Part shown: piece after piece, positions 1 to 64,000 of the stretch
Numbering within the stretch: the first letter of the stretch is position 1
Layout: each line of letters opens with the position of its first letter
Assembly (NCBI GenBank): GCA_049793155.1
Contig: JBARBN010000228.1
Location: 14,644 to 78,643 of the forward strand
Source of the DNA: Nitrospirota bacterium
GTDB lineage: Bacteria > Nitrospirota > UBA9217
Length of the DNA stretch: 64,000 nt
Direction of reading: 5' to 3'
Translations under genes and position numbers: made by a program
Notes under the pieces: model-generated
Databases searched by the model: none
Told to the model about the DNA's origin: nothing
What the model saw: only the letters and a program-made list of their open reading frames with translations

Positions 1-447
1 GATTGCGCAGTGGGCTATGATGCCCCTCAGTGATTCACTCGCCTTCCTGATCAAGCTCAGCTCAAAGCGATTTTCTCTGCCCCCATTAAAAGAACCAACG
101 TCAATAAGCACATGGGGCGGCGACTGTTCTTTTATAAGGGAGCGCAAGAAACTGAAAACGAGAGCGCTCCGCGCACTGTGAGAGATAATGAGGTCATATT
201 TTTTTCTCTTTGAAAAGGCGGCAACGGCTTGAGCTATATAGAAATTGAGGACTTTGCCTTCAAAAGCATGAATAAGGGGTATCCTTCCGACATCTAAAAC
301 ATCAAAGTGGCAGAGGTGATCCGGCCAGTGTTTGAAGAACCAATAAGGACTGTTCTTTACCACCTTGTCGGGGGACTGAATGGAATCTGAGTCGACATCC
401 AGCCTGGCAACCCGCCAATCCACCGTGATCAATACTCTCATAATTAA
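1..447 (-). CDS. Partial CDS: N-terminal 149 aa of a hypothetical protein, possibly a glycosyltransferase-like N-domain; the gene continues past the window start
   Basis: Reverse-complement reading from the ATG at 447 gives MRVLITVDWRVARLDVDSDSIQSPDKVVKNSPYWFFKHWPDHLCHFDV... with no stop before position 1. An AGGAA Shine-Dalgarno lies 6 nt upstream. It follows the stop of the 469..3105 gene on the same strand. Confidence 0.4.
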
Positions 448-468
448 TTCCTATTCATGAGTTCAGGG

Positions 469-3105
469 TCACTGATAACCCTTTTCAAGGGCCGGAATGC
501 AGCTTACGAAAATGTCATCGATACAAAGGGCCTTATCATGTGTTGGGGTAATTCCAAACCAGTCCGCATATATCTTAAATACCGCCCGCGTGACATGCGG
601 AGGCATACGGAATCTGCCGTTATACATTCTGTAGTCCCGCTCTGCCGCGTTGAAGGGAAAATCCTTGGAAGCCACAGCCTCTATTTTCTTGGTGTGATCA
701 GCGTTCCAATACTGGAGTGTCGGGATGACTCTGAAATCACCATCTCTTTTCAGCCAAAACTCAATATAACCATTGCACCCTGGTGCGACGTCGAACGCCT
801 GCTCCATAAAAACAAACTTATCTGCAGGCTTCAACGTCAAGCTTGCGGCATATCTCCCGCTGTGACTGTCCTGCATTGTTTCCAGAGAGCCAAAGGATGA
901 CCATCGTGGAATAGAATCTCTACCGTGGCCGACAGGATCGAGTCGTTCTTCAAAACCCGCATTTTTCGTGAGGTTCATCGAATAATCTTTTTTTAGCCCG
1001 TCTTCCGCCGTCTCCAGCTTACCGTTGCCCTCTTCAAGCCATTCAAGCGCCTCATTTGACCAGTATCCTTGTCTTTCCATTTCCCGCCTGATCTCTGCGA
1101 GTCGATTGCGGCCATTTTTTATTATTTCCGAGGCTTCCGCGTTTAAACCCTTCATTGAAAGTTGCTTTGCCTGATAGTAAGTAGTTGTTGCACTGATCAA
1201 GAGGACCTGCCGGTAAGTGATGCCGAGGAAGCGTTTCAGTTTTTCCCTCACCGAACTGTCCATCTTTGGAGTACCCAGCGCTTGTTTCAGGCTCTCCAGG
1301 GCATTTTCCGCTTTTCTTAGTTGATCGCGGCTGGCATCCAATTCCGTTCCTGCCATGCTCTCACGGAGAACCTGACCGTAGAGTGCCGTGCTGCGCCAGC
1401 CGACGGGGTTGTTCCGAAAGAACTCGGCCATATAAGGAGCTGCTGCCTCGCCGAATTCAAGGCGACAGGCTTCCAGCAAAAGACCCCCCGTTGTCGGTTT
1501 CGGTTCTCGTGTCCCGTCAAACCAGGCCCACGAATTAACATCCGTGCCATTGACCATCTCTTTGCGGGAATGAAGTCTTCCACCAGTAATATTGATCTTG
1601 CCCGTTTTCTCTTCAATGACGTATCCGCTTCCTATTGCATCTACATTCCATTCATACTCAGACGAGATCAACTGCATCACTTCACCGTTAAAATATCCTA
1701 TCGGTTCCCAGTAGATGATTATGTCTTTTTTTCTCCCTTCGTCATAGGCCGATTTGGTGAACGCAGGGAGAGTCGAAAAGTATCTGCCCCATTGAAAGGC
1801 ATTTCCGTTGATCCAGTGGACGAGCGGCTGAGTGACGGCAGCAACCCAGGATTCAGTCTGATCCCTGTTGAGCTCGGCGACAGTAAAGTATATGTCGTGC
1901 GGGATCAACGCTGTTAATCGGGTCATCCATTTTTTGTAGCGCTCGTTACCGGCCAGATCGATGTTGGCGTGATAGGGGGACGCAACGAACTGCAGTTCGA
2001 TCCCCGGGTTGATCCTGCGTATCTCCCGGGTGAATATATTGATAACATTCGCGTCAGCCATTGCCCGGTCATTTCTGAAACGCGCACGTTCGTTTTTGCC
2101 GCGTTCGTCCCAGCCTTCCTCGTGCTTGTCAATGCAATGGAAATGCAGGGCATCGGCCTCGGTCTCCTTCGCAAACTGCGCAATTTCCAAGGCGCGCTTT
2201 CTTAGTAAACCGTCGTCACTCCAGGAATAATACTGAGCGTTAAAAAGTAAATTCCCCTGAAGCTCATCTCTGTTCCCTCCCGGGGATGTGGAGGCTACCG
2301 CCCACGTCAGCGCGTAATTGATCTTGATCCCCCGGTCTCTCGCATAGGCATTGATCTGCTTCAGATACCGGCGTTCTTCAGAGGTCGGAAGATTGAAGCC
2401 ATCCGGGGTTCTTTTTCTTGTCGTGTAGGTGTAAATCCTGTTGAACTTGTAGCGGAGCGCCCAATCGACGTATTTTTTGAAATCATCAAACGATCCGGGC
2501 AGCGGCCATACCGGCAGCCCCCGGAACTTGAAATCCGGCCAGTCCGTGACCTGCGCCTCGGTCGCGAAAATCGTAGAGCCTTCCTTCTTTATCAGCAGGC
2601 GAAAGGTACTGCCCGCATGCAGCAGTCCCTGCCATCCGACACCGGCGAGAAACGCCGCCTCGTTTTTACCCTGTCCCTTGAAAAACCGAATCGCATACCC
2701 CTGGTCGCCTTTTGCAGATACAATGTCCATGGCCTCCCGAATTTCACGGGAAATATCTCGGGAGGGATCTTCTCCCGGCACCGTCAGCGAGATCGTGTTC
2801 ATTCCAGAGAAGAGCCCTGCTGCGGCGCTACCGGTACCCCTGACCGTTGGCAATGGCTGTCCTCCCAAAGCTGTTATCCGGTCGTTGATCTCCCGGGCTG
2901 CAATAGCCGTTCTTCGATCGTCGTTATCCATGACTATAAATGCCACGGGTTTTTGGTTGTCATTCAACACGAATCTCTTATAAACTGCCTTCATCATTTT
3001 GGGCGTCGGCAGGACTCCCAGCGTTCCGTACGTTTCGTTCTCCGCTATGACCATTGCCGGGAAGAAGGAAATCGAGAGCAGCAATAGGAAAACAAGAAAA
3101 CGCAT
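469..3105 (-). CDS. Secreted GH20-like glycoside hydrolase (beta-N-acetylhexosaminidase-like) with a C-terminal discoidin/CBM-like domain
   Basis: Signal peptide MRFLVFLLLLSISFFPAMVIA. VTDWPDFKFRG matches the GH20 D-x-P-R-F-x-x-R-G signature. A TIM-barrel region follows with HFHCIDKHEEGWDE in place of the canonical H-x-GGDE. The C-terminal ~150 aa is jelly-roll/CBM-like. Confidence 0.55.
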   Translation of the reverse strand: MRFLVFLLLLSISFFPAMVIAENETYGTLGVLPTPKMMKAVYKRFVLNDNQKPVAFIVMDNDDRRTAIAAREINDRITALGGQPLPTVRGTGSAAAGLFSGMNTISLTVPGEDPSRDISREIREAMDIVSAKGDQGYAIRFFKGQGKNEAAFLAGVGWQGLLHAGSTFRLLIKKEGSTIFATEAQVTDWPDFKFRGLPVWPLPGSFDDFKKYVDWALRYKFNRIYTYTTRKRTPDGFNLPTSEERRYLKQINAYARDRGIKINYALTWAVASTSPGGNRDELQGNLLFNAQYYSWSDDGLLRKRALEIAQFAKETEADALHFHCIDKHEEGWDERGKNERARFRNDRAMADANVINIFTREIRRINPGIELQFVASPYHANIDLAGNERYKKWMTRLTALIPHDIYFTVAELNRDQTESWVAAVTQPLVHWINGNAFQWGRYFSTLPAFTKSAYDEGRKKDIIIYWEPIGYFNGEVMQLISSEYEWNVDAIGSGYVIEEKTGKINITGGRLHSRKEMVNGTDVNSWAWFDGTREPKPTTGGLLLEACRLEFGEAAAPYMAEFFRNNPVGWRSTALYGQVLRESMAGTELDASRDQLRKAENALESLKQALGTPKMDSSVREKLKRFLGITYRQVLLISATTTYYQAKQLSMKGLNAEASEIIKNGRNRLAEIRREMERQGYWSNEALEWLEEGNGKLETAEDGLKKDYSMNLTKNAGFEERLDPVGHGRDSIPRWSSFGSLETMQDSHSGRYAASLTLKPADKFVFMEQAFDVAPGCNGYIEFWLKRDGDFRVIPTLQYWNADHTKKIEAVASKDFPFNAAERDYRMYNGRFRMPPHVTRAVFKIYADWFGITPTHDKALCIDDIFVSCIPALEKGYQ

Positions 3106-3137
3106 AGTTCAGGGTTTGTAGCTGTGAATATTTCTCA

Positions 3138-4052
3138 TCAAAATTTCCCTGGCAAATAGGTTTGAAGCAGGGTTCTGTATTTTTTCCATTTTAGGTGAGC
3201 GGTTGCAGGCCTGGTATTGAGCAGTATCTTTCGGGCTGCTGCAGGATTTCCACCCTCGACGAGGCAATCATAACCGACAGCGAGCTGGAGCTTTACCATG
3301 TACTCAGTCAGGTCGCTCAAATCAGCAGTTCGGATCTCGCCCCGTCCGATTGCCTCCCTGGCCGATCGGACGAAAACCGCTTCAGGGTTCGTGATATAGT
3401 AGTGATGTCTACTACCCGGATGTTGATCGTCCTGGATGTATGATGCGCCGATCTTATTGCAAAAGGCGATGGGATATCTCAGCGCTATCCGTCCCCACAT
3501 ATCCAGGTCTTCCCCCAGGGGGATGCCAACGGGGAAAAAGCCCACCTCGTGAATAACATACTTGGGAACCGTCGTCGCGCTTGAGCAAACAGGGGGCGTA
3601 CCAAGGGATGAACGAAAATAACTGGGCAAAAGCCCTTGCCAGGGCTGACGGGGAACACCTTTATATTCGGGCCTGACAACCATGCCGTTCCGCCTGACTA
3701 TTTCATAGGCGGTCGCGTAAGCACCCGCCCCAGGGTATCGTTCGATCAACGATGCTACGATTTCCAGATAATTCGTTTTCCAGGTGTCATCGGCGTCGAG
3801 AAAGGCAATATAGTGCCCTGAGGCCGCCTTAATTCCGGCGTTTCGAGCAGCCGACACTCCGCGATTCTCCTGCCGAATGAGTCTGATGCGACGGTCGCCG
3901 TATCCGGCAACGATCTCCGGGCCATCATCGGTAGAGCCGTCGTCTACGACAATCACCTCATAGTCCTTTATTGTCTGCATCAACACGGAGTCCAGGGATC
4001 TCCTGATAAATCGAGCCTTATTGAAAAGTGGTATTATGACGGAAACGTGCAC
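3138..4052 (-). CDS. Family 2 glycosyltransferase
   Basis: VSVIIPLFNKARFIRRSLDSVLMQTIKDYEVIVVDDGSTDDGPEIV ... IAFLDADD is a classic GT2 (GT-A) N-terminus with a DxD motif. Confidence 0.8.
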   Translation of the reverse strand: MHVSVIIPLFNKARFIRRSLDSVLMQTIKDYEVIVVDDGSTDDGPEIVAGYGDRRIRLIRQENRGVSAARNAGIKAASGHYIAFLDADDTWKTNYLEIVASLIERYPGAGAYATAYEIVRRNGMVVRPEYKGVPRQPWQGLLPSYFRSSLGTPPVCSSATTVPKYVIHEVGFFPVGIPLGEDLDMWGRIALRYPIAFCNKIGASYIQDDQHPGSRHHYYITNPEAVFVRSAREAIGRGEIRTADLSDLTEYMVKLQLAVGYDCLVEGGNPAAARKILLNTRPATAHLKWKKYRTLLQTYLPGKF

Positions 4053-4101
4053 AGTCTCGAGGACCCCTCACCATTGAGAATCATTTGCCAGGTCTTTCTT
4101 C

Positions 4102-5460
4102 TTATCCCGCTGCCAGCTCAATATCTGTTATTTTGGTTCGCGATAACCTGTTGAAGGCGATGCCCCTCAACACTGCAGATAGAGAGTGCGCAGCAAGCAA
4201 TCCATAAGCCGCACCGATCAAGCCAAATGTGCGGACCAGGTATACATTTAATCCCAGCGTTGCGACCACCGCTATATTGATCTTGAAGTCAACATCGGCT
4301 CGTTCCATAGCAAAGAGGCCCCGCGAAAATGGAAATGTCGCCGAGCCCGCCACGAGGCTTAATGCAATAACAGAGAGAATCAAACTATTTCCGCTATACT
4401 TTTGACCATAAAGCAGAACGATCAACATATCGCCGAATATCATAATGAACACAAAGAATCCCAAGGTGAGCAAAACCAGGAGTGCTGCCGCTTTGAGGAC
4501 AAACCGGCGCATGGCTGGTGTGCCTCCCTGTGCGAAGGCATGAAGTATCCTGGGGCCAAGCAGGTTCTGCGTGCCGGCCAATACGATATTGCCGAGCCCT
4601 ATAACACCCATACAAACCGCCCATACGCCGTTGGCCTCAACTCCTTGAAAGACAGCAATGCACCACGGGAGAAGGCTGAATGCGGCCGACCACAGAAGAT
4701 TGCCCGCGGCGAGCCATTTTGCAAACATCCAGTTATGCCGGAATTCCGACCATGCTCTTGTCAGACTAAAGACAAATATATTTCTATTGAGAACCAGCCA
4801 AACCGCCGAGGTCAGACCGCACGCAATGCCTATAACAAGGAATGAACTATGAGCAGATAAAGCGCCATGCCATGCCAGCAACGATAAACCCCCAACCTGG
4901 AGCAGTACCGCAAAAGAATCCAGAATCAGCACTGTTTTCGCTCTCAAGGATGCAAAGCAGAGTTGGCGGATGAACTCCTTCAGCATGACAAATGTGATGA
5001 CGAGGATGACGGATCGCGAGACCTCCGCAAACCCCTTCGGTCCACGTGCGAAGGATAACACCGTCATGCAAATGACCATCACCAACAGCACGAGAACAGA
5101 ATAGGTCAGTTGATGAATGAGAGTGCTGCCATTGAATTGTCGGTGGCTATCGCCTTTTAATCGTGGGCTGTACACCGCGTAAGGTGTCGAAATAAATGCA
5201 GTCTGAAAGTCCGATACGAAGACCATAATGGTCAGTCCAAGTGCATAAAGACCAAGCTCTTCTTTTGTCGACGATCGGCCGATCAGCACGCTTGTCGCGA
5301 ATGCCGCGCCGCTGATCAACAGCTGATCAGAGAGGCCAAAGACCCCCTTGTTAGCTGCAAAAAGAAATTTATTTATCAAACCCCTTAAGAGAGGTTCGCG
5401 TGTCATGATGGCATCCCGGGCATTCTTGAATTTTTGCATGATATCAAAGAGAGCTGACAT
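4102..5460 (-). CDS. Polysaccharide biosynthesis protein / Wzx-like oligosaccharide flippase (MOP superfamily)
   Basis: 452 aa with about 12 predicted TM helices and a Wzx-like N-terminal amphipathic segment. It sits between a GT2 gene and galE. Confidence 0.55.
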   Translation of the reverse strand: MSALFDIMQKFKNARDAIMTREPLLRGLINKFLFAANKGVFGLSDQLLISGAAFATSVLIGRSSTKEELGLYALGLTIMVFVSDFQTAFISTPYAVYSPRLKGDSHRQFNGSTLIHQLTYSVLVLLVMVICMTVLSFARGPKGFAEVSRSVILVITFVMLKEFIRQLCFASLRAKTVLILDSFAVLLQVGGLSLLAWHGALSAHSSFLVIGIACGLTSAVWLVLNRNIFVFSLTRAWSEFRHNWMFAKWLAAGNLLWSAAFSLLPWCIAVFQGVEANGVWAVCMGVIGLGNIVLAGTQNLLGPRILHAFAQGGTPAMRRFVLKAAALLVLLTLGFFVFIMIFGDMLIVLLYGQKYSGNSLILSVIALSLVAGSATFPFSRGLFAMERADVDFKINIAVVATLGLNVYLVRTFGLIGAAYGLLAAHSLSAVLRGIAFNRLSRTKITDIELAAG

Positions 5461-5532
5461 TGTAACAGCTGAACCTGTTTCTCGTACTGCATGGTTGCCG
5501 TCTGCAAATATAAGAGGACGGCCGGATACACA

Positions 5533-7274
<1,742 letters not shown>

Positions 7275-7416
7275 TCATGTACCTGATGGTTGCAAAGCTC
7301 CGCCCTCTGAACTACGGGGCTCTTTTTTTATAGGTCCGCCATGTAATCCACAGGTTGATGTTGATAACGGTACGATTAGGCTTATCCCGGCCCCGGAATG
7401 ACCCCGGAAGAAACGA

Positions 7417-8430
7417 TCAGGGCTGTTTTGCCAGGATGCTTTCATCCTTTAAAAGTATTTCCACTTTGGCCTTTTCGCGCAATTTCCTGGCTTGAAGGTC
7501 CGCCTGCTGTTTCGATTTTTCCTCTCGGAGAAACTGTTTTATTTTCTCCTTCACGTTTTCATAGGCAAGCACGGTTTCAGGCTTTCTATCGGTCAGCTTG
7601 AAAATGTGGAAGGCGTAATCTGTCTCAATGATCTCCGTCGTTTCTCCCGGTTTGAGCGCAGCTATCGCGCTTTCAAACTGTTTCTCCAGTTGCCCGCTTC
7701 TGAGATACCCCAGATCGCCGCCGTGGGTCCGCGTGGGACCGTCGGACTGTTCCCGTGCAAGGGCGGAGAAGTCCTGCCCCTTCTTCAGGTTTTTCAGGAT
7801 CTGCTCGACCTTCCGGCGAGCCTCCTCTTTTCGAACATTGTCCCACGTGGGGTCCGAACGGACCATGATATGGCTTGCGCGCACCTGATACGGCTGCTTG
7901 AACAGGTCGAGGTGGCCCTCGTAATAAGCGACCATGTCGTCCTCCGAGACCTTTGTTTTCGCCCCGAACTGCCGCTCAATGTACTGCTGGACCGAATTGT
8001 TCCTTTCCAGCCTGGATCGCAAGACCTTTTCCGAGATATGTCTTCTGCTCAATTCATTATTAAATTCCGTCTCATCGGGAAACTGTTGCCTCAGCGCCTT
8101 GAGCTCGGCATTGATGCCGTTTTCATCAGGCTTGATGCCGGCTTTGCGGCTCTCCTGGCAAAGGATCTCACGCCGGATCATGCTTTCGAGCACCTCTGCC
8201 CTGATGGATGCGACCTGGTTCGAAGTGAGCGGCTTTCCGTAACCCAGGAGCGTTTTCTGGATCGTGAGGACCTCTCCCTCAAATTCTCCCCGGTCAATTG
8301 ATGAGCCGTTCACCAGTGCCGCCGTGTCATCTGCCGGTTCAGACTTCTTCACTTCAGCCTGGGCCGTCAGTACTACTGCAAGGAAGCCCATCATGATCAC
8401 CATCATCCGAAATCGCGAAACTCCGCTCAT
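7417..8430 (-). CDS. SurA/PrsA-like periplasmic parvulin-type peptidyl-prolyl isomerase / chaperone
   Basis: Signal peptide. N-terminal SurA-like chaperone region. Parvulin domain HIMVRSD...GGDLGYL...FHIFKL. Confidence 0.7.
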   Translation of the reverse strand: MSGVSRFRMMVIMMGFLAVVLTAQAEVKKSEPADDTAALVNGSSIDRGEFEGEVLTIQKTLLGYGKPLTSNQVASIRAEVLESMIRREILCQESRKAGIKPDENGINAELKALRQQFPDETEFNNELSRRHISEKVLRSRLERNNSVQQYIERQFGAKTKVSEDDMVAYYEGHLDLFKQPYQVRASHIMVRSDPTWDNVRKEEARRKVEQILKNLKKGQDFSALAREQSDGPTRTHGGDLGYLRSGQLEKQFESAIAALKPGETTEIIETDYAFHIFKLTDRKPETVLAYENVKEKIKQFLREEKSKQQADLQARKLREKAKVEILLKDESILAKQP

Positions 8431-8432
8431 GG

Positions 8433-9125
8433 TTATTCTCCTCCGTTATCTTTTTTATTATTGATCTTCTGCTGCTCGATCTCTTCCCGGTACTTCTGTG
8501 TAAGCTGTTCCAACTCGACCTTTTTGACCTGGACGATGGGTTCTCTCTCAAGAATGGCCGCGCCAATTCCCTTATTCCGATATTTTGTCAACAGTTCATC
8601 AGCAATGATGCAGAGCTCGGCGTTGTTTGACGCGCAATGGGCAAGGTCCTGGGTCTTTCTTTTCAACTCCGACTGGAGGGCCTGTTTCTCCCCGGTTGTC
8701 TTTTTCAGTCCCAGCTCCAGTTCCTTATTGCTCTGAGCTGTCTCCCGCAGTTCCTTTTTCATTTTGGTGGAAGCTTCTTCCGATGCCCTGGCCTGCATCT
8801 CGAGCTTTTGCACCTGTTCTTTTACCGTCCCCAACTGTCCCGTCAGGGTCTTCCGCTCATTACGGAGCGTGAGTTGGAGCTTGTCCAGATCACTCCGGCA
8901 CTTCTGTTCATTTTGCTCCAGGGAACTCATTGCCTCGGTTTTGTCCTCTGCCATTTTTTTCTGGAAAAAGGCGACCTTCTTGTTTGCCTCCTTGATCCTC
9001 TCCTGGCAGATCTTCTGCTCCTTGTTAATCTGAATGTGCCCCACGCCCAAACCGATGATCAGGCCGATCGCCAGTGCGGCCGCGGGTATGATGTGTTTTT
9101 TCTGAAGCACGGGCAGCTTTATCAT
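8433..9125 (-). CDS. Membrane-anchored coiled-coil protein of unknown function
   Basis: One N-terminal TM (IIPAAALAIGLIIGLGVG) followed by about 190 aa rich in heptad-like K/E/Q/L repeats. Contiguous with the flanking genes, so probably co-transcribed. Confidence 0.5.
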   Translation of the reverse strand: MIKLPVLQKKHIIPAAALAIGLIIGLGVGHIQINKEQKICQERIKEANKKVAFFQKKMAEDKTEAMSSLEQNEQKCRSDLDKLQLTLRNERKTLTGQLGTVKEQVQKLEMQARASEEASTKMKKELRETAQSNKELELGLKKTTGEKQALQSELKRKTQDLAHCASNNAELCIIADELLTKYRNKGIGAAILEREPIVQVKKVELEQLTQKYREEIEQQKINNKKDNGGE

Positions 9126-9201
9126 TTATGCTCTCCTCACACAGACCAGCACCGACACCCCGGAACAGTCATCAATTGGAAGTTATCGCGAGCTTGATAA
9201 A

Positions 9202-10806
9202 CTAAAATCTTGCATTAAGATCCACCTGCAGCACGTCGATCCCAAGCGGTGGACCGCTGATCTCGTCCGCCGTCAACCATCGAAGCGTAAGCCAGGTGTT
9301 CTTCGCCAACCCGACATCGGTCCCCAGGATCCACCCTTTTGCATTGGTGCCCCCCAGATGAAAATCTGAGTCTGTAAAGCCGTCCACCACGGCGTCCGCC
9401 CCCAGGCGTTTTTTGTAGAAATACACCTTCCACTGTCCTGGCGCATAAGCGGCCGGATACCCTACGGACATACCATATTGGTAGCCCTCGATTTGCCTGG
9501 CGGGATCGGGATTGCCCGTCCTCTGGGCAACATCGGATTTTTTAAAACCGAGGTTTTTCACATAATCGCCGAGGAAAACGATATGAAAAGGGTCCCAGAA
9601 GCCGATATCGAGGGTCCCCGTGACGTTCAGTTCCTTGAATTCCGAAGCAAGGGCCGTCTTATAGACGTTCGGGTCCGCGCTGATATTGAGCAGGGTGTTC
9701 CCCTTCTGCTGGAACAGAGGGGCGGTCCAGTCGGTGGCGCCGGGATTATTAGGATCATTGGGCACACCCGTGATGTTCTTGAAATCGTAGTAGGCGGAAC
9801 CGATCTTAAAACCTATGCCGTTCTGGCTTTTCCGGTCCAGTCCCAACTGCCCGGCCATAAGCCACTTCCCGTGCTGCGTGAAATCGTTCTGCTGCAGCGG
9901 AAAAGCGCCGGCAGTGAGAAAGGGCGTCCATGATTCCGCAATGGGCGTCCTCGCCTGCAGGGCTAGACCCTCGAAATTTAAATCCCTGGCCCACACAAGA
10001 TCGGACGAAAACCACGGATTAGGCATCCTCCCCCCGTACAAGGTGATCGACTTCCACGGCTGCCACTTGAGATAAGCAAGATCGAACAGGACAGAATCCT
10101 TGTTCATGTAGTCACCCATGGTCGAATTTGTCGACACGGGGTTTGTCGTGCTCCCTGAGGCCAGGCGAATGACTGCATCCCATTCTTCATTTACCATCGC
10201 CTCCGCGCCGAAACGGACCCGGTATTTGAAGCGGTCCGCGTCAACCTTTGTATTCATGAGTTGACTCGGGCTTGCCGGCTGGGCAAAATCGGCGTTGTTC
10301 TTGTCAAAGCGGTCTTTCTCATATCTCAGTCGAAGCTCGCCGTAAAAGCGAAGCCGCTTGTCTTTTTCGGTCAAGGCCCGATTTATCTTCCAGACTTCCC
10401 TGAGCAACTCATTCGTGACCTCGCTCCTGATCTCTTCTTTGATGTCCTCAAGCGATTTCTGCGATTCCAAAACAGCGGTAGAGACCTGCTCTTCGGCGGG
10501 CTCGGTCGCTGTTTGTCCGGTAATAAGAGCGGCATCTTCGTCGCTTATCACTTTTTTGCTCTTCAGGAGCTCCAGCAGTGCCGCGGTCTGCTGGTCGGGA
10601 AGCTCCTTCCGGCGCTGCAGATCAGCCAGAGTGGCCGCAATCCTCGGATCAGCTGGTTCCTTGCGGGCTTGCTCGGCGGACAAAGCGGCGTCGCTTTGAG
10701 AGGGCATTCTCTCATGTTGTATGATCACGGGCTGGGGAGCGGATGCGCATCCGATAAAAAGTGAAAGCAGGACCACCCCTATACCCCAACTGACTTTTTT
10801 TCTCAT
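9202..10806 (-). CDS. Outer-membrane beta-barrel protein (putative porin family), lipoprotein-type signal peptide
   Basis: Start taken at MRKKVSWGIGVVLLSLFIGCASAP (10806), which carries a lipobox. A long coiled/charged N-domain is followed by an aromatic-rich beta-strand region. The C-terminus ...LQVDLNARF ends with Phe, typical of outer-membrane beta-barrels. No TonB-dependent-receptor plug motifs were seen. Confidence 0.55.
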   Translation of the reverse strand: MRKKVSWGIGVVLLSLFIGCASAPQPVIIQHERMPSQSDAALSAEQARKEPADPRIAATLADLQRRKELPDQQTAALLELLKSKKVISDEDAALITGQTATEPAEEQVSTAVLESQKSLEDIKEEIRSEVTNELLREVWKINRALTEKDKRLRFYGELRLRYEKDRFDKNNADFAQPASPSQLMNTKVDADRFKYRVRFGAEAMVNEEWDAVIRLASGSTTNPVSTNSTMGDYMNKDSVLFDLAYLKWQPWKSITLYGGRMPNPWFSSDLVWARDLNFEGLALQARTPIAESWTPFLTAGAFPLQQNDFTQHGKWLMAGQLGLDRKSQNGIGFKIGSAYYDFKNITGVPNDPNNPGATDWTAPLFQQKGNTLLNISADPNVYKTALASEFKELNVTGTLDIGFWDPFHIVFLGDYVKNLGFKKSDVAQRTGNPDPARQIEGYQYGMSVGYPAAYAPGQWKVYFYKKRLGADAVVDGFTDSDFHLGGTNAKGWILGTDVGLAKNTWLTLRWLTADEISGPPLGIDVLQVDLNARF

Positions 10807-10910
10807 GCTCTCGAAGGCCCTCGTTATAATACTGTGATTCCGTTGTTTCATCGTGATATCCACCTTAAGTCTCTTGCCCCCGTTCCAAGCTGTCGTTCTC
10901 TCGCACACTG

Positions 10911-11615
10911 TCAACCCTGCGAAGTGATCCTGATGTCCATCGTCCGCGGCATCCCGTTTGGCGGCGGCTCACTGATCTTGATCGAGCCGAGGGTCCGCAG
11001 GACCGCCTCGTCCATCCTGTTGTTCCCCGAAGATCCGATGATCCGGAATCCGACTATGGCGCCGTCACTGTCCACGCTTAGTCTGACGACCGCCTGCAGT
11101 TTCCCCTTGGGGATCCCGCCTTCGTCGTCAAGGCTCTTCATGACCTTCTTCCTGATGGTTGTCGTCACGATCTGGGTATACCCGGCGTATTTGTTCAGAA
11201 GAGAGATCGCCCCCATGCCGTTTCCACCGGCAAGGAGGCTTCTGCCTCCCTTTTTTCCGACTAGTCCGAACGCGTCGTTCCCGGCGCCCCCTTCCGCATC
11301 CAGACCCAGTTTGTCGCCGGCCGGTGTGTTGTCATTATCGGCACTCGGAGCAGCCGGAGCCTCGTTCTTCTGTTCCGGATCTATGATGTCTTCCTTCTTC
11401 TGGGTCTCCTTGACCGGCTCCGGCTCCGGCGGTTTTTCCTTGATAACGACCGGCGGAGGTTTCATCAGGGTCACCGTGGCCACGGTATTCTTTTTTCTCG
11501 GGACCGTGTCGCTCATGGCTACTTTGACGATATATATTCCCGCGCCCAGAATGATGATCATCACGGCAATGAGCCCCCAGGACACGGAAGGCTTTTTATC
11601 CGGCATGTCGGACAT
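10911..11615 (-). CDS. tonB: TonB-family energy transducer
   Basis: Start at MSDMPDKK, with a GGGGA Shine-Dalgarno. One TM helix, a Pro/Glu/Lys-rich spacer (KPPPVVIKEKPPEPEPVKE) and a C-terminal TonB-CTD-like domain (YTQIVTTTIRKKV...GKLQAVVRLSVDSDGAIVGFRII). Confidence 0.75.
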   Translation of the reverse strand: MSDMPDKKPSVSWGLIAVMIIILGAGIYIVKVAMSDTVPRKKNTVATVTLMKPPPVVIKEKPPEPEPVKETQKKEDIIDPEQKNEAPAAPSADNDNTPAGDKLGLDAEGGAGNDAFGLVGKKGGRSLLAGGNGMGAISLLNKYAGYTQIVTTTIRKKVMKSLDDEGGIPKGKLQAVVRLSVDSDGAIVGFRIIGSSGNNRMDEAVLRTLGSIKISEPPPNGMPRTMDIRITSQG

Positions 11616-11747
11616 ATTTTTTCCCCAAATTACAAAGAGCCTCTTACAAATGCAGCACCTGTTATTGTAGCCGCAGGCTTTAGCCTGCGCCCGGAACGCT
11701 TCAGTGAAAGAAACACGCAAGCTGAAGCTTGCGGCTACCTACCAGCG

Positions 11748-12164
11748 TCACTTCACCAGCTTCTGCGTCACCAGCCCAAGCTGGGTGATCTCCAGTCGCT
11801 GGAGGATATCCAGGACCTCAATGACTTTTTTGTACGATATTTTTTCATCGCCCCGGATCACGACCGGGAAATTCGGCTCTGCGGCTTTATACTGCCGAAG
11901 CCTGCCTTCCAGTTCCTGCAGAGTGACGGGAAAACTGTCGAGGAAGATGGGCCCGTCAGCAGTGATCGTGATCGCCTTCGTGGTGGACTTTATTTTCCCG
12001 GCGGCGGCGCCTGCCTTGGGAAGATTGACGGCGATCCCCTGCACAGAGGCCGTCACGACGATCATGAACACGAGTAGGAGGTTCCACGCCAGGTCAAGCA
12101 TGGGTACCACGTTGATCTCATCGTATGATTCAAGTTCATCGAAGGGGTTTTTCCCATGACGCAT
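11748..12164 (-). CDS. exbD: ExbD/TolR biopolymer transport protein
   Basis: EINVVPMLDLAWNLLLVFMIV...PVVIRGD is the ExbD/TolR signature. The start MRHG (12164) abuts the upstream stop at 12166. Confidence 0.8.
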   Translation of the reverse strand: MRHGKNPFDELESYDEINVVPMLDLAWNLLLVFMIVVTASVQGIAVNLPKAGAAAGKIKSTTKAITITADGPIFLDSFPVTLQELEGRLRQYKAAEPNFPVVIRGDEKISYKKVIEVLDILQRLEITQLGLVTQKLVK

Positions 12165-12165
12165 A

Positions 12166-13989
12166 TCACTTGTCCCCTTCCAGCCTGAGGATGAAATCAT
12201 CGATAAAAACATTCACATCGGCATTCATATTTCTGATATGGCCGGTGACGTAACTGCTGGCGAACAGTGCGGGAATGGCGACCAGGAGACCTGCCATCGT
12301 GCAGGCAAGCGCTGAAGCAACACCCGGCGCGATCGCCGCGAGATTCGCTTCGCCGCTCTCAGCTAGGCCTGCAAAAGTGTTCATGACGCCCCAGACCGTG
12401 CCCAGAAGACCAAGGAAAGGCCCGCCCGCGACACTCATGTTCATGATGACCATGCCGGCGGAAAGTCTTCTGCTTTCATGCATGGCCTCTTTCTCAACAG
12501 CGGCCCGAAAACCGTTCATGGCCCTCCCGGAGAGTCCTTTTACTTCTTCATAAGATTCTCCCTTTCTCTCCAGCCCGTTTTTTATTTCTTCGCATCCGGC
12601 CCGGTAGACACGGTAGAGCGACGAGCCCGGGAATTCATGCTCCTTCTCAAGAAGCGCCAGGGGATGTTCGACATGCCGGAAGGACTGGGTAAACGTTTCA
12701 TTTCCCTTTTTTGCCTGGCCGAGTATGGTGATCTTCTGCCTGAAGATATACAGTGACCCGCATCCCATGAGGAACAGAAATCCGATGATAAGCCATCCAT
12801 CGAGGGTAATGGTCCGGATAATGACCTTCATAAGATGGACGGTCAAAGACTCGCCGCCTCCGCCGCCACCGCCCGTCTCTTCCTCCAGGTAGGACGTCAG
12901 CGCGCCGTCCGGTCCCTGGCCCTTGAAGGCCGCCTTGATCCAGCCGGCCGTTCTGGCCGTGTTGGACAACTGCACTTCATCCAGATCACCCGAAAACGCG
13001 TTGTCCCCTTTCTCGGATGCGCCGATGATGATTTCCGCTGAGGGCGCCGGTACCGCCCCTGTAAGTTTGATCGATGCTGTCTCAGTGCCATCCAGGTAAA
13101 GGGTGATCTTCTTATCGGGCTCCGCGGTCACGGCCAGATGATGCCAGCGATCCTGGACCAGGGCAGTTGTTTTCGGCGTCTCCGTGCTCCGACCTTTTCC
13201 CTGGCCCAGACTGCAGTATGCCTTAGCATCGTCGATCCCTATTACGATGGACTGGTTAAAGTCAGCCCAGGAAAAAAGACGCATATTCCCTGTAGAGCGG
13301 TTCAGGCGCACCCAGGCGGAAAAGGTGAATCCCTTGGCAAAGTTGAACGATGTCGCTCTGGCGACCGTCATCTTTGCATCGGTCCCGTTGAACTGAAAGC
13401 CGTTTCCGACGACCGACGGGATGCCGGGTTTGGCCGACGAAGAAGTGGTATGGTTGGCGTAAGCCGTTGCATCTTTCGGAAGTCCGAACAACTCATTCAG
13501 GTGATACACAGCCACCTGGTTCACATCATACGTCCCGCCCGCGTCCTGACCGTCCGGCGAGGAGGAGTTCCCGTAATACATCCAGATCGAATCCTGATCG
13601 GCCCCCCCGGAGATCCGGGGGACCTTGACCCATATCAGGGCGATCTCTTCCTTGGGATCGAACTTCTCGATATGATATTTCAGCGGTAACTTATCGTCCG
13701 CGCTCACAAACCTGAGGTCCGAGCCATCGGGCTTTGCATTGGGAAAATTGAAGTTGCCCGTATGGAGACGTACGAGAACGGGGACATCCGTGAGATCATC
13801 CTTGATGTCAGTGCCCTTGGATGTCGTATCGAACTGGATCTTTTTTCTTTGCTGCCACTTTCCGTCCCACCACGCATGCGCGCTCGGTGGAGCGAGCAGG
13901 CCGAGAACGAACACCAGCCCCGCAACAGCGGCCGCTGTTTTTATCAATGAACGCCACGGTATAAGAGAAGTTATTCTGCCCATAGACAC
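12166..13989 (-). CDS. Fusion protein: N-terminal periplasmic LamG/DUF2341-like domain of about 370 aa plus a C-terminal MotA/TolQ/ExbB proton-channel domain
   Basis: Signal/TM start. The N-terminal region is beta-rich and concanavalin/LamG-like, with a poly-Gly linker (GGGGGGG). The C-terminus AGGPFLGLLGTVWGVMNTFAGLA...AIAPGVASAL is the MotA/TolQ/ExbB channel signature, with three TM helices. Confidence 0.7.
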   Translation of the reverse strand: MSMGRITSLIPWRSLIKTAAAVAGLVFVLGLLAPPSAHAWWDGKWQQRKKIQFDTTSKGTDIKDDLTDVPVLVRLHTGNFNFPNAKPDGSDLRFVSADDKLPLKYHIEKFDPKEEIALIWVKVPRISGGADQDSIWMYYGNSSSPDGQDAGGTYDVNQVAVYHLNELFGLPKDATAYANHTTSSSAKPGIPSVVGNGFQFNGTDAKMTVARATSFNFAKGFTFSAWVRLNRSTGNMRLFSWADFNQSIVIGIDDAKAYCSLGQGKGRSTETPKTTALVQDRWHHLAVTAEPDKKITLYLDGTETASIKLTGAVPAPSAEIIIGASEKGDNAFSGDLDEVQLSNTARTAGWIKAAFKGQGPDGALTSYLEEETGGGGGGGESLTVHLMKVIIRTITLDGWLIIGFLFLMGCGSLYIFRQKITILGQAKKGNETFTQSFRHVEHPLALLEKEHEFPGSSLYRVYRAGCEEIKNGLERKGESYEEVKGLSGRAMNGFRAAVEKEAMHESRRLSAGMVIMNMSVAGGPFLGLLGTVWGVMNTFAGLAESGEANLAAIAPGVASALACTMAGLLVAIPALFASSYVTGHIRNMNADVNVFIDDFILRLEGDK

Positions 13990-13997
13990 GGTTTTAA

Positions 13998-16900
13998 TTA
14001 TTCCTCCTTACTCTTGTCATTATCGTCTTCAACAAAATCCACAACCTTCACATCCAGCCACTTCGCAATGATGTCCTCGACCATCTGAGATGCCTGCGCT
14101 CGAGACACGCCGATGCCGGATGCGTCAGTGTTCATCTGGGTGTTTTGCGTTATGCCGGTGCCCGCCAGCGTCCCCAGCGAAGCAGTGCCTTCCGAGGACT
14201 GGGGCACACCGATAGACCCAGCACTGAAGGTGATGTTCGAGGCATTGTTCACCTTGAGCGCCGCCAGGGTGATCTGTCCTCCCGCGATACCCGCTTCGCC
14301 CGCATCGATGACGCCCGTGGGTGCAAAGAGATGAACATTGCCGGGAACCGGCGGGTTGTCCCCGTACGTCAATGCCCGCATGCCGCTGCCGACAGCAGGG
14401 GGCGTAAACACCGTCTCATACACACCCGTCAAACCGGGAACTTGTTTCCGCTTTGGAGGAGAAGCGTTGACCGCGGTCCTTGATCCCCGGCCGGCATTAA
14501 TATTCCCCTGGTCGCTCCAGACGGTGATATCACCGTAAAGTTTCGTGGGGTCGACCATGTCCTGCCGGGAAAAAAAAGTCATGACGCGCGACTCCTGGAC
14601 ATTAATGTCTTTAACCGCGAAGATATTGATCGCTCCGCCATTGGCGGTCGTGATGCCGGTTGTGGTATTCACCACGCTTGCGCTCGGCAATGCGGTTTTT
14701 CCAAGGTTCAGGTTGCCGTTCGCGATGACGAAAATATCGGACGCAGCATTCGATGTCGAGATCTGCGAAGAGGTCATGTTGATATCGCCGGCGCCCGTAG
14801 GAGCGTCCAGGAGCGGAGCAATCGTTTTTGTTCTGGTCGTTTGCAACAGTTGGGATGCCTCATCCAATTTGCCATCGGCCATCAGCCCGGCGTATGTGTC
14901 ACCGGCCGTTCGAATGGAATTGAAGAAAGCCTGAATATCAGATGCCGGTTTGTCGAACCCGTATCCTGACAGGACAACCAGGCTGCTTTTTTCGGCTCCC
15001 AGGGCGGGATTATTGCCGTTGCCGATCTCCTGGATGCCGTCACTAAGCGATCCCAGGTCGATGGAACCTGCCGCCTGTACCAGGAAGACCCCCGGCCCGC
15101 CCTGGATCAGTCCGCCTTGTGCGGAGTTTTGCGAGGACGCCTTTACGTACTGTATCGATATGTCCCGGCCTGCCCGGATCATGGCTACATCATTAGAAGT
15201 AATGTTCTGTCCCTCATAGGTAATATCAACAATGTCCCGGCCTGCCGTCACTTCGGCCTTTTTCGAGAACTTCATGTTCAGACCTTTTATATCTTCGTCC
15301 GCATGGACCGTGATGGCTTGATCGTCCCCTGCATGCAGAGGCTCCGAAAACGACCATGTGTTGTCCGTTGGATCATACAGCCCGTGGAGGTTGGATGTTC
15401 GTTTACTGATCCATTGGCCGCTTTTCTCGGGGCTATCGGGGTTTCCGATATAGAAGAGCCCGTACCAGTTCTGGGTCGAGATGTCCGACATGAGGATCGT
15501 CGCAGATCGATAGGTTCCGTGAGCAGTATCCAGGACTTGTCCGATCACGTCGGCGCCGGCGTCGAGGCTGAGGTCCCCCTTGGAAAACGAGGCAAGGGTG
15601 AAATCATTCCGCAGCATAATATCCCCTCCCGCATCTACATTCACGGTCGCGGGCAGGACCCTCTCGTAATTCTTTGCATAACCCGTCGGATCATTTGCAT
15701 AGTAAGGCGAATTTCCTGCGATCGTTACATCGGTCCCGGCTTTGAGTTTGATGCTCGTTTCAGGCATATACGTACACTGCACAAAGTAGTTTCTGGACTC
15801 GTCTATCTTATCGCTTGCCAGTGTAGGATTGAGCACCGCGCCGATCTGCATCTCTCCCTGGGCAGTCACATTCATACGGCTGTTGAAAAGCTCGATCTGC
15901 GCCTGTTTATCAAATGCCCCGAAATTTCCCATGGCATGGATCTCCGCGCGTCCGGGCTCGCCTGCTGATCCATGATTCAGGAACCTGCCCTTGATATCCC
16001 CGCCGGAATAGATCGTAAGGTCTCCGGTCCCGAACGTCCCGGCCTGAGCAAGGAAATCTCCTCCTGTACGGACGGCAAGTTTCCCACCGCCCATGGTTGC
16101 CAGACCTGCGGTGCCGTTTACATAGTCGGCTGAGAAAACACCGTAATATGCAAGCGTCGCCGATCCTCCATTCCCCGCCAGCGGGAAAGAAACTTCTATC
16201 GGTGAAAAATAATCCCATGCATCTGTCTTGTCAGCTACTACCCATTGACCGGAGCTGTTCAATTTCCCCGCCTGTCTTCCCACCGAAAGGTTGATGTTGC
16301 CGCCTTTGTCGTATCTCCAATAATAGGTCTGGTAGATATCAGATTGAATTGATCCCGGGAGGGCAATTACCATCGGGTCAAAAGGATTATCTCCCCAGTT
16401 GGCAGCAGCCGCTGCTGCTGAAAGCCGGCCTGTCGTGCGGATCGCGCCGGCTCCGGCATTATTCGTATCATTTCCGACAAGGAGGTTCAGGTCTCGGCCG
16501 ATGTTGATGTCGATGTCGCCCGTCGCCGTCTGAATGGCTCCGGCTACAATGAGGTCACGGCCCACGTTTCCCCTGATCGATCCCGTAAAGGACGCAAGAC
16601 TATAGTTCATCATATAACTGGGCAGCATATACCCGGGCGGCTGGTCGGCAACGCCAATGATCGTGTCTTTTCCTGATGCGATACGGATGGGTGCGGTCTC
16701 GGTGTAAACAATTACATTGTTTGCAAAGCTAAGGTTTCCAGCGCCACTGTTGTTCACAGCCATATGATCGGCGCTCGACAGATCCGCTCCCGCAACAAGA
16801 TCAAATCCCCAGGAGTTTTGTCCTGAAGGGGCAGAGGTGATGTTGTAGCCGGATGGACTGTCCGCAAGATTGTTATTGATGTTGAGGTCACCCGCCGCGC

Positions 16901-19900
16901 GGATAGTCAGTACGCCTGGCTCGCCACCGAACCGGGAAGTGGTCGCATCCCAGGCTGCGTTCAAATCAATGTTGCCGTTACTGACTAATTCGATTCCAGG
17001 AAGGAGATGGAAATTATTGATGCCGGTTCCGAACCGGTTTGTATTATTCATATAATTTGTGTAGAAGGTCGTTGCGTCGCTGATCCCCGTGGGCAAGGCC
17101 AGATCGGGTGTCGAGGAAGATATATCGTATGATCTGACTGCTTCTGCGTATACTGCAGACGCGCCCGCGATGGCCCCCGAGGCTATAGTAGCGTTCAAGT
17201 CATTATTCGCCAAATTGCACTGCGCACGCAGGTAGACCACACCGGTGGGGGCAGTACCGTCGCTTCCGGACACATCAATCTTTCCGTTAATATTGATCGA
17301 TGCCGCTGATGAACTTAGCAGCACATTCGCATCCAAAGAACCGGATGTTGAAGAAACAGCCCGGATACTGCCGCCGGACTGAATGTTCAGGTCGTTCATG
17401 GCGTACAATTCGACACTGCCGCCTTGGCTGACTTCGATTCTTCCAGCGACATTGATGTTCCCATAAAGAGGATTGCCGTTGCTGTCCGTTAAGAGGACTC
17501 CATTTGCGTCTTTGGAGGGATCGTCTTCAGTAAGTTTGACAAGGTGCGCTGTCAGCTTATCGGTGGAAGCGATATCGATGTTTCCTTTTCTGGCCCGCAT
17601 ATCGACGGATTCCGTGAAGCCGCCCGCCGACAGGGTCCCGATGAGCCTGGTCATGTCAATGTCTGCAAGCTGACTGGTGTCGAGTATGAATGATCCGCCT
17701 GCTCCGCCATGAGCCGCAGCCATCAGACTGCCGTTAATCAAGACACCTCCTATGGGCGACTGAAGACTGATAAGCCCCGCGTCACCCTGGGAACCCGCGG
17801 ACACATCGATCAATGAAGACGAATCCAACACAATGCCGCCATTTACGGATTTCAGGAGCACCTGTCCTCCTGGCGCGTCAACAGTGCCTTGTGCGAGGAT
17901 CTTGCTGCCGCTGCGCAGCATGACGCCGTCGGCAGGTCCGGAACCCATTGCCGAGAGCTTAATGGACCCGCCATCGGCCTGTATCACTCCGCCCTGGTCG
18001 ATCGAAGCCCCCCAGAACTCCAGCGTCCCACCCTGCGTGGAGGATGGACCCGCAGCGTTTCCGTTGCCGGCAATAGTGATCTTATTGGTGGGGTTGGGAT
18101 CGTTTTGATCATTATGGTAATTAGCGCCGGCATAGACCGCGAAATCAGCAGGCGTAAGGGACGTCGTTGCCGTGCCGTCCTTATGCTTGTTTGTTCCAGC
18201 CGTGCTCACGGCAACCACGCGCGCGGCGCTGATCGACAGATCGGCGTTCCCCGCGCTCAGGCTTCCCTTTCCGTTCAGCGTCAAGTCGTTCCGGCTATTG
18301 AGATTGATCCTATTGAAATTTGCGAACAGAACATCGCCATCGCCGATGTTGATCGTGCCGATGCCGCCTGCATTGGCGGAAGTGGCGGCCGTGAAGATAG
18401 AGGCGCCCATGGACGCGTCGGGCGGTAACGTTGAAGCGGTTCCCGAATTCTTGAAATTGATGGTCGGTGCTTCCAGAGTAACTGCAATGGGACTCTGGCT
18501 CACGTTGGCAATGCGGCTTGCGTCCAGGGTCAGGCTGTTGCCGGCCGAAAGATTAAAGTTTTCCCGGAACTGGATGCCCGCATTATTGCCGCTGTTGCTG
18601 ACCAGGGTGATGTCCTGAAATCCGGTGAAATTATTAGTCCACATATTTTGTGTCACGTGAAGGCCGGTATCGGTCCGCGTCCCATCATCCAGAAATATGG
18701 CGCTGCTTTTCAGGGTCAGGGCGCCGTTGTCAGACTGGAGAGAACCTTTCATAGTTGCCACATTGTTCGCATCCAGACTTACGGCGTGAGTTGCGTGCAG
18801 AATAGCATTAGACCCGATATCAAGGGTGCCCGGCGTGGTCAATGTGATCACACCTTCGCCTGAGTTCGTATTCTGGTCAGTCACCGCCTGCAGTGAGGAT
18901 GATTTCCCGATCGTGATCTGATTCTTGGCTGCAAGCGAGATGATTGATGCGTTCAGGACCGTAGGTGCTTCAGCAGTGCTTGTAATCGTGATGCTGTTCG
19001 TTGAGCCTGCATCGCCCAAGTCGACTTCACGAAAACCCGTAAGACCGTCAGCGGACATTGTCAAGCCGCCTTTGAGTTTCTGGAGTTCGGGATGCAAAAG
19101 GTCGTCGAAACTGGTGTCGAAGTTGAAGTAATTCCCCAATGGGGATGTAGATGCGGTCTGCACGATGATATTCGCTGCGCTCAGGCTGATCTTCCCTCCC
19201 TGAAAGCCCTGTCCTGCAGCGGCTTTGAGCTTACCGTCGAGAATCATCGTATTCCCGGATATTTTTATGATGCCTGCATCGCCGGACAGGATTGGTTCCG
19301 GTTTCACATAACTCCCTTCCGCATGAAGGACTTCGGCCGCGGTCCGCACGGTGAAGACTTGCGGCCGCGTGCCCTGTATCGGGGTGTCCGCGACAGCCGA
19401 ATATCCGACAACAAGCGGGTACCCGTCTTTTGACAGCGCTCCCTGCTCCGGCAGGGATGGACCCGACTGCGCCTCGATGATAGAGGCCCCAGGGAGGAAC
19501 GCGTACCGCGCATTTTGAGGGTTCTTCGCATCCAGGGGGAGCAGGGTGTACATTCCCGCACTGAGGCCTCCCCCGCCCTGAAGATACACGGCCGTTCCGG
19601 GCATTGGGAAGGAATCGGCCTTGAAGACAACATAGCGTCCCGTCTTGGTGAGCGGATCAACGGAGCCTTCCACGCCCGGCTGGAATTTATACCCAAATAT
19701 CGAACCGCCGCCGGAAACGTCGATCACAGAACCTCCCCGGGCAACCACTTCGTCGGCATTCAGGGTGATGCCCTTCTGGGGAAGGCTGTCTTGCGTGATA
19801 CGCGATGTTGTTCCGGCGTTAATTCCCGGGTTGGACTTGTCCTCAAGGAGCCAAAGGTTGTTCGGGTCGATCAGACCGTACATTACCTCAGCACTCCCCG

Positions 19901-22900
19901 CGGTCGTCAGAACGCTGCCGTCGGCAAGATATATACGCTTTCCCGGGGCATTGAGTGTGATGGTCCCCATCGGGGCCGCGAGGGTCACGCCCTTTTCCAC
20001 ATCGATTCCTGCCAGGCCCTCCACAGTCAGGCTTCCGCCCGCCGAATAGATGGGCACATCTGCAGTGATATCCGCATTCTGGATCGTGTGCTGCAGCGTC
20101 ACTTTGCCGTTCGAGTGAACCGTGTAATCGGAGTACAGATCCGGATAGAATTGGCTTCCATGCGTCGTATATGAATAATAATTGCCCGGATATATCCGGT
20201 CCGCATCCAGAACCAGGTTGCCCGTTGTGGCCAGTATTCCATTCTTCACTGTTCCGGGATTGCCGTCTTTGCCGCTGGTGAAATTGTTGTCGTACAATAC
20301 CTGGCTCAGGCGTATATCCCGGTCGGTCCGCAGCGTGACATCACGAAAACCGTCGATCTGAACGTCTCCGATCACATCGATAAAGCCGCCATGTTTAACG
20401 CCGCTCGAATCTGTCCATCCTCCGGAAAGCGTGAACGATCCCGCGGTCGGGGAAGTTGAATTCGTGAGCGCCGGTGGAGACACTTTGGATGTGTTCGTAA
20501 GAACTATCCAGGGCGCGCTCAACGCCACGTTGTTTCCGGAGCCCGTGATCTCCGGCGCATCCAGGGTCAGCTTCCGGCCTATCAAGGCGTTATTGATGTT
20601 GCTGCTGAAGATAAGCGAGTACGCGCTCCTGAACGTCAGGTCGTCGAATCCCGTTGTGTGGAGAGCCAGCTTAGTGACGTCCATGCCGCTGGTCGCGTCT
20701 GTTTTGGCGATCGCCAGACTGCCTCCGCCCAGCCCCTCCAGTTGCGCATGATTGGCATATACGGAGCCCAGCGGATTCAGGTCGCTCCCGTAACTCAGGG
20801 AAACACTGCCCGGATTACTTGCTGTTTTATAGGTGGTGATCTTCCCGTTAGACAAGACCGTATTCTGGACCACGTCCGATCCTGAGACATCTACGATCGC
20901 CGAACGATCAATCTCCAGGGAACCAAAAGCAGTCAGTGACACATTGCCGCCGGTCATTGACTGGTAGTTGACGTCGAAGCCGTTTGGCGTAGATGACGGA
21001 TCAGGACGGTTGTATCCGGCTGCGGTTATTTTCGCGCCATTGCCCAGCAGAAGATCGCCCTTCGTCGCACTGAGGCTGATGTTTCCGGCCGGCGCGTCCA
21101 ACATTCCTTGCACGGTCACATTCGGGCCGGACAGAGATATGGATCCTCCGGGCGATGTTTGTATAACCGCGCCGTCGGAGACCATAAGGTTCACAGAGCT
21201 GCGATCTACGTCCTTTAAGTTGCCGGCAAAATTGCTGTTGCCGCTCGTCAGAGTGCCGTCAAAAAGTTTTGCCGCGTTCGCGGTAAATGAAGAGGGCCCG
21301 GCCATATAGCTCATAGCATCGTCGAGACGCATGAGATCGGGCCTTCCGGGTACCATGCTTCCTGAGGCATCCTGACCCTCGATCAGCGCTTTCCCTGTCT
21401 GCCCGATAATCGGATTGTTCATTCTGGCCAGCGAGGGAGTGATCGTTGTGTTTTTATCGATGATGAGATCATTCTGACTGTTGAGTGTGATCCGCGTGAA
21501 ACCAGTATCATCGAACCGGTTTTCGGCAAGGGTGAACTTGTCCTTCATCTCAGCGGAGACTGAAGATTTCTGTGGATCTGAACTGGCGGCATCAAAACTG
21601 CTCCAGTCGTATGTTTGAGGGATTGATGAAGCCGGAGCAACAGTAATATTGGTCGAAGCAAGGGTAATGGCGCCTCCCTGGAGTTTGCCGTTCGGATCAG
21701 CCAGGGCATAACCGCGCAGATCCCCGTCCAGCTCAATGTTCGTCCCCTGGATGCTTAATGACCCGGCATTCCCTCCCGTTACCTTGCCCTTCTGGTCGAT
21801 GGAGTATCCGCCGCTCACATCCATCAGGGCGCCCGTTTGCACGAAGACGCCCGCCCCCTGGTCCGTTTCATCCTTCAGAGAGACGGACCCGCCGTTCGTT
21901 CGCCCGGAACCTGCAAAGGCATTACCGGTTGTCCCCGCCTGGCTATTATCTATCCGTTCTCCCGACACATCGAGAACGCTCTTCTTTCCTGCAATGATCC
22001 TCTCATCGAGCGGCTCATAGGAGGCGCCATTGGACGTTCCGTTGGCGTTAAGTTGACTGGTGTTGTTCTGCGCCGCGTATAAATTTATTTCACCGCCGTG
22101 AACCGTGATCGAGCCCTCGTGGTCGATCCGTCTTGCCGTCGCCGCAAAAGAACCACCCGGTTGCAGCACGAGGCCGGCATCGGCAGCCGTGTCAATGGTC
22201 AGGTCTGCCGTAAGGTTCACGGTGCCCAGCTTCGCATTGTTCAGGGTCGTGGCCGAGATCAGCGTGGGACCGGTCAGGGGATCGGAACCGATGGTAAGCT
22301 TATTATCGATGCTAAGCTGTTGAGGGTCTATTTGCGAAAGGACGGAAATCGACGTGGGGTTATTGAGCGTAGTGCTTCCGGAATTGCCTATTTTCAGCGT
22401 TCCCGCCCTTGGTGTTTCGATGCCCTGGGCCTTGGAAAGCATCAGCGCTTCCTCGTAATCCGCATCGGTACCATATGCAGTTCTCGTCGTCCAGGCATTC
22501 TGATAGGTGCCGCGCGTTACACTGCCGTTGAGCTGACCATCGAGAACGACCGAGGACGCCGTGAGCGAAAGCGTGCCGGCATCGCCGCCCTGGGCATAGC
22601 CTTTCACATAGGTCTTCAACGAGGAGGCGCCGCCGTAGTATATCCCTGAATAGGACTCCCGGATACCGAACCCGTCGTACGTTTTTTCGTAATTTCCGAG
22701 GAGCTTATTATACTGAATGTTGGCCGGGGCATTGCCGATGTCGTAGATCTGCGTGCCTGACAGCAGCTTCGTGGAATCAACAAGGCCGCTTTGATAGTTG
22801 ATCAAGCCGCCGGCTAAATTGAGCGCGGCCCCTTGCTTGATGATAATATCGCCGTTCGTCACATTCATGTCTATGTTTCCGGTTTGGGGTTGATAGACCC

Positions 22901-24392
22901 AATGGTCCGGTAATTGGTTCGTGGAATCGTGCCATAAGTACTTTCTTATATCCCCGCCGACGAGCCGCTCATACGCAGTCTTGTCCCGGGTCAGCAATGC
23001 CTGCGAAATATCTCCGATCGATGACCCCGAGGTCACGGAGGTTGTTATTTTTTCACCCTGCAAAACACCGTTCTTCTGATCGTAATAATCCCGAAGCTCG
23101 ACGCTGGTCAATTTGGCATCGGCAACCACCGCAACGGGGAGGTCCTTCATGACACCGCTTACGTCGATGCTGCTGCCCGATTCCATGTAGACCCGGTCGG
23201 TCGCCCTCAAGGTTACGTTCCCCGCCGGCGCAACAATGTTTCCCCTCAGCTCGATCTCATTCGCGCTGTTGGTCCCTCCCCTCATGTCATTGTTGTTGTT
23301 CTTGCTCAAACCTCCTATGAACACGACCGGCTGAATGTCGAAGGTATCGCTGATGGTGCGCGGCAGGCCGGTCACCGGGTCCAATGAAACATCGACCGGC
23401 AGCAGAATCATGCTGTTAACGCCTGTGGTGATCTTTTTCGCTGCCCTCAATTCCACCTGACCGTTCTTATTCTGGAATGCCGTCACGGCACGGATGACCC
23501 CCCACTGATCAATGTTGTTGCCGTGCATGCCGGCCACGCCGCCATCGGCGTATAATTTCCCGCCCTCCCGGTTCACGGCACGGCCGAAATCAGGATCGGT
23601 ACTCATGGGCGCGTTCAGGAAGTCATCATTGATCACGACATAATAGCCGGATCTCGCCGTGTCGCTCTCTTGCGGGGTCAGCAGCTGCACGTCCGTCCCG
23701 GCAACCAGACCGATCTGGCCTGCGGGCGCATTGATGGTGCCGCCATTTTCCACACGGGGGGCCATAAGGAATACAGTGCCGCCATTTGCAGTGATCTCTC
23801 CAAAATTCGAGACCGTAGCCTGCAGATCAAAACCCGCTCCTGATTGCTGGTAGTCCTCCGCCTTGAATTTCAATGCATTGTTTATGAAATCGCCATCATG
23901 GATATTCAAGGCCGAGGCCACCAGGCTATTGACGTTCACTATCGAGCCCTGCCCGAAGAGGATGCCGTTCTGATTAATGAGGTAGATCTTTCCGTCCGCC
24001 GTGAGCTTTCCAAAGATCAGGCTGGGGTCCCTGCTCCAGATCCGGTTCAGGGCGGACCAGTTTGCATTTCCCTGCTGATCGAACTTTGTCCAGGCATCAG
24101 CGCCGATATCGAAAGATGACCAATCGATGATGACGTTCGGCTGGGTCTGATGGACGACGAGCTGGTTCTGCGAAGTATTATTATCAACAGTGACGCCAGG
24201 TATGGTTGCTGTCGGTTGTTGCAGCACAGGCAATTGTGTCCGGGGAGGAGGCGCTACCGTTGATCCGTAAAAGCCGGGAATATTGACCTGACCGGCCAGG
24301 GCGTAATGGGGGAACAGGACCAGCACGCAACCGAGCAGTCGCATCATGACATGAAAAAAGCTGATTTTCATTGCTCCCCTCCTGTACCTCAT
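13998..24392 (-). CDS. Giant TpsA exoprotein of a two-partner secretion system (filamentous-hemagglutinin-like; 3464 aa)
   Basis: Signal peptide, then a TPS secretion domain: NVIIDWSSFDIG...ALNRIWS...GKIYLINQNGILFG. This is the FhaB/ShlA-type NPNL/NPNGI-like core. About 3100 aa of degenerate G/N/S/T-rich beta-helix-like repeats follow. The C-terminus is acidic (...DFVEDDNDKSKEE). The real start is probably MKISFF at 24371. Confidence 0.85.
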   Translation of the reverse strand: MRYRRGAMKISFFHVMMRLLGCVLVLFPHYALAGQVNIPGFYGSTVAPPPRTQLPVLQQPTATIPGVTVDNNTSQNQLVVHQTQPNVIIDWSSFDIGADAWTKFDQQGNANWSALNRIWSRDPSLIFGKLTADGKIYLINQNGILFGQGSIVNVNSLVASALNIHDGDFINNALKFKAEDYQQSGAGFDLQATVSNFGEITANGGTVFLMAPRVENGGTINAPAGQIGLVAGTDVQLLTPQESDTARSGYYVVINDDFLNAPMSTDPDFGRAVNREGGKLYADGGVAGMHGNNIDQWGVIRAVTAFQNKNGQVELRAAKKITTGVNSMILLPVDVSLDPVTGLPRTISDTFDIQPVVFIGGLSKNNNNDMRGGTNSANEIELRGNIVAPAGNVTLRATDRVYMESGSSIDVSGVMKDLPVAVVADAKLTSVELRDYYDQKNGVLQGEKITTSVTSGSSIGDISQALLTRDKTAYERLVGGDIRKYLWHDSTNQLPDHWVYQPQTGNIDMNVTNGDIIIKQGAALNLAGGLINYQSGLVDSTKLLSGTQIYDIGNAPANIQYNKLLGNYEKTYDGFGIRESYSGIYYGGASSLKTYVKGYAQGGDAGTLSLTASSVVLDGQLNGSVTRGTYQNAWTTRTAYGTDADYEEALMLSKAQGIETPRAGTLKIGNSGSTTLNNPTSISVLSQIDPQQLSIDNKLTIGSDPLTGPTLISATTLNNAKLGTVNLTADLTIDTAADAGLVLQPGGSFAATARRIDHEGSITVHGGEINLYAAQNNTSQLNANGTSNGASYEPLDERIIAGKKSVLDVSGERIDNSQAGTTGNAFAGSGRTNGGSVSLKDETDQGAGVFVQTGALMDVSGGYSIDQKGKVTGGNAGSLSIQGTNIELDGDLRGYALADPNGKLQGGAITLASTNITVAPASSIPQTYDWSSFDAASSDPQKSSVSAEMKDKFTLAENRFDDTGFTRITLNSQNDLIIDKNTTITPSLARMNNPIIGQTGKALIEGQDASGSMVPGRPDLMRLDDAMSYMAGPSSFTANAAKLFDGTLTSGNSNFAGNLKDVDRSSVNLMVSDGAVIQTSPGGSISLSGPNVTVQGMLDAPAGNISLSATKGDLLLGNGAKITAAGYNRPDPSSTPNGFDVNYQSMTGGNVSLTAFGSLEIDRSAIVDVSGSDVVQNTVLSNGKITTYKTASNPGSVSLSYGSDLNPLGSVYANHAQLEGLGGGSLAIAKTDATSGMDVTKLALHTTGFDDLTFRSAYSLIFSSNINNALIGRKLTLDAPEITGSGNNVALSAPWIVLTNTSKVSPPALTNSTSPTAGSFTLSGGWTDSSGVKHGGFIDVIGDVQIDGFRDVTLRTDRDIRLSQVLYDNNFTSGKDGNPGTVKNGILATTGNLVLDADRIYPGNYYSYTTHGSQFYPDLYSDYTVHSNGKVTLQHTIQNADITADVPIYSAGGSLTVEGLAGIDVEKGVTLAAPMGTITLNAPGKRIYLADGSVLTTAGSAEVMYGLIDPNNLWLLEDKSNPGINAGTTSRITQDSLPQKGITLNADEVVARGGSVIDVSGGGSIFGYKFQPGVEGSVDPLTKTGRYVVFKADSFPMPGTAVYLQGGGGLSAGMYTLLPLDAKNPQNARYAFLPGASIIEAQSGPSLPEQGALSKDGYPLVVGYSAVADTPIQGTRPQVFTVRTAAEVLHAEGSYVKPEPILSGDAGIIKISGNTMILDGKLKAAAGQGFQGGKISLSAANIIVQTASTSPLGNYFNFDTSFDDLLHPELQKLKGGLTMSADGLTGFREVDLGDAGSTNSITITSTAEAPTVLNASIISLAAKNQITIGKSSSLQAVTDQNTNSGEGVITLTTPGTLDIGSNAILHATHAVSLDANNVATMKGSLQSDNGALTLKSSAIFLDDGTRTDTGLHVTQNMWTNNFTGFQDITLVSNSGNNAGIQFRENFNLSAGNSLTLDASRIANVSQSPIAVTLEAPTINFKNSGTASTLPPDASMGASIFTAATSANAGGIGTINIGDGDVLFANFNRINLNSRNDLTLNGKGSLSAGNADLSISAARVVAVSTAGTNKHKDGTATTSLTPADFAVYAGANYHNDQNDPNPTNKITIAGNGNAAGPSSTQGGTLEFWGASIDQGGVIQADGGSIKLSAMGSGPADGVMLRSGSKILAQGTVDAPGGQVLLKSVNGGIVLDSSSLIDVSAGSQGDAGLISLQSPIGGVLINGSLMAAAHGGAGGSFILDTSQLADIDMTRLIGTLSAGGFTESVDMRARKGNIDIASTDKLTAHLVKLTEDDPSKDANGVLLTDSNGNPLYGNINVAGRIEVSQGGSVELYAMNDLNIQSGGSIRAVSSTSGSLDANVLLSSSAASININGKIDVSGSDGTAPTGVVYLRAQCNLANNDLNATIASGAIAGASAVYAEAVRSYDISSSTPDLALPTGISDATTFYTNYMNNTNRFGTGINNFHLLPGIELVSNGNIDLNAAWDATTSRFGGEPGVLTIRAAGDLNINNNLADSPSGYNITSAPSGQNSWGFDLVAGADLSSADHMAVNNSGAGNLSFANNVIVYTETAPIRIASGKDTIIGVADQPPGYMLPSYMMNYSLASFTGSIRGNVGRDLIVAGAIQTATGDIDINIGRDLNLLVGNDTNNAGAGAIRTTGRLSAAAAAANWGDNPFDPMVIALPGSIQSDIYQTYYWRYDKGGNINLSVGRQAGKLNSSGQWVVADKTDAWDYFSPIEVSFPLAGNGGSATLAYYGVFSADYVNGTAGLATMGGGKLAVRTGGDFLAQAGTFGTGDLTIYSGGDIKGRFLNHGSAGEPGRAEIHAMGNFGAFDKQAQIELFNSRMNVTAQGEMQIGAVLNPTLASDKIDESRNYFVQCTYMPETSIKLKAGTDVTIAGNSPYYANDPTGYAKNYERVLPATVNVDAGGDIMLRNDFTLASFSKGDLSLDAGADVIGQVLDTAHGTYRSATILMSDISTQNWYGLFYIGNPDSPEKSGQWISKRTSNLHGLYDPTDNTWSFSEPLHAGDDQAITVHADEDIKGLNMKFSKKAEVTAGRDIVDITYEGQNITSNDVAMIRAGRDISIQYVKASSQNSAQGGLIQGGPGVFLVQAAGSIDLGSLSDGIQEIGNGNNPALGAEKSSLVVLSGYGFDKPASDIQAFFNSIRTAGDTYAGLMADGKLDEASQLLQTTRTKTIAPLLDAPTGAGDINMTSSQISTSNAASDIFVIANGNLNLGKTALPSASVVNTTTGITTANGGAINIFAVKDINVQESRVMTFFSRQDMVDPTKLYGDITVWSDQGNINAGRGSRTAVNASPPKRKQVPGLTGVYETVFTPPAVGSGMRALTYGDNPPVPGNVHLFAPTGVIDAGEAGIAGGQITLAALKVNNASNITFSAGSIGVPQSSEGTASLGTLAGTGITQNTQMNTDASGIGVSRAQASQMVEDIIAKWLDVKVVDFVEDDNDKSKEE

Positions 24393-25993
24393 CAGAACAC
24401 CGCCTTCAGTTTAAAATACAGCCTCAGATCATTGCTCTTTGTCCGGTCCGTGGCGTCCAGGGCCTTGGCCCCGTCCAGCTCGTATTCCAGGTTCTTCGCC
24501 ATCGAGCCCCGCAAGCCCACCCCGGCTCCTTCGAGCTTGACGCTGCCCGCCTGGCCAGGAAGGGGTTCTTGAGTAGTCAGCGCGGCAATGTCGTAGAAGA
24601 GAAAGGGGATCATCTGCAGCCACTTCCCGGTCCTGGTTTGTTCGAAAGGATTGGGGAAAGACACTTCCACCGTGCCATGCACGGCCTCATCGCCTGAAGC
24701 CTCGCTCTCCTTGTATCCCCGCACGCTTTCCATGCCACCCGCGACAAACTGCTCATTGTTGATAAGCGGCTGATCGGATGACTGCCCGTCCACCTTCACG
24801 AGCAGGTTCATCCCTCGGGGCAGCTTCTGGTTGCGCTGGATGGACGCTGTTTCGTAAACGTAGTCCGCCCTCCCCTTGAAGCGTTTGAGCTCGAACTGTC
24901 TCTCATGGGAACCCATGCCGCGGAAGGACATGTTCACTCCCGCGTTGAACTGTGTCATCCCTCCCCACTCATCCGGCAGGGACGCGTTGTAGGAAAAAGA
25001 AAGCGGCGTATAAGAGATCGGCGTATGGGTCGTCTCACCGCCTGCCGTGGTGAAACCGATGGCTTGATCGAATTGCTTGTAATCAATGCCCAGGGTCAGG
25101 TTATGTGAATATAGCTGGTACGGTGTCAGTGCTGTTACATATCGAGTGCCGAATATCTTTCCCTTTCCGATCACCTTGAAGTCTTCGCCAAATGCCGTAG
25201 TACTGTCCGACCAGATACCATACAGCGCCAGCTGATCGTCCTTCTGCCATGGCGCGGGCAGGACGTAGGATGCGCCCAGGACCTCAACCTCCTTCGTCTT
25301 TCGGGGAGCGGTCTGGTACTGAAAGGATAGGGAGTGCTCCGCTTGCCAGAGATTATCGTAACGGGCCATCCCGTTCAATCGCAATGCACTCGTGTCGTAG
25401 CTGGCCCTGTTGTTCAATTCCAGATACCCGTGAAAAGGAAGCCGGTCTTCCACCTTCAACTCAACATCGATGGTCCCTACTACCTTGCCCGGCGTCATTA
25501 CGGGTTCGACCTTGATGTCCTGGCTTCTGTTCAAGCGGCCGATCTCCTTCTGGACCTGCGGCAGATACAGGATCGAACCCGGGGTGAATGACGGCAGGTC
25601 CTTCATCACTTTTTCCATCGTGAAATACCGGTTGCCCGTGACCTTTACCCGGCCTATCCGGCTCTCGATGACCTGCAGCCGGACAACGCCCTCCTGCAGG
25701 GTTTGCTCGGGGATGTTCACCATAACAGCCGGATAACCGGCTTCGTGATAAAGTTTTTCGAGGACATCGCGGGCCTTTTCCACATCAACCGCTGTTTTTC
25801 CGGCGCCGGTCAACAACAAGACCGCTGCCTGCAGTTTATCTTCCGGCATGAGGGTATTTCCTGTGATCTCAAAGGTCTTGATCTCGAATCCTGATGTCCC
25901 GCCCTCCTCGGCGAGGCACACCCTGATCAGTGTTCCCTGCAGGGTCATGATCACGACCAGGAGACAGATGAGGCGCCTGCTGATATTCTCCAC
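24392..25993 (-). CDS. TpsB outer-membrane transporter (ShlB/FhaC family, Omp85 superfamily)
   Basis: Signal peptide, two POTRA-like regions and a 16-strand barrel region ending ...LRLYFKLKAVF (C-terminal Phe). Its stop overlaps the tpsA start. Confidence 0.8.
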   Translation of the reverse strand: MENISRRLICLLVVIMTLQGTLIRVCLAEEGGTSGFEIKTFEITGNTLMPEDKLQAAVLLLTGAGKTAVDVEKARDVLEKLYHEAGYPAVMVNIPEQTLQEGVVRLQVIESRIGRVKVTGNRYFTMEKVMKDLPSFTPGSILYLPQVQKEIGRLNRSQDIKVEPVMTPGKVVGTIDVELKVEDRLPFHGYLELNNRASYDTSALRLNGMARYDNLWQAEHSLSFQYQTAPRKTKEVEVLGASYVLPAPWQKDDQLALYGIWSDSTTAFGEDFKVIGKGKIFGTRYVTALTPYQLYSHNLTLGIDYKQFDQAIGFTTAGGETTHTPISYTPLSFSYNASLPDEWGGMTQFNAGVNMSFRGMGSHERQFELKRFKGRADYVYETASIQRNQKLPRGMNLLVKVDGQSSDQPLINNEQFVAGGMESVRGYKESEASGDEAVHGTVEVSFPNPFEQTRTGKWLQMIPFLFYDIAALTTQEPLPGQAGSVKLEGAGVGLRGSMAKNLEYELDGAKALDATDRTKSNDLRLYFKLKAVF

Positions 25994-26130
25994 CTGTCGC
26001 TACGCTCCAGTTCCGCTTTTGATCGTCCCCGCTTCCGCAACCTTGTCGATTGACGTATCGCAGGCCGGGAGCAGGAACACGACGGGTACGGCGGTATGCA
26101 GCCACGCACTGATCCGTTTTCTATATTGCA

Positions 26131-26325
26131 TCATGATGAAATTCCTTCTGCCCGCCTTTTTTCGTTTCTTGTCTCTCCCGACATAATGATCGCGGCATCG
26201 TTGATTTCTTCGTACTTTTCCACCCTCCCCAGGCTGCCCTGGCTGAAGTTGATCTTGACATATCCGCTGAATTCCCCTTCCACAAGCATCCTGATCACTT
26301 CGCTGAGACTTTTCATCCTGTCCAT
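26131..26325 (-). CDS. Small conserved protein S1 (64 aa), paralog of the ORF at 32339..32473
   Basis: MDRMKSLSEVIRMLVEGEFSGYVKINFSQGSLGRVEKYEEI... The corresponding 44-aa stretch of S1 (about 55% identical) aligns with MEKIKKMMEVIKALMDKKFTGYIRINFTRGSVERIEKFEEILKK. The shared core is EVI..L....F.GY..INF..GS..R.EK.EEI. It lies between the NusG-like gene and tpsB. Confidence 0.6.
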   Translation of the reverse strand: MDRMKSLSEVIRMLVEGEFSGYVKINFSQGSLGRVEKYEEINDAAIIMSGETRNEKRRAEGISS

Positions 26326-26363
26326 GGCCGCCCTCGTGATTCGCTGGTATTAAAATACCGGCA

Positions 26364-26867
26364 TTATGCCGCTTCAACATCGTCAGCGTAAATTTTTACG
26401 CCGACGCTTCTTCCCAGAAGCTCTATGCTGACGAGCAGAATGTGATGATCTTCTTTGCTCGCCAGTATCCCCTCTGCGCCCCTGAATACCCCGTTTTTTA
26501 CCCGCACCCGGGCGCCCTGTTTCAGATGCGGATAGACATCAATGTTTTCCCGGGCATCAAGGAGTATCTTCAGCGCGCGTATCTCTTCGGAAGCCACTGG
26601 TGTCGGATGTCCGGGCTCAAGGGATATGAACGTCACGGCGCCCCGGGTTTTCAAAACTCTTAGAAATTCCTCCGGACCCGGCAACAGGGAAACAAAGAGA
26701 TAGCCGGGGAACAGGGGAACGTCCACACGTTTTTTTCTGTCTTTCCATTGATTCAATTTTGTTACTGAAGGCAGAAAGGTTTCGATGCCCTTGCCTTGCA
26801 GTTCGCCCGAGACCACGAATTCATGTCGTGACTTCACGTGTACCGCATACCAGTTGGCGCTCATCAT
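26364..26867 (-). CDS. NusG-family specialised paralog (UpxY/LoaP/RfaH-like transcription antiterminator)
   Basis: NGN domain WYAVHVKSRHEFVV...FPGYLFV. C-terminal KOW-like GARVRVKNGVFRGAEGILA. Much shorter than housekeeping NusG and placed at the head of a long operon. Start taken at MMSANWYAV; the upstream 53-codon in-frame extension looks non-coding. Confidence 0.7.
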   Translation of the reverse strand: MMSANWYAVHVKSRHEFVVSGELQGKGIETFLPSVTKLNQWKDRKKRVDVPLFPGYLFVSLLPGPEEFLRVLKTRGAVTFISLEPGHPTPVASEEIRALKILLDARENIDVYPHLKQGARVRVKNGVFRGAEGILASKEDHHILLVSIELLGRSVGVKIYADDVEAA

Positions 26868-27035
26868 GGTCTTGCACCTAGGGAATGATTTGAGATTTGT
26901 ACAGACAAAGGGTGATACCGGAACGGACCATGAGGACTCGTTATGGGCTTTCCGGTCGTTGATGCTTTTTGAGCACCAACTCAGCAAAGTACCCGCATAC
27001 TCTTGCGGTGTGCGAAGCGATACCATACTATAGTC

Positions 27036-27089
27036 TTGTTAAAACTTGATGACTGTATTGTTACAATTTGATAAAGAATTTAATAACCG
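27036..27089 (-). promoter_or_regulatory. Direct-repeat array A (5 heptamers at 11-bp spacing) upstream of the NusG-like/tps operon
   Basis: TTGTTAAaac TTGATGActgt aTTGTTACaat TTGATAAagaa TTTAATA. It lies about 180 nt upstream of the NusG-like start. Confidence 0.5.
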
Positions 27090-27203
27090 CTAGTGCAAAA
27101 AGATTGTTCGCAAAGAACGCAATAAAAAGATCAAATATTTATTTTTGGCATTACGTGCTCTGTGTTCCATGCGAGCTCTACGGCTGATGTTTCTTCCCCG
27201 ATT

Positions 27204-28091
27204 CTAATCTGCCTTCAGTAAGGGCTTTGCATCAATGACCTTTCCCACGGTCACATCGCAAAGCAGCGTCTCACCGCCGAAGGAATTCCCGAAGTCGACG
27301 GTTATGCCCTTGTCGTCTACGTCGGTGATGTGTCCTACCATTTCGCCAGCCCGGACGAGCGCTCCTTTGCGGGCCTCAATGTCCACTTTGTAATCCTGGC
27401 CATCATCTCTGATGCGTCCGGGGCCGAAAGGCGTCTCGATGACGGCGCCTGGCGTCGCGGAAAACCGGATCGTCACTTCCTGGTCTGAAATGGACTCGAC
27501 CCTGCCGGGGAAATCGGGATCATAGGAATATGCTTGTCCCACTTCCGGAGATTGCTTGGCCCTGTACTCATAATCTCCCCTCGGCATTTTCATTTCCTTG
27601 GGCCGGGTGCGGACCCGGGTCAGGTGCGCGATATATTTTGGTGCTTCCTGATCCGGTACATCTTCCGCCTTGATCTCCGCCGTGCGACTATCGCCTTCCT
27701 TCATGCTGACAATGGCAAACGCGAGCTGATGCGAAATTTCCTCTTCCATTGACCGTTGCACGTAAGGCGTCGACTGCACTTGCACGGCATCCGCGGCGCT
27801 GACCGCCTCAATTGAAAGGGGAACAGCCTCATCCTTCTGCAAATAGGCGTTCGACTTTCGTTGGATCTCGGCAACGATGTCCGTTGCAGCCACAACCTCG
27901 CCCGACCGGAGTCGACACAAATAATGGACGGATGCCGTATCGCCGGGCTTTATCTCCTTCGCCTGCGCACGGTCAGTTGTGGGTTCAGGCTGCAAGGTCT
28001 GATGCGTTCCCGGGGTAGCACACCCCGTGATTGCCAGCAGGCAAACGGACACCTGAATAATTGTCTGAATTTCTTTCCCGTTAAACTTCAT
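27204..28091 (-). CDS. FKBP-type peptidyl-prolyl isomerase lipoprotein (two FKBP/SlyD-like segments)
   Basis: Lipobox LLAITGCATP. IKPGDTASVHYLCRLRSGEVVAATD resembles the FKBP GDxVxVHYxGxLxDG motif. The C-terminal GHITDVDDKGITVDFGNSFGGETL is SlyD-like. Confidence 0.5.
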   Translation of the reverse strand: MKFNGKEIQTIIQVSVCLLAITGCATPGTHQTLQPEPTTDRAQAKEIKPGDTASVHYLCRLRSGEVVAATDIVAEIQRKSNAYLQKDEAVPLSIEAVSAADAVQVQSTPYVQRSMEEEISHQLAFAIVSMKEGDSRTAEIKAEDVPDQEAPKYIAHLTRVRTRPKEMKMPRGDYEYRAKQSPEVGQAYSYDPDFPGRVESISDQEVTIRFSATPGAVIETPFGPGRIRDDGQDYKVDIEARKGALVRAGEMVGHITDVDDKGITVDFGNSFGGETLLCDVTVGKVIDAKPLLKAD

Positions 28092-28227
28092 GGCTCACTT
28101 CCTTTTCATAAATAAATTTTGCCACAAAAAGCACATTTAATATTCGCTTTCCCTTGTGTTCTTTGTGACTCTGTGGCTAAGACGATTTCAGGCTTATCCG
28201 GTTTAGGCAACGAACTCTATCACAGCT

Positions 28228-28270
28228 CTGTTACACCAATATGACAGTTGAATTAAGATTTGATGATAAC
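28228..28270 (-). promoter_or_regulatory. Direct-repeat array I upstream of the FKBP lipoprotein gene
   Basis: cTGTTACAccaa TATGACAgttg AATTAAGattt GATGATA. Preceded by CTATCAC, as in arrays C and D. Confidence 0.45.
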
Positions 28271-28282
28271 GTAAATAAAAAT

Positions 28283-28306
28283 GCGGGGCTCTGAACAGAG
28301 CCCCGC
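28283..28306 (-). terminator. Intrinsic terminator downstream of 28356..29615
   Basis: GCGGGGCTCTG-aaca-GAGCCCCGC. In the minus direction it is followed by AUUUUUAUUUACGUU. Confidence 0.6.
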
Positions 28307-28355
28307 GAAGGTTAAGACCAGCCCGTGATTTTTAACAGGCTGCAGAGTTCAAAGC

Positions 28356-29615
28356 TTAGTTGCAGTTTGCATTGTGATATTTCGTGTTTACTACGAAGCC
28401 GCCGAAATTGCTGTTTTTGATACGATGCATGTTGCACGAAGCTGACCAGTTGGGATTAACCGAAGTGATTGTGCTGGGCTGGCTTGCATACGTGCACAGG
28501 TCTTGCATGATGGGGGTCGCGGATACGGTGGTGTTCGCATACAGATTCTGGATCGTGGTGAATGGCCAGCTGTAGTCATCAACATTGGCCGTGATCGGTG
28601 AGATGCCGTCGAGTGTGAGGCGGACCGTATTGGGGAAGGTGGTGCCGAGAACCTGGTCCGCATCAGCATAACCGATGGCGCCGGCGCCGGTCCAGGTGCC
28701 GCTGCCGTTGACGCACCTCATCAGATCAGACGAACCGTCGTTAAAATAGAAATGCGCGCCGGAGCCGCCGGTGACAGCGTTCTGGATCATCCCTGAAGGC
28801 CGCATAAAGGAATCCATGGTTGCATGGGTGCCGGAACCCGCGTGGCGGTAGCAGACATTAACAGGCATAGAGGACATGCTGACAGCCTGCAGGTCCGCCC
28901 AGTTCTGAATAACGCCCTGGAATATCATCCTCGCTTCTGCGGTGCTGATGTTGCTTATCGTGGTGGTCCCATCCGCCAGTTTCACGGTGTTGTTCGCAAA
29001 GAACGCGAAGGGGACGGCAAGCGGACGGCAGTAAGCTGTCGTGTTTGAGGTGAGCACAAAAGGATTCGTCTGAAAATTGCGGACCGTCTGGACCCCGCCT
29101 AAGGGGCCAAGCAAAAGGCCGCTGGATTTCTGCACAAAGTCTCCCACCTGGACATCGGATGCGCCGATGGTCACGGGCTGGCAGGTCAAAAGTGTGGTGC
29201 TTCCGGGGTTGTCCAGCATCGGACGATAGTTAGCCCCGTTTGAAACTTCGCACGTCGTGTCACGGGACGGGTTGGTCGTGTTGCCATCCGCGGCAAGAGG
29301 ACCGTCATAGGAGGCCTTGGACGAAACGCGCCAATTGACGGTGTTTGATCCACAGGTGGCCTGCTGGATAAAGTGCTTGCCGTCAGATGATGAGGCGGAA
29401 CCGCCCAGGGTGCATCCTGCAGCCGTCAGATAGTGCGGGATCTCGCTCTTGAAAAAAGTAAACTCAGCTGATGCTCCATAGACGTTCAAGTCACCGGTAG
29501 GCGCGACCGGCGTGCCGGTTCCGGTTGAATATGTTGTCGCTGCCGAAGCGGCGCCCGCGAACGCGATGAGGGCTGCACCGGCAATGACGGAGGTAAAGAT
29601 ATTCTTGAGTTTCAT
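28356..29615 (-). CDS. Secreted protein with a divergent PstS-like (phosphate-binding periplasmic protein) fold
   Basis: Signal peptide. YRHAGSGTHATMDSFM parallels VHRSDGSGTTAIFTDYL in the bona fide PstS of this window. NVYGASAEF and IGYADADQ resemble PBP-fold motifs. Otherwise unknown. Confidence 0.35.
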   Translation of the reverse strand: MKLKNIFTSVIAGAALIAFAGAASAATTYSTGTGTPVAPTGDLNVYGASAEFTFFKSEIPHYLTAAGCTLGGSASSSDGKHFIQQATCGSNTVNWRVSSKASYDGPLAADGNTTNPSRDTTCEVSNGANYRPMLDNPGSTTLLTCQPVTIGASDVQVGDFVQKSSGLLLGPLGGVQTVRNFQTNPFVLTSNTTAYCRPLAVPFAFFANNTVKLADGTTTISNISTAEARMIFQGVIQNWADLQAVSMSSMPVNVCYRHAGSGTHATMDSFMRPSGMIQNAVTGGSGAHFYFNDGSSDLMRCVNGSGTWTGAGAIGYADADQVLGTTFPNTVRLTLDGISPITANVDDYSWPFTTIQNLYANTTVSATPIMQDLCTYASQPSTITSVNPNWSASCNMHRIKNSNFGGFVVNTKYHNANCN

Positions 29616-29699
29616 GTCATTTCTCCTTGGTTAGAGTGAAGGGTTCTTTACCGAACCCAATAAAGTTAACAATTAAAGTACATATCCTGTTTGTGACTA

Positions 29700-30449
29700 T
29701 TAGGCAACTGTCTTCCTACGGAGACCGACGAGACCCATCAGACCCGAGCCGAAGAGGTAGATAGCAGCCGGGATCGGCGTAGCTTGCGCGACCAGTTGCG
29801 TGGAGCCGTCAGCGAAGGTACGAATCGTAGCGATGCTCGTGCCTTGTGCTCCGGAACTCGGATCAGAGCCGTAGTAATAGAGAACCTGGTCAACATAGCT
29901 CGAAGTAGCAAGCGCCCCCAGATTCTTCTCGGCATCGCCCGATGCAAGATAATTGCCCATCGTTCCGATCATGGTTCCGCCGCCATTCATCATGTTCCAG
30001 TAGGAATACGTACCGGTCTGTGCAACCGTTGCATTGTTGCCGACTGCGGCGCCACGGTAAGTATCCAGAGTGCTACCTGCAGCTGGACTGAATGACCCCC
30101 AGAACGCATAGGGGTTGATGTTACCGGCGTTTGCCGGACCGCTGGCATAGGCAGAACCATTGCCGCCATTCGCGGTATTGGACAGGATGAAGTAGGCGAC
30201 ATTGGTATTGGCCAATGTCGCGCCTGACCCTAACTTGCTAAGGCTGAAGGTGTCCGTATTGAAGGCCACATTGGTGGTAAGAGGTGCGCTCGCTGAAAAA
30301 GCACCGAGGTCTGTTGCGTACTCCGTGCCGGCGCCGGTCCCGCTATATACCACGCGGATCAGATCGCCTTCGTCGAAAGCGGCCATTGCCTGACCGGCGA
30401 AACTGACCATGAGCATCATGGCTACAAAAAGCAAAATAATTTTTTTCAT
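29700..30449 (-). CDS. Secreted protein with a VPLPA-type PEP-CTERM exosortase sorting signal
   Basis: Signal peptide MKKIILLFVAMMLMVSFAGQAMA. The C-terminus ...ATPIPAAIYLFGSGLMGLVGLRRKTVA has a P-x-P-A motif, a TM helix and a basic cluster. Confidence 0.65.
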   Translation of the reverse strand: MKKIILLFVAMMLMVSFAGQAMAAFDEGDLIRVVYSGTGAGTEYATDLGAFSASAPLTTNVAFNTDTFSLSKLGSGATLANTNVAYFILSNTANGGNGSAYASGPANAGNINPYAFWGSFSPAAGSTLDTYRGAAVGNNATVAQTGTYSYWNMMNGGGTMIGTMGNYLASGDAEKNLGALATSSYVDQVLYYYGSDPSSGAQGTSIATIRTFADGSTQLVAQATPIPAAIYLFGSGLMGLVGLRRKTVA

Positions 30450-30845
30450 TGTTTTGTTTCCTCCTGAGTTTTTTAAAATCAATCGAAATCGTTCCTACCC
30501 AGCGTTTCGTGCGTGTATATCTGGAGACGCTGCGTATGCTTTTTACCCTCAGGCGACCCGGCCATCCACCTCTGGTGGACCCGCTGGTTTTCCGTCACCC
30601 GGTTGCCCGGGCTTTGGCTTTATTCTGAAGGCCGGATGCTGACTTGCGCAGACATCCTACCGAGTTGTATACATCATCTATGCTGTCTCTATCTCCCCCT
30701 CCTTTCTTTTATGGATGTATTGAGTGGGCCTGTCAATTTGAACTGTAATAAATCATTACGCGGCAGGCTCCCGACCCGGGCTTTCTGTTACCTTATTCAG
30801 GTCAGCTAAGTACCCTGGTACTAAATAAAAGACGATAAATAAAAA

Positions 30846-30892
30846 AAGCCCGAATCCTGATAAGAACTCACTCTTATCCATGATTCGGGCTT
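30846..30892 (-). terminator. Intrinsic terminator (hairpin plus U7) downstream of gene 31056..32228; part of repeat copy 1
   Basis: AAGCCCGAATC-ctgataagaactcactcttatccat-GATTCGGGCTT. In the minus direction it is followed by UUUUUUUAUUUAUCGUCUUUUAUUU. The loop carries its own inverted repeat (gataagaa/cttatc). Confidence 0.6.
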
Positions 30893-30940
30893 TCTGGTGC
30901 GCGACTGAATTCTGTCGGTCAGCAAAGGACCCTGATGATC
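30846..30940 (-). repeat. Leader/terminator repeat element, copy 1 (about 95 nt)
   Basis: Hairpin plus TTTCTGGT(A/G)C plus the CGGTCAGCAAAGGACCCTGA(T/G)GAT box. About 85% identical to copy 2 at 32237..32335. Confidence 0.6.
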
Positions 30941-30994
30941 ACTTGTTCATTTTATGCTTCTTGATCGTTAACGTAGCGAATACTACACGTCGCA

Positions 30995-31035
30995 GGTTAC
31001 ATGGTGATGACAGTTCAATGAAAGTTGTGTGAAGA
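30995..31035 (-). promoter_or_regulatory. Direct-repeat array X1 (TGATGA-type)
   Basis: ACATGGTGATGAcagtTCAATGAaagtTGTGTGAag. About 70% identical to array X2 at 32794. Confidence 0.4.
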
Positions 31036-31055
31036 TTTACGGCTCCGTCCTTCGG

Positions 31056-32228
31056 TTACTGAACAAACGATCGTGCTCTCCTGTCCAGGTCGGCGAGGTA
31101 ATTCGCCGTGAATATATACTCTGAGAGATACATTTTGTTCTTCCTCTGAACCGCCGAAGACCGGCTGTTTATGTATACCTGCAGTGCTTCGATGAAATTA
31201 TTTTCATTGACGACACGGATGAGATCGATCGGCGGGGCAACGACGATCGGATAGTCAAGGATTTCCCCGCCTGCAAGGGTGACCAGCCTCGCGTCCCAGG
31301 TCCCTTCACTCGGGAGGACCGTAATGACGATGTCTTTTTCGCGTGCTTCTTTCGACAACAGCGTGGCGTCGGACAGGGCGATCCCGGTTGAATGCGTTCC
31401 ATCCGACTGTACGTCTATCCGGATCGTGACCGGGGTTTTCCCGTCGGAGATCGCGATCGCAGGCTCCTGCCTGCATCGTTCGCCTTCGTTAGGCCCGAAC
31501 AGAGCGACAAACGAACTCAGGTCCTGCTCCCCCTTGTATTTTTTGAACCGCTGCAGTACGCTTTTTTCCTCACGCGTGAGGAGTGTTATCTTCGCCGCTT
31601 GAACCTGCCTGCCGACATTCCCCGGCGACCGCACCCCTGCTGTCATGGCAACGGGCGCATCAGTTCCCCTTATTCCATCCGGAGCAGCCGCGGAGTTATT
31701 TTTCGGGACTATTACAGTTGGGACCGTATTGTCTGTTCCGTTCCGGGAATTAATATTCTCGAGTCCGACCGTTGGTTCATCCGTTGGTCCGCCTGGCAGC
31801 GTGTTAGCATCAGACTCGGAGGGCCATGCGGTCGTGCTCCTGACACTCGCGGTTACATGATAGATGCCTTTGGTCGCATTCTCCGCCCACGCCTCCTCGA
31901 AATTTACAAAGATCTGGAGAAGAGGATCCGCGACCGGCCGGAAAATGCTGAGGAACAGTGTTCCCGGCACGTTGTCCTTTATCTGCCGCAATTCTCCCCC
32001 GCCGACCGTGATGTAAGGATGCGCCAGCATGGTGGAATCGTAGTCGATCTCTATATCCAGGGCCTGCACGCCGATGACATTTTCTCCTGTCATCACGAAG
32101 CTGCCCTGCCCATTCGGCTGGATGCTCATCGTGACGGCATCGGCAAATGAAAGAGCCGGGCAGATCACTACAAGCAGGAGACCCAGCAAAGGCAAATGTA
32201 GTGTTTTATAGATGATTTGTTTAATCAT
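31056..32228 (-). CDS. Secreted hypothetical protein
   Basis: Start at MIKQIIYKTLHLPLLGLLLVVICPALSFA (signal peptide). No recognisable domain. A structured leader lies immediately upstream. Confidence 0.5.
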   Translation of the reverse strand: MIKQIIYKTLHLPLLGLLLVVICPALSFADAVTMSIQPNGQGSFVMTGENVIGVQALDIEIDYDSTMLAHPYITVGGGELRQIKDNVPGTLFLSIFRPVADPLLQIFVNFEEAWAENATKGIYHVTASVRSTTAWPSESDANTLPGGPTDEPTVGLENINSRNGTDNTVPTVIVPKNNSAAAPDGIRGTDAPVAMTAGVRSPGNVGRQVQAAKITLLTREEKSVLQRFKKYKGEQDLSSFVALFGPNEGERCRQEPAIAISDGKTPVTIRIDVQSDGTHSTGIALSDATLLSKEAREKDIVITVLPSEGTWDARLVTLAGGEILDYPIVVAPPIDLIRVVNENNFIEALQVYINSRSSAVQRKNKMYLSEYIFTANYLADLDRRARSFVQ

Positions 32229-32236
32229 AATAACGC

Positions 32237-32285
32237 AAAAGCCCGAATCGGGATAAGAATATGATCTTATCTCTGATTCGGGCTT
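32237..32285 (-). terminator. Terminator-like hairpin in the 5' leader immediately before the start codon of 31056..32228 (candidate attenuator); part of repeat copy 2
   Basis: AAAGCCCGAATC-gggataagaatatgatcttatctct-GATTCGGGCTTT. In the minus direction it is followed by UUUGCGUUAUU and then the ATG. Confidence 0.5.
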
Positions 32286-32335
32286 TCTGGTACCCTGGCG
32301 ATATAATCCGCCGGTCAGCAAAGGACCCTGAGGAT
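32237..32335 (-). repeat. Leader/terminator repeat element, copy 2 (about 95 nt)
   Basis: Same modules as copy 1. A partial third copy (box plus a different hairpin) lies at 44441..44514. A box-only match TCAGCAAAGTACCC lies at 26977..26990. Confidence 0.6.
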
Positions 32336-32338
32336 ATG

Positions 32339-32473
32339 CTACTTTTTTAGAATTTCTTCAAATTTCTCGATCCGCTCGACGCTTCCGCGGGTGAAATTGA
32401 TCCTGATGTATCCTGTGAATTTTTTGTCCATAAGAGCTTTAATTACTTCCATCATTTTTTTTATTTTTTCCAT
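32339..32473 (-). CDS. Small conserved protein S2 (44 aa), paralog of 26131..26325; absent from the ORF track because it is under 60 aa
   Basis: Hand translation of the reverse complement: ATG GAA AAA ATA AAA AAA ATG ATG GAA GTA ATT AAA GCT CTT ATG GAC AAA AAA TTC ACA GGA TAC ATC AGG ATC AAT TTC ACC CGC GGA AGC GTC GAG CGG ATC GAG AAA TTT GAA GAA ATT CTA AAA AAG TAG. Confidence 0.55.
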   Translation of the reverse strand: MEKIKKMMEVIKALMDKKFTGYIRINFTRGSVERIEKFEEILKK

Positions 32474-32556
32474 CGATCTCTGCTCTTTTCGTGGACATGC
32501 CTGATGTAGCTGAATGCTTTAGTTCCGGCTGTAGGGAACAATTTATAACATACAAT

Positions 32557-32600
32557 TGTTACATTTTGATGACCATTTAATTAAAGTTCCGTGAAATGAT
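32557..32600 (-). promoter_or_regulatory. Direct-repeat array B upstream of small protein S2
   Basis: aaTTGTTACAttt TGATGACcatt TAATTAAagtt CCGTGAAA. It lies about 85 nt upstream of the S2 start. A TATAAA/TATGTT -10-like element lies beyond it in the minus direction. Confidence 0.45.
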
Positions 32601-32793
32601 CATTGGCAATTGCATTTTTCATATTCGAGTGACCAACAGCGCATTTCCTTAATATTCTGTTCATAAGTGCGATAATATTTTGATATCCTTGTTACTCTTT
32701 CCTTTGACCGCATAGGTACGATACTGTTCATTCCATCTGATATTTTCCCTGGCGCTCTTAACTAATGACTCATCTTTTACCACATATATATTT

Positions 32794-32832
32794 CATGGTG
32801 ATGAACGTTCGATGAAAGTTCAGTTAATTTAT
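32794..32832 (-). promoter_or_regulatory. Direct-repeat array X2 (TGATGA-type)
   Basis: CATGGTGATGAacgtTCGATGAaagtTCAGTTAATTTATC. Confidence 0.4.
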
Positions 32833-32853
32833 CGCAGATACATTTATCACTCC

Positions 32854-34692
32854 TTACGAAAAATGCTTTCTGCCGCGGAATAACACAAGACACAAGACAG
32901 CCGCTAAGAATGCAAAACCAGCCGGGGAAACTGCTGGCACCGGTGTGGCGGTCTGAATTGCGGCAAAGGTTGCCTCGACAGTGTGCGCGGAGGTGACAGC
33001 GGCAATAGTATAGGTGAATGTTCCAACCGGATATTCAACTGCCGATACTGATGAGCCGTTATCCTTGAGAGCGACGAGTGTATACCCTGTCAACGGCTTG
33101 ATGGTAAAGAAGGCGCTGCTTCCATAATTGGCAGTCGGGCTGCTGGGCGTATTGGAGCCGCCCAGGGAGTTGGTGACCGTACCCACAAGGGTATAGCTGG
33201 TAATCACGGCGCCGCAGTTTGCCGTACTCCCTCCGTTCTGTCCAGTGCAGGTCCAGTACCATGGACCGGTTCCGGTAACTGTTGACGGGGTGCCGGCGGA
33301 ACAAAGGCCGGTTGTGGGTGCTGTGGTATAGGTCTGGCCGTTCGCGCTGCCGCACAGGCCGTTGATCGGGGGCGGCAGCCCCAGACTGGCTGCGAGATTA
33401 AGACGGGGTTTGACGATCGAATTGCGCGGATCGGTTATGGGAACCCCGTTCGTCGTCATGCGCGCTGTAGTCTGGTCAAGCGAGTCTGTAGGGAAAGCAG
33501 CCCTGAGTATGGCCACCGCGCCTGCCACGTGGGGTGATGCCTGCGATGTCCCTCCCATGGTAATGTTGGCCGCGGTGATCAATGCCCCCGGCGCCACCAT
33601 GGTCAGAAACGAGGCGCTGTTCGAGAAGCAGGTGACCTGATCTGCCGTTGTCGTAAAATCGGTGCAGATACCCCAGTTCAGTCCTCCTACATTGCTGTCA
33701 TAAACCGCGCCCACAGACACGACTCCCGGCGTGCAGGCAGGGCTTGCAATGCCGTTCGTATAGGCATCGTTGCCGGATGCCGCCACCGGGAGGATGCCTG
33801 CCGATCGAGTGTTATTGAGCGGCGTGACAAAAGGGTTGGTATGACTGTTGCTGCATGGGGCGGCATAGTTGACATCGTCACCCAGGCTCATATTCAGGGC
33901 GACGATATTGTATGCGCTTTTATTGGTAATGGTCCAATTGATTCCGGCAAGGACCCAGTTGGTGTTCGAGGACCCGTTGGAAAATACGTTGATCGCAGCG
34001 ATTCGGGCGCCCGGAGCAACTCCGGCCACGATCCCGGCAACATTAGTGCCGTGATTGTTCGGATCGGTATTCAGCGTAAGGTTATTGCCGGTCACATCCA
34101 CAGAGGCGGCAACTTTACAATCTGAAGGAACTCCCGGCGCAGAGCATGAACCGAAAGCTGCGAGGGTATAGTTGATCCCGGTGTCGATGACCGCCACCCC
34201 CGAGCCGCTCCCGGTAAAGCCGGCCTGAATTGCCTGAGGCTGATTGATGAGGGGCAGACTTTGGGTTAATGAAGGATAGATAGGACGATTTTCATAGACC
34301 GCCACGACCTCGGGCCGCGTCAGGAAACGTTCGAGGGCCGGACGACTTTTGAATCGAATAAAGGACATGGGGAGATGGCTATAGTCCTGAACAAGCTCGG
34401 CTTCGCCGGGCAACATCACTGCCTCGGCCCGCTGCTTGATCTCCCGGTAGCGGTCCGCCCTGAAAGAAAGGATGGCATCATCATCGTGCGGTAGATGAGC
34501 ACGGTCCCTTCGGGCTGTTGCCTCTGTTTCAACATCGCGATCATCATAAAGAACGATCACGTCCTGCGGGACACCAGCCGCCAGACTGTCCAGCACACCC
34601 TGGGGAAGGGCCGGCGCGGCGATTGCGGTCAGCGACGCGGTGCAGCAGATCGTTGCGATGGCGTATATAACGAGACGTCTGAGGATACACAA
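32854..34692 (-). CDS. Subtilisin-like serine protease (peptidase S8) with a C-terminal PEP-CTERM-like sorting signal
   Basis: Catalytic triad contexts VAVIDTGI (Asp), NNHGTNVAGIVAG (His) and GTSQASPHVAGAVAIL (Ser). Signal peptide. The C-terminus ...ATPVPAVSPAGFAFLAAVLCLVLFRGRKHFS carries the sorting tail. Confidence 0.8.
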   Translation of the reverse strand: MCILRRLVIYAIATICCTASLTAIAAPALPQGVLDSLAAGVPQDVIVLYDDRDVETEATARRDRAHLPHDDDAILSFRADRYREIKQRAEAVMLPGEAELVQDYSHLPMSFIRFKSRPALERFLTRPEVVAVYENRPIYPSLTQSLPLINQPQAIQAGFTGSGSGVAVIDTGINYTLAAFGSCSAPGVPSDCKVAASVDVTGNNLTLNTDPNNHGTNVAGIVAGVAPGARIAAINVFSNGSSNTNWVLAGINWTITNKSAYNIVALNMSLGDDVNYAAPCSNSHTNPFVTPLNNTRSAGILPVAASGNDAYTNGIASPACTPGVVSVGAVYDSNVGGLNWGICTDFTTTADQVTCFSNSASFLTMVAPGALITAANITMGGTSQASPHVAGAVAILRAAFPTDSLDQTTARMTTNGVPITDPRNSIVKPRLNLAASLGLPPPINGLCGSANGQTYTTAPTTGLCSAGTPSTVTGTGPWYWTCTGQNGGSTANCGAVITSYTLVGTVTNSLGGSNTPSSPTANYGSSAFFTIKPLTGYTLVALKDNGSSVSAVEYPVGTFTYTIAAVTSAHTVEATFAAIQTATPVPAVSPAGFAFLAAVLCLVLFRGRKHFS

Positions 34693-34901
34693 TGCAATCT
34701 CCTAACCTGGACAAACCGGAAAAGCTCTTAGCCACAAAAGTCACAGAAAGCACAGAGAAAAGCTTTTTTTATAAATCAAATCCTTTTTAAAAAAACTATG
34801 TGTCTTATGTGCATTCTGTGGCAAAATATTCGCGACCCGGATCAACATCGCGAAGAGGCCGATTTGCCGCAATCGCCGTATCAGGTGTTGTTTCGAATTG
34901 A

Positions 34902-35216
34902 TCATGGTTCGATGATCAATTTGCCAACGGGTTCATCCGTAGGAAATTCTATCTGTGCAGCGAATCCTTCTAGAATTCTGAGAAACGCTTCCTGCTTATC
35001 CCGCCCTTCAACCTGCCAATAGGCGTGCGCGATATGCCTCATCAAGTCTGCAATCATGATCCCATAAGCCGCCGGGTCTTTCCAGGCGTCGGCTCTGACC
35101 GTAACGTAAGGAGCGCCATCAACATACCAGACGCTGAATAGCTCGAAGGCATCCGCCGCTTGAGTAGTCTTGTTCGGTGCGGGCAATGCCTTCATTTTCG
35201 GAATCACTGATGCCAT
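34902..35216 (-). CDS. Hypothetical small protein (104 aa)
   Basis: Intact ORF with coding-like composition: WYVDGAPYVTVRADAWKDPAAYGIMIADLMRHIAHAYWQVEG. A direct-repeat array lies about 135 nt upstream. Confidence 0.45.
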   Translation of the reverse strand: MASVIPKMKALPAPNKTTQAADAFELFSVWYVDGAPYVTVRADAWKDPAAYGIMIADLMRHIAHAYWQVEGRDKQEAFLRILEGFAAQIEFPTDEPVGKLIIEP

Positions 35217-35351
35217 GTCTCATCACCTTTTCGGTATGCATGCCGGATGCTGCAGGGGGCATCGTATGTGGCGCCCCTTCAATAGGCCTTACTGTTCCAT
35301 AACTGCAAAAGATTTATAATTAATGCAATGCACGCGTCACCCTATCAGTTG

Positions 35352-35395
35352 ATTGTTACAAGGTTATGAAGGACAGGTTAATTTATAATTAATTT
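35352..35395 (-). promoter_or_regulatory. Direct-repeat array C upstream of 34902..35216
   Basis: gaTTGTTACAagg TTATGAAGgac aGGTTAATTtat aATTAATTT. Almost identical in architecture to array D. Confidence 0.5.
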
Positions 35396-35412
35396 TTCGT
35401 TGCACAGGTTTA

Positions 35413-36456
35413 CTAAATATTTTCCGGAGCATTGATAACTGCTTTTCGCCGATAGCGGATCATGTAAATCAACAGCAGTAGAGGGAAGAGGTATTGCCCG
35501 ACTGCGATGAGGGTCAGGTCCATTGTTCTGGCGGATGTGTAATTAAAGTACGCCAGCAAAACATTGTCAATCCGGTGAAAAAGATGGATGACAAAAAGGA
35601 GCCCCAACCCCGCGGCGAGCCCCTTGATTTTCATTGCCCACGGTACTGAGCTAACAGCAAGGACCAGCGACGTAAAGATGACAATGCTGAAGGTTTCATA
35701 GTAGACGGTGGTTTCCTGCGCGAGGCCTACATGGTGATCGAAGAGAGAAAAACCCAGGACCATAAACCAATCCAGGAACCGGATATACCCGTGATGGACC
35801 TTCATCCATACAAGAAATAGACCGCTGGATATCAGCACAAAGCGTACAAAAAACCACGCTGCTTTCATGGGCATGCCCTTGTTCGACTCTTCCCGGTCGA
35901 TCCATTTCAGCCACAGGATGCAGGCCAGCAGGACAAATAACATAGTGAATACCTGGCCCAAATACACATGAAAAACCTCAAAGAGCCCCCGGTCATACCG
36001 ACTTACCATGAAGGTGAGTGCCAGCCGGAACAGGTTGCCCATATAGAGTAAGGGGATTCCCATTGCAAGACCGGTTGTCTTCTGTCGCGCCGTAGCGGGA
36101 TGAAAGATAACGAAGCTCAGGAAAAGGCCCGTTGTGAAGAGCGGAGTGCACTCGGGGATGATCTGGAACGCCAATGCGCCTTCCGATACCGTGTCGTTGA
36201 CAGTCGATGCGGGAATGCCGAAAGCATTCAGGACCAGGACCAGGGTCGCCGCAACGTGTTCGTTTATCGGCTTTGTGAAAGACGGCGGCAATGCGTTAAT
36301 GATCGCATAGATCGCAATGCAGGAAAGGGCGAACGCAGCGGCAAAGCGAAAACTACGCGACCGGATCATATTCGATATTAAAGATCCGAGAGAATCGCCT
36401 TTTTTTTCGGCGGCCTTCTGTTTCTCATGTCGATGCTTTGATTTCTGTTTTGCCAT
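35413..36456 (-). CDS. Exosortase (EpsH/Xrt family transpeptidase)
   Basis: About 8 TM helices. A conserved Cys sits in IIPECTPLFTTGLFLSF (exosortase E-C-[ST]-G/P-like motif) and Arg residues in FRLALTFMVSRYDR. It shares the window with five proteins carrying matching C-terminal sorting tails. Its start is 3 nt from the upstream stop. Confidence 0.6.
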   Translation of the reverse strand: MAKQKSKHRHEKQKAAEKKGDSLGSLISNMIRSRSFRFAAAFALSCIAIYAIINALPPSFTKPINEHVAATLVLVLNAFGIPASTVNDTVSEGALAFQIIPECTPLFTTGLFLSFVIFHPATARQKTTGLAMGIPLLYMGNLFRLALTFMVSRYDRGLFEVFHVYLGQVFTMLFVLLACILWLKWIDREESNKGMPMKAAWFFVRFVLISSGLFLVWMKVHHGYIRFLDWFMVLGFSLFDHHVGLAQETTVYYETFSIVIFTSLVLAVSSVPWAMKIKGLAAGLGLLFVIHLFHRIDNVLLAYFNYTSARTMDLTLIAVGQYLFPLLLLIYMIRYRRKAVINAPENI

Positions 36457-36458
36457 AC

Positions 36459-37859
36459 TTAACGTGTCCGCGGGTCATCCCCTTTCAGCGGAACGGTCGA
36501 CAAGTCAAGGGCATTGCTCAGGTCATTGGCAGCTGCGTCGCGCGTACCCAAAGGTGCCAGGTTCCATCGGCGTTCGATGAACTTCAGAATGGATGTCGTG
36601 TCGTACTGCGTGTGATCGACAAATCCTTTCTTTGCAAAGGGTGAAATGATGATCGCCGGGACTCTCGTACCGGGGCCCCAGCGGTCGCCCTTCGGCGGGG
36701 CCACATGGTCCCACCGGCCGCCGTTCTCGTCATAAGTGATGATGATCACGCTGTCGTTCCAATAAGGACTTTCCTGCACCGCCTTGACGAGTTCAGCCAC
36801 ATGCAGCTGTCCAAAAAGGAGCGCTGAATACCCGGGATGTTCGTTGTAGGAGCCGATCGGCTTGATGAAGGACACAGACGCCAATGCGCCTTTATTCAGG
36901 TCCGTGAGAAAGTCATTCTCGTCCTTAAGATGCGCTGCTTTGGCGACCGTATTGTCGGAAAAATTTGCGAAATAGGCAAAAGGCTGGTGATGGAACTGAA
37001 AATCTCCGGCCGGCTTTCCGGCGACGGCGTCGTTCCATCCTCCGGAATACCAGGTCCAGGAGAGGTTCTTCTCCGTAAGCCGGTCTCCGATAGTCGGCTG
37101 GGTCTGCGGCGGAACAAGATCTTTTGCGCCTTTCGGATGAGGCTGGTTTACCGAGTAAGAGGTATTGACGACGAAGCCATCAGGCGTCACAGCGCCGTCT
37201 TCTTCGAGGATCCCTTTCGAATCAAGCTTTGCTCTCATCAAGGGCGGTGCATCAGGCCAAACCGGCGTGCAGGCGCAGATGAGCCAGAAATGATTTAGGA
37301 ACGAACCGCCGAATGCCGCCTGAAAGAAATTGTCGGCGAGCGTGTATTGCCTCGCCAGCTTTCCCTCGGGCAGGTCGCCGGCATCAACATAGCTCATGAC
37401 GAGCCCTGGATTGTCACTCCAGGTCGCGAACTTGTCCATTTTGCCTCCGTCTATCTGGAGTTGGTTCTGGTAGAAGCGATGAACGAGGTCCCCCGTTTTT
37501 TCGTTCCCGGGAACATACCGGGCCAGATCATACGGTTTTGCCGGCATCTGCTCCGGAAATCGAAGATCGGGCACTGGAGGCTTCAGACAGGTATCCAACG
37601 GCCTCTTAAGAGTTTTAAGCGGCCTGCCCTCTTTGTCAATCTGGTTCAACGCATCTCCCGCATTCGCGATCCCGTTCGCGCCGGGAAAATTCCCATAAAG
37701 GCCGTCGAAGCTCCAGTTCTCCTGGTAGATGACGATGACATGATTGATCTTTGACTGGAGCGCTGTCGTAGTTGTATCTGCGGCCTGCACGAGCGTTGTG
37801 CAGAAAATCGTCGCTGCGGATAACGCAAAAATCCTTACGAACCGAGAGAGAAAAGGCAT
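36459..37859 (-). CDS. Phosphoesterase-family protein (PlcN/AcpA-type non-haemolytic phospholipase C / acid phosphatase), secreted
   Basis: Signal peptide. INHVIVIYQENWSFDGLYGNFPG is the PF04185 phosphoesterase N-motif. Immediately upstream of the exosortase and in the same transcriptional direction. Confidence 0.7.
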   Translation of the reverse strand: MPFLSRFVRIFALSAATIFCTTLVQAADTTTTALQSKINHVIVIYQENWSFDGLYGNFPGANGIANAGDALNQIDKEGRPLKTLKRPLDTCLKPPVPDLRFPEQMPAKPYDLARYVPGNEKTGDLVHRFYQNQLQIDGGKMDKFATWSDNPGLVMSYVDAGDLPEGKLARQYTLADNFFQAAFGGSFLNHFWLICACTPVWPDAPPLMRAKLDSKGILEEDGAVTPDGFVVNTSYSVNQPHPKGAKDLVPPQTQPTIGDRLTEKNLSWTWYSGGWNDAVAGKPAGDFQFHHQPFAYFANFSDNTVAKAAHLKDENDFLTDLNKGALASVSFIKPIGSYNEHPGYSALLFGQLHVAELVKAVQESPYWNDSVIIITYDENGGRWDHVAPPKGDRWGPGTRVPAIIISPFAKKGFVDHTQYDTTSILKFIERRWNLAPLGTRDAAANDLSNALDLSTVPLKGDDPRTR

Positions 37860-37977
37860 ATCTCCTCCTTAATTTAAAGCTATTGTACTAGCCGATAGTC
37901 GGCGACCGGTAGGTTTAGTTGGAAGACATGGATCATTCGCAGCCGATCATGTTTCTTATTCATGCGTTATGCTACGC

Positions 37978-38022
37978 TATCAGAATATTGTTACAGATTT
38001 ATGAAGGGCAGGTTAATTTATG
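37978..38022 (-). promoter_or_regulatory. Direct-repeat array D upstream of the phosphoesterase-exosortase operon
   Basis: taTTGTTACAgat TTATGAAGggc aGGTTAATTtat gATTAATTC. It lies about 120 nt upstream of the phosphoesterase start. Confidence 0.5.
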
Positions 38023-38052
38023 ATTAATTCTGTTGAAGAAAAGGGATTATAA

Positions 38053-38077
38053 TAAAAAAAAAAGGAGCTGCAAAAAA
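38053..38077 (-). terminator. Intrinsic terminator downstream of the transposase remnant
   Basis: GGAGCT-gcaaaaaaccgat-AGCTCC. In the minus direction it is followed by U10. Confidence 0.45.
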
Positions 38078-38132
38078 CCGATAGCTCCCCGAACATGAAC
38101 AAGCAGACGCCGCGCCTCATTAATTCGTACTG

Positions 38133-38303
38133 TTATGCCGCGCAATCACGGTCCTTGTGCCATTCCTTTCCATGCGTGTGATACCGCCTCAGCCACTTAT
38201 AAAACCATTGTTTAGACCGGTTGAGACTGATATAAATGCTCTTCGGCGATTCGCCCTGCAGGATGTAGCGCCGAACTGCTGCTTTTCTGATCTCTTCTTC
38301 CAT
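38133..38303 (-). pseudogene. IS630-like transposase N-terminal helix-turn-helix fragment (remnant)
   Basis: MEEEIRKAAVRRYILQGESPKSIYISLNRSKQWFYKWLRRYHTHGKE then stops. A transposase helix-turn-helix, but no DDE domain follows. Confidence 0.45.
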
Positions 38304-38441
38304 CACATGCTCCTTTGAGACGGCCGGCAGTGACAACCAAAGCCGTTCACTACCGGCACGCCTCACCCGCCCTATGACGGGAAATCCTCATAACTCTGAA
38401 GTTGAATGCTTTTATCCGTTTATTCGCTACTTCGCTGCGCA

Positions 38442-41400
38442 CTAAGAATGACGCCGTCTCCGGGATATATATCCTGCCAGCATCGCTACCGTCGCCATCA
38501 TCCCCCATATCCCGAGGGCCGGGACCGAATCCGCCTGCGATGCTGAGATCGTCATCGATCCAGCGGCGCTTCCCTGATAGTTGGGGTCGCTGATCGTCGC
38601 GACCACGGTGTAATTGCCCATGGCGGACGGAGCAGTGGCAGAACCATTGTAGGTCACCGTAACAGCACGTCCGGCAGGATTAGTGGTTACTGTAACACTC
38701 TTGGCCGAGCCGTCGTAGGTGAAGCTCATTGTACCCAGTGTGACAATCGCCGATGCTTTATCGATCGTGTAGGTGCCGCCGGCCAAGCCGGAATAGCCTG
38801 GCTGGGCAACTGTTGCCGAAACGGCGTACGCTCCCGCGTTGACCGGAACAGTGATGCCGCCGTTGTAGGTCACGTTGGTTAATAGTCCCGGCGGAATCGT
38901 GGTCACGCTGACCGGCTTTGCCGTTCCATCGAATGTGGCTGACAATGCGCCGAGAGTCATGATCGCTTCCGTTGTATAGGGCGGTGCGGCAGTGTAGTGC
39001 ACAGAAGACTGTGCGGCAGCGGGTGTCGGTTCCACATTATTGTTACTGTCAATTGCCTGGCTGTAGAACTCGTAATAGCCATAGCCCTGCGAATAATTAA
39101 ATGTTGCCGTATACGGCGCTGTCGTACTGGTTGCAAACTGCGTCCAGGCACTCCAGGATGTGTTGTCCGAGGAATAGCGGTAGTAGAACTTCACTTGCGC
39201 TATGGTCGCGCCGGAGGCCTGCGTATTTATCTGCAATACCGGTCCATTGCTGCCGTACTCCTTGGCGTCAAAGCCATAGCTTGGCGGTGTAGCGTCAGTC
39301 GAGCTTTCAGTTACAGGCTTGACGACAAGAGAGATGAGTTTATTGCCGCCCCACTTGGTCTGGGCAAAGGATGTGACATCCCACTGATACCAGATATTGC
39401 TCGTAGCGGAATCAAGGGTCTGGGTGGAAACTGCAGCTCCGAGAGCCGGTTGGGTGTTCCAGGTAATGCCGGTCTCTGTCCAGGTGTCGTCAGAGCCGCC
39501 ACGTACTTCGGCCGGCATTGGCGCTCCGGCAACCTTCCAGTTCCAGAGCTGGAGATTTGCGCTGGTAATGGTTGCGCCTGCCGGGATTGCGGAAAGATCG
39601 AACCTCAACCAGCCCCGCTCATTGCCGTAGCCGGCTGCGGCGCTTTGTACATACAGGTTAGTGCCGGACCCGTAATTGGTAGTCGGGTTTCCGCTGGCAA
39701 CCTGGGCATCGGCCACTGGTGTGAGGAAGTATGTTCCTGCGCTTGAAGAGGCGGATGCTGTCAGCGTGATTGGTGAGACGGTCGTCCCGGCCGGCGTAGA
39801 GTCTACTCTGGACGAAACAACGGAGGCCTCCGGTAAGCTTGAATTGGTTGTCGAGACGTTATCGCACCGGAACCTCAGCCCGTAGTTCTCCATGGTCGGG
39901 ACACCGGAAACGAGAAGTATATCCCCCACATTGCCAGGGACGGTCTTGTTCGCATAGCCGGTCGCGTCCATGAGCGTTATCGTCTGACCGTTCTGGTCGC
40001 TTACGGAGTTGGCGCCGGCTTTCCTGGCCAGGAACTCGACGTAGTGGTTCTTGGACTGGTCATTCCAGAAAGCGCCAATGGACGACATGAAGGCCGGCTT
40101 AGCCAGGCTGGCGTCGTGGCCGACGATATTGAATTCGACGCCATCGGAGTAGATCCCTTCCTGGTCAACAAATTCCGGGTTGCCGCCGTAGAAACTCCCC
40201 TTGCCCCAGGTTTCGATGATGTCTCCCGGTTTGAGGACACCGGTTTTGAAACCAAGGAAGCTGCGGTACATCTCCTGTTCAGCCAGATGATGCGCCGGAT
40301 TGATCGTACCATCGGCGTTGACCAGGTCTGTCGGGACCTGCTGAGAGCCGCGGCGCGCAAGGGTCTCGGGCGTGGCGCTCAGGAATCGGATGAAGGCGTC
40401 CTCGAAGGTCGTCTTGGTGTCGTTGTCGTTCATCATGGTGACGACCGCGCGGAAACCTCCCGAGAACTCGGTGTTCAGGTGATACCGTGGACCGCCGACC
40501 TGGTAGGCGTTGGCCTGGTCCGAATGCTGGCTCCGCATGAAATCAACGATCCCTTCGCGGCAGAGATAGGTCGAGGTGAGCGGGGCCGTGTCGGCCCAGG
40601 TCCAGTTGGCAGGAGGATGGGCATACATGTAGTTGTTGATCGCCACGGTATAGGTCTGATTCAGGTTGATCGGCTGACCATTGAACTTGACGCTCGCCGG
40701 TGTGCCATCATAGGCGGTCACATCCAGAGCGCTGGAGAAACCGGCGTTCATATTGGTTACCTTCAAAAAATTTACGATCTCCTGACCGCTCATGTTGACT
40801 CGATAGAAAGAGTCGTCGTTCCAGGGGAAGGTCTCGTAGATCTGCAAATAGGTTACCGGTCCGGCGGGGATATCGGCGCGGACACCGCCGCCGGCCTCGA
40901 TGGCGAGATCGGTTTGTCCAAAGAGCTGCTCGGACTTCCAGCGCATGGCGTCGCAGATCCACTGGCCCGCGGTATTGTTGCCGCTCCAGGGGTATTCGTC
41001 CGCCGACCACCATTTCATGTCATTGTCGAGCATCAGGTCGTCGGCAGTGTAGCCGACGACTTCATCCACCGGGTGGCCGGGGTGGTCGTTATTGTATTGT
41101 GTGGTCAGATCATTGAGCAGCGTCTGCACATCCGGGTCGGGTGAGATGTCTGCATCGCGGATCACGTGATTCGTGGCGCTGAAGTACTTGCCCGTGTCGG
41201 TCAACTGCAGTTCGCCGATGTATTTCATATAACTGTTCGCTTCGGTGAAGATCGTTTTGTAATTGAGCATCTCCGGCTGCCAGACGGTGTCGGCAATCGT
41301 GTGCCAGTGCCCGGTGACAACTACCTCGGGGAGTTTGGCCGCTCCGTTATCGGCCAGCACCGGTGCGGTCGGATCGACCAGGGCGCTGTGTCCGCTGTGC

Positions 41401-42947
41401 GCGGCAAGAATGACAAGATCGACATTATTGGGAGCATTGCGCAGCTCATTCACATAGTCGGACATATTGCACACAGCGCTGCCGCTCCATGCGCAGGGAA
41501 CGACTTCCAGGATATCGGCAAGGGTCGGCCCTATTTCCGCCGTATCGATGGTGTAGCCGATGATGCCGATCTTTTTACCATTGATCGTAACGACGTTGGA
41601 TGCGGCGAAGTACGGAAGGTGAGTATTTTTGTCCCGAACATTGACCGAAAGCACGGGTACACCGGAATTCCTGAGCGAGGTCAGATTGCTGATGTAGTTT
41701 ATATCGCGGACATCATGGTTGCCGACAACGACCGCGTCCATGCCGCGTCCGCGCTGGGCATTCAGTTTATTGGAGAGCAGGGTATAGAACATCGTCATAC
41801 TGCCATTGCCGTTCATATCGCCGATTGGGTTTCCCTCGGAGATATCACCTGCATCGATGACCAGCGAGTTCGGTTGAGCCGCGGTAAGCTGCAGCATTTC
41901 GGCGGCCAGGTAGGCCGCACCGCCTACGTCTTCAAACTGGCCGGAACCGGTCCCGTGGGCCGGGATGATCATCTTGTGCGGCGTCACCCGGGCATGGGTG
42001 TCGTTCACGTGGAAGATTGTCAAACCGGCTGAGGTCGCGGTAAAGTTCGCGGTGCAGGACTTGTTGTCCTCCATGACCACGGTGATCGTGGCGCTGCTGC
42101 TGCTCGAACAACCGCTCCACCCGCTGAACGCGGAGTTGTTCCCTGCTGTGGCGGTGATGACGGCGTTGCTCCCCGAGGTATATGGGTTGGCGACACCGGA
42201 TATGGTTCCGCTGCCGTTGCCCGCCGTGGCGGTGGTCAGCGTGTAATTCTGGGTTGCCTGGCCATCGGCAACGGTCCCCTGTATCTCAAAATCGCCGGCC
42301 GTGGTGTTGGCGACATCGAAGATATACCAGGTGCCGCTTGCTCCGCCTCCATAGTTGACTATCCGGAAGGTCACGGCCGTTCCGGCTGGAACGTTTTGTA
42401 ATGCGCTAATCGCTGAGAGGTCAATAGCTGCCAGCGAGGCCCCCGAGGACGCGCTGGAAGAATAGCCTAACGTTGTTATGTCGGCAAAAGCACCTGTCCC
42501 CACCTGGTACTGGAGAACGCCGTTTGCAGGTCCGGTTCCAGAGCGCCGGTAGTCGAATTTGCTGATCGAGCTGAACGAGACCTGCTTGCCGGTGTTAGCC
42601 GTGATCGTGAAGGAGGCAAACTTGTTGTCGGTAACGGCCGCAGCAGCATTTGCACTGTTCCAGGCAACGCCCCCCCAGGCCCGTGCGGCGCCGGAGCCGG
42701 TAATACCGACACCCGAGCCGCGGGTCAGGCCGACGACGGTCAGGTTTGGATCGCTCACCGACGCGGCCAGCGGCGAAGGCCCAAAATTATTGGTACCCCC
42801 GGGGAGGGCATGAACATCAAAGCCCGCCAGGGTGGCCGCGAAAACAGACCCGGCAACCGCCGTCAGCCCGAGGGTAATGATAAGGAAAGCAATTAAAAAT
42901 CTTTTAAGATGGGCTGCAAAGATCCGGTTGCCTGAATGCATGGTCAT
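38442..42947 (-). CDS. Giant (1501 aa) multidomain cell-surface 5'-nucleotidase/metallophosphoesterase with an exosortase sorting signal
   Basis: Signal peptide. InlB-B-repeat-like segment (TLTTATAGNGSGTISGV...AFSGWSGC). Calcineurin-like metallophosphatase motifs HVNDTHAR, DAGDISEG and GNHDVRD. DNRLRE-like domain (LYVQSAAAGYGNERGWLRFDLSAIPAGATITSANLQLW). Two MBG-like repeats. The C-terminus ...SVPALGIWGMMATVAMLAGYISRRRRHS carries the sorting tail. Confidence 0.75.
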   Translation of the reverse strand: MTMHSGNRIFAAHLKRFLIAFLIITLGLTAVAGSVFAATLAGFDVHALPGGTNNFGPSPLAASVSDPNLTVVGLTRGSGVGITGSGAARAWGGVAWNSANAAAAVTDNKFASFTITANTGKQVSFSSISKFDYRRSGTGPANGVLQYQVGTGAFADITTLGYSSSASSGASLAAIDLSAISALQNVPAGTAVTFRIVNYGGGASGTWYIFDVANTTAGDFEIQGTVADGQATQNYTLTTATAGNGSGTISGVANPYTSGSNAVITATAGNNSAFSGWSGCSSSSSATITVVMEDNKSCTANFTATSAGLTIFHVNDTHARVTPHKMIIPAHGTGSGQFEDVGGAAYLAAEMLQLTAAQPNSLVIDAGDISEGNPIGDMNGNGSMTMFYTLLSNKLNAQRGRGMDAVVVGNHDVRDINYISNLTSLRNSGVPVLSVNVRDKNTHLPYFAASNVVTINGKKIGIIGYTIDTAEIGPTLADILEVVPCAWSGSAVCNMSDYVNELRNAPNNVDLVILAAHSGHSALVDPTAPVLADNGAAKLPEVVVTGHWHTIADTVWQPEMLNYKTIFTEANSYMKYIGELQLTDTGKYFSATNHVIRDADISPDPDVQTLLNDLTTQYNNDHPGHPVDEVVGYTADDLMLDNDMKWWSADEYPWSGNNTAGQWICDAMRWKSEQLFGQTDLAIEAGGGVRADIPAGPVTYLQIYETFPWNDDSFYRVNMSGQEIVNFLKVTNMNAGFSSALDVTAYDGTPASVKFNGQPINLNQTYTVAINNYMYAHPPANWTWADTAPLTSTYLCREGIVDFMRSQHSDQANAYQVGGPRYHLNTEFSGGFRAVVTMMNDNDTKTTFEDAFIRFLSATPETLARRGSQQVPTDLVNADGTINPAHHLAEQEMYRSFLGFKTGVLKPGDIIETWGKGSFYGGNPEFVDQEGIYSDGVEFNIVGHDASLAKPAFMSSIGAFWNDQSKNHYVEFLARKAGANSVSDQNGQTITLMDATGYANKTVPGNVGDILLVSGVPTMENYGLRFRCDNVSTTNSSLPEASVVSSRVDSTPAGTTVSPITLTASASSSAGTYFLTPVADAQVASGNPTTNYGSGTNLYVQSAAAGYGNERGWLRFDLSAIPAGATITSANLQLWNWKVAGAPMPAEVRGGSDDTWTETGITWNTQPALGAAVSTQTLDSATSNIWYQWDVTSFAQTKWGGNKLISLVVKPVTESSTDATPPSYGFDAKEYGSNGPVLQINTQASGATIAQVKFYYRYSSDNTSWSAWTQFATSTTAPYTATFNYSQGYGYYEFYSQAIDSNNNVEPTPAAAQSSVHYTAAPPYTTEAIMTLGALSATFDGTAKPVSVTTIPPGLLTNVTYNGGITVPVNAGAYAVSATVAQPGYSGLAGGTYTIDKASAIVTLGTMSFTYDGSAKSVTVTTNPAGRAVTVTYNGSATAPSAMGNYTVVATISDPNYQGSAAGSMTISASQADSVPALGIWGMMATVAMLAGYISRRRRHS

Positions 42948-42971
42948 CCTCCGAAAATAATTGTAAGGTGC

Positions 42972-43448
42972 CTACTCAGCATGGGCCATCACACTCTTCC
43001 GGACGACAGGAACCTGCTCCGGCATGCCCTTGCCCAGCGCTTCTTGCACGATCCTGAGGAGTTCGAACGTGTTCACGGGCTTGATAATGTATTCGAAGAT
43101 GCCTGGATCAACAGCCTTGGAATAACTGTCGATATCACCGTGTTCGACAAGAAGGACCATCGGGACATCGGGATGCTGACGCTTCAGTGCTTCAACTAAT
43201 TCCAGACCGTTTATGCCTGGCAAGCGATAGTCGGTTATGACGAGATCGAACCTCCTGACGCCGAGGATCGAAAAATGGTGCGCTGATGGTGCATCATAAA
43301 AGACAGCGATGCCGTAGCCCTTCCTGCGCAGTACCTCTGACATGTACTTCAAGCGTACATGGTCGTTATCGACCAGGAGGACCGTCTGCTGACCCTCGCA
43401 TGCGGGCGATCCGTCCGGGTCGTGCATACTGTTAAGATGATCATTCAT
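42972..43448 (-). CDS. Single-domain response regulator (CheY-like receiver)
   Basis: VLLVDNDHV...FDLVITDYRLPGINGLELVEALK...PMVLLVEHGD gives the phospho-acceptor Asp context and a conserved Lys region. Confidence 0.75.
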   Translation of the reverse strand: MNDHLNSMHDPDGSPACEGQQTVLLVDNDHVRLKYMSEVLRRKGYGIAVFYDAPSAHHFSILGVRRFDLVITDYRLPGINGLELVEALKRQHPDVPMVLLVEHGDIDSYSKAVDPGIFEYIIKPVNTFELLRIVQEALGKGMPEQVPVVRKSVMAHAE

Positions 43449-43683
43449 GTATTTTTAAAACCTCCCTATGATGCATGCCTCGATTCATTCCGACCGAGTT
43501 CATGATGTTGTCAGTACAGCGACCGGCATCAATCGTCAAATCGAACACCGGAATTCGCTTACGATATAACCCGGACCGGAGTCGAAACCCGGTCCGGGCA
43601 GTGTTCAGCGGAAGTCGTGATCCCCAGTGGCAGCATGGCCTTGATTTAATTTGGAGGGCATTGACTATTTGCTGAAACTCTTA

Positions 43684-44376
43684 TTAGCTCTGTTTTCTTC
43701 TCATTTCTATCAACCCCGCGAGGCCTGAACCGAAAAGCCATACTGCGGCCGGAATCGGGGTGGCAACAGGGTTTGGATCAGGTGTGCCGGCGATAAAGAT
43801 GGTATTGCCGCCGGCATCAGTGGTACGAATGGCCGCAGTGGTAGTGCTCGGATTGGCGGTCATCCTGGGATAGAGGCTGAAGTTTGCCGTTGTTCCATAG
43901 CCGACGAGATCAACGAGGTTGGCGGACGTTGCAACGGTGCTTGCGCCGGTTGCAGTCGTATCGAACAATGCCAGCTTACCCGCGGTAGCGGACAAGTTGA
44001 GACCAGCGAAAGTACCCAGGGTCAGATCATAAGCCGGGTCGGGTGCCGTGCCGACGAGGCCCGTTCCCCGTCCTTCTTGAATGAGAAAATAGCTGTTTGG
44101 ATTGATGATACCGGACAGGTTGTGCGAGTTCGATGGGCCAAAAGTCGTTGTATTGGTAGCACTTGCATACTGGAGGCTGTAGCCGCTCAGATCGATCGCA
44201 GAAGTCCCGTCATTGTACAACTGGACCCAATCGTTGCTATACAGAGGATTAGTACTCGTTGCGCCGCCTCCCCCGTAGATCTGGCTGATGACAAGATCCG
44301 CATGGGCGGACTGGGGCGCTGCCATCAGCATTACCGTGAACATAACTGCTGTCAGTGTTAGCATTACCCTTTTCAT
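43684..44376 (-). CDS. Secreted protein with a VPLPA-type PEP-CTERM sorting signal
   Basis: Signal peptide MKRVMLTLTAVMFTVMLMAAPQSAHA. C-terminus ...VATPIPAAVWLFGSGLAGLIEMRRKQS. Confidence 0.65.
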   Translation of the reverse strand: MKRVMLTLTAVMFTVMLMAAPQSAHADLVISQIYGGGGATSTNPLYSNDWVQLYNDGTSAIDLSGYSLQYASATNTTTFGPSNSHNLSGIINPNSYFLIQEGRGTGLVGTAPDPAYDLTLGTFAGLNLSATAGKLALFDTTATGASTVATSANLVDLVGYGTTANFSLYPRMTANPSTTTAAIRTTDAGGNTIFIAGTPDPNPVATPIPAAVWLFGSGLAGLIEMRRKQS

Positions 44377-44440
44377 TGTACTTCTCCTTTTGTTATTAAA
44401 TTATTCGCCTGGTAGGGCGATAGAACCTGGCAAAATAAAA

Positions 44441-44481
44441 AAACCCGGAGAAGAACCTCAACAGGTTCGTTTTCCGGGTTT
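44441..44481 (-). terminator. Terminator-like hairpin in the leader of the VPLPA-CTERM gene 43684..44376
   Basis: AAACCCGGAGAA-gaacctcaacaggttcg-TTTTCCGGGTTT. In the minus direction it is followed by UUUUUUAUUUUGCC. It sits between array E and the ATG, just after the conserved box GGGCCCTTTGCTGACC. Confidence 0.5.
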
Positions 44482-44552
44482 TCTGTTTCCTTTATAAGGT
44501 CAGCAAAGGGCCCATGTCTGATTACGAATTCTTGCGTATTAAATCATATTTT

Positions 44553-44595
44553 CATTACAAGATGATGAAGGATCCGTTAATTTGCCGTTAAATTA
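44553..44595 (-). promoter_or_regulatory. Direct-repeat array E upstream of the VPLPA-CTERM gene 43684..44376
   Basis: cATTACAAgatgaTGAAGGatcc GTTAATTtgcc GTTAAATT. A TATGAT -10-like element follows in the minus direction. Confidence 0.45.
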
Positions 44596-44937
44596 TCTTT
44601 GGCAGCTGTTAATTTTAACTTGCCTGCAAGTTATCTCCCTTTTCCTTTTAAGAAGTTTGAAGCCCTCTTTCCCCGTGGTATACCCATGGGATAGAGGGTC
44701 AGCATAATGCCGGGCACCGCGCCGGGCAGCCAGATACAGGGAGCATTGCTTCCGATCGCGGCAATGAAATGTAGCTTCTCAGTAAGCTCCAATTCCAGGC
44801 TTTAATACCAATTTCGAACTATTCCATTATTTCTTACTCCCCTATGGTTTTCTCAGTGCGCCAAATATAAGAAAGCAATATGGTCATGCGCTCTGTCAGG
44901 GACGTTTTATTCTCAAACGGGCCGCCTCCCCTCACCC

Positions 44938-46356
44938 TTATATCGGCAGCAGCTTCAGGTTGAACCCCCGCTCGATAAGCCAGGTAAAACCCAGCAGGAA
45001 TATGGCAAGCGACACGCCGATGGTCACTTTTCTGAATTCTAACTTATTTTTGAGCAGGTACAAAACCGGCAGCAGTACCAGGAAGATCATCAATTGCCCT
45101 ATTTCCACACCCAGGTTGAACGAGACCACCGATACCAGCAAATTCGATTTCCCGACGATCAGGTCCTGGAGAACGCTTGCAAAGCCGAAGCCGTGGACCA
45201 GCCCGAACCCGAACGTCACGAGCCAGCGGTAATTCACCTTCTTCTTGTACAGGTTTTCAAGCGCGACAAAGCAAATGGAAAAGGCTATCACCGATTCCAC
45301 GATCCGGGAATTCAGACTAACAACCTGCGTTGCCGCCAGGAGCAGGGTTATGCTGTGCGCTACGGTAAATGCCGTGATTATCTTCAACACTTCCCTGATC
45401 GACAGCCCGATGACGATGAGCGCGAGCAGAAACGCTATGTGGTCGTAGCCCGTCAGAATATGCTCGATGCCGAGCACGATGAATTCGCCTATGTTCGCCC
45501 ATTGGGACCGTTTTGCAGGCATGTTCGCAACAGTATCGGGAGAGGTCGCGGCTGAAAGAGATTTTGATAAAACAGAAAGATTTCTCTCTACTATCCGTTC
45601 GGCCGGAAGCGCCCCGGCAATCCGACGGGAGATTTTTTTTGAGCCGGAATTCAGCGCGTTTGCGATGCCGCTTTTCGCGGCGATTGCAGCCCTGTTTTGT
45701 CCGGCAATATCTTTTATACTGCTTGATCCGACGTTGACAGCGTGGTTGTCAGCTTTCGGCGCTGCGGCGGGCTCCTGTGCAACGCCTTTGACGGACATTT
45801 CCCATACCGGAGCGTTATGGTCAAAGGTGGTCTGCATCGCTGGCGGGGAGAAATCAAAGACCTTTTGCAGTTCAGCTCCTGTTGCCTCGGACAAATATCC
45901 ATAGGCGAGGTTCACGTGCGCATTGTTCGTCTCTTCAAACAATAGGGTGTAATCGATCCTCACAGGATTTACGGGGCTGGTAAAGCTGATATCATTTACT
46001 GACAGCCATATGGTATACAGGTTGCCGCTTCTGACTATCTTGTTTACCTTGGCCGGATATATCTTGCCGGCTACTGCTATGGAAAGTCTTTTGTCTATAT
46101 AAGGCTGCAGTATATCGGTTGCAATGTGCTGCAGTTGCTCATCGGTAAGCGAATCAAGATCAAAATGTCCCTCCTTTATTCCTTTTATTTCCGCTAATAA
46201 AGACGGACCGAGATCTATATTGCCGATAATAGTGTTTTTACCGAAACACCACCTTGAGCCGCCCATGGGCAGGTTGTGCGCGTGAACAGGAACGGTTATT
46301 AAACAGAGCAAACCCGTTATGAAGAATAAGAATAATTTTCTGAACGTCATAAACAC
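44938..46356 (-). CDS. HupE/UreJ-family (Ni/Co transporter-like) membrane protein with an N-terminal periplasmic domain
   Basis: The C-terminal half has HILTGYDHIAFLLALIVIG (HupE/UreJ H-x-x-x-G-x-DH motif) and 6 TM helices. The N-terminal about 250 aa is soluble and follows a signal peptide. Confidence 0.55.
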   Translation of the reverse strand: MFMTFRKLFLFFITGLLCLITVPVHAHNLPMGGSRWCFGKNTIIGNIDLGPSLLAEIKGIKEGHFDLDSLTDEQLQHIATDILQPYIDKRLSIAVAGKIYPAKVNKIVRSGNLYTIWLSVNDISFTSPVNPVRIDYTLLFEETNNAHVNLAYGYLSEATGAELQKVFDFSPPAMQTTFDHNAPVWEMSVKGVAQEPAAAPKADNHAVNVGSSSIKDIAGQNRAAIAAKSGIANALNSGSKKISRRIAGALPAERIVERNLSVLSKSLSAATSPDTVANMPAKRSQWANIGEFIVLGIEHILTGYDHIAFLLALIVIGLSIREVLKIITAFTVAHSITLLLAATQVVSLNSRIVESVIAFSICFVALENLYKKKVNYRWLVTFGFGLVHGFGFASVLQDLIVGKSNLLVSVVSFNLGVEIGQLMIFLVLLPVLYLLKNKLEFRKVTIGVSLAIFLLGFTWLIERGFNLKLLPI

Positions 46357-46405
46357 GAAAATACCTCCTTACTCAGTCCCGAGAGATCGTTCCTGAACGA
46401 AGGAC

Positions 46406-46996
46406 TCAACCTTCTTCAGATGAGAAGTGCATGCTCTTTTCTTTCGCCCACAGGAAAAGGATCAGGCCGGACAGCGCCAGTAAAAAGCTCAGCCCGCTCA
46501 TAGGCGGCAAGCCTCCGTTCCACTTCTGGACATTCAACGTATCTTTTAAGCCCATGGCAAAAAGATGGCCTGCAACCAGGGCGTATGCCAGGGCCGTGAA
46601 AGTCCGCCGAAGGTCCGGCGTCGTTTTGGCGGTGCGCAGGCGCCAGAAACAATAAACAGCCAACGCTCCCATGAGCAGCACCAGTTCTCCGGTCAGGCTC
46701 ATCTTGTCACCGTCAAAGAAATTGACGTAATATCCCTTCGAAAGAATCCCGAGCGAGAGAATGATGTGAACGAACACCAGCTGCGCACATGCATTCGTCC
46801 AGAAACGGGCTGCGTCCTTCTCTTCCCGCATGAGGCAGAGGGCAGCCATAAACATCGCCTCCACCCCCGTCATGCATATCGCTTTGTTCATGATATAGGC
46901 CGGCAGGTGATCCAGGGAAACATGGCCGAACCCGGCATATCGAATGACCGCATAGGCAAGCGTAAACACAAACGCCGTCAGAAATTGTTTGACCAT
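46406..46996 (-). CDS. Hypothetical polytopic membrane protein
   Basis: Five to six hydrophobic helices. No recognisable motif. Confidence 0.4.
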   Translation of the reverse strand: MVKQFLTAFVFTLAYAVIRYAGFGHVSLDHLPAYIMNKAICMTGVEAMFMAALCLMREEKDAARFWTNACAQLVFVHIILSLGILSKGYYVNFFDGDKMSLTGELVLLMGALAVYCFWRLRTAKTTPDLRRTFTALAYALVAGHLFAMGLKDTLNVQKWNGGLPPMSGLSFLLALSGLILFLWAKEKSMHFSSEEG

Positions 46997-47079
46997 TTTG
47001 TTCTCTTTTGTCGACTGTTTCACCATTTTTATCTCCTTTGCCGCAGGTTTTTAAAATATCCTGTCCCCATCTGACAACT

Positions 47080-48228
47080 TCACTCCGCCGTGTCCACGAA
47101 CGGGCACTCCGGGTCGGGAGCGAAGATGTCGCCGGAAACAAACCCGCTCACGGCGCGGCACCCTCCCTTGCAGATCTTGAGATAGTCGCATGATCGGCAG
47201 GGCTCCGGGGCCCGCTCGATCCAGCTGCGCAGACGAGAGAGGTGCTCGGACCCGTTCCACAGCCGGGGCAGGTCTAGAATGCTCTCTTCTCCTGACAAGA
47301 AGGAGCAACCCGCGAACCTGCCGTCGGAGCGGACCCCCACAAGAACATTGCCGGCCTCGCACCCGTAGACCGAAAGCTGCTCCATGGTCTTTTTGTCCGG
47401 CCTATGCCAGCAGAACATCGGAACGAAAGAGCAGTCGATCTTTACCGGTACCCGGTGTTCCAGGGAAAGGCGTCTGATCATCGGATAGAATTCCCGGTTC
47501 TGATCCCGTGTTAATCTCCTGTCAAAATAGTCCTGCTTCCCCCGTCCCTTGGGTTTTAAGCGAAGGAGTTCCACGTCGGCAAGTCCACGCTCCCCGGCAA
47601 AGCTGAGCACGCCGGCCAGTTGATCGAAATTCCGGCGCGTCACGACGCAGTTCAGTCCGACCTTGACACTGGCCTTCAAAAGCAGATCTACCGCTCGCAC
47701 CGCTGCCGCGAGAGCAGCTGGGTCCCGGTCTGTTCCTTCGGGGCTGTCGAGCCCGTCGATACTTACGTTGACCTGACCGAACACGCGGCACCGTGCGGCA
47801 ATTTCATTGGTCATTAAAAATCCATTCGTGGTCAGGTTGGGGACGATGCCGCGGCTGCGCACGTAGGCGGCCAATTCAAAAAAGTCGGGACGCTCCAGCG
47901 CTTCTCCGCCTCCCAGCGCCATGTGGAAAACACCCATCCCGGCCAGCAGGTCCACGGCCTTTCGGAAATCCCCCGTAGACAGCTCGTTCGCATCTTTTTC
48001 CCCCGAATCCATGTAGCAGTGCCCGCACCGCAGGAAACAGGAGTTGGTAACCGAAAAATGGACCTCAAGGGGAGCGGAGAGAAGACCATCTTCGGGTTTA
48101 TCCCACAGGGGGCTGTGCTTATGACCCAGGCTGCGCATGAAGTCTTGGTCCACGTGCACCAGCACCGGAGGATCTTCTAGGGCCAGTATCCCGCCGAACG
48201 ATTCGAACCGATGCTTCATAACGCTCAT
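47080..48228 (-). CDS. Radical SAM / SPASM-domain enzyme (peptide-maturase-like)
   Basis: CFLRCGHC is a Cx3Cx2C radical-SAM cluster motif. The C-terminal SPASM cysteines are CSFVPMFC...CEAGN...CSF and CRSCDYLKICKGGC. An N-terminal extension of about 60 aa precedes the core. Confidence 0.8.
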   Translation of the reverse strand: MSVMKHRFESFGGILALEDPPVLVHVDQDFMRSLGHKHSPLWDKPEDGLLSAPLEVHFSVTNSCFLRCGHCYMDSGEKDANELSTGDFRKAVDLLAGMGVFHMALGGGEALERPDFFELAAYVRSRGIVPNLTTNGFLMTNEIAARCRVFGQVNVSIDGLDSPEGTDRDPAALAAAVRAVDLLLKASVKVGLNCVVTRRNFDQLAGVLSFAGERGLADVELLRLKPKGRGKQDYFDRRLTRDQNREFYPMIRRLSLEHRVPVKIDCSFVPMFCWHRPDKKTMEQLSVYGCEAGNVLVGVRSDGRFAGCSFLSGEESILDLPRLWNGSEHLSRLRSWIERAPEPCRSCDYLKICKGGCRAVSGFVSGDIFAPDPECPFVDTAE

Positions 48229-48479
48229 CTCTGATTCTCCCCACGACTGACTACGGGCGTTTCCTTCAATGTGTCCAGCGGCACCGCCTCCCCGGCCTTT
48301 GCCGCTGCAAGGACCGCGGCAAGCGTGTTGAAGAGGACCATCATGGCCGCTCCGGCGGTGAAAAAGACCACCGTATCTACGCCGATACTGCTTGAGTTCG
48401 GGTTGTAGCCGGTCTTGATCTTCAGGATTTGTCCTTTCATTTCCCCTACTTTCCTGTTTTGATTTTCTTTTTTATCCAA
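48225..48479 (-). CDS. Small membrane peptide (71-84 aa); its stop overlaps the start of the radical-SAM/SPASM gene (ATGA); candidate substrate or partner
   Basis: ...MKGQILKIKTGYNPNSSSIGVDTVVFFTAGAAMMVLFNTLAAVLAAAKAGEAVPLDTLKETPVVSRGENQR. One TM helix, no Cys. The likely start is the internal MKGQ preceded by AGGAAAGTAGGGGAA. Confidence 0.45.
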   Translation of the reverse strand: MDKKENQNRKVGEMKGQILKIKTGYNPNSSSIGVDTVVFFTAGAAMMVLFNTLAAVLAAAKAGEAVPLDTLKETPVVSRGENQR

Positions 48480-48504
48480 CTTATGCTCATTCTTCCCCGG
48501 TGCG

Positions 48505-49629
48505 TTACAGAAAGCTCACTTTATATTTGTACCGGAACGTATCGGCAAAAATGTCCATGAGCGCCGGTCCGTTGGGATAGTATACAAAGAATAGATAAAG
48601 CACTGCCGTAGTCATCAGCAGGGTCAGGACAGGGCTCGCCCACCGAAGCGCCCGGGACCGGGTCTGCCAGAACTTTCCCTTTGTCAAAAGCATAAGCCAG
48701 AAGAGGATCGTCAGGTTGAGTCCTGCGACAATGTAGACCACCTTATCAGGGATGACGATCGGATAGCCCCCGGTCTCTATGGAATAGTACGTCGGCATTC
48801 TGACGGCACTCAGCAGCACCCACACAAGCGCCAGTATCAGGAAATAGCCGATCGAGGACCGGGTCAGCAGTTTCCAGGGCCTCATCAGCAGGGCCGCAAC
48901 CCAGAGAATCACTACGACTCCCCACGCGACCCCTGCCCAGACTGTTGTCTCTTTCCAGTGGCGGCCTGCCGCTTCGTAGGCCGCCTGGTCGCTTGAAGAG
49001 AGTGTTTTTCCGTTGTTACCGGAAATGGACTGAAAGGCGAGATAGCTTTGCCGGCTCTTGTCCATGCGGGCGTAGGCGTATCCCAATTCGCTCAGCACCT
49101 TGTCCTTTAAAATAAATTCGGGATGGGCCTTCAGCAGCGCCTCGAACTTCTGCGCCATGACTTCATCGCCCTGATCGGCGGACAGGATCGCTTGATAGGT
49201 TTTAAAAGCCTCCTCTTGGTTCATCAGCTTTTCCAGAGAAGCCAGTTTCTCCTTGTAAAAGGGGAACTGACGGGGGTCGGCATACTTCTCAAGAAATTCC
49301 CGGTCCCATTTGATAGCCTTCTTTACATCGACGAGGTTGTTTTCGTATATGGTCCCCAGCATCTGTACGGCATAACGACGCTCCTCGCTTTCAGGATGCT
49401 TCTCTGCAATTTCCCGGTTTAAGGCTGCGGCCTCGGCGTAGCGGCTGTTGATAAATGCGTGCTGGGCCTTCTTCTTCAACGCATTCACTGCCGGGCTGTC
49501 TTGGGCCGCATATCCGGCAGGCGGTAGAAGTAACAAATTTATTAGGAGCGCAAGAATAGACAAAGGAACGAGCCTGATGCGCCGGATTGCGGAAAGCGTG
49601 CGCGACGGAATAACAGTTATAATTTTCAT
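48505..49629 (-). CDS. Membrane protein with a periplasmic TPR-like domain followed by 5 TM helices
   Basis: Signal/TM, then a helical repeat region (YAEAAALNREIAEKHPESEERRYAVQMLGTIYE...), then a hydrophobic C-terminal half. Confidence 0.5.
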   Translation of the reverse strand: MKIITVIPSRTLSAIRRIRLVPLSILALLINLLLLPPAGYAAQDSPAVNALKKKAQHAFINSRYAEAAALNREIAEKHPESEERRYAVQMLGTIYENNLVDVKKAIKWDREFLEKYADPRQFPFYKEKLASLEKLMNQEEAFKTYQAILSADQGDEVMAQKFEALLKAHPEFILKDKVLSELGYAYARMDKSRQSYLAFQSISGNNGKTLSSSDQAAYEAAGRHWKETTVWAGVAWGVVVILWVAALLMRPWKLLTRSSIGYFLILALVWVLLSAVRMPTYYSIETGGYPIVIPDKVVYIVAGLNLTILFWLMLLTKGKFWQTRSRALRWASPVLTLLMTTAVLYLFFVYYPNGPALMDIFADTFRYKYKVSFL

Positions 49630-49783
49630 TTTTTCGTCTCCATCATTTCAGGCCTCTGATGGTACTCCTTGTTTATTACAAGAGTATGACGATATAATTA
49701 TTTTTTTGTTACAGCGGAAACTTGAAGTGATATTGAAACGGGATAAATCCACTTTGAAAACCGTTTGTCTTTGCTGAAAAAAA

Positions 49784-49802
49784 GGGGGGCCCGAAGGCCC
49801 CC
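49784..49802 (-). terminator. Intrinsic terminator downstream of 49833..50411
   Basis: GGGGGGCC-cgaa-GGCCCCC. In the minus direction it is followed by UUUUUUU. Confidence 0.6.
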
Positions 49803-49832
49803 AAGAGCTCATCTTTATTCTTCACTAATTAC

Positions 49833-50411
49833 TTACACGGTCATCCTTCTGCGGATGCCGGCAAGGCCCATCACGCCGGAGCCGAACAGCCAAGCGGCTG
49901 CCGGGATCGGAGTTGCAGCCACAGTCACCTGGCTGCTGTTACTATTGATAGCAGCGCCATTCGCATTCATATCGATAGTAGTTGCAAACCCACTCGGATC
50001 ACTGGTCAAAAGCGACGTTACACCATCTGCCCCGTAGAAAGACAGCCCAAACGAGTTGTCGGCGCTGCCTGCGAGGTTAAGAGTAAAATGTGCGCCGTTG
50101 CCAAACGTTAACGCCTGGAAGTAATCGTTCCAACCAGTTGTGTTGTTGATTGTGACGGCGCCGGGAAGCGCTCCCGTGACGTCACCCGTTAAGATTGAAG
50201 CGCCAAGCGCAGCATCGGAAGTGAAATTTGAAATGACTGCGCTGGCGACGCCCGGATTGAGCCCGGGGTTGAACTGAAGCTCCAGATACCCGGTTTGCCC
50301 GGAAATGGACGATGTGTTCACGTCGAAATTGTAGGAATAATCCGCGAAGGCCGACGTGGCTGCAAACATGATCGCCGCAATGACGAGAAGCTTGATCATA
50401 TGTCGTTTCAT
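49833..50411 (-). CDS. Secreted protein with a VPLPA-type PEP-CTERM sorting signal
   Basis: Signal peptide. C-terminus ...VAATPIPAAAWLFGSGVMGLAGIRRRMTV. An intrinsic terminator lies downstream at 49784..49802. Confidence 0.65.
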   Translation of the reverse strand: MKRHMIKLLVIAAIMFAATSAFADYSYNFDVNTSSISGQTGYLELQFNPGLNPGVASAVISNFTSDAALGASILTGDVTGALPGAVTINNTTGWNDYFQALTFGNGAHFTLNLAGSADNSFGLSFYGADGVTSLLTSDPSGFATTIDMNANGAAINSNSSQVTVAATPIPAAAWLFGSGVMGLAGIRRRMTV

Positions 50412-50421
50412 TGTATTTCTC

Positions 50422-52179
50422 CTATTCCTGGTAGGTCACAGGGTTAAAGTTGATTTTGACATTATTCGGGTTGCTGAACTGAAGCGGTACGGTGATCGAA
50501 TCGCCGGCGGCAAGTCCATTGGCCGAAACCCTGATCATCGGTTCGCCGTTGTTAGAGCCGGTTGCATTGAGCAGCGTAACGGTGGAGATGAGGCCGCTCC
50601 CTGCCGGAGACGTCTTACCCGTTGCGGGATTCGCAGCGATCTTCGAGGCAAGTTTCGGGGTGGTCGTGCTGTACTGGTTGTCTGCATTGCCGATCCCCGG
50701 GAGGTTGAGAATACCGTCCAGGACAACGTGGATATTACCGGTGAGGTCGGAGGAGCCATTATTCGTGATCGTCAGGTTGCCGGTATATTTCCCGGTTGCG
50801 CGGCTGTACAAAAATCCGCTAGACGTGACGCTGACCTGCGGCGAGACATTGGTGAAGTGATTAACAACAGTCGTTTCAATCGGCGAGAGGGACAGGGTCG
50901 ACCCCCCGTCTGCAGCTGGGAACGTTGTCGACAAAGGATTGATCGTAGTCGAGCTCGCGCTGTTGACCTGGTAGGCGGTCATGGTGAGGGTCTTCCCCTG
51001 AATGTCGAAGGCCATGAATTCCGTAGAGGGCCATGCTGTGATGACATGCGGATAGCTATTCATGTTGGTCATATCGGGCTGGTACACCGGTGCGCCGCCG
51101 CCGCCGCTCGTGATGTGCGGGACGTTCAGGGCAACCGTGTCGCCGCCTGCCTGGGCGAGGGTATAGGCCCCGGTCCTGGCATAGTTGTGGCTGTGGCCGC
51201 AGTAGATCACATCCACACCGTACTGGGTAACGAGAGGCTCGAGCTGCCTCACGGTAGTGTCGTCAGCATCGCTTCCGGCAGAATAGGCGGGTGCGTGGTA
51301 AACAAGGACTTTCCAGGGCTTGGTTGTTGTGGCTAGGTCATTTTCGAGCCAGTTACGCTGCGCAGTGCCGACAGCGTAGGTTGAGTACTGGTCTACGAAG
51401 GTGAAGTGGACCGGGCCGTAATCGAAGGACCAGTACAGGTTGTTATAGTAAGGATTGCCGCTGGCATCCGTCAAAGGAGCAACTGTTTTAGCGGTCTGAT
51501 TCACGTACGGAAAGGGAAAGTACTTCGGGAAAGTGGCGCTGTACCCTGAGGCGTTGTCATGGTTGCCTTTGACCCCGTTGATAGGCGTGTTTGAAGTGTA
51601 GGCGACGATGTCTGTTTTGGTCGGGTCGAACCACTGGCTCGTCCAGTAGCTCTCACCGTCGGTGCTCACCCAGTCCCCATTGTGGATCGAAAGTCTCTGA
51701 TAATCCTCGTAGCCGGGCTGTGAATAGAAGGCCTTCATAGCCTTCACCATATTGTCAAAGGTGAAAGGATTGGTCCGCGAATCGCCCTGGGCTGTAAAGC
51801 GAATGGAGGTCACGTTCTCATCCGGCGCCGTAATGAACGACCCGGCGCCATAGACGCCGTTGGTCTGGTCAGCCACCTGATAGTAGTATTTCGTGTTCGG
51901 CGTCAGTCCGGTGATTGTATATTTGTGCTGATTATAGCTCCCGTACTCGGCTACCGTTGTAGTCCCCATGCTGCAAAGCGTATCAGTGCCCCAGCTGATC
52001 ACGTTCGTCGTCTCGCTGCCATTATCCTGCCAGAGGACCTGCATCTGGGTATTCTGCCCCGGGTAGATCAGGTAGGGGCTCTTAAGAATGCCGGCGAAGG
52101 CCGCGGTGCTGAACGCGGCAAAGGCCAGCACAAAGACCAGGCCGATCAAAGCCTTTTTCTTCATGGTATTCGTATTCAT
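50422..52179 (-). CDS. Secreted purple-acid-phosphatase-like metallophosphoesterase
   Basis: Signal peptide. An FN3-like N-domain. Metallophosphatase motifs FTAQGDSRT, IHNGDWV, GNHDNAS and YCGHSHNYAR (GHxH). About 150 aa of C-terminal beta-rich extension. Confidence 0.75.
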   Translation of the reverse strand: MNTNTMKKKALIGLVFVLAFAAFSTAAFAGILKSPYLIYPGQNTQMQVLWQDNGSETTNVISWGTDTLCSMGTTTVAEYGSYNQHKYTITGLTPNTKYYYQVADQTNGVYGAGSFITAPDENVTSIRFTAQGDSRTNPFTFDNMVKAMKAFYSQPGYEDYQRLSIHNGDWVSTDGESYWTSQWFDPTKTDIVAYTSNTPINGVKGNHDNASGYSATFPKYFPFPYVNQTAKTVAPLTDASGNPYYNNLYWSFDYGPVHFTFVDQYSTYAVGTAQRNWLENDLATTTKPWKVLVYHAPAYSAGSDADDTTVRQLEPLVTQYGVDVIYCGHSHNYARTGAYTLAQAGGDTVALNVPHITSGGGGAPVYQPDMTNMNSYPHVITAWPSTEFMAFDIQGKTLTMTAYQVNSASSTTINPLSTTFPAADGGSTLSLSPIETTVVNHFTNVSPQVSVTSSGFLYSRATGKYTGNLTITNNGSSDLTGNIHVVLDGILNLPGIGNADNQYSTTTPKLASKIAANPATGKTSPAGSGLISTVTLLNATGSNNGEPMIRVSANGLAAGDSITVPLQFSNPNNVKINFNPVTYQE

Positions 52180-52322
52180 CTCTTCTCCTTTTTTTTTATT
52201 TAATAATTTTGCTGATGCTTGTGACTCTTCTCACGCTCTGTATTGCCTGATAAACTATTATTTTACCTCCTTCTCACATGCAGTCCGGCAGTTAAAATAT
52301 TACCGCTGCCGGATGCAGTGCT

Positions 52323-53015
52323 CTATTTATCGAGGTTTACAAGTTTGGGGTCCATCAACGACTTGCTATCCAGGTTTGCCCCTCTCATGTTCGCCCCATT
52401 CAGATTCGCCCTGGTCAGGTCCGTCCCGCTCAGGTTCGCCTTGCTCAGGTCCGCCTTGCTGAAGTCCGTACTGCTCACATTCGCATTACTCAAGTCCGCC
52501 TCGCTCAGGTTCGATTTGCTCAGGTCCGCCTTGCTCAAGTCCGCCTTAGTCAGGTCCGCCTTGCTCAAGTTCGCCTTACTCAGGACCGCACCGCTCAAGT
52601 TCGCTTTGCGCAAGTTCGTCCCGCTCAGGTCTTGTTCTTCCAGATTTATTCCGTTCAGGTCCGCCCCATTTAAGTCCGCTCCGCTCAGGTCCGCTCCGCT
52701 CAAGTCCGCTCCGCTCAGGTTCGCGCCGCTCAAGTCCGCCCCGCTCAGATTCGCCCCGCTCAAATCTACCTCGCTCAGTTCCGCCCCGCTCAAGTTCGTC
52801 TTGCTCAGGTCCGCCCCGTCCAAGTCCTGCCCCTTCAGGTTCACCCCGTTCAGGTCCGCTCCGCTCAGGTCGCACTGGGCGCATTGATTGGTCTCTCTTA
52901 ATCTATCCAGATCAGGCTGCGCAAAACCGTATACGACGCTGCCTGTCAGAAACACGCAAAAAAAGGTTATCCCCAGCAGTGTTGCGGTCATCCTTCTCTT
53001 CATTTTTGTCTCCAT
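52323..53015 (-). CDS. Secreted pentapeptide-repeat protein
   Basis: Signal peptide METKMKRRMTATLLGITFFCVFLTG, then about 35 consecutive A(D/N)LSG pentapeptides (DLSGADLSGANLSGADL...). Encoded by 15-bp-periodic DNA. Confidence 0.8.
   Translation of the reverse strand: METKMKRRMTATLLGITFFCVFLTGSVVYGFAQPDLDRLRETNQCAQCDLSGADLNGVNLKGQDLDGADLSKTNLSGAELSEVDLSGANLSGADLSGANLSGADLSGADLSGADLNGADLNGINLEEQDLSGTNLRKANLSGAVLSKANLSKADLTKADLSKADLSKSNLSEADLSNANVSSTDFSKADLSKANLSGTDLTRANLNGANMRGANLDSKSLMDPKLVNLDK
52380..52900 (-). repeat. 15-bp-periodic tandem DNA repeat encoding the pentapeptide repeats
   Basis: Runs of GTCCGC(C/T)CCGCTCAG variants (for example 52675-52760: gtccgctccgctcaggtccgctccgctcaagtccgctccgctcaggttcgc...). 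Confidence 0.7.
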
Positions 53016-53041
53016 GTCAACTCCGGTTCCTGGAATAAAAA

Positions 53042-53073
53042 AAAGCCCGCCACGAATGAATTCGCAGCGGGCT
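53042..53073 (-). terminator. Terminator-like hairpin plus U8 in the leader immediately before the pentapeptide-repeat gene start
   Basis: AAGCCCGC-cacgaatgaattcgca-GCGGGCTT. In the minus direction it is followed by UUUUUUUU, then about 18 nt, then the ATG. Confidence 0.45.
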
Positions 53074-53285
53074 TTAAGGTACCCCTGATAGAGGGGCCTA
53101 AAAAGTACCCAATGATTAAATGACAGCCACTTGCTGAATGGGCGAGTGTTACTTCTGATCACCCATCGTGATAAGGTAAAAAAATCAAGTCTCACACAAA
53201 ACCACAAAGTAAAGAAACTTCGTTAATCAAGAGATTATCTTTGTGATCACTATTCGAATCATTTTTTAACACATAATTATTACAA

Positions 53286-53325
53286 GATGATGACCGTTAA
53301 ATTAATATTTCGTGAAATTGTCGTG
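53286..53325 (-). promoter_or_regulatory. Direct-repeat array F upstream of the pentapeptide-repeat gene
   Basis: TTATTACAAgatgaTGACC GTTAAATtaat ATTTCGTGAAATT. Confidence 0.4.
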
Positions 53326-53622
53326 ATAAATAACCTTTATAGATGCAGGCCTTGTCACCCTGAGTGGACGGGATAAACATCGAACATGGTGCTACTTGAG
53401 CCCGAGATCAGCGATAGTACTTTGACCACGCCGATGCTTTCAGGCAAACAGTCATAATTACCGGGCGTTGCTGGAGAAGACGGGATGGAGGGCATTGTTC
53501 GACGGAACTAACCGAAGAGCAACGTGGAATCATTAGCGGTATAAGTTCTTAGTCCGCTCCCATTGAGAGGAGCCGAAGAAGATATTTGTTCTGCTTTATC
53601 TGTCGTCCCACCAAACTACATC

Positions 53623-54312
53623 TCAACTTGGATTGCTGTCATCACTCGCCCGCTCTTCACATGCCGTGTGGCGAATGACCTTCCCTTTGACCATATACAC
53701 GACCATCTCCGCGATGTTGGTGGCATGGTCGGCAATGCGCTCAAGATACTTCGTAATGTAAGTGAGGCGAACAGCGCGTGATATGTTCTTTGGATCTTTC
53801 AGCATATACACGAGCAATTCATTGAAAATCTGATAGTTCAAATTGTCCACATAGTCATCAGACGCACACACCTTCATGGCGAGGTCGGCATCCTCTCTCA
53901 CAAAGGAATCAAGGCTGTCCTTGAGCATTGTCTGAGCCGCTTCTGCCATCCGAGGAATATCGATAAATGGCTTGAGCGGCGGTTCTTCGTTCAGCTCGAT
54001 GGCCCGCTCGCAGACGTCGACGGCCAGATCGCCCATGCGTTCGAGATCGGTGATGATCTTTATGGCGGTTGTAATCAAACGGAGCGTGCTGCCCGTGGGC
54101 TGCCAGATGGCAAGCAGTCTGATGCACTCTTCCTCGATCTCGACATCGTAATTATTGACAATGGCGTCGCCGTCGATGACCGTGATTGCCAGGTTCCGGT
54201 CCCGTTCAACCAGCGCTTTGACGGACTGCCTGATGGACTCTTCGACAAGGCCCCCCATTTTGAGGACCCGCTCCTTCAGCGCTTCAATATCCTCTTCTTT
54301 TTGTCTGGCCAT
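53623..54312 (-). CDS. phoU: Phosphate transport system regulator PhoU
   Basis: Two PhoU repeats with the conserved ...ITDLERMGDLAVD... and ...YLERIADHATNIAE... helices. Confidence 0.85.
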   Translation of the reverse strand: MARQKEEDIEALKERVLKMGGLVEESIRQSVKALVERDRNLAITVIDGDAIVNNYDVEIEEECIRLLAIWQPTGSTLRLITTAIKIITDLERMGDLAVDVCERAIELNEEPPLKPFIDIPRMAEAAQTMLKDSLDSFVREDADLAMKVCASDDYVDNLNYQIFNELLVYMLKDPKNISRAVRLTYITKYLERIADHATNIAEMVVYMVKGKVIRHTACEERASDDSNPS

Positions 54313-54405
54313 TCAGTACTCCCTCTTTGTAATTGAAGCATTATAAGAATACGGATTGAATAAAATCAAAGCACCGCCAAGCATTCGTCGTTCAACCTTT
54401 TCCGT

Positions 54406-55170
54406 TTAACCGAACCTTCCCGTTATATAATCGTCGGTTTGCTTATTGTCCGGGTTCGTAAAGATCTTCTCCGTGGTCGCGTACTCGATCAGTTCGCCCA
54501 TATACAGCAGGCCTGTCATGTCCGATACGCGGGCTGCCTGCTGCATGTTGTGAGTGACGATGATGATCGTAACATCCTTTTTCAACGACACGACAAGTTC
54601 CTCGATCTTGGCCGTTGAAATCGGGTCCAGCGCCGAGGTGGGCTCATCAAAGAGGAGGACTTCCGGTTCAACGGCCAGGGCCCGTGCAATGACAAGACGC
54701 TGCTGTTGTCCTCCGGACAACTCATAGGCGCTCTCATTCAGCTTGTCCCTGACTTCCGTCCAGAGCGCCGCGTGTTTGAGCGCATCTTCGATCCGCCCGA
54801 CGAGTTCCGATTTGTTCCTGATGCCTCTCAATCTGAGTCCATATGCTATGTTCTCGGCAATGCTCATGGGAAACGGCGTCGGCTTCTGGAATACCATTCC
54901 GATTCGGCTGCGTAGATGGATGAGGTCAATGTCATGCGCCAGAATATTCTTGTCCTGGAAGTGGATCTCCCCCTCATACCGGTGTTTCGGATACAGGTCA
55001 TGCATTCGGTTAAAGCATCTGAGCAGCGTCGTTTTGCCGCAGCCGGACGGACCGATCAAGGCGGTAACCTTTTCCTTATAGATCGTCAGCGATATATTCT
55101 GAAGGGCGTGAATATCTCCGTTATAGTAAAAATCCAGGTTTTTGACCTCGATCTCTCTCGTTGCTGTCAC
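54406..55170 (-). CDS. pstB: Phosphate ABC transporter ATP-binding protein PstB
   Basis: Walker [13 protein letters not shown] signature [14 protein letters not shown], Walker [13 protein letters not shown] and a PstB-like C-terminus. Confidence 0.9.
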
Positions 55171-56009
55171 TGCTTATACCTCCACTTTAAGATGAGTCTT
55201 CCGGCAATAGTAAGCATGAGAATAAAAAGGGTTATGACCAATGCCGCGCCCCATGCCTGGGAATGCCAGCTTTTATAGGGCCCCATGGCATACTGGAAGA
55301 TAGTGACCGTCAGCGACGCGATAGGCCGGTTCATGTCCGTTGAAAAAAAATTATTGTTGAACGAGGTAAACAGGAGCGGCGCGGTTTCACCCGCGACCCG
55401 GGCGATGGACAGCAGAATACCGGTCAGTATGCCGGTGGCCGCGCCGCGGTACACGACCTGGACGATCACCTTGTAATAGGGAGCGCCGAGGGCAAACGCC
55501 GCTTCCCGCAACGTCCAGGGCACCAGTGACAGCATGTCCTCCGTTGTCCTGAGCACCACCGGGATCATGATGATCGAGAGCGCGAACGCCCCCGCCCAGC
55601 CGCTGAAATGATGGAGCGGTCTGACAAGGATCGCGTACACAAAAGCGCCGACCACAATGGAAGGAATGCTGACCATGATGTCGGAAATAATACTGATTAT
55701 CCTCGCGATCGTTCTTCCCCGGGCATACTCGGCCAGAAAGGTCCCGCCGAGAACGCCGACCGGAACCCCGATTAACGTGGCGGCCAGGGTAATCATCAGT
55801 TGCCCGATAAAAGCGTTTTTTAAGCCCCCGCCTTCAACACCTGCAGGTGCAGGATCATTGAAGAACAGGCTTAAGTGCAACGCGCCCAGGCCATGGATGA
55901 GAACGTCGGCCAGGATATACACAAGCCAGAAGAGACCCGTTGCCGCGGCAAGACCGCTCAGCGTCAGCGCGACGAAGCTCTCTATCTTTCTTTTTTTCTC
56001 GACGTTCAT
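55167..56009 (-). CDS. pstA: Phosphate ABC transporter permease PstA
   Basis: Six TM helices. EAA-like loop ...[18 protein letters not shown]. Its stop overlaps pstB. Confidence 0.85.
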
Positions 56010-56947
56010 CGTGAATACTTTCTCTCTGCCTTCAGAAGAAAGAATTTGGATATCGCAAGGATGATAAAACTCATCGCGAACAGTATGAGCGCGAGATAAA
56101 AGAGTGACGAGAGATAGAGGTCGCTGTCAGCTTCCGTAAATTCGTTCGCAAGGCTCACCGTTATGGTGGAGGCAGCGTCGAGAAGCGACGTGGCGATCTT
56201 GTGATTGTTCCCGAGCACGAAGGCTACCGCCATGGTCTCGCCCAGCGCCCGGCCCAGGGACAGTGCTACGCCCCCAAACACGCCGAGCTTAGAATAGGGA
56301 AGCACCACGTTTTTGACCACTTCCCACTGAGTCGCCCCGATAGCATAGGCCGACTCCTTGACCACGGAGGGGGTCAGATTGAATGAATCACGCGCGATGC
56401 TCGCCGTGAACGGAATGATCATAATGGCGAGGATAACACTCGCCGTCAGCAGGTCGATGCCCATGGGAGTGCCCTTGAACAGAATGCCGACGAGGGGCAG
56501 CTGTCCGATGGTGTTCTGGAGCGCTGGTTCGATATACTTAGACATGATCGGAGCAAGGGCGAACAGCCCCCACATGCCATAGATGATGCTCGGGATTGCG
56601 GCAAGTAGTTCTATTGCGATGCCGATGGGACCCTTCAGAAAATTGGGCGCGATTTCTGTGACAAAGATGGCGATACCGATGGCGGTGGGTATGGCGAAGA
56701 GCAGGGCCAGGCCGGTCGTGAGGAATGTGCCGTAAATTGTGGTTGCCGCGCCGAACATTCCGGTCACGGGATTCCACGCCGTCGAGGTCAGAAATTCAAT
56801 CAGCCCGAACTTCCCGATCGCGAGTGAGGACTCCTGCAAAAGCACGGTGATGATGCCGATAATAAAGATGATGACGGTAAAGGAGGCGATTGCAGTGAGG
56901 GAGAGAAAGAGCATCTCAGGGATGTTTTTTTTCGACAATATGGCCAA
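56006..56947 (-). CDS. pstC: Phosphate ABC transporter permease PstC
   Basis: Six TM helices. ESAYAIGATQWEVVKNVVLP loop. Its stop overlaps pstA. Confidence 0.85.
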   Translation of the reverse strand: MAILSKKNIPEMLFLSLTAIASFTVIIFIIGIITVLLQESSLAIGKFGLIEFLTSTAWNPVTGMFGAATTIYGTFLTTGLALLFAIPTAIGIAIFVTEIAPNFLKGPIGIAIELLAAIPSIIYGMWGLFALAPIMSKYIEPALQNTIGQLPLVGILFKGTPMGIDLLTASVILAIMIIPFTASIARDSFNLTPSVVKESAYAIGATQWEVVKNVVLPYSKLGVFGGVALSLGRALGETMAVAFVLGNNHKIATSLLDAASTITVSLANEFTEADSDLYLSSLFYLALILFAMSFIILAISKFFLLKAERKYSR

Positions 56948-57066
56948 TGCATGGACCTTTCCGCATTAACGAACGATTCCCAACAAAACGTAAACGGGTC
57001 AGGCATCATTGGTATAGATACCTGACCCGCTTATTTCAATCTATTTCTTATCTATCGGACTGACGT

Positions 57067-58080
57067 TTACTGAATGCCGTTCGCTTTCCAGTACGCCCTA
57101 ATTTTATTCTGCAGCGATAGCGGAAGGGGAACATAAATCAGCTCTTCGGCTTTCGCCGCGCCGTTTTTAAATGCCCAGTCAAAGAATTTCACGACCTTCA
57201 CATTCGATTCCTTTTTCTCCTTAGCGAGCAGGATGAACGTAGCGCCCGCAATGGGCCACGCCTTCTTGCCCGGGGCATTGGTGAGCATGTAGTAGAAATC
57301 AATCTTCGGATCGAACGTGCCCGTGGCAGCGGCGTCTTCAAAACTGTCCGAACTCGGTGTGACGACGGCGTTGGCGGAGTTCTTAAGAAGCGTATATGCC
57401 ATATTGTTCTGTTTCGCATAGGCGAATTCCACGTACCCGATGGAGTTTGCCTGCTGCTGCACGTAATTGGCTACACCCTCGTTGCCTTTCCCGCCGATGC
57501 CGACGGGCCAGCTCACAGATGTCCCGGTCCCGACTTTTTCTTTCCACATCGGTGACACCTTGCACAGATAATCCGTAAAGATAGCGGTCGTGCCAGAACC
57601 ATCGGAGCGATGGACCACGGTAATTTCAGCCGCCGGAAGGTTGAGCTTCGGGTTCAGCGCTTTGAGTTTCGGATCGTTCCAGTTTTTTATTTCGCCCAGG
57701 TAGATTTTAGCGACCGCTTCCGAATCGAGGGTCAATTCTCCCGCCTTCACGCCGGGAATATTGACCACGAGTACGTCCGCGCCAATCACTGCCGGGAATT
57801 GGATCAGGTTGTCCTTAGCGAGCTCTTCCGGCTTCAGCGGCTTGTCCGAAGCACCGAAGTCAACCGTCCGTTCGGTGATCTGCTTGATGCCTCCGCCCGA
57901 ACCGATGGATTGATAGTTCAACTTCATTCCCGTCACCTTGTTGTATTCATTGGCCCATGCCGAGTATACGGGATAGGGAAACGTGGCGCCTGCGCCGTTC
58001 AACATCTCTTCCGCCTGCGCCATATTGAACGACAGCAGACCTATAACCACTAACGCAAAAACGAGTACACTTCTTTTCAT
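57067..58080 (-). CDS. pstS: Phosphate-binding protein PstS
   Basis: Start at MKRSVLVFALVVIGLLSFNMAQA, preceded by an AAGGAGG Shine-Dalgarno. Motifs GAGATFPYPVYSAWA, SIGSGGGI and HRSDGSGTTAIFTDYL are canonical PstS. Confidence 0.9.
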   Translation of the reverse strand: MKRSVLVFALVVIGLLSFNMAQAEEMLNGAGATFPYPVYSAWANEYNKVTGMKLNYQSIGSGGGIKQITERTVDFGASDKPLKPEELAKDNLIQFPAVIGADVLVVNIPGVKAGELTLDSEAVAKIYLGEIKNWNDPKLKALNPKLNLPAAEITVVHRSDGSGTTAIFTDYLCKVSPMWKEKVGTGTSVSWPVGIGGKGNEGVANYVQQQANSIGYVEFAYAKQNNMAYTLLKNSANAVVTPSSDSFEDAAATGTFDPKIDFYYMLTNAPGKKAWPIAGATFILLAKEKKESNVKVVKFFDWAFKNGAAKAEELIYVPLPLSLQNKIRAYWKANGIQ

Positions 58081-58129
58081 CTTTTTTTCCTCCTTAAATT
58101 TTAAATCATTGAAATAGTATGCCATGTAA

Positions 58130-58172
58130 TTGTTACAGGATTGTTACAAGTTGATTAATTTTCTGTTAAATT
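58130..58172 (-). promoter_or_regulatory. Direct-repeat array G: candidate Pho-box-type promoter of the pstSCAB-phoU operon
   Basis: TTGTTACAgga TTGTTACAagt TGATTAATttt CTGTTAAAttg is four heptamers at exact 11-bp spacing. In the minus direction it is followed after about 8 nt by a CATACTAT -10-like element, then AAGGAGG and the pstS ATG. Confidence 0.6.
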
Positions 58173-58285
58173 GCTTTCGCGTTGCAATTTATTTTACGAG
58201 CCGTTACTTGAAACTACTGTTGTATATGAATTTTCGGGTATTCCAAGCTGAGCATCCTGATGGCTGAAGCTTTTATTATTCCGTC

Positions 58286-59452
58286 TTATTCTGCACTATA
58301 AAGGCCTCTCTGACTATTCACCTGTTGTAACGGCAGAGATACGACAAATGTCGTTCCTTTCCCATAGCTGCTTGTTAGTGAGATCGTACCGCCTAAAAGT
58401 TCCGCAAGATTCTTGCTGATCGACAGGCCAAGCCCCGTCCCGCCCTGTTCTTTGGTTTTTGCGTCCTCGATCCGGCCGTAGGTTGTAAAGAGCTTATGAA
58501 CGTCCTCTTCTTTTATCCCGACACCCGTATCGCTGATCGCGATCTCCATCCAGCTACCGATGACGGAAAGCGTGATCATGATTTTACCCTGTTCGGTGTA
58601 CTTCGCCGCATTGCTGACCAGGTTAATGAGGATCTGCCTGAGCCTGACGTTGTCCGTATTTATCATCACGGACAGTGAGGGCTCCCTGACCTCCACGCTC
58701 ACCGGCTTATTCCCGATAAGGATGCGGGCGGTTTCCGCAATTTCAGAAATGAGCAATGCTGCATTAACCATCTGATTCGCCACCCCGGCATTTAACACAA
58801 CATCGGCCGGTTCACTTATCACTGGAGCGATGTCGACGTGTTTGACGGACAGGCTTTTTCCTCTTGTTTCAAGCCGGGGCAGAGGTGTCGCGTCACGAAG
58901 CAGGCGTTCTGCATGGGAAGCGACAGTATTAATGGTCTGGAGATGTTTATTCGAGCTATCCTGTCTGAGAGCGTGTGATGAAAATCCGCCAATGACATGT
59001 ATTGAACCTTTTAATTCATGAACTAAACACTGCAGGGCCGTGTCCTGTTCCTGCTCACGGGCCATGAGCTCTTTGATCGTTTCCTGTCGGTCAATGTGTT
59101 TTTTTATCTTCAGCAGCAGTTCTTTCACGGAATATGGCTTGGAAAGGTAATCATCGGCGCCAAGGCTGAGGCCCTTGACGCGCTCCTCTTCTTCGGACAG
59201 CGCGGTCAGCATGATGATCGGCAGCGATTTTCCGTTTGTGCTCTCGCGCAAAATACGGCAAACTTCCCAGCCATTAAGCTCGGGCATCATGACATCCAGG
59301 AGGACCACATCCGGCATTTGCCGCTGCACGGCTTCTATTGCTTCCTTCCCGTTGCGCGCGATCACCGCTTCATAGTTCTCTTTTTGGAGGTTATACGTGA
59401 GGAGCTCTGCACAATCATTTTCATCTTCAACAATAAGAATTTGTTTTTTCAT
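58286..59452 (-). CDS. Hybrid response-regulator/histidine-kinase (N-terminal receiver plus HisKA plus HATPase)
   Basis: Receiver: ILIVEDE...VVLLDVMMPELNGWEV...IIMLTA. H-box LVHELKGSIH. ATPase boxes NLVSNAAKY, ISDTGVGI and GGTGLGLSISK. No TM segments. Confidence 0.8.
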   Translation of the reverse strand: MKKQILIVEDENDCAELLTYNLQKENYEAVIARNGKEAIEAVQRQMPDVVLLDVMMPELNGWEVCRILRESTNGKSLPIIMLTALSEEEERVKGLSLGADDYLSKPYSVKELLLKIKKHIDRQETIKELMAREQEQDTALQCLVHELKGSIHVIGGFSSHALRQDSSNKHLQTINTVASHAERLLRDATPLPRLETRGKSLSVKHVDIAPVISEPADVVLNAGVANQMVNAALLISEIAETARILIGNKPVSVEVREPSLSVMINTDNVRLRQILINLVSNAAKYTEQGKIMITLSVIGSWMEIAISDTGVGIKEEDVHKLFTTYGRIEDAKTKEQGGTGLGLSISKNLAELLGGTISLTSSYGKGTTFVVSLPLQQVNSQRGLYSAE

Positions 59453-59513
59453 AAAACACTGGTCCCAACCTTTGCAGGTAATTTCAATTAGCAGTCAACA
59501 CTATAACCTGATT

Positions 59514-59560
59514 CTGTTACAGGAATATGAAGCCTGCGTTAAATGTTGGTTACAATAAGA
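59514..59560 (-). promoter_or_regulatory. Direct-repeat array H upstream of the receiver/histidine-kinase hybrid gene
   Basis: CTGTTACAgga ATATGAAGcct GCGTTAAAtgt TGGTTACAata. A TATAGT -10-like element follows in the minus direction. Confidence 0.5.
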
Positions 59561-59631
59561 TATGCGTATGGAAGGCAGGACTCACGACTGCATCCACGGG
59601 ACTGCCGAGGCAAACGACATGCGAAACTCTT

Positions 59632-60483
59632 TTATGAAGAACTCTTCAGTGGTAAAGAAACGGTAACGATCGTACCCTCGCCTGTTTTACTTGCAATGGA
59701 AAGGCTGCCTCGCAGCTGCTTGATCAGTTTATTGATGATCCGGAACCCCGGACAGCGCGGCAAGGAGGCATTATTTTCAATGTCAGGCTCATGATCAGAT
59801 AACGACAGGATCGCATCGACCTGTTCCTGCGCCATCCCTTTACCGGTATCGGCAATGGTCAGTCTGACTTCATCGTTATCCTTGTTCAGGATCATTGCGA
59901 TCCTTCCCCGCTCGGTGAATGATGCCGCATTGCTCATAAGACCAGTCATGATCCGCCTGATCTTAGCAGGATCGCAATGGATGAAAAAGGGCGTTGCGAA
60001 GGCATCATCCAACACTTTTATTGGTTTGTCCCGTACCAGCGCTCGTGCGGCATGGGAGACCTCCTGCAAAAGCGCTGCGATATCGAAGTCTTGACCGGTC
60101 GTCTCGGACGGCTTGAACCCCTTGCGGGAAAATTCGGTGATCATTGAGAGTGTTGACGAGAGCGCCCCGGCCTGAAGCAAAATGATCTCAAGCCTGTTCA
60201 GAGCGCTTTCCAGTTCCCCTTTTTCGTATGCCACCCGCAGAAGTTCGGCCATGCCCAGAAGTTCATACAGCGTCGACCCTGCTTCGCGGGTAGCCTGGGC
60301 AATGACAGGCGATTGTATACCTTGAAGAGGCGAATCATCATGCATGGCCGCTGGCAGGGACCTTCCCCGTGTTCGCGGGATGGCGGGTATGTACGGTAAT
60401 AGCATTTTAACGTTTGCAACGTCATCCTGAACTGACTTCATGATCATCTCCTTTGTGATCAACCTGCATGGCATTAGCATCAT
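59632..60483 (-). CDS. Soluble histidine-kinase-like protein (HATPase_c domain; atypical or absent H-box)
   Basis: MTGLMSNAASFT (N-box), IADTGKGMAQE (G1) and GFRIINKLIKQLRGSLSIASKTGEGT (G2). No TM helix. The N-terminal region is helical. Confidence 0.6.
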   Translation of the reverse strand: MMLMPCRLITKEMIMKSVQDDVANVKMLLPYIPAIPRTRGRSLPAAMHDDSPLQGIQSPVIAQATREAGSTLYELLGMAELLRVAYEKGELESALNRLEIILLQAGALSSTLSMITEFSRKGFKPSETTGQDFDIAALLQEVSHAARALVRDKPIKVLDDAFATPFFIHCDPAKIRRIMTGLMSNAASFTERGRIAMILNKDNDEVRLTIADTGKGMAQEQVDAILSLSDHEPDIENNASLPRCPGFRIINKLIKQLRGSLSIASKTGEGTIVTVSLPLKSSS

Positions 60484-60515
60484 TCCAGCAGAATTTTACG
60501 ATAACGCGCGCGCTG

Positions 60516-61658
60516 CTATTCTCCGGCAAGACCAGTAACCCGATGCGCCGTCGGTCCGGCTTGCACCGATCCGCTCTCCTGAATGACAGACAATGATTCC
60601 GGCTTCGGCCTTTTCATGATGAGGAAAAGGACCGCGGCAAGGAGCAGGAGAAAGTAAAACGTCAGAAAACGCCATCCCATGATCACCCCGCCGATAGAAT
60701 CCGCGGCGAGAAAGGGCCGGTAAAAGAGATAGAATACCGCTTCAGCGCCGCCTGCCCCTCCCGGCGTCGGAATGAACGACATGAGTGCGAACACAAGTAC
60801 CTGCAGTGACATGAAGAGGACAGGTCGTGCCGGGAGCCCGAGGCTCATGAGCAGCAGGGAAATTATGGCATACCGGCAGATCCACTGGGCAGCTGTCAAC
60901 ACAAAGGTCAGGGCAAAGACCGATTTTCCGCTGCACGTGATGGTTCTCCAGGTCAGAATAAACCTATGATATGCCGACCCTATCGTTGTTACGAAGCGAG
61001 CCGACGGCCGGAACCGCATTACGAGTGTTCGAAAGCGCGGTCGTGCCAGCACAAGGACAGCAGTGCAGGCAACCCCGCTTCCTGCAAGGAACATCCGGGG
61101 CGATGTATGGCGGATGCCGGACAGCAGACCCTGTATCACCGGCAGGTCCCAGGATGACGAAAGCGTGATGGCGAGCGGTACCATGAGGAGGAAGAACAAA
61201 CTTTCCTCCATGCTCTCGATCACGGTTAGAGACAGAGCCGCTCCGCTGGAGAGGCCTTGCTGCATCAGCATGCAGGTTTTTACAGCAGTTCCTCCGATCA
61301 TGGGCGGGCTTATAGCCGCGCCGAGCTCCGCTCCGAGCGCTATCCGAAACGTATCACGATAACGAAATCTGTTCCCAAGGAACCTGCTCCAGAGCAGCAG
61401 CCGAAGCGACCCCATAAACCAGGGGGCAATGCTCAGAAGCATGGCGATGATAATATATCCCGGTGAAAAACGGGGCACGGAGCGGAACAGAGACCCGCCG
61501 GTCGCAAGCAGAACAAAGACCACATTACCAATGACCCCGAGCGGTATGAGAAATATCAATTTTCTGAAGAGCGGATCTATCCATGACGGCTGGCGCGACA
61601 GCGTCGGCTCCATGGCATGATTGCCGGTGTCCATGGTCGCGTTACGCTCAGGCGACAA
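60516..61658 (-). CDS. UPF0104 / flippase-like (lysyl-phosphatidylglycerol-synthase TM-region-like) membrane protein
   Basis: About 8 TM helices. IPTPGGAGGAEAVFYLF matches the TPGGxGxxE signature of the LPG-synthase-TM/flippase-like domain. Confidence 0.55.
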   Translation of the reverse strand: MSPERNATMDTGNHAMEPTLSRQPSWIDPLFRKLIFLIPLGVIGNVVFVLLATGGSLFRSVPRFSPGYIIIAMLLSIAPWFMGSLRLLLWSRFLGNRFRYRDTFRIALGAELGAAISPPMIGGTAVKTCMLMQQGLSSGAALSLTVIESMEESLFFLLMVPLAITLSSSWDLPVIQGLLSGIRHTSPRMFLAGSGVACTAVLVLARPRFRTLVMRFRPSARFVTTIGSAYHRFILTWRTITCSGKSVFALTFVLTAAQWICRYAIISLLLMSLGLPARPVLFMSLQVLVFALMSFIPTPGGAGGAEAVFYLFYRPFLAADSIGGVIMGWRFLTFYFLLLLAAVLFLIMKRPKPESLSVIQESGSVQAGPTAHRVTGLAGE

Positions 61659-63495
61659 GACGGTCCCGTTTCATTGCTTCATGATGGTCAAGAAACATGC
61701 GGGCACCGTCCTTGCCAAGGTACCGATCCAGTATTCGCGGTTCAGTTTTCGTCAGGTCGACGATGATCAGGCCATCAACAACATTTCCGAATGCGGTATC
61801 GACATTAAAACCTGCGATCTCGCCACCCAGCTTGAGATATTGCTTCAGCAGGATCGGGACGCCTTTGCGGTCTGATTCCACGCAGGAGATCAACTCCGAT
61901 ATGTTCTCCACGTCGTCCTTCAGAAGCCGCACTGCGGCATCGATGTCCCAGCCTTTTAGTGGTTTTACCGGTAAGGGTTTTTTCGGTTTGACGAAGCCGG
62001 CCATATCACTGCGGTACCTGGTCATTTTCAGGTAACTGACCAGAAATTGCCTCGACAGCGACCGGTACTCATCACTGATGCTTACGGGACCAAAGAGGGT
62101 TTTATATTGCGGGTTTTCGACAACGAATCTGCCGATGCCTTTCCAGAGGAGCAGGAGAGGTGCGAAGGATTTTTGGTATTCCAGCCGGATAAAGGACCGT
62201 CCCATTTCCAGGGCAGGCCCCATCTGTTCGAAAAATTCTGGTTTGTAACGAAATAGGGAACTCGTGTAAAGGCCGCTCACTCCCTTTTGTCTGATGATCT
62301 CATCGGCCTTGCCGAGGCGATAGGCGCCGACCACTTCTTTTTTTAACCGATTCCATATAAAAAGATGGAGATAGGAGCTATCGAACCGGTCAATATCAAC
62401 GGCCTTTCCCGTCCCCTCGCCCACGGTACGGAAGGTGACCTCCCGCAGCCTGCCGATCTCGAGCAGGAGGTGAGGTATCTGGTCAGTCGTCGCCTGAATC
62501 ACGGCATGCTCGTTGCTCTCAACGAGCGTCTGGCTCGGCATCAGCCTGCGAATCTCCTCGGCCATGACATCCGGGTTCTGGGGTGGCATGATCTCGCCGA
62601 AGGCCTCGGTTTTTGCCTTTCGAATAAATGCCCCAATGCTGGGCACTTCTTCTTTATCGCCGCGATACTCCAGTATATAAGTGCGCAACCGCAGGTACGC
62701 AGTCATGTCGTCATCTTGGTCAAAGGACTCCAACTTGCCAATTGGCACAAGATCTCCGACGCGCACCTGAATCTTTCTGCTGTTCTTGTTAAACAGTTCA
62801 TTCGGCAGCATGGCCGTGCGAAGAACAGGATGTACCATGCCCGCTATATGAAATGCCGCGCTGTTCGTCCCTTGAAAGAACACCGGAAGCACCGGCACCC
62901 CGGTTTTCCTGATAATGCGCGCTATGCTCGGGCTCCATTCAGGATCGGTGATCGTACCTTTCCGGGCATCAAAGTGAGAAACCGCGCCCGCGGGAAAGAC
63001 CACGAGCATGCCGCCGTTCCTGACCCATTGGATGGCTTCTCTGAGCGGCCTGATGTTGTCGCGGACCGAAGTCTTTCCCGGAAAAGGGTTCACGGATATC
63101 AATAGGTCCCGTATTTCCGGTATCGCGTTCAACAGAGAATTGGCCATGAACTTGACATCGCAGCGCATCGAACGCAGGATCGAAGCAAGGATAACGGTTT
63201 CGATGAGCCCAAAGGGATGATTTGCCACAACGATCACCGGACCTTTGGGGATCATGATCCGCGAGAGGTCCTCTTCAGGAATATCGTAGAGCACGCCCAA
63301 TCGATCTAAGACCTTGTCCGAGAACGGACGGTTGTCAGGCATCCTGCTTACGTCATCGTAGAAAAGGTTCAATCGCTGCAAGCCAATAGCATGTTCAATC
63401 GGCCCCTTTACCAGCGAAAAAAGTCTGTTCTGCAACGGGCCTCTGAAAGCAAGGTTGAGGTTGAAGATCCGGGTTGTCTGTACTTGATCCATCAT
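61648..63495 (-). CDS. Bifunctional acyltransferase, OlsF-like: N-terminal PlsC/AGPAT-like O-acyltransferase plus C-terminal OlsB/GNAT-like N-acyltransferase (candidate ornithine or other amino-lipid synthase)
   Basis: N-domain VVANHPFGLIETVIL (H-x4-D/E box) and LVVFPAGAVS (FPEGT-like box). The C-domain of about 300 aa is hemolysin/GNAT-fold-like (YLHLFIWNRLKKEVVGAYRLG...). Its stop overlaps the start of the downstream flippase-like gene. Confidence 0.5.
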   Translation of the reverse strand: MMDQVQTTRIFNLNLAFRGPLQNRLFSLVKGPIEHAIGLQRLNLFYDDVSRMPDNRPFSDKVLDRLGVLYDIPEEDLSRIMIPKGPVIVVANHPFGLIETVILASILRSMRCDVKFMANSLLNAIPEIRDLLISVNPFPGKTSVRDNIRPLREAIQWVRNGGMLVVFPAGAVSHFDARKGTITDPEWSPSIARIIRKTGVPVLPVFFQGTNSAAFHIAGMVHPVLRTAMLPNELFNKNSRKIQVRVGDLVPIGKLESFDQDDDMTAYLRLRTYILEYRGDKEEVPSIGAFIRKAKTEAFGEIMPPQNPDVMAEEIRRLMPSQTLVESNEHAVIQATTDQIPHLLLEIGRLREVTFRTVGEGTGKAVDIDRFDSSYLHLFIWNRLKKEVVGAYRLGKADEIIRQKGVSGLYTSSLFRYKPEFFEQMGPALEMGRSFIRLEYQKSFAPLLLLWKGIGRFVVENPQYKTLFGPVSISDEYRSLSRQFLVSYLKMTRYRSDMAGFVKPKKPLPVKPLKGWDIDAAVRLLKDDVENISELISCVESDRKGVPILLKQYLKLGGEIAGFNVDTAFGNVVDGLIIVDLTKTEPRILDRYLGKDGARMFLDHHEAMKRDRLVA

Positions 63496-63501
63496 TTTGC
63501 A

Positions 63502-63999
63502 TTACCCCCTCCGACTACCTGATGCCTCGTTCCGTAGTTCATTCCGTCCGATTAAATCGTTGCAGCAATCTACTTCCCTCCCATCGAGAGCCCGGTGAAG
63601 TGCCCCGAACAGCTCTTCGCGGGTGAACGGTTTTGTCAGTTTTCCTATAAAACCGTAATCCCTGAAGTTCGTTAATGCCGGATCGAGAATGTCGCCGCTC
63701 GAAACAATGACCTTCACATCAGGGTCGAGTTCAAGCAGGCCTTTGATCGTTTCCTTGCCGCCCTTGCCAAGCGGGACGTTCAGATCCACGATCACTGCAT
63801 CATAGGGACAACCGGCCTCTTTTGCTTTTCGATAACACTCGATCGCTTCTTCGCCGTTTTCCATCACCTGTACCGCATATCCTTTTTTTTCGAGAGCGCG
63901 CTGAGTAACTGACCTCAGCAATTCTTCATCTTCCATCAAAAGGACTTTTCGTCTATTCTGCCCCACCGTTCCCCCTACCTTGACTGTTCCCTCCATCAT
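63502..63999 (-). CDS. Response-regulator receiver protein (the start may lie at or beyond the window edge)
   Basis: KVLLMEDEELL...DAVIVDLNVPLGKGGKET...KVIVSSG. Confidence 0.6.
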   Translation of the reverse strand: MMEGTVKVGGTVGQNRRKVLLMEDEELLRSVTQRALEKKGYAVQVMENGEEAIECYRKAKEAGCPYDAVIVDLNVPLGKGGKETIKGLLELDPDVKVIVSSGDILDPALTNFRDYGFIGKLTKPFTREELFGALHRALDGREVDCCNDLIGRNELRNEASGSRRG

Positions 64000-64000
64000 G

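Follow-up and report, generated by a model that had tools for sequence, protein, structure and literature searches.

Experimental work covers very few exosortases and, to our knowledge, when most of them are expressed is unclear. In the exosortase H / IPTLxxWG-CTERM system (TIGR04177 for the enzyme, TIGR04174 for the tail), the exosortase gene usually follows the gene for a substrate. AcpA-type acid phosphatases (PF04185, TIGR03397) are known from Francisella and Burkholderia, and the Francisella enzyme, whose structure has been solved (PDB 2D1G), is a broad-specificity periplasmic acid phosphatase. Promoters controlled by PhoB/PhoR (for example, E. coli pstS and phoA, or those of the cyanobacterial SphR) carry, in place of the -35 element, tandem repeats phased at 11 bp whose distance to the -10 is fixed; such promoters precede pstSCAB-phoU and genes for phosphatases. 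Published Pho boxes consist of 11-nt direct repeat units (PMC4415409), and those of cyanobacteria are tandem CTTAACCT units with 3-bp linkers (PMC1906773).

We have analysed a window of 64,000 nucleotides from a Nitrospirota bacterium (contig JBARBN010000228.1), in which an acpA gene is directly followed by an xrtH-like exosortase gene (Table 1). These lie in a phosphate island that includes pstSCAB-phoU, a purple acid phosphatase, a 5'-nucleotidase and a PstS-like protein, and in which several of the phosphate-scavenging genes encode proteins with sorting tails.

Table 1. Coordinates of the features discussed, from upstream to downstream on the minus strand
Feature	Position	Strand	Details
Motif before pstS	58116..58169	minus	pstS is the first gene of pstSCAB-phoU (53623..58125)
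5'-nucleotidase/DNRLRE protein	38442..42947	minus	1501 aa; C-terminal SVPALGIWGMMATVAMLAGYISRRRRHS
Terminator-like hairpin	38050..38090	minus	GGGGAGCU...AGCUCC, then U10; -10.3 kcal/mol stem
acpA-xrtH promoter, Pho-box-like ('repeat array D')	37974..38027	minus	four 11-bp-phased repeats and a -10 element
Repeats of the acpA promoter	TTAAT 38027-38023; TTAAC 38016-38012; TTCAT 38005-38001; GTAAC 37994-37990		
-10 hexamer of the acpA promoter	37979-37974	minus	TAGCGT, after a 10-nt spacer
acpA Shine-Dalgarno	37862..37871	minus	TAAGGAGGAG, read directly from the sequence
acpA	36459..37859	minus	466 aa, AcpA-type acid phosphatase; stop TAA at 36461..36459
acpA-xrtH spacer	36457..36458	minus	2 nt, acpA TAA to xrtH ATG: TAAGTATG
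xrtH-like exosortase gene	35413..36456	minus	347 aa; start ATG at 36456..36454
Next Pho-box-like promoter	35339..35392	minus	20 nt after the xrtH stop; heads the unit of a DUF5076 ORF and the subtilisin gene
Subtilisin-like protease	32854..34692	minus	612 aa; tail PVPAVSPAGFAFLAAVLCLVLFRGRKHFS

A first-pass annotation of this DNA had proposed a two-gene unit with a 3-nt gap. The genes are indeed adjacent on the same strand. The spacer itself is shorter (the letters GT on the coding strand), 3 being the difference between the coordinates. The two reading frames differ, so there is no fusion, and an identical junction occurs in two related loci (L033 and L034). An independent promoter or terminator between the genes was looked for and nothing resembling either was found: a scan with the promoter-motif matrix described below never exceeds -6.6 bits within either coding region, nothing promoter-like is present in the 3' part of acpA, and no stable hairpin forms across the junction. 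On these grounds the co-transcription suggested in the first-pass annotation, as a bicistronic operon, is plausible. So is translational coupling, since xrtH has no good Shine-Dalgarno sequence (GGA at -13 only). An unrecognised promoter inside the unit may nevertheless exist. A scan for sigma-70 promoter and terminator consensus sequences gave match counts at chance level and is uninformative. No terminator was found between the xrtH stop and the next Pho-box-like promoter, so that read-through into the following unit is possible. Upstream, the terminator-like hairpin would close the preceding transcription unit (LTD protein, receiver, 5'-nucleotidase and HTH ORF); with z = -1.15, it is judged by its architecture and not by its energy. 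The consensus scan did not list this hairpin. Taken as a whole, acpA-xrtH would be an unremarkable operon whose regulatory context is of mild interest.

The phosphatase had been attributed to a 'PlcN/AcpA family' within PF04185. A profile search confirms PF04185 over positions 1-355 of 356 (E 3.2e-85; 286.8 bits against a cutoff of 23) and retains only AcpA from the family name: the AcpA subfamily model TIGR03397 (NCBIfam) scores 467.3 bits against a cutoff of 362.75, while the phospholipase C model TIGR03396 (NCBIfam) reaches 146.5 against 580.25. A phosphocholine-specific phospholipase C of the PlcH/PlcN type is rejected on this score. The protein also lacks the PLC C-terminal domains (466 aa compared with a TIGR03396 model length of 688), and its signal peptide is of the Sec type (MPFLSRFVRIFALSAATIFCTTLVQA followed by AD) with no twin-arginine motif. 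Homology with the Francisella and Burkholderia enzymes is full-length, and the protein has an N-terminal signal peptide as they do. Francisella AcpA (2D1G) matches along its whole length at E 1.8e-29, with approximately 30% identity. E47/N48 are aligned with E43/N44 of 2D1G and the YD(E/D)..G..DH motif is conserved (window/2D1G: QENWSFD/QENNSFD, FGGS/FGPS, YDENGGRWDHV/YDDSDGDYDHV); we take these conserved residues, the E-N pair included, to be the active-site metal ligands and nucleophile. The predicted activity is that of an AcpA-type acid phosphatase. What distinguishes the window gene from its Francisella and Burkholderia counterparts is the Pho-box-like promoter and the joined exosortase gene.

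The phosphatase was also said to lack a sorting tail, and this is the case: its last 44 residues match no sorting-domain model, no transmembrane segment is visible by eye at the C-terminus and no hydrophobic stretch can be seen outside the signal peptide. All Nitrospirota orthologues (452-477 aa) are likewise tail-less, in contrast to distant homologues in other phyla that carry LPXTG sortase anchors. The idea that acpA has lost a tail is rejected, given that close orthologues are all without one and that the xrtH start is kept in loci without acpA.

The exosortase call also stands, although it is marginal at the family level: TIGR04177 (XrtH) scores 90.0 bits, 4 above its cutoff of 86, over residues 37-187. 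It is nevertheless the best match, the runner-up model, XrtX, scoring 56.7 against a cutoff of 170, and the exo/archaeosortase signature TIGR04178 is clear (51.2 bits against 23). Residues 37-187 constitute the catalytic core, in which C103, R144 and H163 are invariant among 31 sequences. The window protein is twice as long as the XrtH model, whose core architecture is of approximately 158 residues. The difference is a conserved 160-aa C-terminal extension (residues approximately 190-347, including YYETFS and HLFHRIDN) that matches no Pfam or NCBIfam model; for Pfam, the C-terminal half gives no match even at E <= 10. The extension is predicted to fold into four helices (195-342). An AlphaFold2 model of the long XrtH has a mean pLDDT of 77, and Foldseek comparison of this model with the PDB returned nothing at E <= 0.001. 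An internal duplication was considered and rejected (hhalign of the N- against the C-terminal half: probability 0.9%, E 0.059).

In the window lineage the gene upstream of xrtH is not a substrate gene, which departs from the usual exosortase H arrangement. Elsewhere, the gene just upstream of xrtH encodes a PALGxWG or GPALS tail in approximately 24 of 38 loci, and the tailed protein occupying this slot in most other loci is likely to be a substrate. Window neighbours of the pair end in a comparable signal, (V/A)PALGxWG followed by a hydrophobic helix and a basic cluster. For example, VPALGIWG with a transmembrane helix and RRRR fits the IPTLxxWG motif by eye but scores 11.2 with the IPTL-CTERM model TIGR04174 (cutoff 20.5), and the window tails as a group fall below this cutoff. 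The best candidate substrate in the window is the 5'-nucleotidase, whose tail is almost identical to those of genes directly before xrtH in relatives. The subtilisin-like protease is a second candidate: in two loci (L004 and L014) a 157-aa ORF separates xrtH from the gene for a full-length homologue, which lies upstream at a distance of no more than about 0.8 kb.

The direct-repeat array and -10-like element noted earlier at about 120 nt upstream of acpA are real; they run from 38027 to 37974, with 114 nt from the -10 to the ATG. Using a matrix built without either of the two near-identical copies, the acpA promoter scores 28.9 bits and ranks 10 among 127,894 positions. The shuffled-sequence maximum is 12.4, so the site is more than chance. 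The window contains 12 distinct sites, all intergenic, on the gene strand and upstream of minus-strand genes, and the general layout is four units phased at 11 bp, then 10 nt, then TAnnnT. That this array is a regulon-wide Pho-box-like promoter had been overlooked in the first-pass annotation. The promoter following xrtH is a direct repeat of that of acpA (84% identical), and the two 56-nt copies flank the unit. The site before pstS, when left out of the matrix used to score it, reaches 37.3. In related metagenome pstS loci the motif scores at least 20 in 35 of 75, mostly 20-50 nt (up to approximately 240 nt) upstream, and more distant pstS loci carry a canonical CTGTCAT-N4-CCGTCAC at the same position. 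Other targets headed by the motif are the purple acid phosphatase unit, AcpA, the 5'-nucleotidase unit and, in locus L042, an acpA-pstS operon. One motif-headed region includes a c-di-GMP riboswitch. A repeated 100-nt element matched no Rfam family.

Because a site lies directly upstream of pstS, at the head of pstSCAB-phoU, we read the repeated motif as the putative Pho box of this lineage. It shares with PhoB/PhoR promoters the phasing, the replacement of the -35, the fixed distance to the -10 and the location upstream of pstSCAB-phoU and phosphatase genes. It differs from the canonical repeat CTGTCAT in its consensus (TTAAC/TTCAT/TGTAAC, usually in four units). The parts of the window that were scanned yielded no OmpR/PhoB-type DNA-binding regulator and neither PhoB nor PhoR, and we infer the regulator only from the association with pstS.

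The pairing of acpA with xrtH is not conserved. No acpA homologue lies within 10 kb of xrtH in any of 32 reference-genome loci. The arrangement is common only to relatives that are 94% identical, that is, to one species-level lineage, and is absent from relatives at 80% and 77% identity; in the latter, two unrelated genes occupy exactly the acpA slot. In locus L037, synteny with the window is lost at 38134 and regained exactly at 36459. Orthologues of acpA with 79-86% identity are found in ordinary phosphatase clusters without xrtH. The neighbours of AcpA orthologues are a purple acid phosphatase, histidine phosphatase, 5'-nucleotidase or pstS. Units that end in xrtH begin with a motif in the same direction in 10 Nitrospirota loci, and the cargo between the two varies: none, a 157-aa protein, tailed proteins of 814-892 aa, a pair of 385 and 520 aa, or AcpA. 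In approximately half of the related loci the gene before xrtH either overlaps it or ends very close to it, the gaps being -32 to +10. Locus L042 has a looser neighbourhood in which xrtH and acpA lie within 2.7 kb, with two genes between and separate promoters; this could be a hint that the pairing is more than coincidence. In locus L039 an acpA orthologue is located 9 kb from an XrtA/EpsI gene.

The explanation that we consider fairly probable is that acpA-xrtH is a two-gene unit driven by a Pho-box-like promoter and created by a lineage-specific cassette replacement, so that the genes are linked by co-regulation and not by a shared reaction. When phosphate is limiting, transcription would be activated by a response regulator of the PhoB family, bound to the four phased repeats that stand in place of a -35. 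AcpA would be translated from its strong ribosome-binding site, exported by the Sec pathway and would hydrolyse phosphomonoesters outside the cytoplasm. Ribosomes ending at the acpA stop would probably re-initiate at xrtH 2 nt further on, giving a low level of XrtH. This would process tailed proteins co-induced by neighbouring Pho-box units, chiefly the 5'-nucleotidase and the subtilisin-like protease. The cassette swap would have occurred in the slot, variable in content, that separates xrtH from a promoter whose position is conserved, and would have placed a tail-less acpA before the exosortase gene; such a swap, into a phosphate-scavenging island, would make the link regulatory. We see an even chance of a wider reading in which the phosphate-starvation regulon of this Nitrospirota clade includes the XrtH-type exosortase together with its cargo. 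The position between Pho promoter and xrtH would then be an exchangeable cargo slot, filled by AcpA in the window lineage and, in its relatives, by other genes such as those for tailed proteases.

Other explanations are less probable. A rearrangement may simply have dropped acpA beside an xrtH that has its own unrecognised promoter, the junction being without regulatory meaning. The restriction to one species-level lineage is what this would produce, and the flanking promoter copies are consistent with recent recombination. We nevertheless regard it as unlikely: acpA shows no promoter-like signal in its 3' part, and the tight gaps upstream of xrtH in about half of the related loci, together with the 10 units headed by Pho-box-like promoters, make dependence on an upstream promoter look like the family norm. 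Somewhat less probable again is that the motif is bound by another OmpR-family regulator (for example, for envelope stress or biofilm formation) and that the island is not a phosphate-starvation regulon. The failure to identify PhoB or PhoR in the parts of the window scanned, the c-di-GMP riboswitch and several target genes of unknown function would fit this, but the motif precedes the window pstSCAB-phoU and pstS in 35 related loci, and its other targets are phosphatase, nucleotidase and acpA-pstS units.

The first-pass annotation had viewed the pairing as regulatory or functional rather than enzyme-substrate. Its regulatory part agrees with the co-regulation that we favour; a functional link, by way of lipid-phosphate handling or substrate anchoring, finds no support and is very improbable. 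In such a link both enzymes would serve one pathway, the substrate of the phosphatase being a lipid- or glycan-phosphate that the exosortase reaction uses as acceptor or leaves as by-product. The tight junction, the second neighbourhood in L042 and the XrtA/EpsI gene in L039 can be cited for it. However, the reference loci, the relatives at 77-80% identity and the xrtH-free surroundings of acpA orthologues all lack the adjacency, close relatives carry unrelated genes in front of xrtH, and AcpA itself, a soluble protein with a signal peptide and a full-length Francisella match, is not a membrane lipid phosphatase. The enzyme-substrate relationship was, it seems, rightly set aside. For AcpA to be cleaved by XrtH, a non-canonical or internal recognition signal would be needed, which we find scarcely credible, although most related loci have a substrate gene immediately upstream of xrtH, the NCBIfam 'midcut-by-XrtH' family indicates that internal signals exist, and distant homologues are sortase-anchored. 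Against this stand the absence of a sorting-domain match in the last 44 residues of AcpA, the lack of any apparent second hydrophobic segment and the uniformly tail-less Nitrospirota orthologues.

The unit adds nothing new to exosortase chemistry, and the value of its context is modest. No paper that connects exosortase systems with the Pho regulon turned up in our literature search, and searches for XrtH returned nothing relevant. Comparative sequence analysis here ties one exosortase family to a testable signal, phosphate limitation, and to a subtilisin and a giant 5'-nucleotidase as its candidate cargo. If this is correct, phosphate limitation switches on both the scavenging enzymes and the exosortase by which those with tails reach the cell surface, and phosphate starvation offers an experimental handle on XrtH processing. 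The comparison also defines a putative Pho-box variant for an uncultured Nitrospirota lineage.

The acid phosphatase gene acpA and the exosortase gene xrtH form a real two-gene unit, as proposed in the first-pass annotation, and are probably co-transcribed. They share the minus strand, which carries all genes of the 64-kb window, and are separated by a 2-nt spacer (TAAGTATG) in different reading frames. Neither a hairpin nor a promoter-like signal was found at the junction. Within the two coding regions the score of the promoter motif described below never exceeds -6.6 (using a matrix excluding both near-identical copies). Since the Shine-Dalgarno sequence of acpA is strong (AAGGAGGAG) and xrtH has only a GGA at -13, it is plausible that xrtH is translated by ribosomes re-initiating after termination at the end of acpA. 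The hairpin upstream of the acpA promoter appears to terminate the unit before it. No terminator was found 3' of the xrtH stop and, as the next motif copy begins 20 nt on, read-through into the following unit is possible.

Positions of the features discussed (window coordinates)
Feature	Position	Strand	Remarks
acpA ORF	37859->36459	minus	466 aa; stop TAA 36461-36459
xrtH ORF	36456->35413	minus	347 aa; ATG 36456-36454
xrtH C-terminal extension	35413-35890		residues ~190-347; four predicted helices
acpA promoter array	38027->37974	coding strand	TTAAT-N6-TTAAC-N6-TTCAT-N6-GTAAC-N10-TAGCGT
Hairpin then U10	38090->38050		just upstream of acpA motif; terminator-like; energy unexceptional
Motif copy after xrtH	35392->35339
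Direct repeats	35339-35394, 37974-38029		56 nt, 84% identical, 2,635 nt apart
HTH_23 ORF	38133-38366	minus	77 aa as listed, probably shorter
Unit of 44538 site	44538		LTD protein, receiver, 1501-aa 5'-nucleotidase
Unit of 53263 site	53263		pentapeptide protein, purple acid phosphatase, tailed protein
Unit of 59500 site	59500		REC-histidine kinase gene next to pstS
pstS-pstC-pstA-pstB-phoU	53623..58125
NusG-paralogue gene	26364..27026		weaker Pho-box-like copy 27022-27075, 25.9 bits
3464-aa and 533-aa ORFs	13998-27026 region		533-aa ORF just upstream of the other
c-di-GMP-I riboswitch (RF01051)	30549-30628	minus	53.9 bits, gathering score 35
260-aa tailed protein gene	29700..30482
Other small secreted proteins	43684-44376, 49833-50411
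~100-nt element	30835-30945, 32237-32335	minus

The direct-repeat array and -10-like element noted earlier about 120 nt upstream of acpA are indeed present: four units with 11-bp phasing precede a TAnnnT -10 hexamer at a fixed spacing, and 114 nt separate this hexamer from the acpA ATG. A scan of the window with a 54-nt weight matrix identified 12 distinct sites, all on the minus strand, intergenic and upstream of genes; shuffled sequence has a mean score of 1.6 and a maximum of 12.9. Four sites lie outside the training set (27022, 49659, 53263 with 60.6 bits, and 59500). The acpA site reaches 28.9 bits (rank 10 of 127,894 positions) when both near-identical copies are excluded from the matrix.

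One site directly precedes pstS, the first gene of its cluster, and scores 37.3 with a matrix built from exosortase-island sites only. The same matrix, which excludes the pstS site, detects the motif in front of pstS in 35 of the 75 independent metagenome pstS loci, including most of those with a PstS identity of at least 64%, generally at 20-50 nt (up to about 240 nt); in more distant pstS loci the classical CTGTCAT-N4-CCGTCAC occupies the same place. The architecture agrees with that of published PHO boxes, defined as 11-nt direct repeat units (PMC4415409), and with that of cyanobacterial SphR boxes, in which 3-bp linkers separate tandem CTTAACCT units (PMC1906773). From these similarities, and from the gene content of other motif-headed units of the window (sites 44538, 53263 and 59500 in the table) and of L042, we infer that the motif is the Pho box of this lineage, which would be bound by PhoB and induced by phosphate limitation. 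In a related locus, L042, an acpA orthologue and a pstS paralogue lie behind their own motif copy.

The acpA-xrtH pairing is a lineage-specific operon, otherwise ordinary. Two loci from two samples (L033 and L034; XrtH identity 94%) carry acpA with the same 2-nt junction; in 32 GTDB-representative loci (XrtH identity 42-73%) a tblastn search (E <= 1e-5) detected no homologue of acpA within 10 kb. The gene upstream of xrtH in L035 (80%) encodes an 889-aa sedolisin-like protein with a sorting tail and, in L037 (77%), the order is promoter, 381-aa gene, 520-aa gene and xrtH. The window and L037 are collinear at the DNA level across the whole island. Homology ends at 38134 and begins again exactly at the acpA stop (36459), so a 1.67-kb cassette with acpA stands in place of one of 3.0 kb. 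Over 56 nt the acpA promoter shares 84% identity with that just downstream of xrtH; it is also similar by blastn to the post-xrtH promoter of L037 (74.7% over 87 nt), with no such match to the pre-cargo promoter of L037, and looks like a duplicate. The direct repeats flanking acpA-xrtH suggest promoter duplication in the cassette swap, and recombination between them could remove the unit. Orthologues of acpA elsewhere occur in ordinary phosphatase neighbourhoods: they adjoin a purple acid phosphatase, a histidine phosphatase and a 5'-nucleotidase (86% identity) or a metallophosphoesterase (79%), or precede pstS (71%), and none is joined to xrtH. The small HTH_23 ORF that separates the 5'-nucleotidase gene from the acpA cassette is kept at 85% DNA identity in L037 and is therefore a resident regulator-like gene rather than an insertion-sequence scar.

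The acpA product matches PF04185 over the whole profile (E 3.2e-85) and exceeds the curated AcpA-subfamily cutoff (TIGR03397, 467 bits against 363); it falls short of that of the phospholipase C equivalog (TIGR03396, 146 against 580). The closest solved structure is Francisella AcpA (PDB 2D1G), aligned over residues 32-453 with the QEN, FG.S and YD(E/D)..G..DH motifs kept. A Sec-type signal peptide is present. That AcpA might be an XrtH substrate is contradicted by its C-terminus, which has no hydrophobic tail here or in any close orthologue; its last 44 residues match no sorting-domain model. Four AcpA homologues from other phyla (P0134, P0135, P0137 and P0155; 64-69% identity) carry LPNTGG/LPSTGG, a transmembrane segment and an RRR cluster, that is, sortase anchors. 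Surface anchoring of this enzyme family is therefore common elsewhere, through LPXTG and classical sortases, whereas the AcpA beside an exosortase here is tail-less.

The xrtH product scores 90.0 bits with exosortase H (TIGR04177, cutoff 86) and 51 with the exo/archaeosortase signature (cutoff 23), in both cases limited to residues 37-187. Its family has over 200 members, about 345 aa long, in Nitrospirota, Thermodesulfobacteriota and Syntrophia-like MAGs; they are twice as long as the curated XrtH model. Among 31 aligned sequences C103, R144 and H163 are unchanged, as are polar residues of the C-terminal extension (YYETFS, HLFHRIDN, D313 and GQY; invariant positions Y252-F256 (YYETF), H291, H294, R295, N298, D313 and Q321). 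The extension has no Pfam or NCBIfam match. Internal duplication was rejected, since hhalign finds no similarity between the two halves, and an AlphaFold2 model (mean pLDDT 77) has no significant PDB neighbour.

Of 38 loci, about 24 have a gene that ends -32 to +128 nt from the xrtH start and encodes a recognisably tailed protein, with (A/V)PALGxWG or GPALS followed by a hydrophobic helix and a basic cluster; such a protein is a likely substrate. In about half of the loci the upstream gene overlaps xrtH or the two are at most 10 nt apart. A co-directional motif copy heads the xrtH-ending unit in 10 distinct Nitrospirota loci. The intervening cargo is nothing (L007, L042), a 157-aa protein (L004, L014), tailed proteins of 814-892 aa (L002, L019, L020, L024), 385 + 520 aa (L037) or AcpA (window, L033/L034). 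About twenty delta-proteobacterial-labelled loci, an internal negative control, gave no motif match at the same threshold; the matrix is lineage-specific. Two delta-proteobacterial MAGs carry four or five long xrtH copies (L011, L017, L025, L028 and L031 in one; L005, L013, L015 and L023 in the other), nearly all following their own GPALS- (or PALG-type) tailed gene, about half with an 8-nt overlap. Within such a genome the pattern of one exosortase per substrate recurs.

What joins acpA and xrtH would be a shared phosphate-starvation promoter, with xrtH riding behind whichever gene fills the upstream slot; in the window lineage only, that slot holds the gene for an exported acid phosphatase without a tail. 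The link is most likely regulatory, as had been suspected, but biochemical coupling did not hold up, and the suggested example of lipid-phosphate handling has no comparative support. The exosortase would most plausibly serve tailed enzymes co-induced nearby, namely the 5'-nucleotidase and the subtilisin of the 35392-promoter unit. The 5'-nucleotidase ends SVPALGIWGMMATVAMLAGYISRRRRHS, nearly the same as tails upstream of xrtH in relatives, and scores below the cutoff of the curated IPTL-CTERM model (11.2 against 20.5). Literature searches turned up no paper about XrtH, nor any that connects exosortases with phosphate starvation; a Pho-box regulon including an exosortase and candidate cargo in uncultured Nitrospirota would be modestly novel and is testable.

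The three small secreted proteins end TPIPAAxWLFGSGxxGLxxxRRK, a class different from the PALGxWG tails, and two score above the VPLPA-CTERM cutoff. The window contains no XrtA- or XrtD-type exosortase matching such tails; XrtH may handle both classes or a second exosortase may lie elsewhere in the genome. The riboswitch lies ~65 nt upstream of the gene for one of them (260 aa, VPLPA-CTERM-like tail), and c-di-GMP appears to control an exosortase-type cargo gene within the phosphate island.

A conserved RNA-like element of ~100 nt is multi-copy in the window and also occurs in L033, L037 (3 copies), L001, L002, L004, L014, L019, L020, L024 and L042. Its 5' segment is invariant (CAGGGUCCUUUGCUGACC); a variable middle, a conserved CACCAGAAAGCCCG and a terminator hairpin ending in a U-run follow. 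The middle is hairpin-like by eye; RNAalifold predicted none there, and an Rfam search of the element matched no family. The two window copies lie downstream of Pho-box-like promoters; the element may be a small RNA under phosphate control or a leader of the terminator type. Downstream of the NusG paralogue lie the 3464-aa and 533-aa ORFs, whose equivalents in the relative L035 are annotated as a two-partner-secretion exoprotein (TPS domain) and a ShlB/POTRA transporter.

Follow-up and report, generated by a model that had tools for sequence, protein, structure and literature searches.

The gene studied here, BIG, occupies the minus strand of a 64,000-nucleotide window (the whole stretch of DNA analysed) and encodes a secreted multi-domain enzyme of the 5'-nucleotidase (5'-NT) superfamily, with catalysis predicted from sequence. 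We rate at somewhat better than an even chance that BIG is a Pho-controlled surface or matrix phosphoesterase, sorted by exosortase H (XrtH), that scavenges phosphate from nucleotides or nucleic-acid-derived substrates. Tool results establish the gene integrity, the domain identities, the catalytic motifs, the 5'-NT/OB/CBM96 triad, the XrtH linkage and the operator regulon on which this reading builds. BIG is not a one-off: it belongs to a widespread family, without experimental study, of 403 homologues at E<=1e-10.

The 1501-aa open reading frame was found exactly as the initial annotation gave it. Translation more probably begins at the ATG at 42941, giving 1499 aa: a GGAGG motif precedes this codon by 6 nt, and 1499 aa is also the called length of homologue P0001, which is 96% identical. 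BIG and its parts are as follows, with domain counts referring to the best 120 of the 403 homologues.

38442..42947, minus strand: BIG, multi-domain 5'-nucleotidase-family protein (1501 aa, probably 1499 aa)
42837..42947, minus strand: Sec-type signal peptide by direct reading (aa 1-37, ...AGSVFA/ATLAG)
42258..42836, minus strand: N1, accessory beta-jelly-roll with a CBM4/15/22-like fold (71/120)
42033..42245, minus strand: divergent InlB B-repeat (Flg_new_2), accessory (37/120)
41268..42032, minus strand: dinuclear metallophosphatase domain (motifs NDTH, DAGD, GNHD, AHSGH, GHWH)
40503..41267, minus strand: linker and 5'-nucleotidase C-terminal, substrate-binding domain (GGGVR, FPWNDD)
39843..40463, minus strand: family-specific OB-fold region, apparently two barrels, with no Pfam or NCBIfam model
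39222..39728, minus strand: CBM96/DNRLRE, obligate core module (profile matches)
38973..39212, minus strand: Ig-like beta-sandwich (120/120; weak Big_7 match)
38541..38960, minus strand: two tandem MBG_3 domains, accessory, likely spacer (75/120)
38445..38528, minus strand: IPTLxxWG-type tripartite sorting tail (VPALGIWG, hydrophobic helix, RRRR)

All domains named in the initial annotation were confirmed by profile searches: the InlB B-repeat (Flg_new_2, E 4e-11 with the region scanned alone), Metallophos (32 bits, Pfam cut-off 21.5), 5_nucleotid_C (64 bits, Pfam cut-off 23.6), DNRLRE (107 bits, cut-off 34) and two copies of MBG_3 (148 bits, cut-off 25). CBM96 scored 123 bits against a cut-off of 26. 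Three further domains had been overlooked, namely the jelly-roll at aa 38-230, the OB-fold at aa ~829-1035 and the Ig-like domain at aa 1246-1325.

The catalytic part is probably a dinuclear-metal phosphoesterase of the UshA/CD73 branch of 5'-nucleotidases, as predicted from its motifs and profiles. The metallophosphatase assignment was upheld by the Pfam score and by conservation: H-x-ND-x-HAR, D-x-GD-ISEGNP, VVGNHDVR, H-x-G and GHWHT, together with GGGVR and ET-x-PW-x-DD of the C-domain, were at least 90% invariant in 50-60 homologues. The BIG family profile matched solved 5'-NT/UshA/NadN/CD73 structures at E 5e-24 to 1e-12 and the CpdB/YfkN-N type more weakly, at E 5e-7 to 4e-5. Among NCBIfam models the best match was UshA, a UDP-sugar hydrolase (82 against a cut-off of 600), and BIG scored far below the cut-off of every characterised 5'-NT equivalog model. 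Both the enzymatic activity of BIG and its substrate are therefore putative.

BIG is part of a phosphate-starvation gene island, conserved and syntenic in relatives. Around it are pstSCAB-phoU, an AcpA acid phosphatase, a purple acid phosphatase and an OlsF-like gene; pstS, pstC, pstA and pstB scored above curated cut-offs, and the neighbours of BIG in relatives include PhoA, purple acid phosphatase, PPK, PPase and PAP2. The same island also holds a c-di-GMP-I riboswitch and several PEP-CTERM matrix-type proteins. The nearby features are:

44554..44594, minus strand: Pho-box-like operator, four half-sites at 11-bp spacing, then a -10-like element, heading the LTD-response regulator-BIG cluster
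43684..44376, minus strand: LTD protein, 230 aa, PEP-CTERM-type tail, conserved upstream partner
42972..43448, minus strand: stand-alone response-regulator receiver, 24 nt upstream of BIG
38133..38303, minus strand: HTH_23 ORF, 56 aa, resembling a transposase N-terminus
38053..38089, minus strand: intrinsic-terminator-like hairpin, 7-bp stem then U10
37990..38030, minus strand: Pho-box-like operator of the AcpA-XrtH unit
36459..37859, minus strand: AcpA-type acid phosphatase (TIGR03397, 467 bits against 363)
35413..36456, minus strand: exosortase H (XrtH), IPTLxxWG-CTERM-specific type, 2 nt after the AcpA end
32854..34692, minus strand: S8 subtilase with an IPTLxxWG-like tail (VPAVSPAG...RGRK)

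The operators recur well beyond chance. TCAT-N5-TGTAAY gave 9 matches against 0.15 expected, all of them intergenic and on the gene strand, and a Pho-box-like PWM gave 11 matches in the window against 0 in 10 shuffles; these included non-training sites, one of which lies just before pstS. The operator was also present ahead of the small gene that precedes BIG in loci L024, L025 and L008; the more distant loci L001-L003, L009-L011 and L022 did not show it in its exact form. Immediately ahead of BIG there is no operator: the response-regulator gene and a 235-nt spacer, which contains a strong hairpin (-33.6 kcal/mol, z -2.3, weak U tract), lie between BIG and the operator-bearing promoter. For this reason we infer Pho control of BIG indirectly, with BIG co-transcribed from the operator that precedes the LTD gene and with PhoB as putative regulator. 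Phosphate starvation probably induces BIG, a Sec-exported enzyme.

The ancillary modules bear on the substrate. Oligosaccharides, too, are bound by OB and CBM folds. The predicted N1 model (pLDDT 98) has a CBM-like jelly-roll fold, closest to xylan-, glucan- and pectin-binding CBMs, and in unrelated proteins N1 was found fused three times to Endonuclease_NS and once to PhoX + EEP + Endonuclease I. Beyond the BIG family, no sequence similar to the OB region was detected; the region's Foldseek matches were mostly nucleic-acid binders, every one at E > 0.001. All BIG domains are net acidic, the OB region at -8; this is atypical of a classical DNA-binding surface and speaks against direct binding of DNA. 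CBM96 is an alginate-binding family present in anionic-polysaccharide lyases, and its founding member binds a polyanion via Lys/Arg residues (PMC9971899).

These features leave room for a possible, if unlikely, alternative in which the phosphate comes from a non-nucleic-acid polymer: N1, CBM96 and the OB region would dock on acidic or phosphorylated extracellular polysaccharides, teichoic-acid-like polymers or nucleotide sugars, and the 5'-NT domain would cleave phosphoester or phosphodiester groups in a UshA- or GlpQ/PhoD-like manner. The folds closest to N1, the alginate link of CBM96, the acidity of all modules and UshA as best NCBIfam match speak for it, and the phosphate-island context fits it equally well. 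However, N1 is repeatedly fused to nucleases and not to glycoside hydrolases, the OB matches are mainly nucleic-acid binders, LTD partners are typical of ExeM/Xds-type nucleases, and no glycan-degrading genes flank BIG. Against the preferred reading, in turn, the window showed no dedicated nuclease gene. In the preferred reading of nucleotide-derived phosphate scavenging, the OB barrels, CBM96/DNRLRE and N1 would hold BIG on polyanionic extracellular material, for instance fragments of eDNA/RNA or acidic polymers of the matrix; at the surface, BIG would free orthophosphate from nucleotides or nucleic-acid-derived phosphoesters, and PstSCAB, encoded nearby, would take it up.

The exosortase-type signal proposed for the BIG C-terminus was borne out by the tripartite tail and by an XrtH gene two genes, or 2 kb, downstream. 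The tail matched IPTL-CTERM best, at 20.3 bits just under the Pfam cut-off of 20.8, and scored 9.9 bits against TIGR04174 (cut-off 20.5); a classical PEP-CTERM identity was rejected. XrtH itself scored 90 bits (cut-off 86), and homologues with as much as 94% identity bear the name 'exosortase H (IPTLxxWG-CTERM-specific)'. Loci L001, L002, L003 and L025 likewise carry XrtH-like genes in the neighbourhood of BIG, and the S8 subtilase, probably a second XrtH client, completes a BIG-XrtH-S8 linkage that recurs in L003 and L025. An IPTL-CTERM tail is present on a demonstrated S-layer protein (PMC8671808), and no functionally characterised XrtH client was found in the literature searched. XrtH is the likely cognate enzyme of BIG: it would recognise the IPTLxxWG tail and remove the membrane-spanning part, leaving BIG on the cell surface or in the matrix.

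The domain combination had been regarded as unusual for a phosphatase, which it is not: the core of 5'-NT, OB, CBM96/DNRLRE and Ig-like domains was present in 120/120 of the best homologues, and not every member carries the N-terminal jelly-roll, the InlB repeat or the MBG repeats, which are optional. Core identity across phyla is 60-75%, and the 5'-NT/OB/CBM96 triad persists where CBM96 sits N-terminally. This bears on the initial proposal of a passive, adhesin-like stalk holding an ordinary 5'-nucleotidase far out on an exosortase anchor, which we now consider rather improbable. MBG, InlB B-repeat and Ig-like modules do characterise large surface proteins, the C-terminal anchor places the C-terminal modules between membrane and enzyme, and the XrtH linkage is present. 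Yet only about three small domains (Ig-like and two MBG) lie by the anchor. MBG is missing in 45/120 homologues, and CBM96/DNRLRE and the OB region are kept in all 120. CBM96/DNRLRE is not a spacer, because it is obligate and is kept when moved to the N-terminus, and the core identity indicates selection on binding surfaces rather than length. What survives of the stalk is a plausible short spacer formed by the Ig-like and two MBG domains.

A role in signalling or matrix remodelling appears still less probable. Here BIG would control biofilm structure or dispersal by degrading extracellular ATP/adenosine nucleotides, cyclic or linear dinucleotides or eDNA ends. ExeM and Xds act mainly on biofilm architecture; the response regulator directly upstream, the riboswitch and the PEP-CTERM proteins of the island would fit. 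But the response regulator is not conserved beside BIG in most relatives, and phosphate acquisition is the context that dominates and has statistical support (pst-phoU, three further phosphatases, an operator also before pstS).

The BIG gene is intact and real. Full-length collinear homologues come from many independent assemblies, among them ones at 96, 84 and 73% identity with 98-100% coverage, and an independent metagenome contig is collinear with the BIG region at 93.5% nt identity over 6.9 kb; with the core in 120/120 of the best homologues as well, a frameshift or mis-assembly fusing separate genes, for which this analysis found no support, is of negligible probability. Downstream, the reported IS630-like remnant corresponds to the HTH_23 ORF, but its IS630 match is weak (16.5 bits against 100, E 0.0045). 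The ORF keeps its position in two other genomes (L024, L025) at 93-96% aa identity and the island is syntenic, so a mobile or accessory region is no more than weakly supported. Only one terminator is convincing, and it lies ~350 nt past the stop codon rather than immediately downstream.

Among known systems, BIG shares with UshA, CD73 and NadN the two-domain catalytic fold and the metal-binding motifs, and they are its best matches among solved structures. Identity is only ~25-30%, BIG scores far below every equivalog cut-off, and these enzymes are ~550 aa, periplasmic, lipoprotein or GPI-anchored, with no OB, CBM96 or sorting tail. With XrtH/IPTLxxWG-CTERM systems it shares the tripartite tail and a nearby exosortase gene above the XrtH cut-off, the tail being a VPALGxWG variant just under HMM thresholds. 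Like YhcR and YfkN of Bacillus subtilis, BIG is a very large 5'-NT-family phosphoesterase (~1200-1460 aa for YhcR/YfkN) with a C-terminal sorting signal, and it would be displayed at the surface as they are. YhcR, too, contains OB folds. Both proteins are anchored by the sortase YhcS, and yhcR adjoins yhcS, much as a sorting-enzyme gene lies near BIG (PMC3222306). In contrast to BIG, they belong to Gram-positive LPXTG/sortase systems with attachment to peptidoglycan; an SNase nuclease domain is present in YhcR and a duplicated 5'-NT/CpdB unit in YfkN, and CBM96, N1 and MBG are absent from both.

ExeM of Shewanella oneidensis and Xds of Vibrio cholerae are extracellular nucleases (PMC6085458; PMC6219818). 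ExeM combines a signal peptide with an LTD, two OB folds and a phosphoesterase domain, and carries a hydrophobic/RRRR tail; phosphate starvation induces it, and it cannot do without its OB region (PMC6085458). BIG resembles ExeM/Xds in its Gram-negative setting, signal peptide, LTD (adjoining BIG in trans, or fused N-terminally in many homologues), two OB-type folds, metal-dependent phosphoesterase, C-terminal tripartite tail and dedicated intramembrane sorting enzyme. It differs in its catalytic fold, which is 5'-NT (Metallophos + 5_nucleotid_C) instead of EEP, in pairing an IPTLxxWG tail with exosortase H instead of GlyGly-CTERM with rhombosortase, and in an obligatory CBM96 beside an OB region whose sequence has no detectable match outside its own family.

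The reading frame of the 1501-aa 5'-nucleotidase-family protein (hereafter BIG) is present at 38442..42947 on the minus strand, exactly as the initial annotation had claimed. Its true start is likely the third codon, an ATG at 42941, because GGAGG lies 6 nt upstream and the database homologue P0001, which is 96% identical to BIG, is called at 1499 aa. We also looked at the possibility, raised with that claim, that a frameshift or assembly error had merged separate genes. Mis-assembly was ruled out by collinear homologues at 96, 84 and 73% identity over 98-100% coverage, and an independent metagenome contig, L024, is collinear with the window from 44592 to 37667 at 93.5% nucleotide identity.

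Profile searches recovered all of the domains named in the initial annotation. Its observation is confirmed and its interpretation, as shown below, partly supported. The divergent InlB B-repeat was matched by Flg_new_2 (E 4e-11, segment scanned alone), the phosphatase by Pfam Metallophos (32 bits vs a cut-off of 21.5) and 5_nucleotid_C (64.4 vs a curated threshold of 23.6), and the DNRLRE/CBM96 part by NF033679 (107 vs 34) and PF24517 (123 vs 26); two MBG_3 domains were also found. The BIG family profile matches structures 8wab and 7vbo in the CBM96 part. The N-terminus reads as a Sec signal peptide, and aa 1246-1325 behaves as an Ig-like sandwich with a weak Big_7 match. Neither Pfam nor NCBIfam detected an EEP or SNase nuclease domain.

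The catalytic unit carries the metallophosphatase motifs NDTH, DAGD, GNHD, AHSGH and GHWH, in which the whole dinuclear set DxH, GD, GNH(D/E), H and GHxH is represented, together with the C-domain elements GGGVR and FPWNDD. The metallophosphatase motifs align to the solved 5'-nucleotidases 2z1a and 3ztv, GGGVR aligns to GGGIR of 2z1a, and motifs of both domains are at least 90% invariant in the BIG family alignments. Against known structures, the family profile matched T. thermophilus 5'-nucleotidase, UshA, NadN and CD73 at E 5e-24 to 1e-12, with the CpdB/YfkN-N type below these (E 5e-7 to 4e-5). However, BIG lies far under the NCBIfam equivalog cut-offs for UshA (82 vs 600), NadN (63.5 vs 436), SoxB (42 vs 550) and CpdB (32 vs 486). 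Orthology to a characterised subfamily (UshA, NadN, CpdB, SoxB or YfkN) therefore failed on equivalog scores, all of which were sub-cut-off, and SoxB, CpdB or NadN identity of the catalytic domain was rejected on scores. At the sequence level, a 5'-nucleotidase superfamily fold of the UshA/CD73 type with a predicted active site is established.

The domain combination had been regarded as unusual for a phosphatase. Searching the database brought up 403 homologues with E<=1e-10, the best 120 each scoring >1400 bits, and we mapped the segments of BIG onto these best 120 of 403. Residues 306-1325, comprising the metallophosphatase, the 5'-nucleotidase C-domain, an OB region (aa ~829-1035), CBM96 and the Ig-like domain, were found in 120/120 at a mean identity of 58-73%, and a core this common is not an unusual one. 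The remaining modules are accessories in the same best 120: the N-terminal jelly-roll N1 (aa 38-230) occurs in 71/120, the InlB repeat in 37/120 and MBG, with variable copy number, in 75/120. No Pfam or NCBIfam model recognises the OB region. When 1.84 billion cluster representatives were searched exhaustively for this region with HMMER, only 65 proteins matched, 48 of them below 1e-30 and with no twilight tail; judged from these matches, it is specific to the BIG family.

The most divergent relatives (38-45% identity) retain 5_nucleotid_C, the OB region and CBM96, and in three of them CBM96 is N-terminal instead. Since CBM96 has been relocated and the triad of catalytic unit, OB region and CBM96 nevertheless kept, the triad is conserved whatever the order of its domains, which speaks for CBM96 and the OB region working with the catalytic unit, and not as the adhesin-like stalk proposed in the initial annotation; the Ig-like and MBG domains would provide a short spacer.

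BIG homologues are carried by Geobacterales, Desulfuromonadales, Syntrophobacterales, Nitrospirota, Methylobacter, Methylophilus and Chthoniobacter flavus. Identity within the family is about 50-75% across Desulfuromonadia, Nitrospirota, methylotrophs and Verrucomicrobiota, and cross-phylum identity of about 50-70% suggests horizontal spread of the gene. The window itself most resembles Geobacteraceae-type genomes: among species representatives a Geoanaerobacter MAG ranks best (73%), and Geomesophilobacter sediminis shares synteny with the window. Database labels for the homologues are generic ('DNRLRE domain-containing', 'MBG domain-containing', 'CBM96 family'), and a literature search found no experimental characterisation of the family. 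BIG belongs to this widespread family and is a variant of the known multi-domain, sorting-signal-anchored extracellular phosphoesterases.

Three stretches of BIG, namely N1, the OB region and aa 1246-1325, initially lacked any family assignment. Outside the BIG family, N1 is found in unrelated proteins from Verrucomicrobiota, Pseudomonadales and Bacteroidota. Five of these were scanned: three carry a DNA/RNA non-specific endonuclease, one PhoX, EEP and Endonuclease I, and one an S8 protease with LTD. The giant verrucomicrobial N1 proteins (L013 9887..16378; L014, L017, L018) combine it with PhoX, EEP and Endonuclease I, or with Endonuclease_NS and TIG. Judging from its domain company, N1 seems to be a module, not described before, that accompanies nucleases and phosphatases.

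The C-terminus of BIG, VPALGIWG-MMATVAMLAGYIS-RRRRHS, is tripartite, with a signature motif, a hydrophobic helix and a basic cluster, and the same pattern is seen in Geobacter-type homologues. Its best model match is IPTL-CTERM (PF18203, 20.3 vs 20.8; TIGR04174, 9.9 vs 20.5). Classical PEP-CTERM, MYXO-CTERM and LPXTG gave only sub-threshold noise, and the tail was filed as IPTLxxWG type. On direct reading VPALGIWG fits the IPTLxxWG motif, as do the tails of a neighbouring S8 subtilase (VPAVSPAG...RGRK) and of that subtilase's homologue at locus L003 (VPACSSWG...KRR). A cognate sorting enzyme is close by: the gene at 35413..36456 scores 90 vs 86 for exosortase H (XrtH, TIGR04177) and 51 vs 23 for the exosortase/archaeosortase signature, and its homologues, up to 94% identical, are labelled 'exosortase H (IPTLxxWG-CTERM-specific)' by JGI and 'exosortase H' by NCBI. 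The exosortase anchor suggested earlier was thus essentially right and can be refined to the XrtH/IPTLxxWG variety. The linkage between BIG and XrtH recurs at four homologous loci. In L001, L002 and L003, XrtH-like genes (78-87 bits) lie 2-8 kb from the BIG homologue, and in L025 the gene order is BIG, HTH, two genes, XrtH, S8. An IPTL-CTERM tail is carried by a demonstrated S-layer protein of Methylomirabilis (PMC8671808). This last observation is consistent with surface display of BIG, which would involve processing of the tail and attachment.

The S8 subtilase is repeatedly linked to XrtH and BIG; it may be another client of XrtH, or it may act on BIG itself, processing or releasing it:

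Window 32854..34692, minus strand; L003 13600..15864; L025 19606..21444: S8 subtilase with IPTLxxWG-like tail

Tails of other BIG homologues are lineage-typical, for example DVPLPxWA in beta- and gammaproteobacteria, and some homologues end in a non-membrane module, ...PLQFSNPSNARINFTPVTYQE. The purple-acid-phosphatase-type protein at 50422..52179 on the minus strand ends ...VPLQFSNPNNVKINFNPVTYQE, and many BIG homologues (P0008, P0018, P0022, P0031 and others) have almost this same C-terminal module where the membrane tail would be. This unassigned domain, shared by extracellular phosphatases, may be an alternative anchoring or secretion module.

Downstream of BIG, the initial annotation had placed an IS630-like remnant and a terminator, and had taken the region to be mobile or accessory. 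The element in question is a short open reading frame:

Window 38133..38303, minus strand; L024 6307..6474; L025 14877..15047: 56-aa HTH_23 ORF

Its sole IS-specific support is 16.5 bits vs 100 (E 0.0045), covering only the N-terminal positions 2-41 of the IS630 model, and the DDE part is absent. In L024 and L025 the ORF is equally long and 93-96% identical in amino acids (BIG of L025 is only 84% identical), and it is better conserved than its neighbours across the three genomes. It is therefore fixed and possibly functional, and does not testify to recent mobility; a transposase HTH may have been domesticated here as a small regulator. A tblastn search against plasmids gave no match for it, and composition (GC 0.55-0.575 vs ~0.53 for the window) gave no foreign-island signal. 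The inference of a mobile or accessory region is weak. The only good terminator is a 7-bp stem with U10 at 38053..38089. It is not directly at the BIG stop codon, but lies past the HTH_23 ORF and just before the operator of the acid phosphatase gene AcpA.

The gene content identifies the window as a phosphate-starvation island. PstS, pstC, pstA and pstB score above curated cut-offs, and PhoU is also present. AcpA (36459..37859, minus strand), an AcpA-type acid phosphatase (467 vs 363 bits), is directly downstream of BIG and is followed by XrtH after a 2-nt gap. Further members are:

28356..29615: PstS-like binding protein
50422..52179, minus strand: purple-acid-phosphatase-type enzyme
60516..63495, minus strand: OlsF-like bifunctional ornithine-lipid synthase and flippase-like protein, beside the pst operon

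The OlsF-like gene reaches 394 bits, under the 620 cut-off; the pair would fit a switch to phosphorus-free lipids when phosphate is limiting. Around BIG in relatives we found PhoA, purple acid phosphatase, PPK, pyrophosphatase and PAP2.

The E. coli Pho-box consensus CTGTCAT-N4-CTGTCAT is weakly enriched in the window (13 vs 4.4 expected). Refining it to a local variant derived from six window sites, TCAT-N5-TGTAAY, gave 9 matches vs 0.15 expected, all on the gene strand and all intergenic. The sites comprise three to four half-sites in register at 11-bp spacing (TTTCAC / TTAAT / GTCAT / TGTAAY), with a -10-like element ~10 nt 3'. Direct repeats at 11-bp spacing in place of a -35, followed by a -10 element, are the architecture of PhoB-dependent promoters, as in E. 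coli Pho boxes. A PWM built from the operator sites gave 11 window matches at score >=30 vs 0 in ten shuffles:

27078..59556, minus strand: Pho-box-like sites at 28270, 31036, 32598, 32830, 35395, 38030, 44594, 49715, 53319, 58172 and 59556

Because the refined pattern was trained on six window sites, we take as independent support the three extra exact matches, the non-training PWM matches at 58172 (just upstream of pstS) and 32830, and the sites in L008, L024 and L025. The operators precede pstS, a hybrid RR-HK gene, AcpA-XrtH, the S8 protease, an LTD gene, a pentapeptide-repeat gene and several other genes. The flanks of sites 35395 and 38030 are almost identical, as though a promoter had been duplicated. 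The exact pattern and PWM gave no matches in L007 or in the more distant loci L001-L003, L009-L011 and L022; the exact pattern alone had three in L004 (3618, 3662, 5961).

For BIG itself, the window pattern and PWM scans found no operator directly before the gene. One operator, 44554..44594, lies 192 nt 5' of the gene for a 230-aa LTD protein (43684..44376, minus strand) with a PEP-CTERM-type tail, which is followed by a stand-alone response-regulator receiver gene (RR; 42972..43448, minus strand) and, 24 nt later, by BIG. A small upstream partner is conserved in L001, L002, L008, L010 and L024, and in many homologues BIG itself carries a fused N-terminal LTD in place of the separate partner. 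The two are tied by this gene-fusion link, as read from homologous sequences. In relatives the operator stands before the LTD gene (L024), before the LTD partner (L008) or before the small gene preceding BIG (L025, where the RR insertion is absent). A sigma-70 scan of the stretch from the LTD gene to BIG gave no promoter, and the spacer that separates the LTD gene from RR contains a stable hairpin whose U-tract is poor. Given this hairpin and the lack of an operator directly before BIG, Pho control of BIG would proceed by read-through from the operator before the LTD gene.

Several other features were observed in the window. A c-di-GMP-I riboswitch (30549..30628, minus strand; Rfam RF01051, 53.9 vs 35 bits) sits between the Pho-box-like promoter at 31036 and the gene for a 260-aa secreted protein with a PEP-CTERM/VPLPA-type tail (29700..30482), which suggests combined phosphate and c-di-GMP control. 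A block at 44938..49629, with a Pho-box-like site at 49715, is syntenic with Geomesophilobacter sediminis upstream of BIG. The window also encodes a two-partner secretion system (13998..25993, minus strand) and an unusual MotA/ExbB fusion within the block 9202..13989:

44938..49629, minus strand (L022 574..7294): 374-aa protein, radical SAM enzyme, 206-aa membrane protein and HupE/UreJ_2
24392..25993, minus strand: ShlB/FhaC-type TpsB
13998..24392, minus strand: TpsA, 3464 aa, with TPS domain and DUF3739
12166..13989, minus strand: MotA/ExbB protein fused to DUF2341 and a LamG domain
10911..11720, minus strand: TonB, adjoining the MotA/ExbB fusion gene
9202..10914, minus strand: Porin_5 outer-membrane protein, adjoining the MotA/ExbB fusion gene

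Overall, the best reading of BIG is a phosphoesterase of the surface or matrix, probably under phosphate-starvation control and sorted by XrtH. It would free phosphate from extracellular nucleotides or nucleic-acid-derived material, while the OB, CBM96 and N1 modules, with LTD in trans, would keep it on a polyanionic polymer. A credible alternative is that BIG mines phosphate from acidic or phosphorylated polysaccharides or nucleotide sugars, because all of its modules are net acidic and glycans are possible ligands of CBM folds as well as of OB folds. A more specific and, in our judgement, improbable version of the surface phosphoesterase reading makes the triad, with tandem OB folds, an XrtH-displayed 'phosphate-mining' machine acting on polymer ends. 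OB and CBM96 would then hold, or thread, a phosphodiester polymer such as extracellular nucleic acid, and the 5'-nucleotidase-fold active site would work on its ends by exonucleolytic cleavage or end-dephosphorylation. To our knowledge, direct action on polymer ends has not been described for this fold. If this version were true, BIG and the S8 protease beside it would be the first XrtH clients open to functional interpretation.

Surface and extracellular phosphatases set the phosphorus supply from organic matter and eDNA in sediment and aquifer bacteria, here Geobacter relatives. The most useful outcomes are the conserved 5'-nucleotidase–OB–CBM96 triad and a compact, testable module of XrtH, client and Pho operator. 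The locus offers an unusually clean exosortase set, with an XrtH gene and two neighbouring candidate clients bearing IPTLxxWG-type tails, one of which has an easily assayed predicted enzyme activity. The common phosphate-starvation operator should turn on the whole set.

The closest characterised analogues of BIG are ExeM/Xds and YhcR/YfkN. ExeM/Xds combines an EEP domain with a signal peptide, LTD, two OB folds and a hydrophobic/RRRR tail; phosphate starvation induces it, and its OB region is essential (PMC6085458). B. subtilis YhcR and YfkN need the sortase YhcS to be displayed at the surface, and yhcR adjoins yhcS (PMC3222306). Unlike ExeM/Xds and YhcR, BIG has neither an EEP nor an SNase domain and uses a different sorting system, and it belongs to neither family; like them, it has a predicted OB-fold nucleic-acid-binding region.

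Follow-up and report, generated by a model that had tools for sequence, protein, structure and literature searches.

OlsF enzymes, described from Serratia proteamaculans, Flavobacterium johnsoniae, Vibrio cholerae (VC0489) and Desulfovibrio alaskensis (Dde_3661), are proteins of ∼600 aa that join an N-terminal O-acyltransferase to a C-terminal OlsB-like N-acyltransferase (PMC12971839). OlsF is Pho-regulated in Serratia and Vibrio (PMC12971839), and in D. alaskensis mutation of olsF abolishes ornithine lipid and impairs growth when phosphate is low (PMC5193443). The Flavobacterium enzyme produces lysine lipids as well as ornithine lipids, other amino acids may be accepted by OlsB and OlsF homologues, and OlsF or ornithine lipids answer to other stresses in several bacteria (PMC12971839). 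This 2026 review of ornithine lipids mentions no flippase or transporter, and Nitrospirota are not named among the OlsF-bearing orders. For other amine-bearing lipids, the transmembrane domain of MprF is an established flippase (background in PMC12713373), and stand-alone UPF0104 proteins accompany the synthases in gpgSDF of P. aeruginosa and hexSDF of C. difficile (PMC12713373).

Here, we analyzed a 64,000-nucleotide stretch of DNA from a Nitrospirota bacterium (the window), near one end of which a first-pass annotation had placed a bifunctional ornithine-lipid synthase and a flippase-like protein next to the pst operon. Both open reading frames were confirmed at the coordinates given there. 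Two-component genes and pstSCAB-phoU do lie downstream, as annotated, all of them on the same strand and with Pfam domain matches. The features of this region are, in the direction of transcription:

63502..63999, minus strand: stand-alone REC response regulator (Pfam Response_reg, 62 bits), separated by 6 nt from the OlsF-like gene that follows
61648..63495, minus strand: predicted OlsF-like bifunctional acyloxyacyl-aminolipid synthase, 615 aa (Pfam and NCBIfam matches)
60516..61658, minus strand: MprF-type flippase-like membrane protein (LPG_synthase_TM / UPF0104), 372–380 aa (PF03706, TIGR00374)
59632..60483, minus strand: soluble histidine-kinase-like protein, 283 aa (Pfam HATPase_c, 54 bits, as sole domain)
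59512..59555, minus strand: Pho-box-like array ahead of the REC-kinase gene, with four units of 11 bp, TTGTAACCAAC ATTTAACGCAG GCTTCATATTC CTGTAACAGAA
58286..59452, minus strand: cytoplasmic REC + histidine-kinase hybrid, 388 aa (Response_reg, 103 bits; HATPase_c, 108 bits)
58128..58171, minus strand: Pho-box-like array, ATTTAACAGAA AATTAATCAAC TTGTAACAATC CTGTAACAATT, upstream of pstS
57067..58125, minus strand: pstS, phosphate-binding protein (PBP_like_2, 125 bits)
56006..56947, minus strand: pstC (BPD_transp_1)
55167..56009, minus strand: pstA (BPD_transp_1)
54406..55170, minus strand: pstB (ABC_tran, 118 bits)
53623..54312, minus strand: phoU (PhoU, 159 bits)

Two of these genes probably start later than called. 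Alignment to a close relative (L004) showed that the first ∼65 nt of the response-regulator frame are the counterpart of the spacer that separates the regulator gene from a GT21 glycosyltransferase gene in L004, and translation probably begins at ATG 63936. In pstS, a signal-peptide-like sequence begins at residue 16, and M16 (MKRSVLVF, at about 58080) is probably the real start. The 283-aa protein had neither a HisKA match in Pfam nor a transmembrane segment, and the REC-kinase hybrid contains an H-box-like VHELKGS.

A fused acyltransferase of the OlsF family

The N-terminal part of the 615-aa protein matched the Pfam families Acyltransf_2 (aa 75–277, 56 bits) and Acyltransferase (aa 82–207, 39 bits), and its C-terminal part matched Acetyltransf_5 (aa 350–451, 83 bits), all above the gathering cut-offs. 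Of the 570 positions in the NCBIfam model of OlsF, the protein covered 30–569 (E 1e-117). It scored 394 bits on this model versus 139 on GlsB and 51 on OlsB, which both match the C-terminal domain, and 87 on GlsA, which matches the N-terminal domain; these three scores are far below the respective cut-offs of 300, 350 and 260. The fusion of a PlsC-like O-acyltransferase to an OlsB-like N-acyltransferase suggested by the first-pass annotation is thus borne out by the Pfam matches and by an end-to-end alignment to OlsF, and the C-terminal domain does match N-acyltransferase profiles (Acetyltransf_5, GlsB and OlsB). The two boxes noted earlier, HPFGLIE and VFPAGA, are both present. The acyltransferase block NHP[FY]G...[DE] with its catalytic histidine is intact (N92, H93, P94 and E99, within HPFGLIE), and the protein keeps 35/35 columns that are invariant in a 42-homologue alignment, N92-H93-P94 included. 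A hydropathy scan detected no strong transmembrane segment, and the only match in a sequence search of the PDB was PlsC (5kym, E 4e-6), for the N-terminal domain.

The protein belongs to a large group: 7845 homologues were found at E<=1e-10. A metagenome scan yielded only eight loci. However, it does not reach the NCBIfam equivalog cut-off for OlsF (NF052615; 394 bits versus 620). Ten diverse bifunctional homologues, from Desulfovibrio, Bacteroidota MAGs, Gammaproteobacteria, Verrucomicrobiota and others, likewise scored only 359–419 bits, so the cut-off appears to be drawn around a narrow subgroup and not around all proteins that share the function. Since all the diverse bifunctional homologues that we tried fall short, we rejected this cut-off as the deciding criterion of membership. 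Judged by its sequence, the 615-aa protein is a new member of the OlsF family, from a phylum without an OlsF listing.

The model matches predict the same two-step chemistry as in the OlsB/OlsA and GlsB/GlsA pathways, yet here both activities are fused in one protein. The C-terminal OlsB-like domain would link a 3-hydroxy fatty acid to an amino acid by N-acylation, and the N-terminal PlsC-like domain would then join a second fatty acid, as an ester, to the 3-hydroxyl of the first. This would give a phosphorus-free acyloxyacyl aminolipid on the cytoplasmic side of the inner membrane.

The amino acid of the head group cannot be read from the sequence; it is most likely ornithine, possibly lysine or another. 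We wondered how probable a head group other than ornithine might be (lysine, glycine, serine-glycine or glutamine). The shortfall on the equivalog model, an identity of 37–50% to homologues of other phyla (among the matches listed) and the 139-bit match of the GlsB model to the C-terminal domain would all fit such a lipid, as would the lysine lipids of Flavobacterium and the homologues that may use other amino acids (PMC12971839). On the contrary, the OlsF model is far ahead of both GlsB and OlsB, and all the cited fused enzymes that were tested experimentally make ornithine lipid (PMC12971839, PMC5193443). A different head group thus seems possible, though we doubt it, and we retain ornithine as the most likely one.

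An MprF-like membrane protein encoded next to the synthase

The product of the next gene (380 aa as called) was annotated as a membrane protein of the LPG_synthase_TM/UPF0104 family, and both of its models support this: it scored 100 bits on PF03706 (cut-off 33.4) and 93 bits on TIGR00374, "flippase-like" (cut-off 43.2). An AlphaFold model (pLDDT 79, pTM 0.72) was all-helical with about 14 helices, in agreement with the polytopic membrane protein seen in a hydropathy scan. A sequence search of the PDB gave no match, but a fold search did: the top six Foldseek matches of the model were all MprF (probability 1.0, E 3e-6 to 1e-3, TMq 0.45–0.51), and the first match to anything else had an E of 0.06. 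The protein thus resembles MprF, GpgF and HexF in its PF03706 domain and, in the predicted model, shares the MprF transmembrane fold. Unlike MprF, it has no aminoacyl-PG synthase domain. It scored 74 bits on the GpgF equivalog model (NF053789; cut-off 320), and no GT4 or deacetylase gene adjoins its gene, whose neighbors are the OlsF-like and GT21 genes.

The two genes had been annotated as overlapping. This holds, by 11 nt, if TTG 61658 is the start; an ATG at 61634, 13 nt past the OlsF stop, removes the overlap. The equivalent of this ATG is the start called in 95%-identical relatives, and more distant relatives are called with 17-nt overlaps. Under every start choice, the OlsF-like and flippase-like genes are tightly packed.

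Might the UPF0104 protein be a membrane scaffold or activator of the soluble synthase rather than a transporter? Flippase activity is only putative for stand-alone UPF0104 proteins, GpgF included, and a gpgF mutant keeps making GlcN-PG at a reduced level (PMC12713373); the TM-scores to MprF are also just 0.45–0.51. Nevertheless, the transmembrane domain of MprF is an established flippase (PMC12713373), and the fold match in the PDB was exclusive to MprF. Moreover, two related loci that lack the flippase gene (L090, L091) keep an intact OlsF, so the UPF0104 protein cannot be a scaffold that OlsF generally requires. We therefore consider a scaffold role improbable and favor a flippase.

Gene order in related loci

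An exact look-up of the 615-aa protein in an assembly index gave no record, and the operon was instead compared with two close relatives, L004 and L102. L102 is collinear with the window (89% DNA and 95% protein identity) and makes the full operon visible. Its first two genes, which encode a PHP-domain phosphoesterase and a GT21-family lipid glycosyltransferase, lie outside the window and are known from the relatives, where the order is PHP-GT21-(RR)-OlsF-(flippase), headed by a Pho-box-like array. A response-regulator gene is inserted between GT21 and OlsF in L004 and L102, as in the window. The operon is longer than those of known OlsF enzymes, with PHP, GT21, REC and flippase-like genes, and the product of its OlsF-like enzyme is so far a prediction; the operon probably shares with OlsF of Serratia and Vibrio (PMC12971839) and D. 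alaskensis (PMC5193443) a phosphate-starvation context with a Pho box.

The flippase gene lies directly downstream of OlsF in the window and in L001, L003, L004, L089, L092–L096, L097 and L102; overall, it follows OlsF in about 11/15 related loci. The junction is kept in L097 although PHP has moved there. The gene is missing from the cluster in L086, L090 and L091, and in L085 it is relocated upstream of PHP. Beyond the clade, none of 80 OlsF-like loci of other phyla (a sample rather than a census, with no Nitrospirota among the matches listed) had a flippase gene within 8 kb, suggesting that the flippase is a lineage-specific accessory and not a general partner of OlsF. The gene for the HATPase_c-only protein follows OlsF or the flippase gene in L001, L003, L085, L086, L089–L091, L094, L096, L097 and L102, and keeps its position throughout the clade.

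A PlcP-Agt route of phosphate-stress lipid remodelling is known from alphaproteobacteria and SAR11 (for Agt, see PMC5193443). The relatives are similar in that a phosphoesterase gene followed by a GT21-family lipid glycosyltransferase gene, with a Pho-box-like array, stands alongside predicted aminolipid synthesis. They differ in that the phosphoesterase is a PHP-domain protein and not a PlcP-type metallophosphoesterase, and the best named match of the GT21 protein is HpnI, below the cut-off.

Because the operon is shared with this lipid glycosyltransferase, the substrate of the flippase-like protein may be either the aminolipid or the GT21 glycolipid. The protein might serve GT21, for a glycolipid made under phosphate limitation, or both lipids, rather than the aminolipid specifically. 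Co-occurrence cannot tell the two partners apart, because GT21 and OlsF are always together in the cluster. Several observations would fit GT21 as the partner: the flippase gene of L085 no longer adjoins OlsF but precedes GT21 by two genes, a homologue of the flippase with 43% identity directly follows a GT4 glycosyltransferase gene (L088), and GpgF and HexF, the known stand-alone UPF0104 partners, accompany glycosyltransferases (PMC12713373). However, the start of the flippase gene abuts or overlaps the stop of OlsF, not of GT21, in 11–12 loci, and the junction survives both the PHP rearrangement and the RR insertion. A softer argument comes from the lipids: a free amine is common to ornithine lipid and the known substrates of MprF, GpgF and HexF, whereas the Agt-type GT21 products MGDG and GADG have none. 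We regard service to GT21 or to both lipids as a tentative alternative. The aminolipid is favored as the substrate because the flippase gene usually lies directly after olsF and often overlaps it. That the UPF0104 protein is a flippase dedicated to ornithine-type aminolipids is itself only a cautious proposal.

The arrangement resembles that of gpgF and hexF in that the flippase-like gene directly follows the gene of a cytoplasmic synthase of an amine-bearing lipid (PMC12713373). Unlike in MprF, GpgF and HexF, the partner is an OlsF-type acyltransferase, not a glycosyltransferase or a tRNA-dependent synthase. In the literature searched, we found no report of an OlsF + UPF0104 pairing.

Pho-box-like arrays and a probable link of the operon to phosphate

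The arrays before pstS and before the REC-kinase gene repeat a CTGTAACA-like unit every 11 bp. A PWM trained on the relatives' arrays alone scored 31.3 upstream of pstS, the best site in the window, and 27.9 upstream of the REC-kinase gene, versus a maximum of 18.3 in 100 mononucleotide shuffles, a null that does not model AT-rich spacers. The exact dimer pattern had 3 matches versus 0.04 expected. The array upstream of pstS is kept in L003, L085, L086, L090, L092, L094, L096 and L102, and the REC-kinase array in L089–L092 and L102.

The promoter of the window's own operon is invisible because the window ends a few bases past the GT21 stop codon; the array of the OlsF operon was thus seen in the relatives, including the collinear L102. 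A reciprocal, window-trained PWM found arrays directly upstream of PHP in all 10 relatives for which the region was available, several of them near-identical (L001, L003, L004, L085, L086, L091–L094 and L102), and no array between PHP and the REC-kinase gene. Positions 53000–64000 were also scanned for terminators and sigma-70 promoters, with nothing above shuffle expectation, which leaves the operon boundaries undefined. The arrays are candidate binding sites of the Pho regulator, which would bind them to control genes that are presumably co-transcribed; L097 and L001 each have a regulator of the OmpR/PhoB type.

The phosphate link of the lipid module, previously argued from its proximity to pst, is therefore supported beyond adjacency, since arrays precede both pstS and the REC-kinase gene in the window, and the OlsF operon itself in close relatives. 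The adjacency could still be coincidental, the aminolipid genes being constitutive or driven by temperature, pH or salinity: other stresses act on OlsF or ornithine lipids in several bacteria (PMC12971839), the L001 cluster is not beside pst, and the promoter lies outside the window. We find this very improbable, because all relatives examined, L001 included, carry one type of repeat array ahead of both pstS and the PHP-GT21-OlsF operon, and because PsiE, phosphodiesterase, metallophosphoesterase and phosphate-porin genes accompany the cluster.

The remainder of the window holds many phosphate-scavenging genes, headed by the Pho-box-like arrays. Separately, a PF04185 protein (36459..37859) was considered as a phospholipase C that would supply diacylglycerol; we rejected this candidate (146 bits on the PLC model, below the cut-off) and instead read the protein as an acid phosphatase of the AcpA type, whose model gave 467 bits and passed its cut-off.

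Discussion

Taken together, these results make it likely that the locus encodes an OlsF-type aminolipid synthase in a phosphate-saving operon headed by a Pho box, with a flippase partner. The operon would run from the PHP phosphoesterase through GT21, REC, OlsF and the flippase-like protein to the kinase-like protein, and would lie directly before the REC-kinase gene and pstSCAB-phoU, both of which have a Pho-box-like array of their own. Since arrays head both the operon and pst, phosphate limitation would turn on uptake and have phospholipids replaced by the aminolipid and probably a glycolipid. The MprF-fold protein, presumably co-transcribed, would most likely move one of the new lipids to the outer leaflet.

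A lipid-remodelling cluster under probable Pho control is largely expected; the flippase partner is the only unusual element of the module, and this pairing is possibly novel. If the pairing is as proposed, it would provide the first candidate for the unexplained step that moves ornithine-type lipids made in the cytoplasm to the outer leaflet, and the "synthase plus flippase" logic of MprF would reach acyloxyacyl aminolipids, beyond aminoacyl-PG and aminoglycolipids. Some close relatives have the flippase-like gene and others lack it, which offers a natural comparison for this first aminolipid flippase candidate.

The replacement of phospholipids by ornithine lipids and glycolipids is a major phosphorus economy of bacteria. 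The locus would extend OlsF-type synthesis to uncultured Nitrospirota and gives this group a testable Pho-box consensus and regulon. For environmental lipid records, anaerobic Nitrospirota are predicted as a source of aminolipids.

A predicted OlsF-type synthase next to the pst genes

A tightly packed minus-strand gene run closes the window: response regulator (RR), OlsF-like, flippase-like, kinase-like, REC-kinase and pstSCAB-phoU.

Genes closing the window
63502..63936/63999 (-), receiver-only RR
61648..63495 (-), OlsF-like protein, 615 aa; Pfam Acyltransf_2/Acyltransferase aa 75-277, Acetyltransf_5 aa 350-451
60516..61658 (-), flippase-like protein, 380 aa; Pfam LPG_synthase_TM aa 40-340
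59632..60483 (-), kinase-like protein, 283 aa
58286..59452 (-), REC-kinase hybrid (receiver plus histidine kinase), 388 aa
53623..58125 (-), pstS, pstC, pstA, pstB, phoU; Pfam-confirmed

The first-pass annotation had described an acyltransferase/N-acyltransferase fusion overlapping a flippase-like gene, with two-component genes and pstSCAB-phoU downstream. ORF positions and Pfam matches bear out both ORFs and the fusion: all matches of the 615-aa and 380-aa proteins exceed gathering cut-offs, including the Acyltransferase and Acetyltransf_5 profiles against which the 615-aa protein was to be checked. The downstream genes are present on the same strand. The overlap depends on the start chosen: it exists with the TTG at 61658 and disappears with the ATG at 61634, 13 nt past the OlsF stop. 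The start called in 95%-identical relatives is the counterpart of ATG 61634; 17-nt overlaps are called in more distant relatives.

The 615-aa protein spans positions 30-569 of 570 in the NCBIfam OlsF model (E 1e-117, 394 bits), and the GlsB, GlsA and OlsB models each match only their corresponding half, far more weakly. This near-full-length alignment and the domain order confirm the proposed bifunctional synthase layout. The score lies below the OlsF equivalog cut-off of 620 bits. To test what this cut-off means, we scored ten bifunctional homologues (from Desulfovibrio, Desulfocurvus, Bacteroidota, Gammaproteobacteria, Kiritimatiellia, Terriglobia, Methylacidiphilum and Phycisphaeraceae MAGs). 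Because all ten score 359-419 bits, all under 620, the cut-off appears to pick out a small subset and to be a poor guide to function. Homologues are numerous, with 7845 matches at E<=1e-10 (90% clusters) and, among 50%-clusters, 1752 at E<=1e-30. All columns invariant among 42 aligned sequences are retained in the window protein, N92-H93-P94 in the acyltransferase block among them. No convincing transmembrane segment was found in it, which fits synthesis at the cytoplasmic face. In OlsF the C-terminal domain carries out N-acylation and the N-terminal domain O-acylation (PMC12971839). Besides ornithine lipid, the Flavobacterium enzyme produces lysine lipid (PMC12971839), so sequence does not fix the head group here.

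The closest homologue is 95% identical, and its 90% cluster includes an NCBI protein from a Nitrospirota MAG; several homologues, 56-71% identical, are also labelled Nitrospirota. A 2026 review names many OlsF-bearing orders, Nitrospirota not among them (PMC12971839), and our literature search found no paper connecting ornithine lipids with Nitrospirota. The window OlsF is a new family member in a phylum unlisted for OlsF.

Pho-box-like arrays and the operon head

Spacers hold arrays in which a CTGTAACA-like unit recurs 2-4 times in direct orientation at an 11-bp period; a TATAAT-like hexamer comes next. This layout is that of PhoB/PhoP boxes as given by the consensus in E. coli and in B. subtilis. 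The dimer TGTAAYA-N4-YGTAAYA, one mismatch allowed, occurs three times in the window versus 0.04 expected. Four-unit arrays were scored with a PWM trained only on arrays upstream of the PHP-domain phosphoesterase gene (PHP) in three relatives.

Top-scoring arrays in the window
58128-58171 (-), upstream of pstS; PWM 31.3
49671-49714 (-); PWM 30.8
59512-59555 (-), upstream of the REC-kinase gene; PWM 27.9
28215-28258 (-); PWM 26.6
44550-44593, 27034-27077, 32554-32597 and 37986-38029 (-); PWM 20-21

All eight lie on the coding strand and exceed the shuffle maximum of 18.3 (100 mononucleotide shuffles); a caveat is that such shuffles do not mimic AT-rich spacers. Reciprocally, a window-trained PWM has its top matches in relatives just ahead of three genes: PHP, pstS and REC-kinase. 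In locus L102, collinear with the window (DNA 89% identical, both proteins 95%), two arrays precede PHP, and the stretch from PHP to the REC-kinase gene contains no array. The final ~65 nt of the window align with the spacer between the lipid glycosyltransferase gene (GT21) and REC in another relative, L004, and the L102 GT21 gene ends 4-5 nt past the point matching the window's end; the window thus cuts the operon short, without its promoter. Phosphate control of olsF is probable, a well-supported inference drawn from the arrays of near-identical relatives, and the suspected phosphate-limitation link is strengthened by Pho-box-like arrays at pstS and REC-kinase in the window and at PHP in relatives.

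PHP (230 aa) and GT21 (412 aa) head the olsF operon in L004 (2003-3987) and L102 (7501-9482); the pair sits just past window position 64000. The best named match of GT21 is HpnI, under cut-off. The two look like a counterpart of the PlcP-Agt pair that remodels glycolipids, except that a PHP enzyme replaces the metallophosphoesterase. A literature search found no description of a PHP-GT21-OlsF-UPF0104 operon under a shared Pho box; the operon is a variant design with a putative shared Pho box.

The RR gene between GT21 and olsF (63502..63999, -) occurs only in the window's closest relatives (L004 4055-4441; L102 9550-9936) and is absent there in L001, L003, L085, L086 and L097. Its C-terminus differs between the window and L004 owing to a 10-nt indel. 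The kinase-like protein (59632..60483, -) is soluble and has HATPase_c, but neither a HisKA match nor an evident H-box histidine; throughout the clade its gene follows that of OlsF or of the flippase. Two possible roles are those of a pseudo-kinase and of a partner to the adjoining REC-kinase hybrid. A strong terminator-like hairpin (53042-53075, -; 15 pairs then a T run) probably ends the pst-phoU transcript. It falls in the 5' part of a listed 294-aa pentapeptide-repeat ORF (52323..53207, TTG start), whose real start is probably further downstream.

A possible wider Pho island

Elsewhere, too, the window resembles a Pho island. The six further arrays above the shuffle maximum suggest a candidate Pho regulon for the lineage; array assignments below cover those whose downstream gene was checked.

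Other genes of the window
36459..37859 (-), AcpA-type acid phosphatase; TIGR03397 467 bits vs cut-off 363; array upstream
38442..42947 (-), Metallophos/5'-nucleotidase, 1501 aa, with carbohydrate-binding modules (CBM96) and MBG domains
50422..52179 (-), purple-acid-phosphatase-like protein
48505..49629, 374-aa ORF, no Pfam match; array upstream
27204..28091, 295-aa ORF; array upstream
43684..44376, lamin-tail-domain protein; array upstream
26364..27026 (-), NusG paralogue; array upstream

The first three are phosphate-scavenging enzymes, and an exosortase XrtH-like gene (35413..36456) adjoins the acid phosphatase. Relatives' clusters also hold PsiE, GH1, phosphodiesterase, metallophosphoesterases and a phosphate-selective porin. 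The NusG paralogue lies upstream, across a small 126-aa ORF, of a two-partner secretion pair (13998..25993, -): a ShlB/FhaC-type transporter (533 aa) and a 3464-aa TPS/filamentous-haemagglutinin-like exoprotein. Given the array upstream of the NusG paralogue, this giant adhesin may be phosphate-regulated. An outer-membrane uptake cluster (9202..13989, -) adjoins the TPS genes; it encodes a putative porin (Porin_5), TonB, ExbD and an ExbB that carries fused DUF2341 and Laminin_G domains.

The flippase-like partner

The flippase-like protein matches LPG_synthase_TM and TIGR00374. Its AlphaFold model, built on 48 homologues, is all-helical (pLDDT 79, pTM 0.72). A sequence-only PDB search gave no match; by fold, only MprF matches (best six at probability 1.0, TMq 0.45-0.51), the next at E 0.06. 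Stand-alone UPF0104 proteins encoded in P. aeruginosa gpgSDF and C. difficile hexSDF have been proposed as candidate flippases (PMC12713373). The window protein is not a GpgF equivalog, scoring 74 bits where the cut-off is 320.

The pairing with OlsF was compared across loci. The Nitrospirota-type clade has the core order PHP - GT21 - [REC] - OlsF - [flippase] - kinase-like - REC-kinase - ... - pstSCAB-phoU. The flippase gene lies directly 3' of OlsF in the window, L001, L003, L004, L089, L092-L096, L097 and L102, and is missing there in L086, L090 and L091, the last two with an OlsF 82% identical to that of the window. In L085 it is found upstream of PHP, following a phosphodiesterase gene that has an array of its own. 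In L097 (OlsF 56%, flippase 46% identical to the window) PHP has moved and the OlsF-flippase junction is kept (17-nt overlap). More distant flippase homologues adjoin a GT4 glycosyltransferase (L088) or unrelated contexts (L098, L100). No UPF0104 gene was found within 8 kb of 80 OlsF-like loci of other phyla (37-50% identity) among the matches listed, by phmmer and an HMM from 110 flippase homologues (best E-value 0.76). This pattern of presence, absence and relocation marks the flippase gene as a lineage-restricted accessory, joined to olsF preferentially, not obligatorily. A GT21 glycolipid is the other candidate substrate, and the flippase gene is always in the same Pho cluster as GT21; we consider an aminolipid more likely.

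Substrate ambiguity and the patchy distribution of the flippase-like gene hold overall interest at a moderate level. The synthase and its regulation would be unsurprising to a specialist; what merits an experiment at this locus is the possible aminolipid flippase. Taken together, the results support the first-pass reading: a predicted aminolipid synthase of the OlsF type, placed in a phosphate-starvation context and accompanied by an MprF-like protein.
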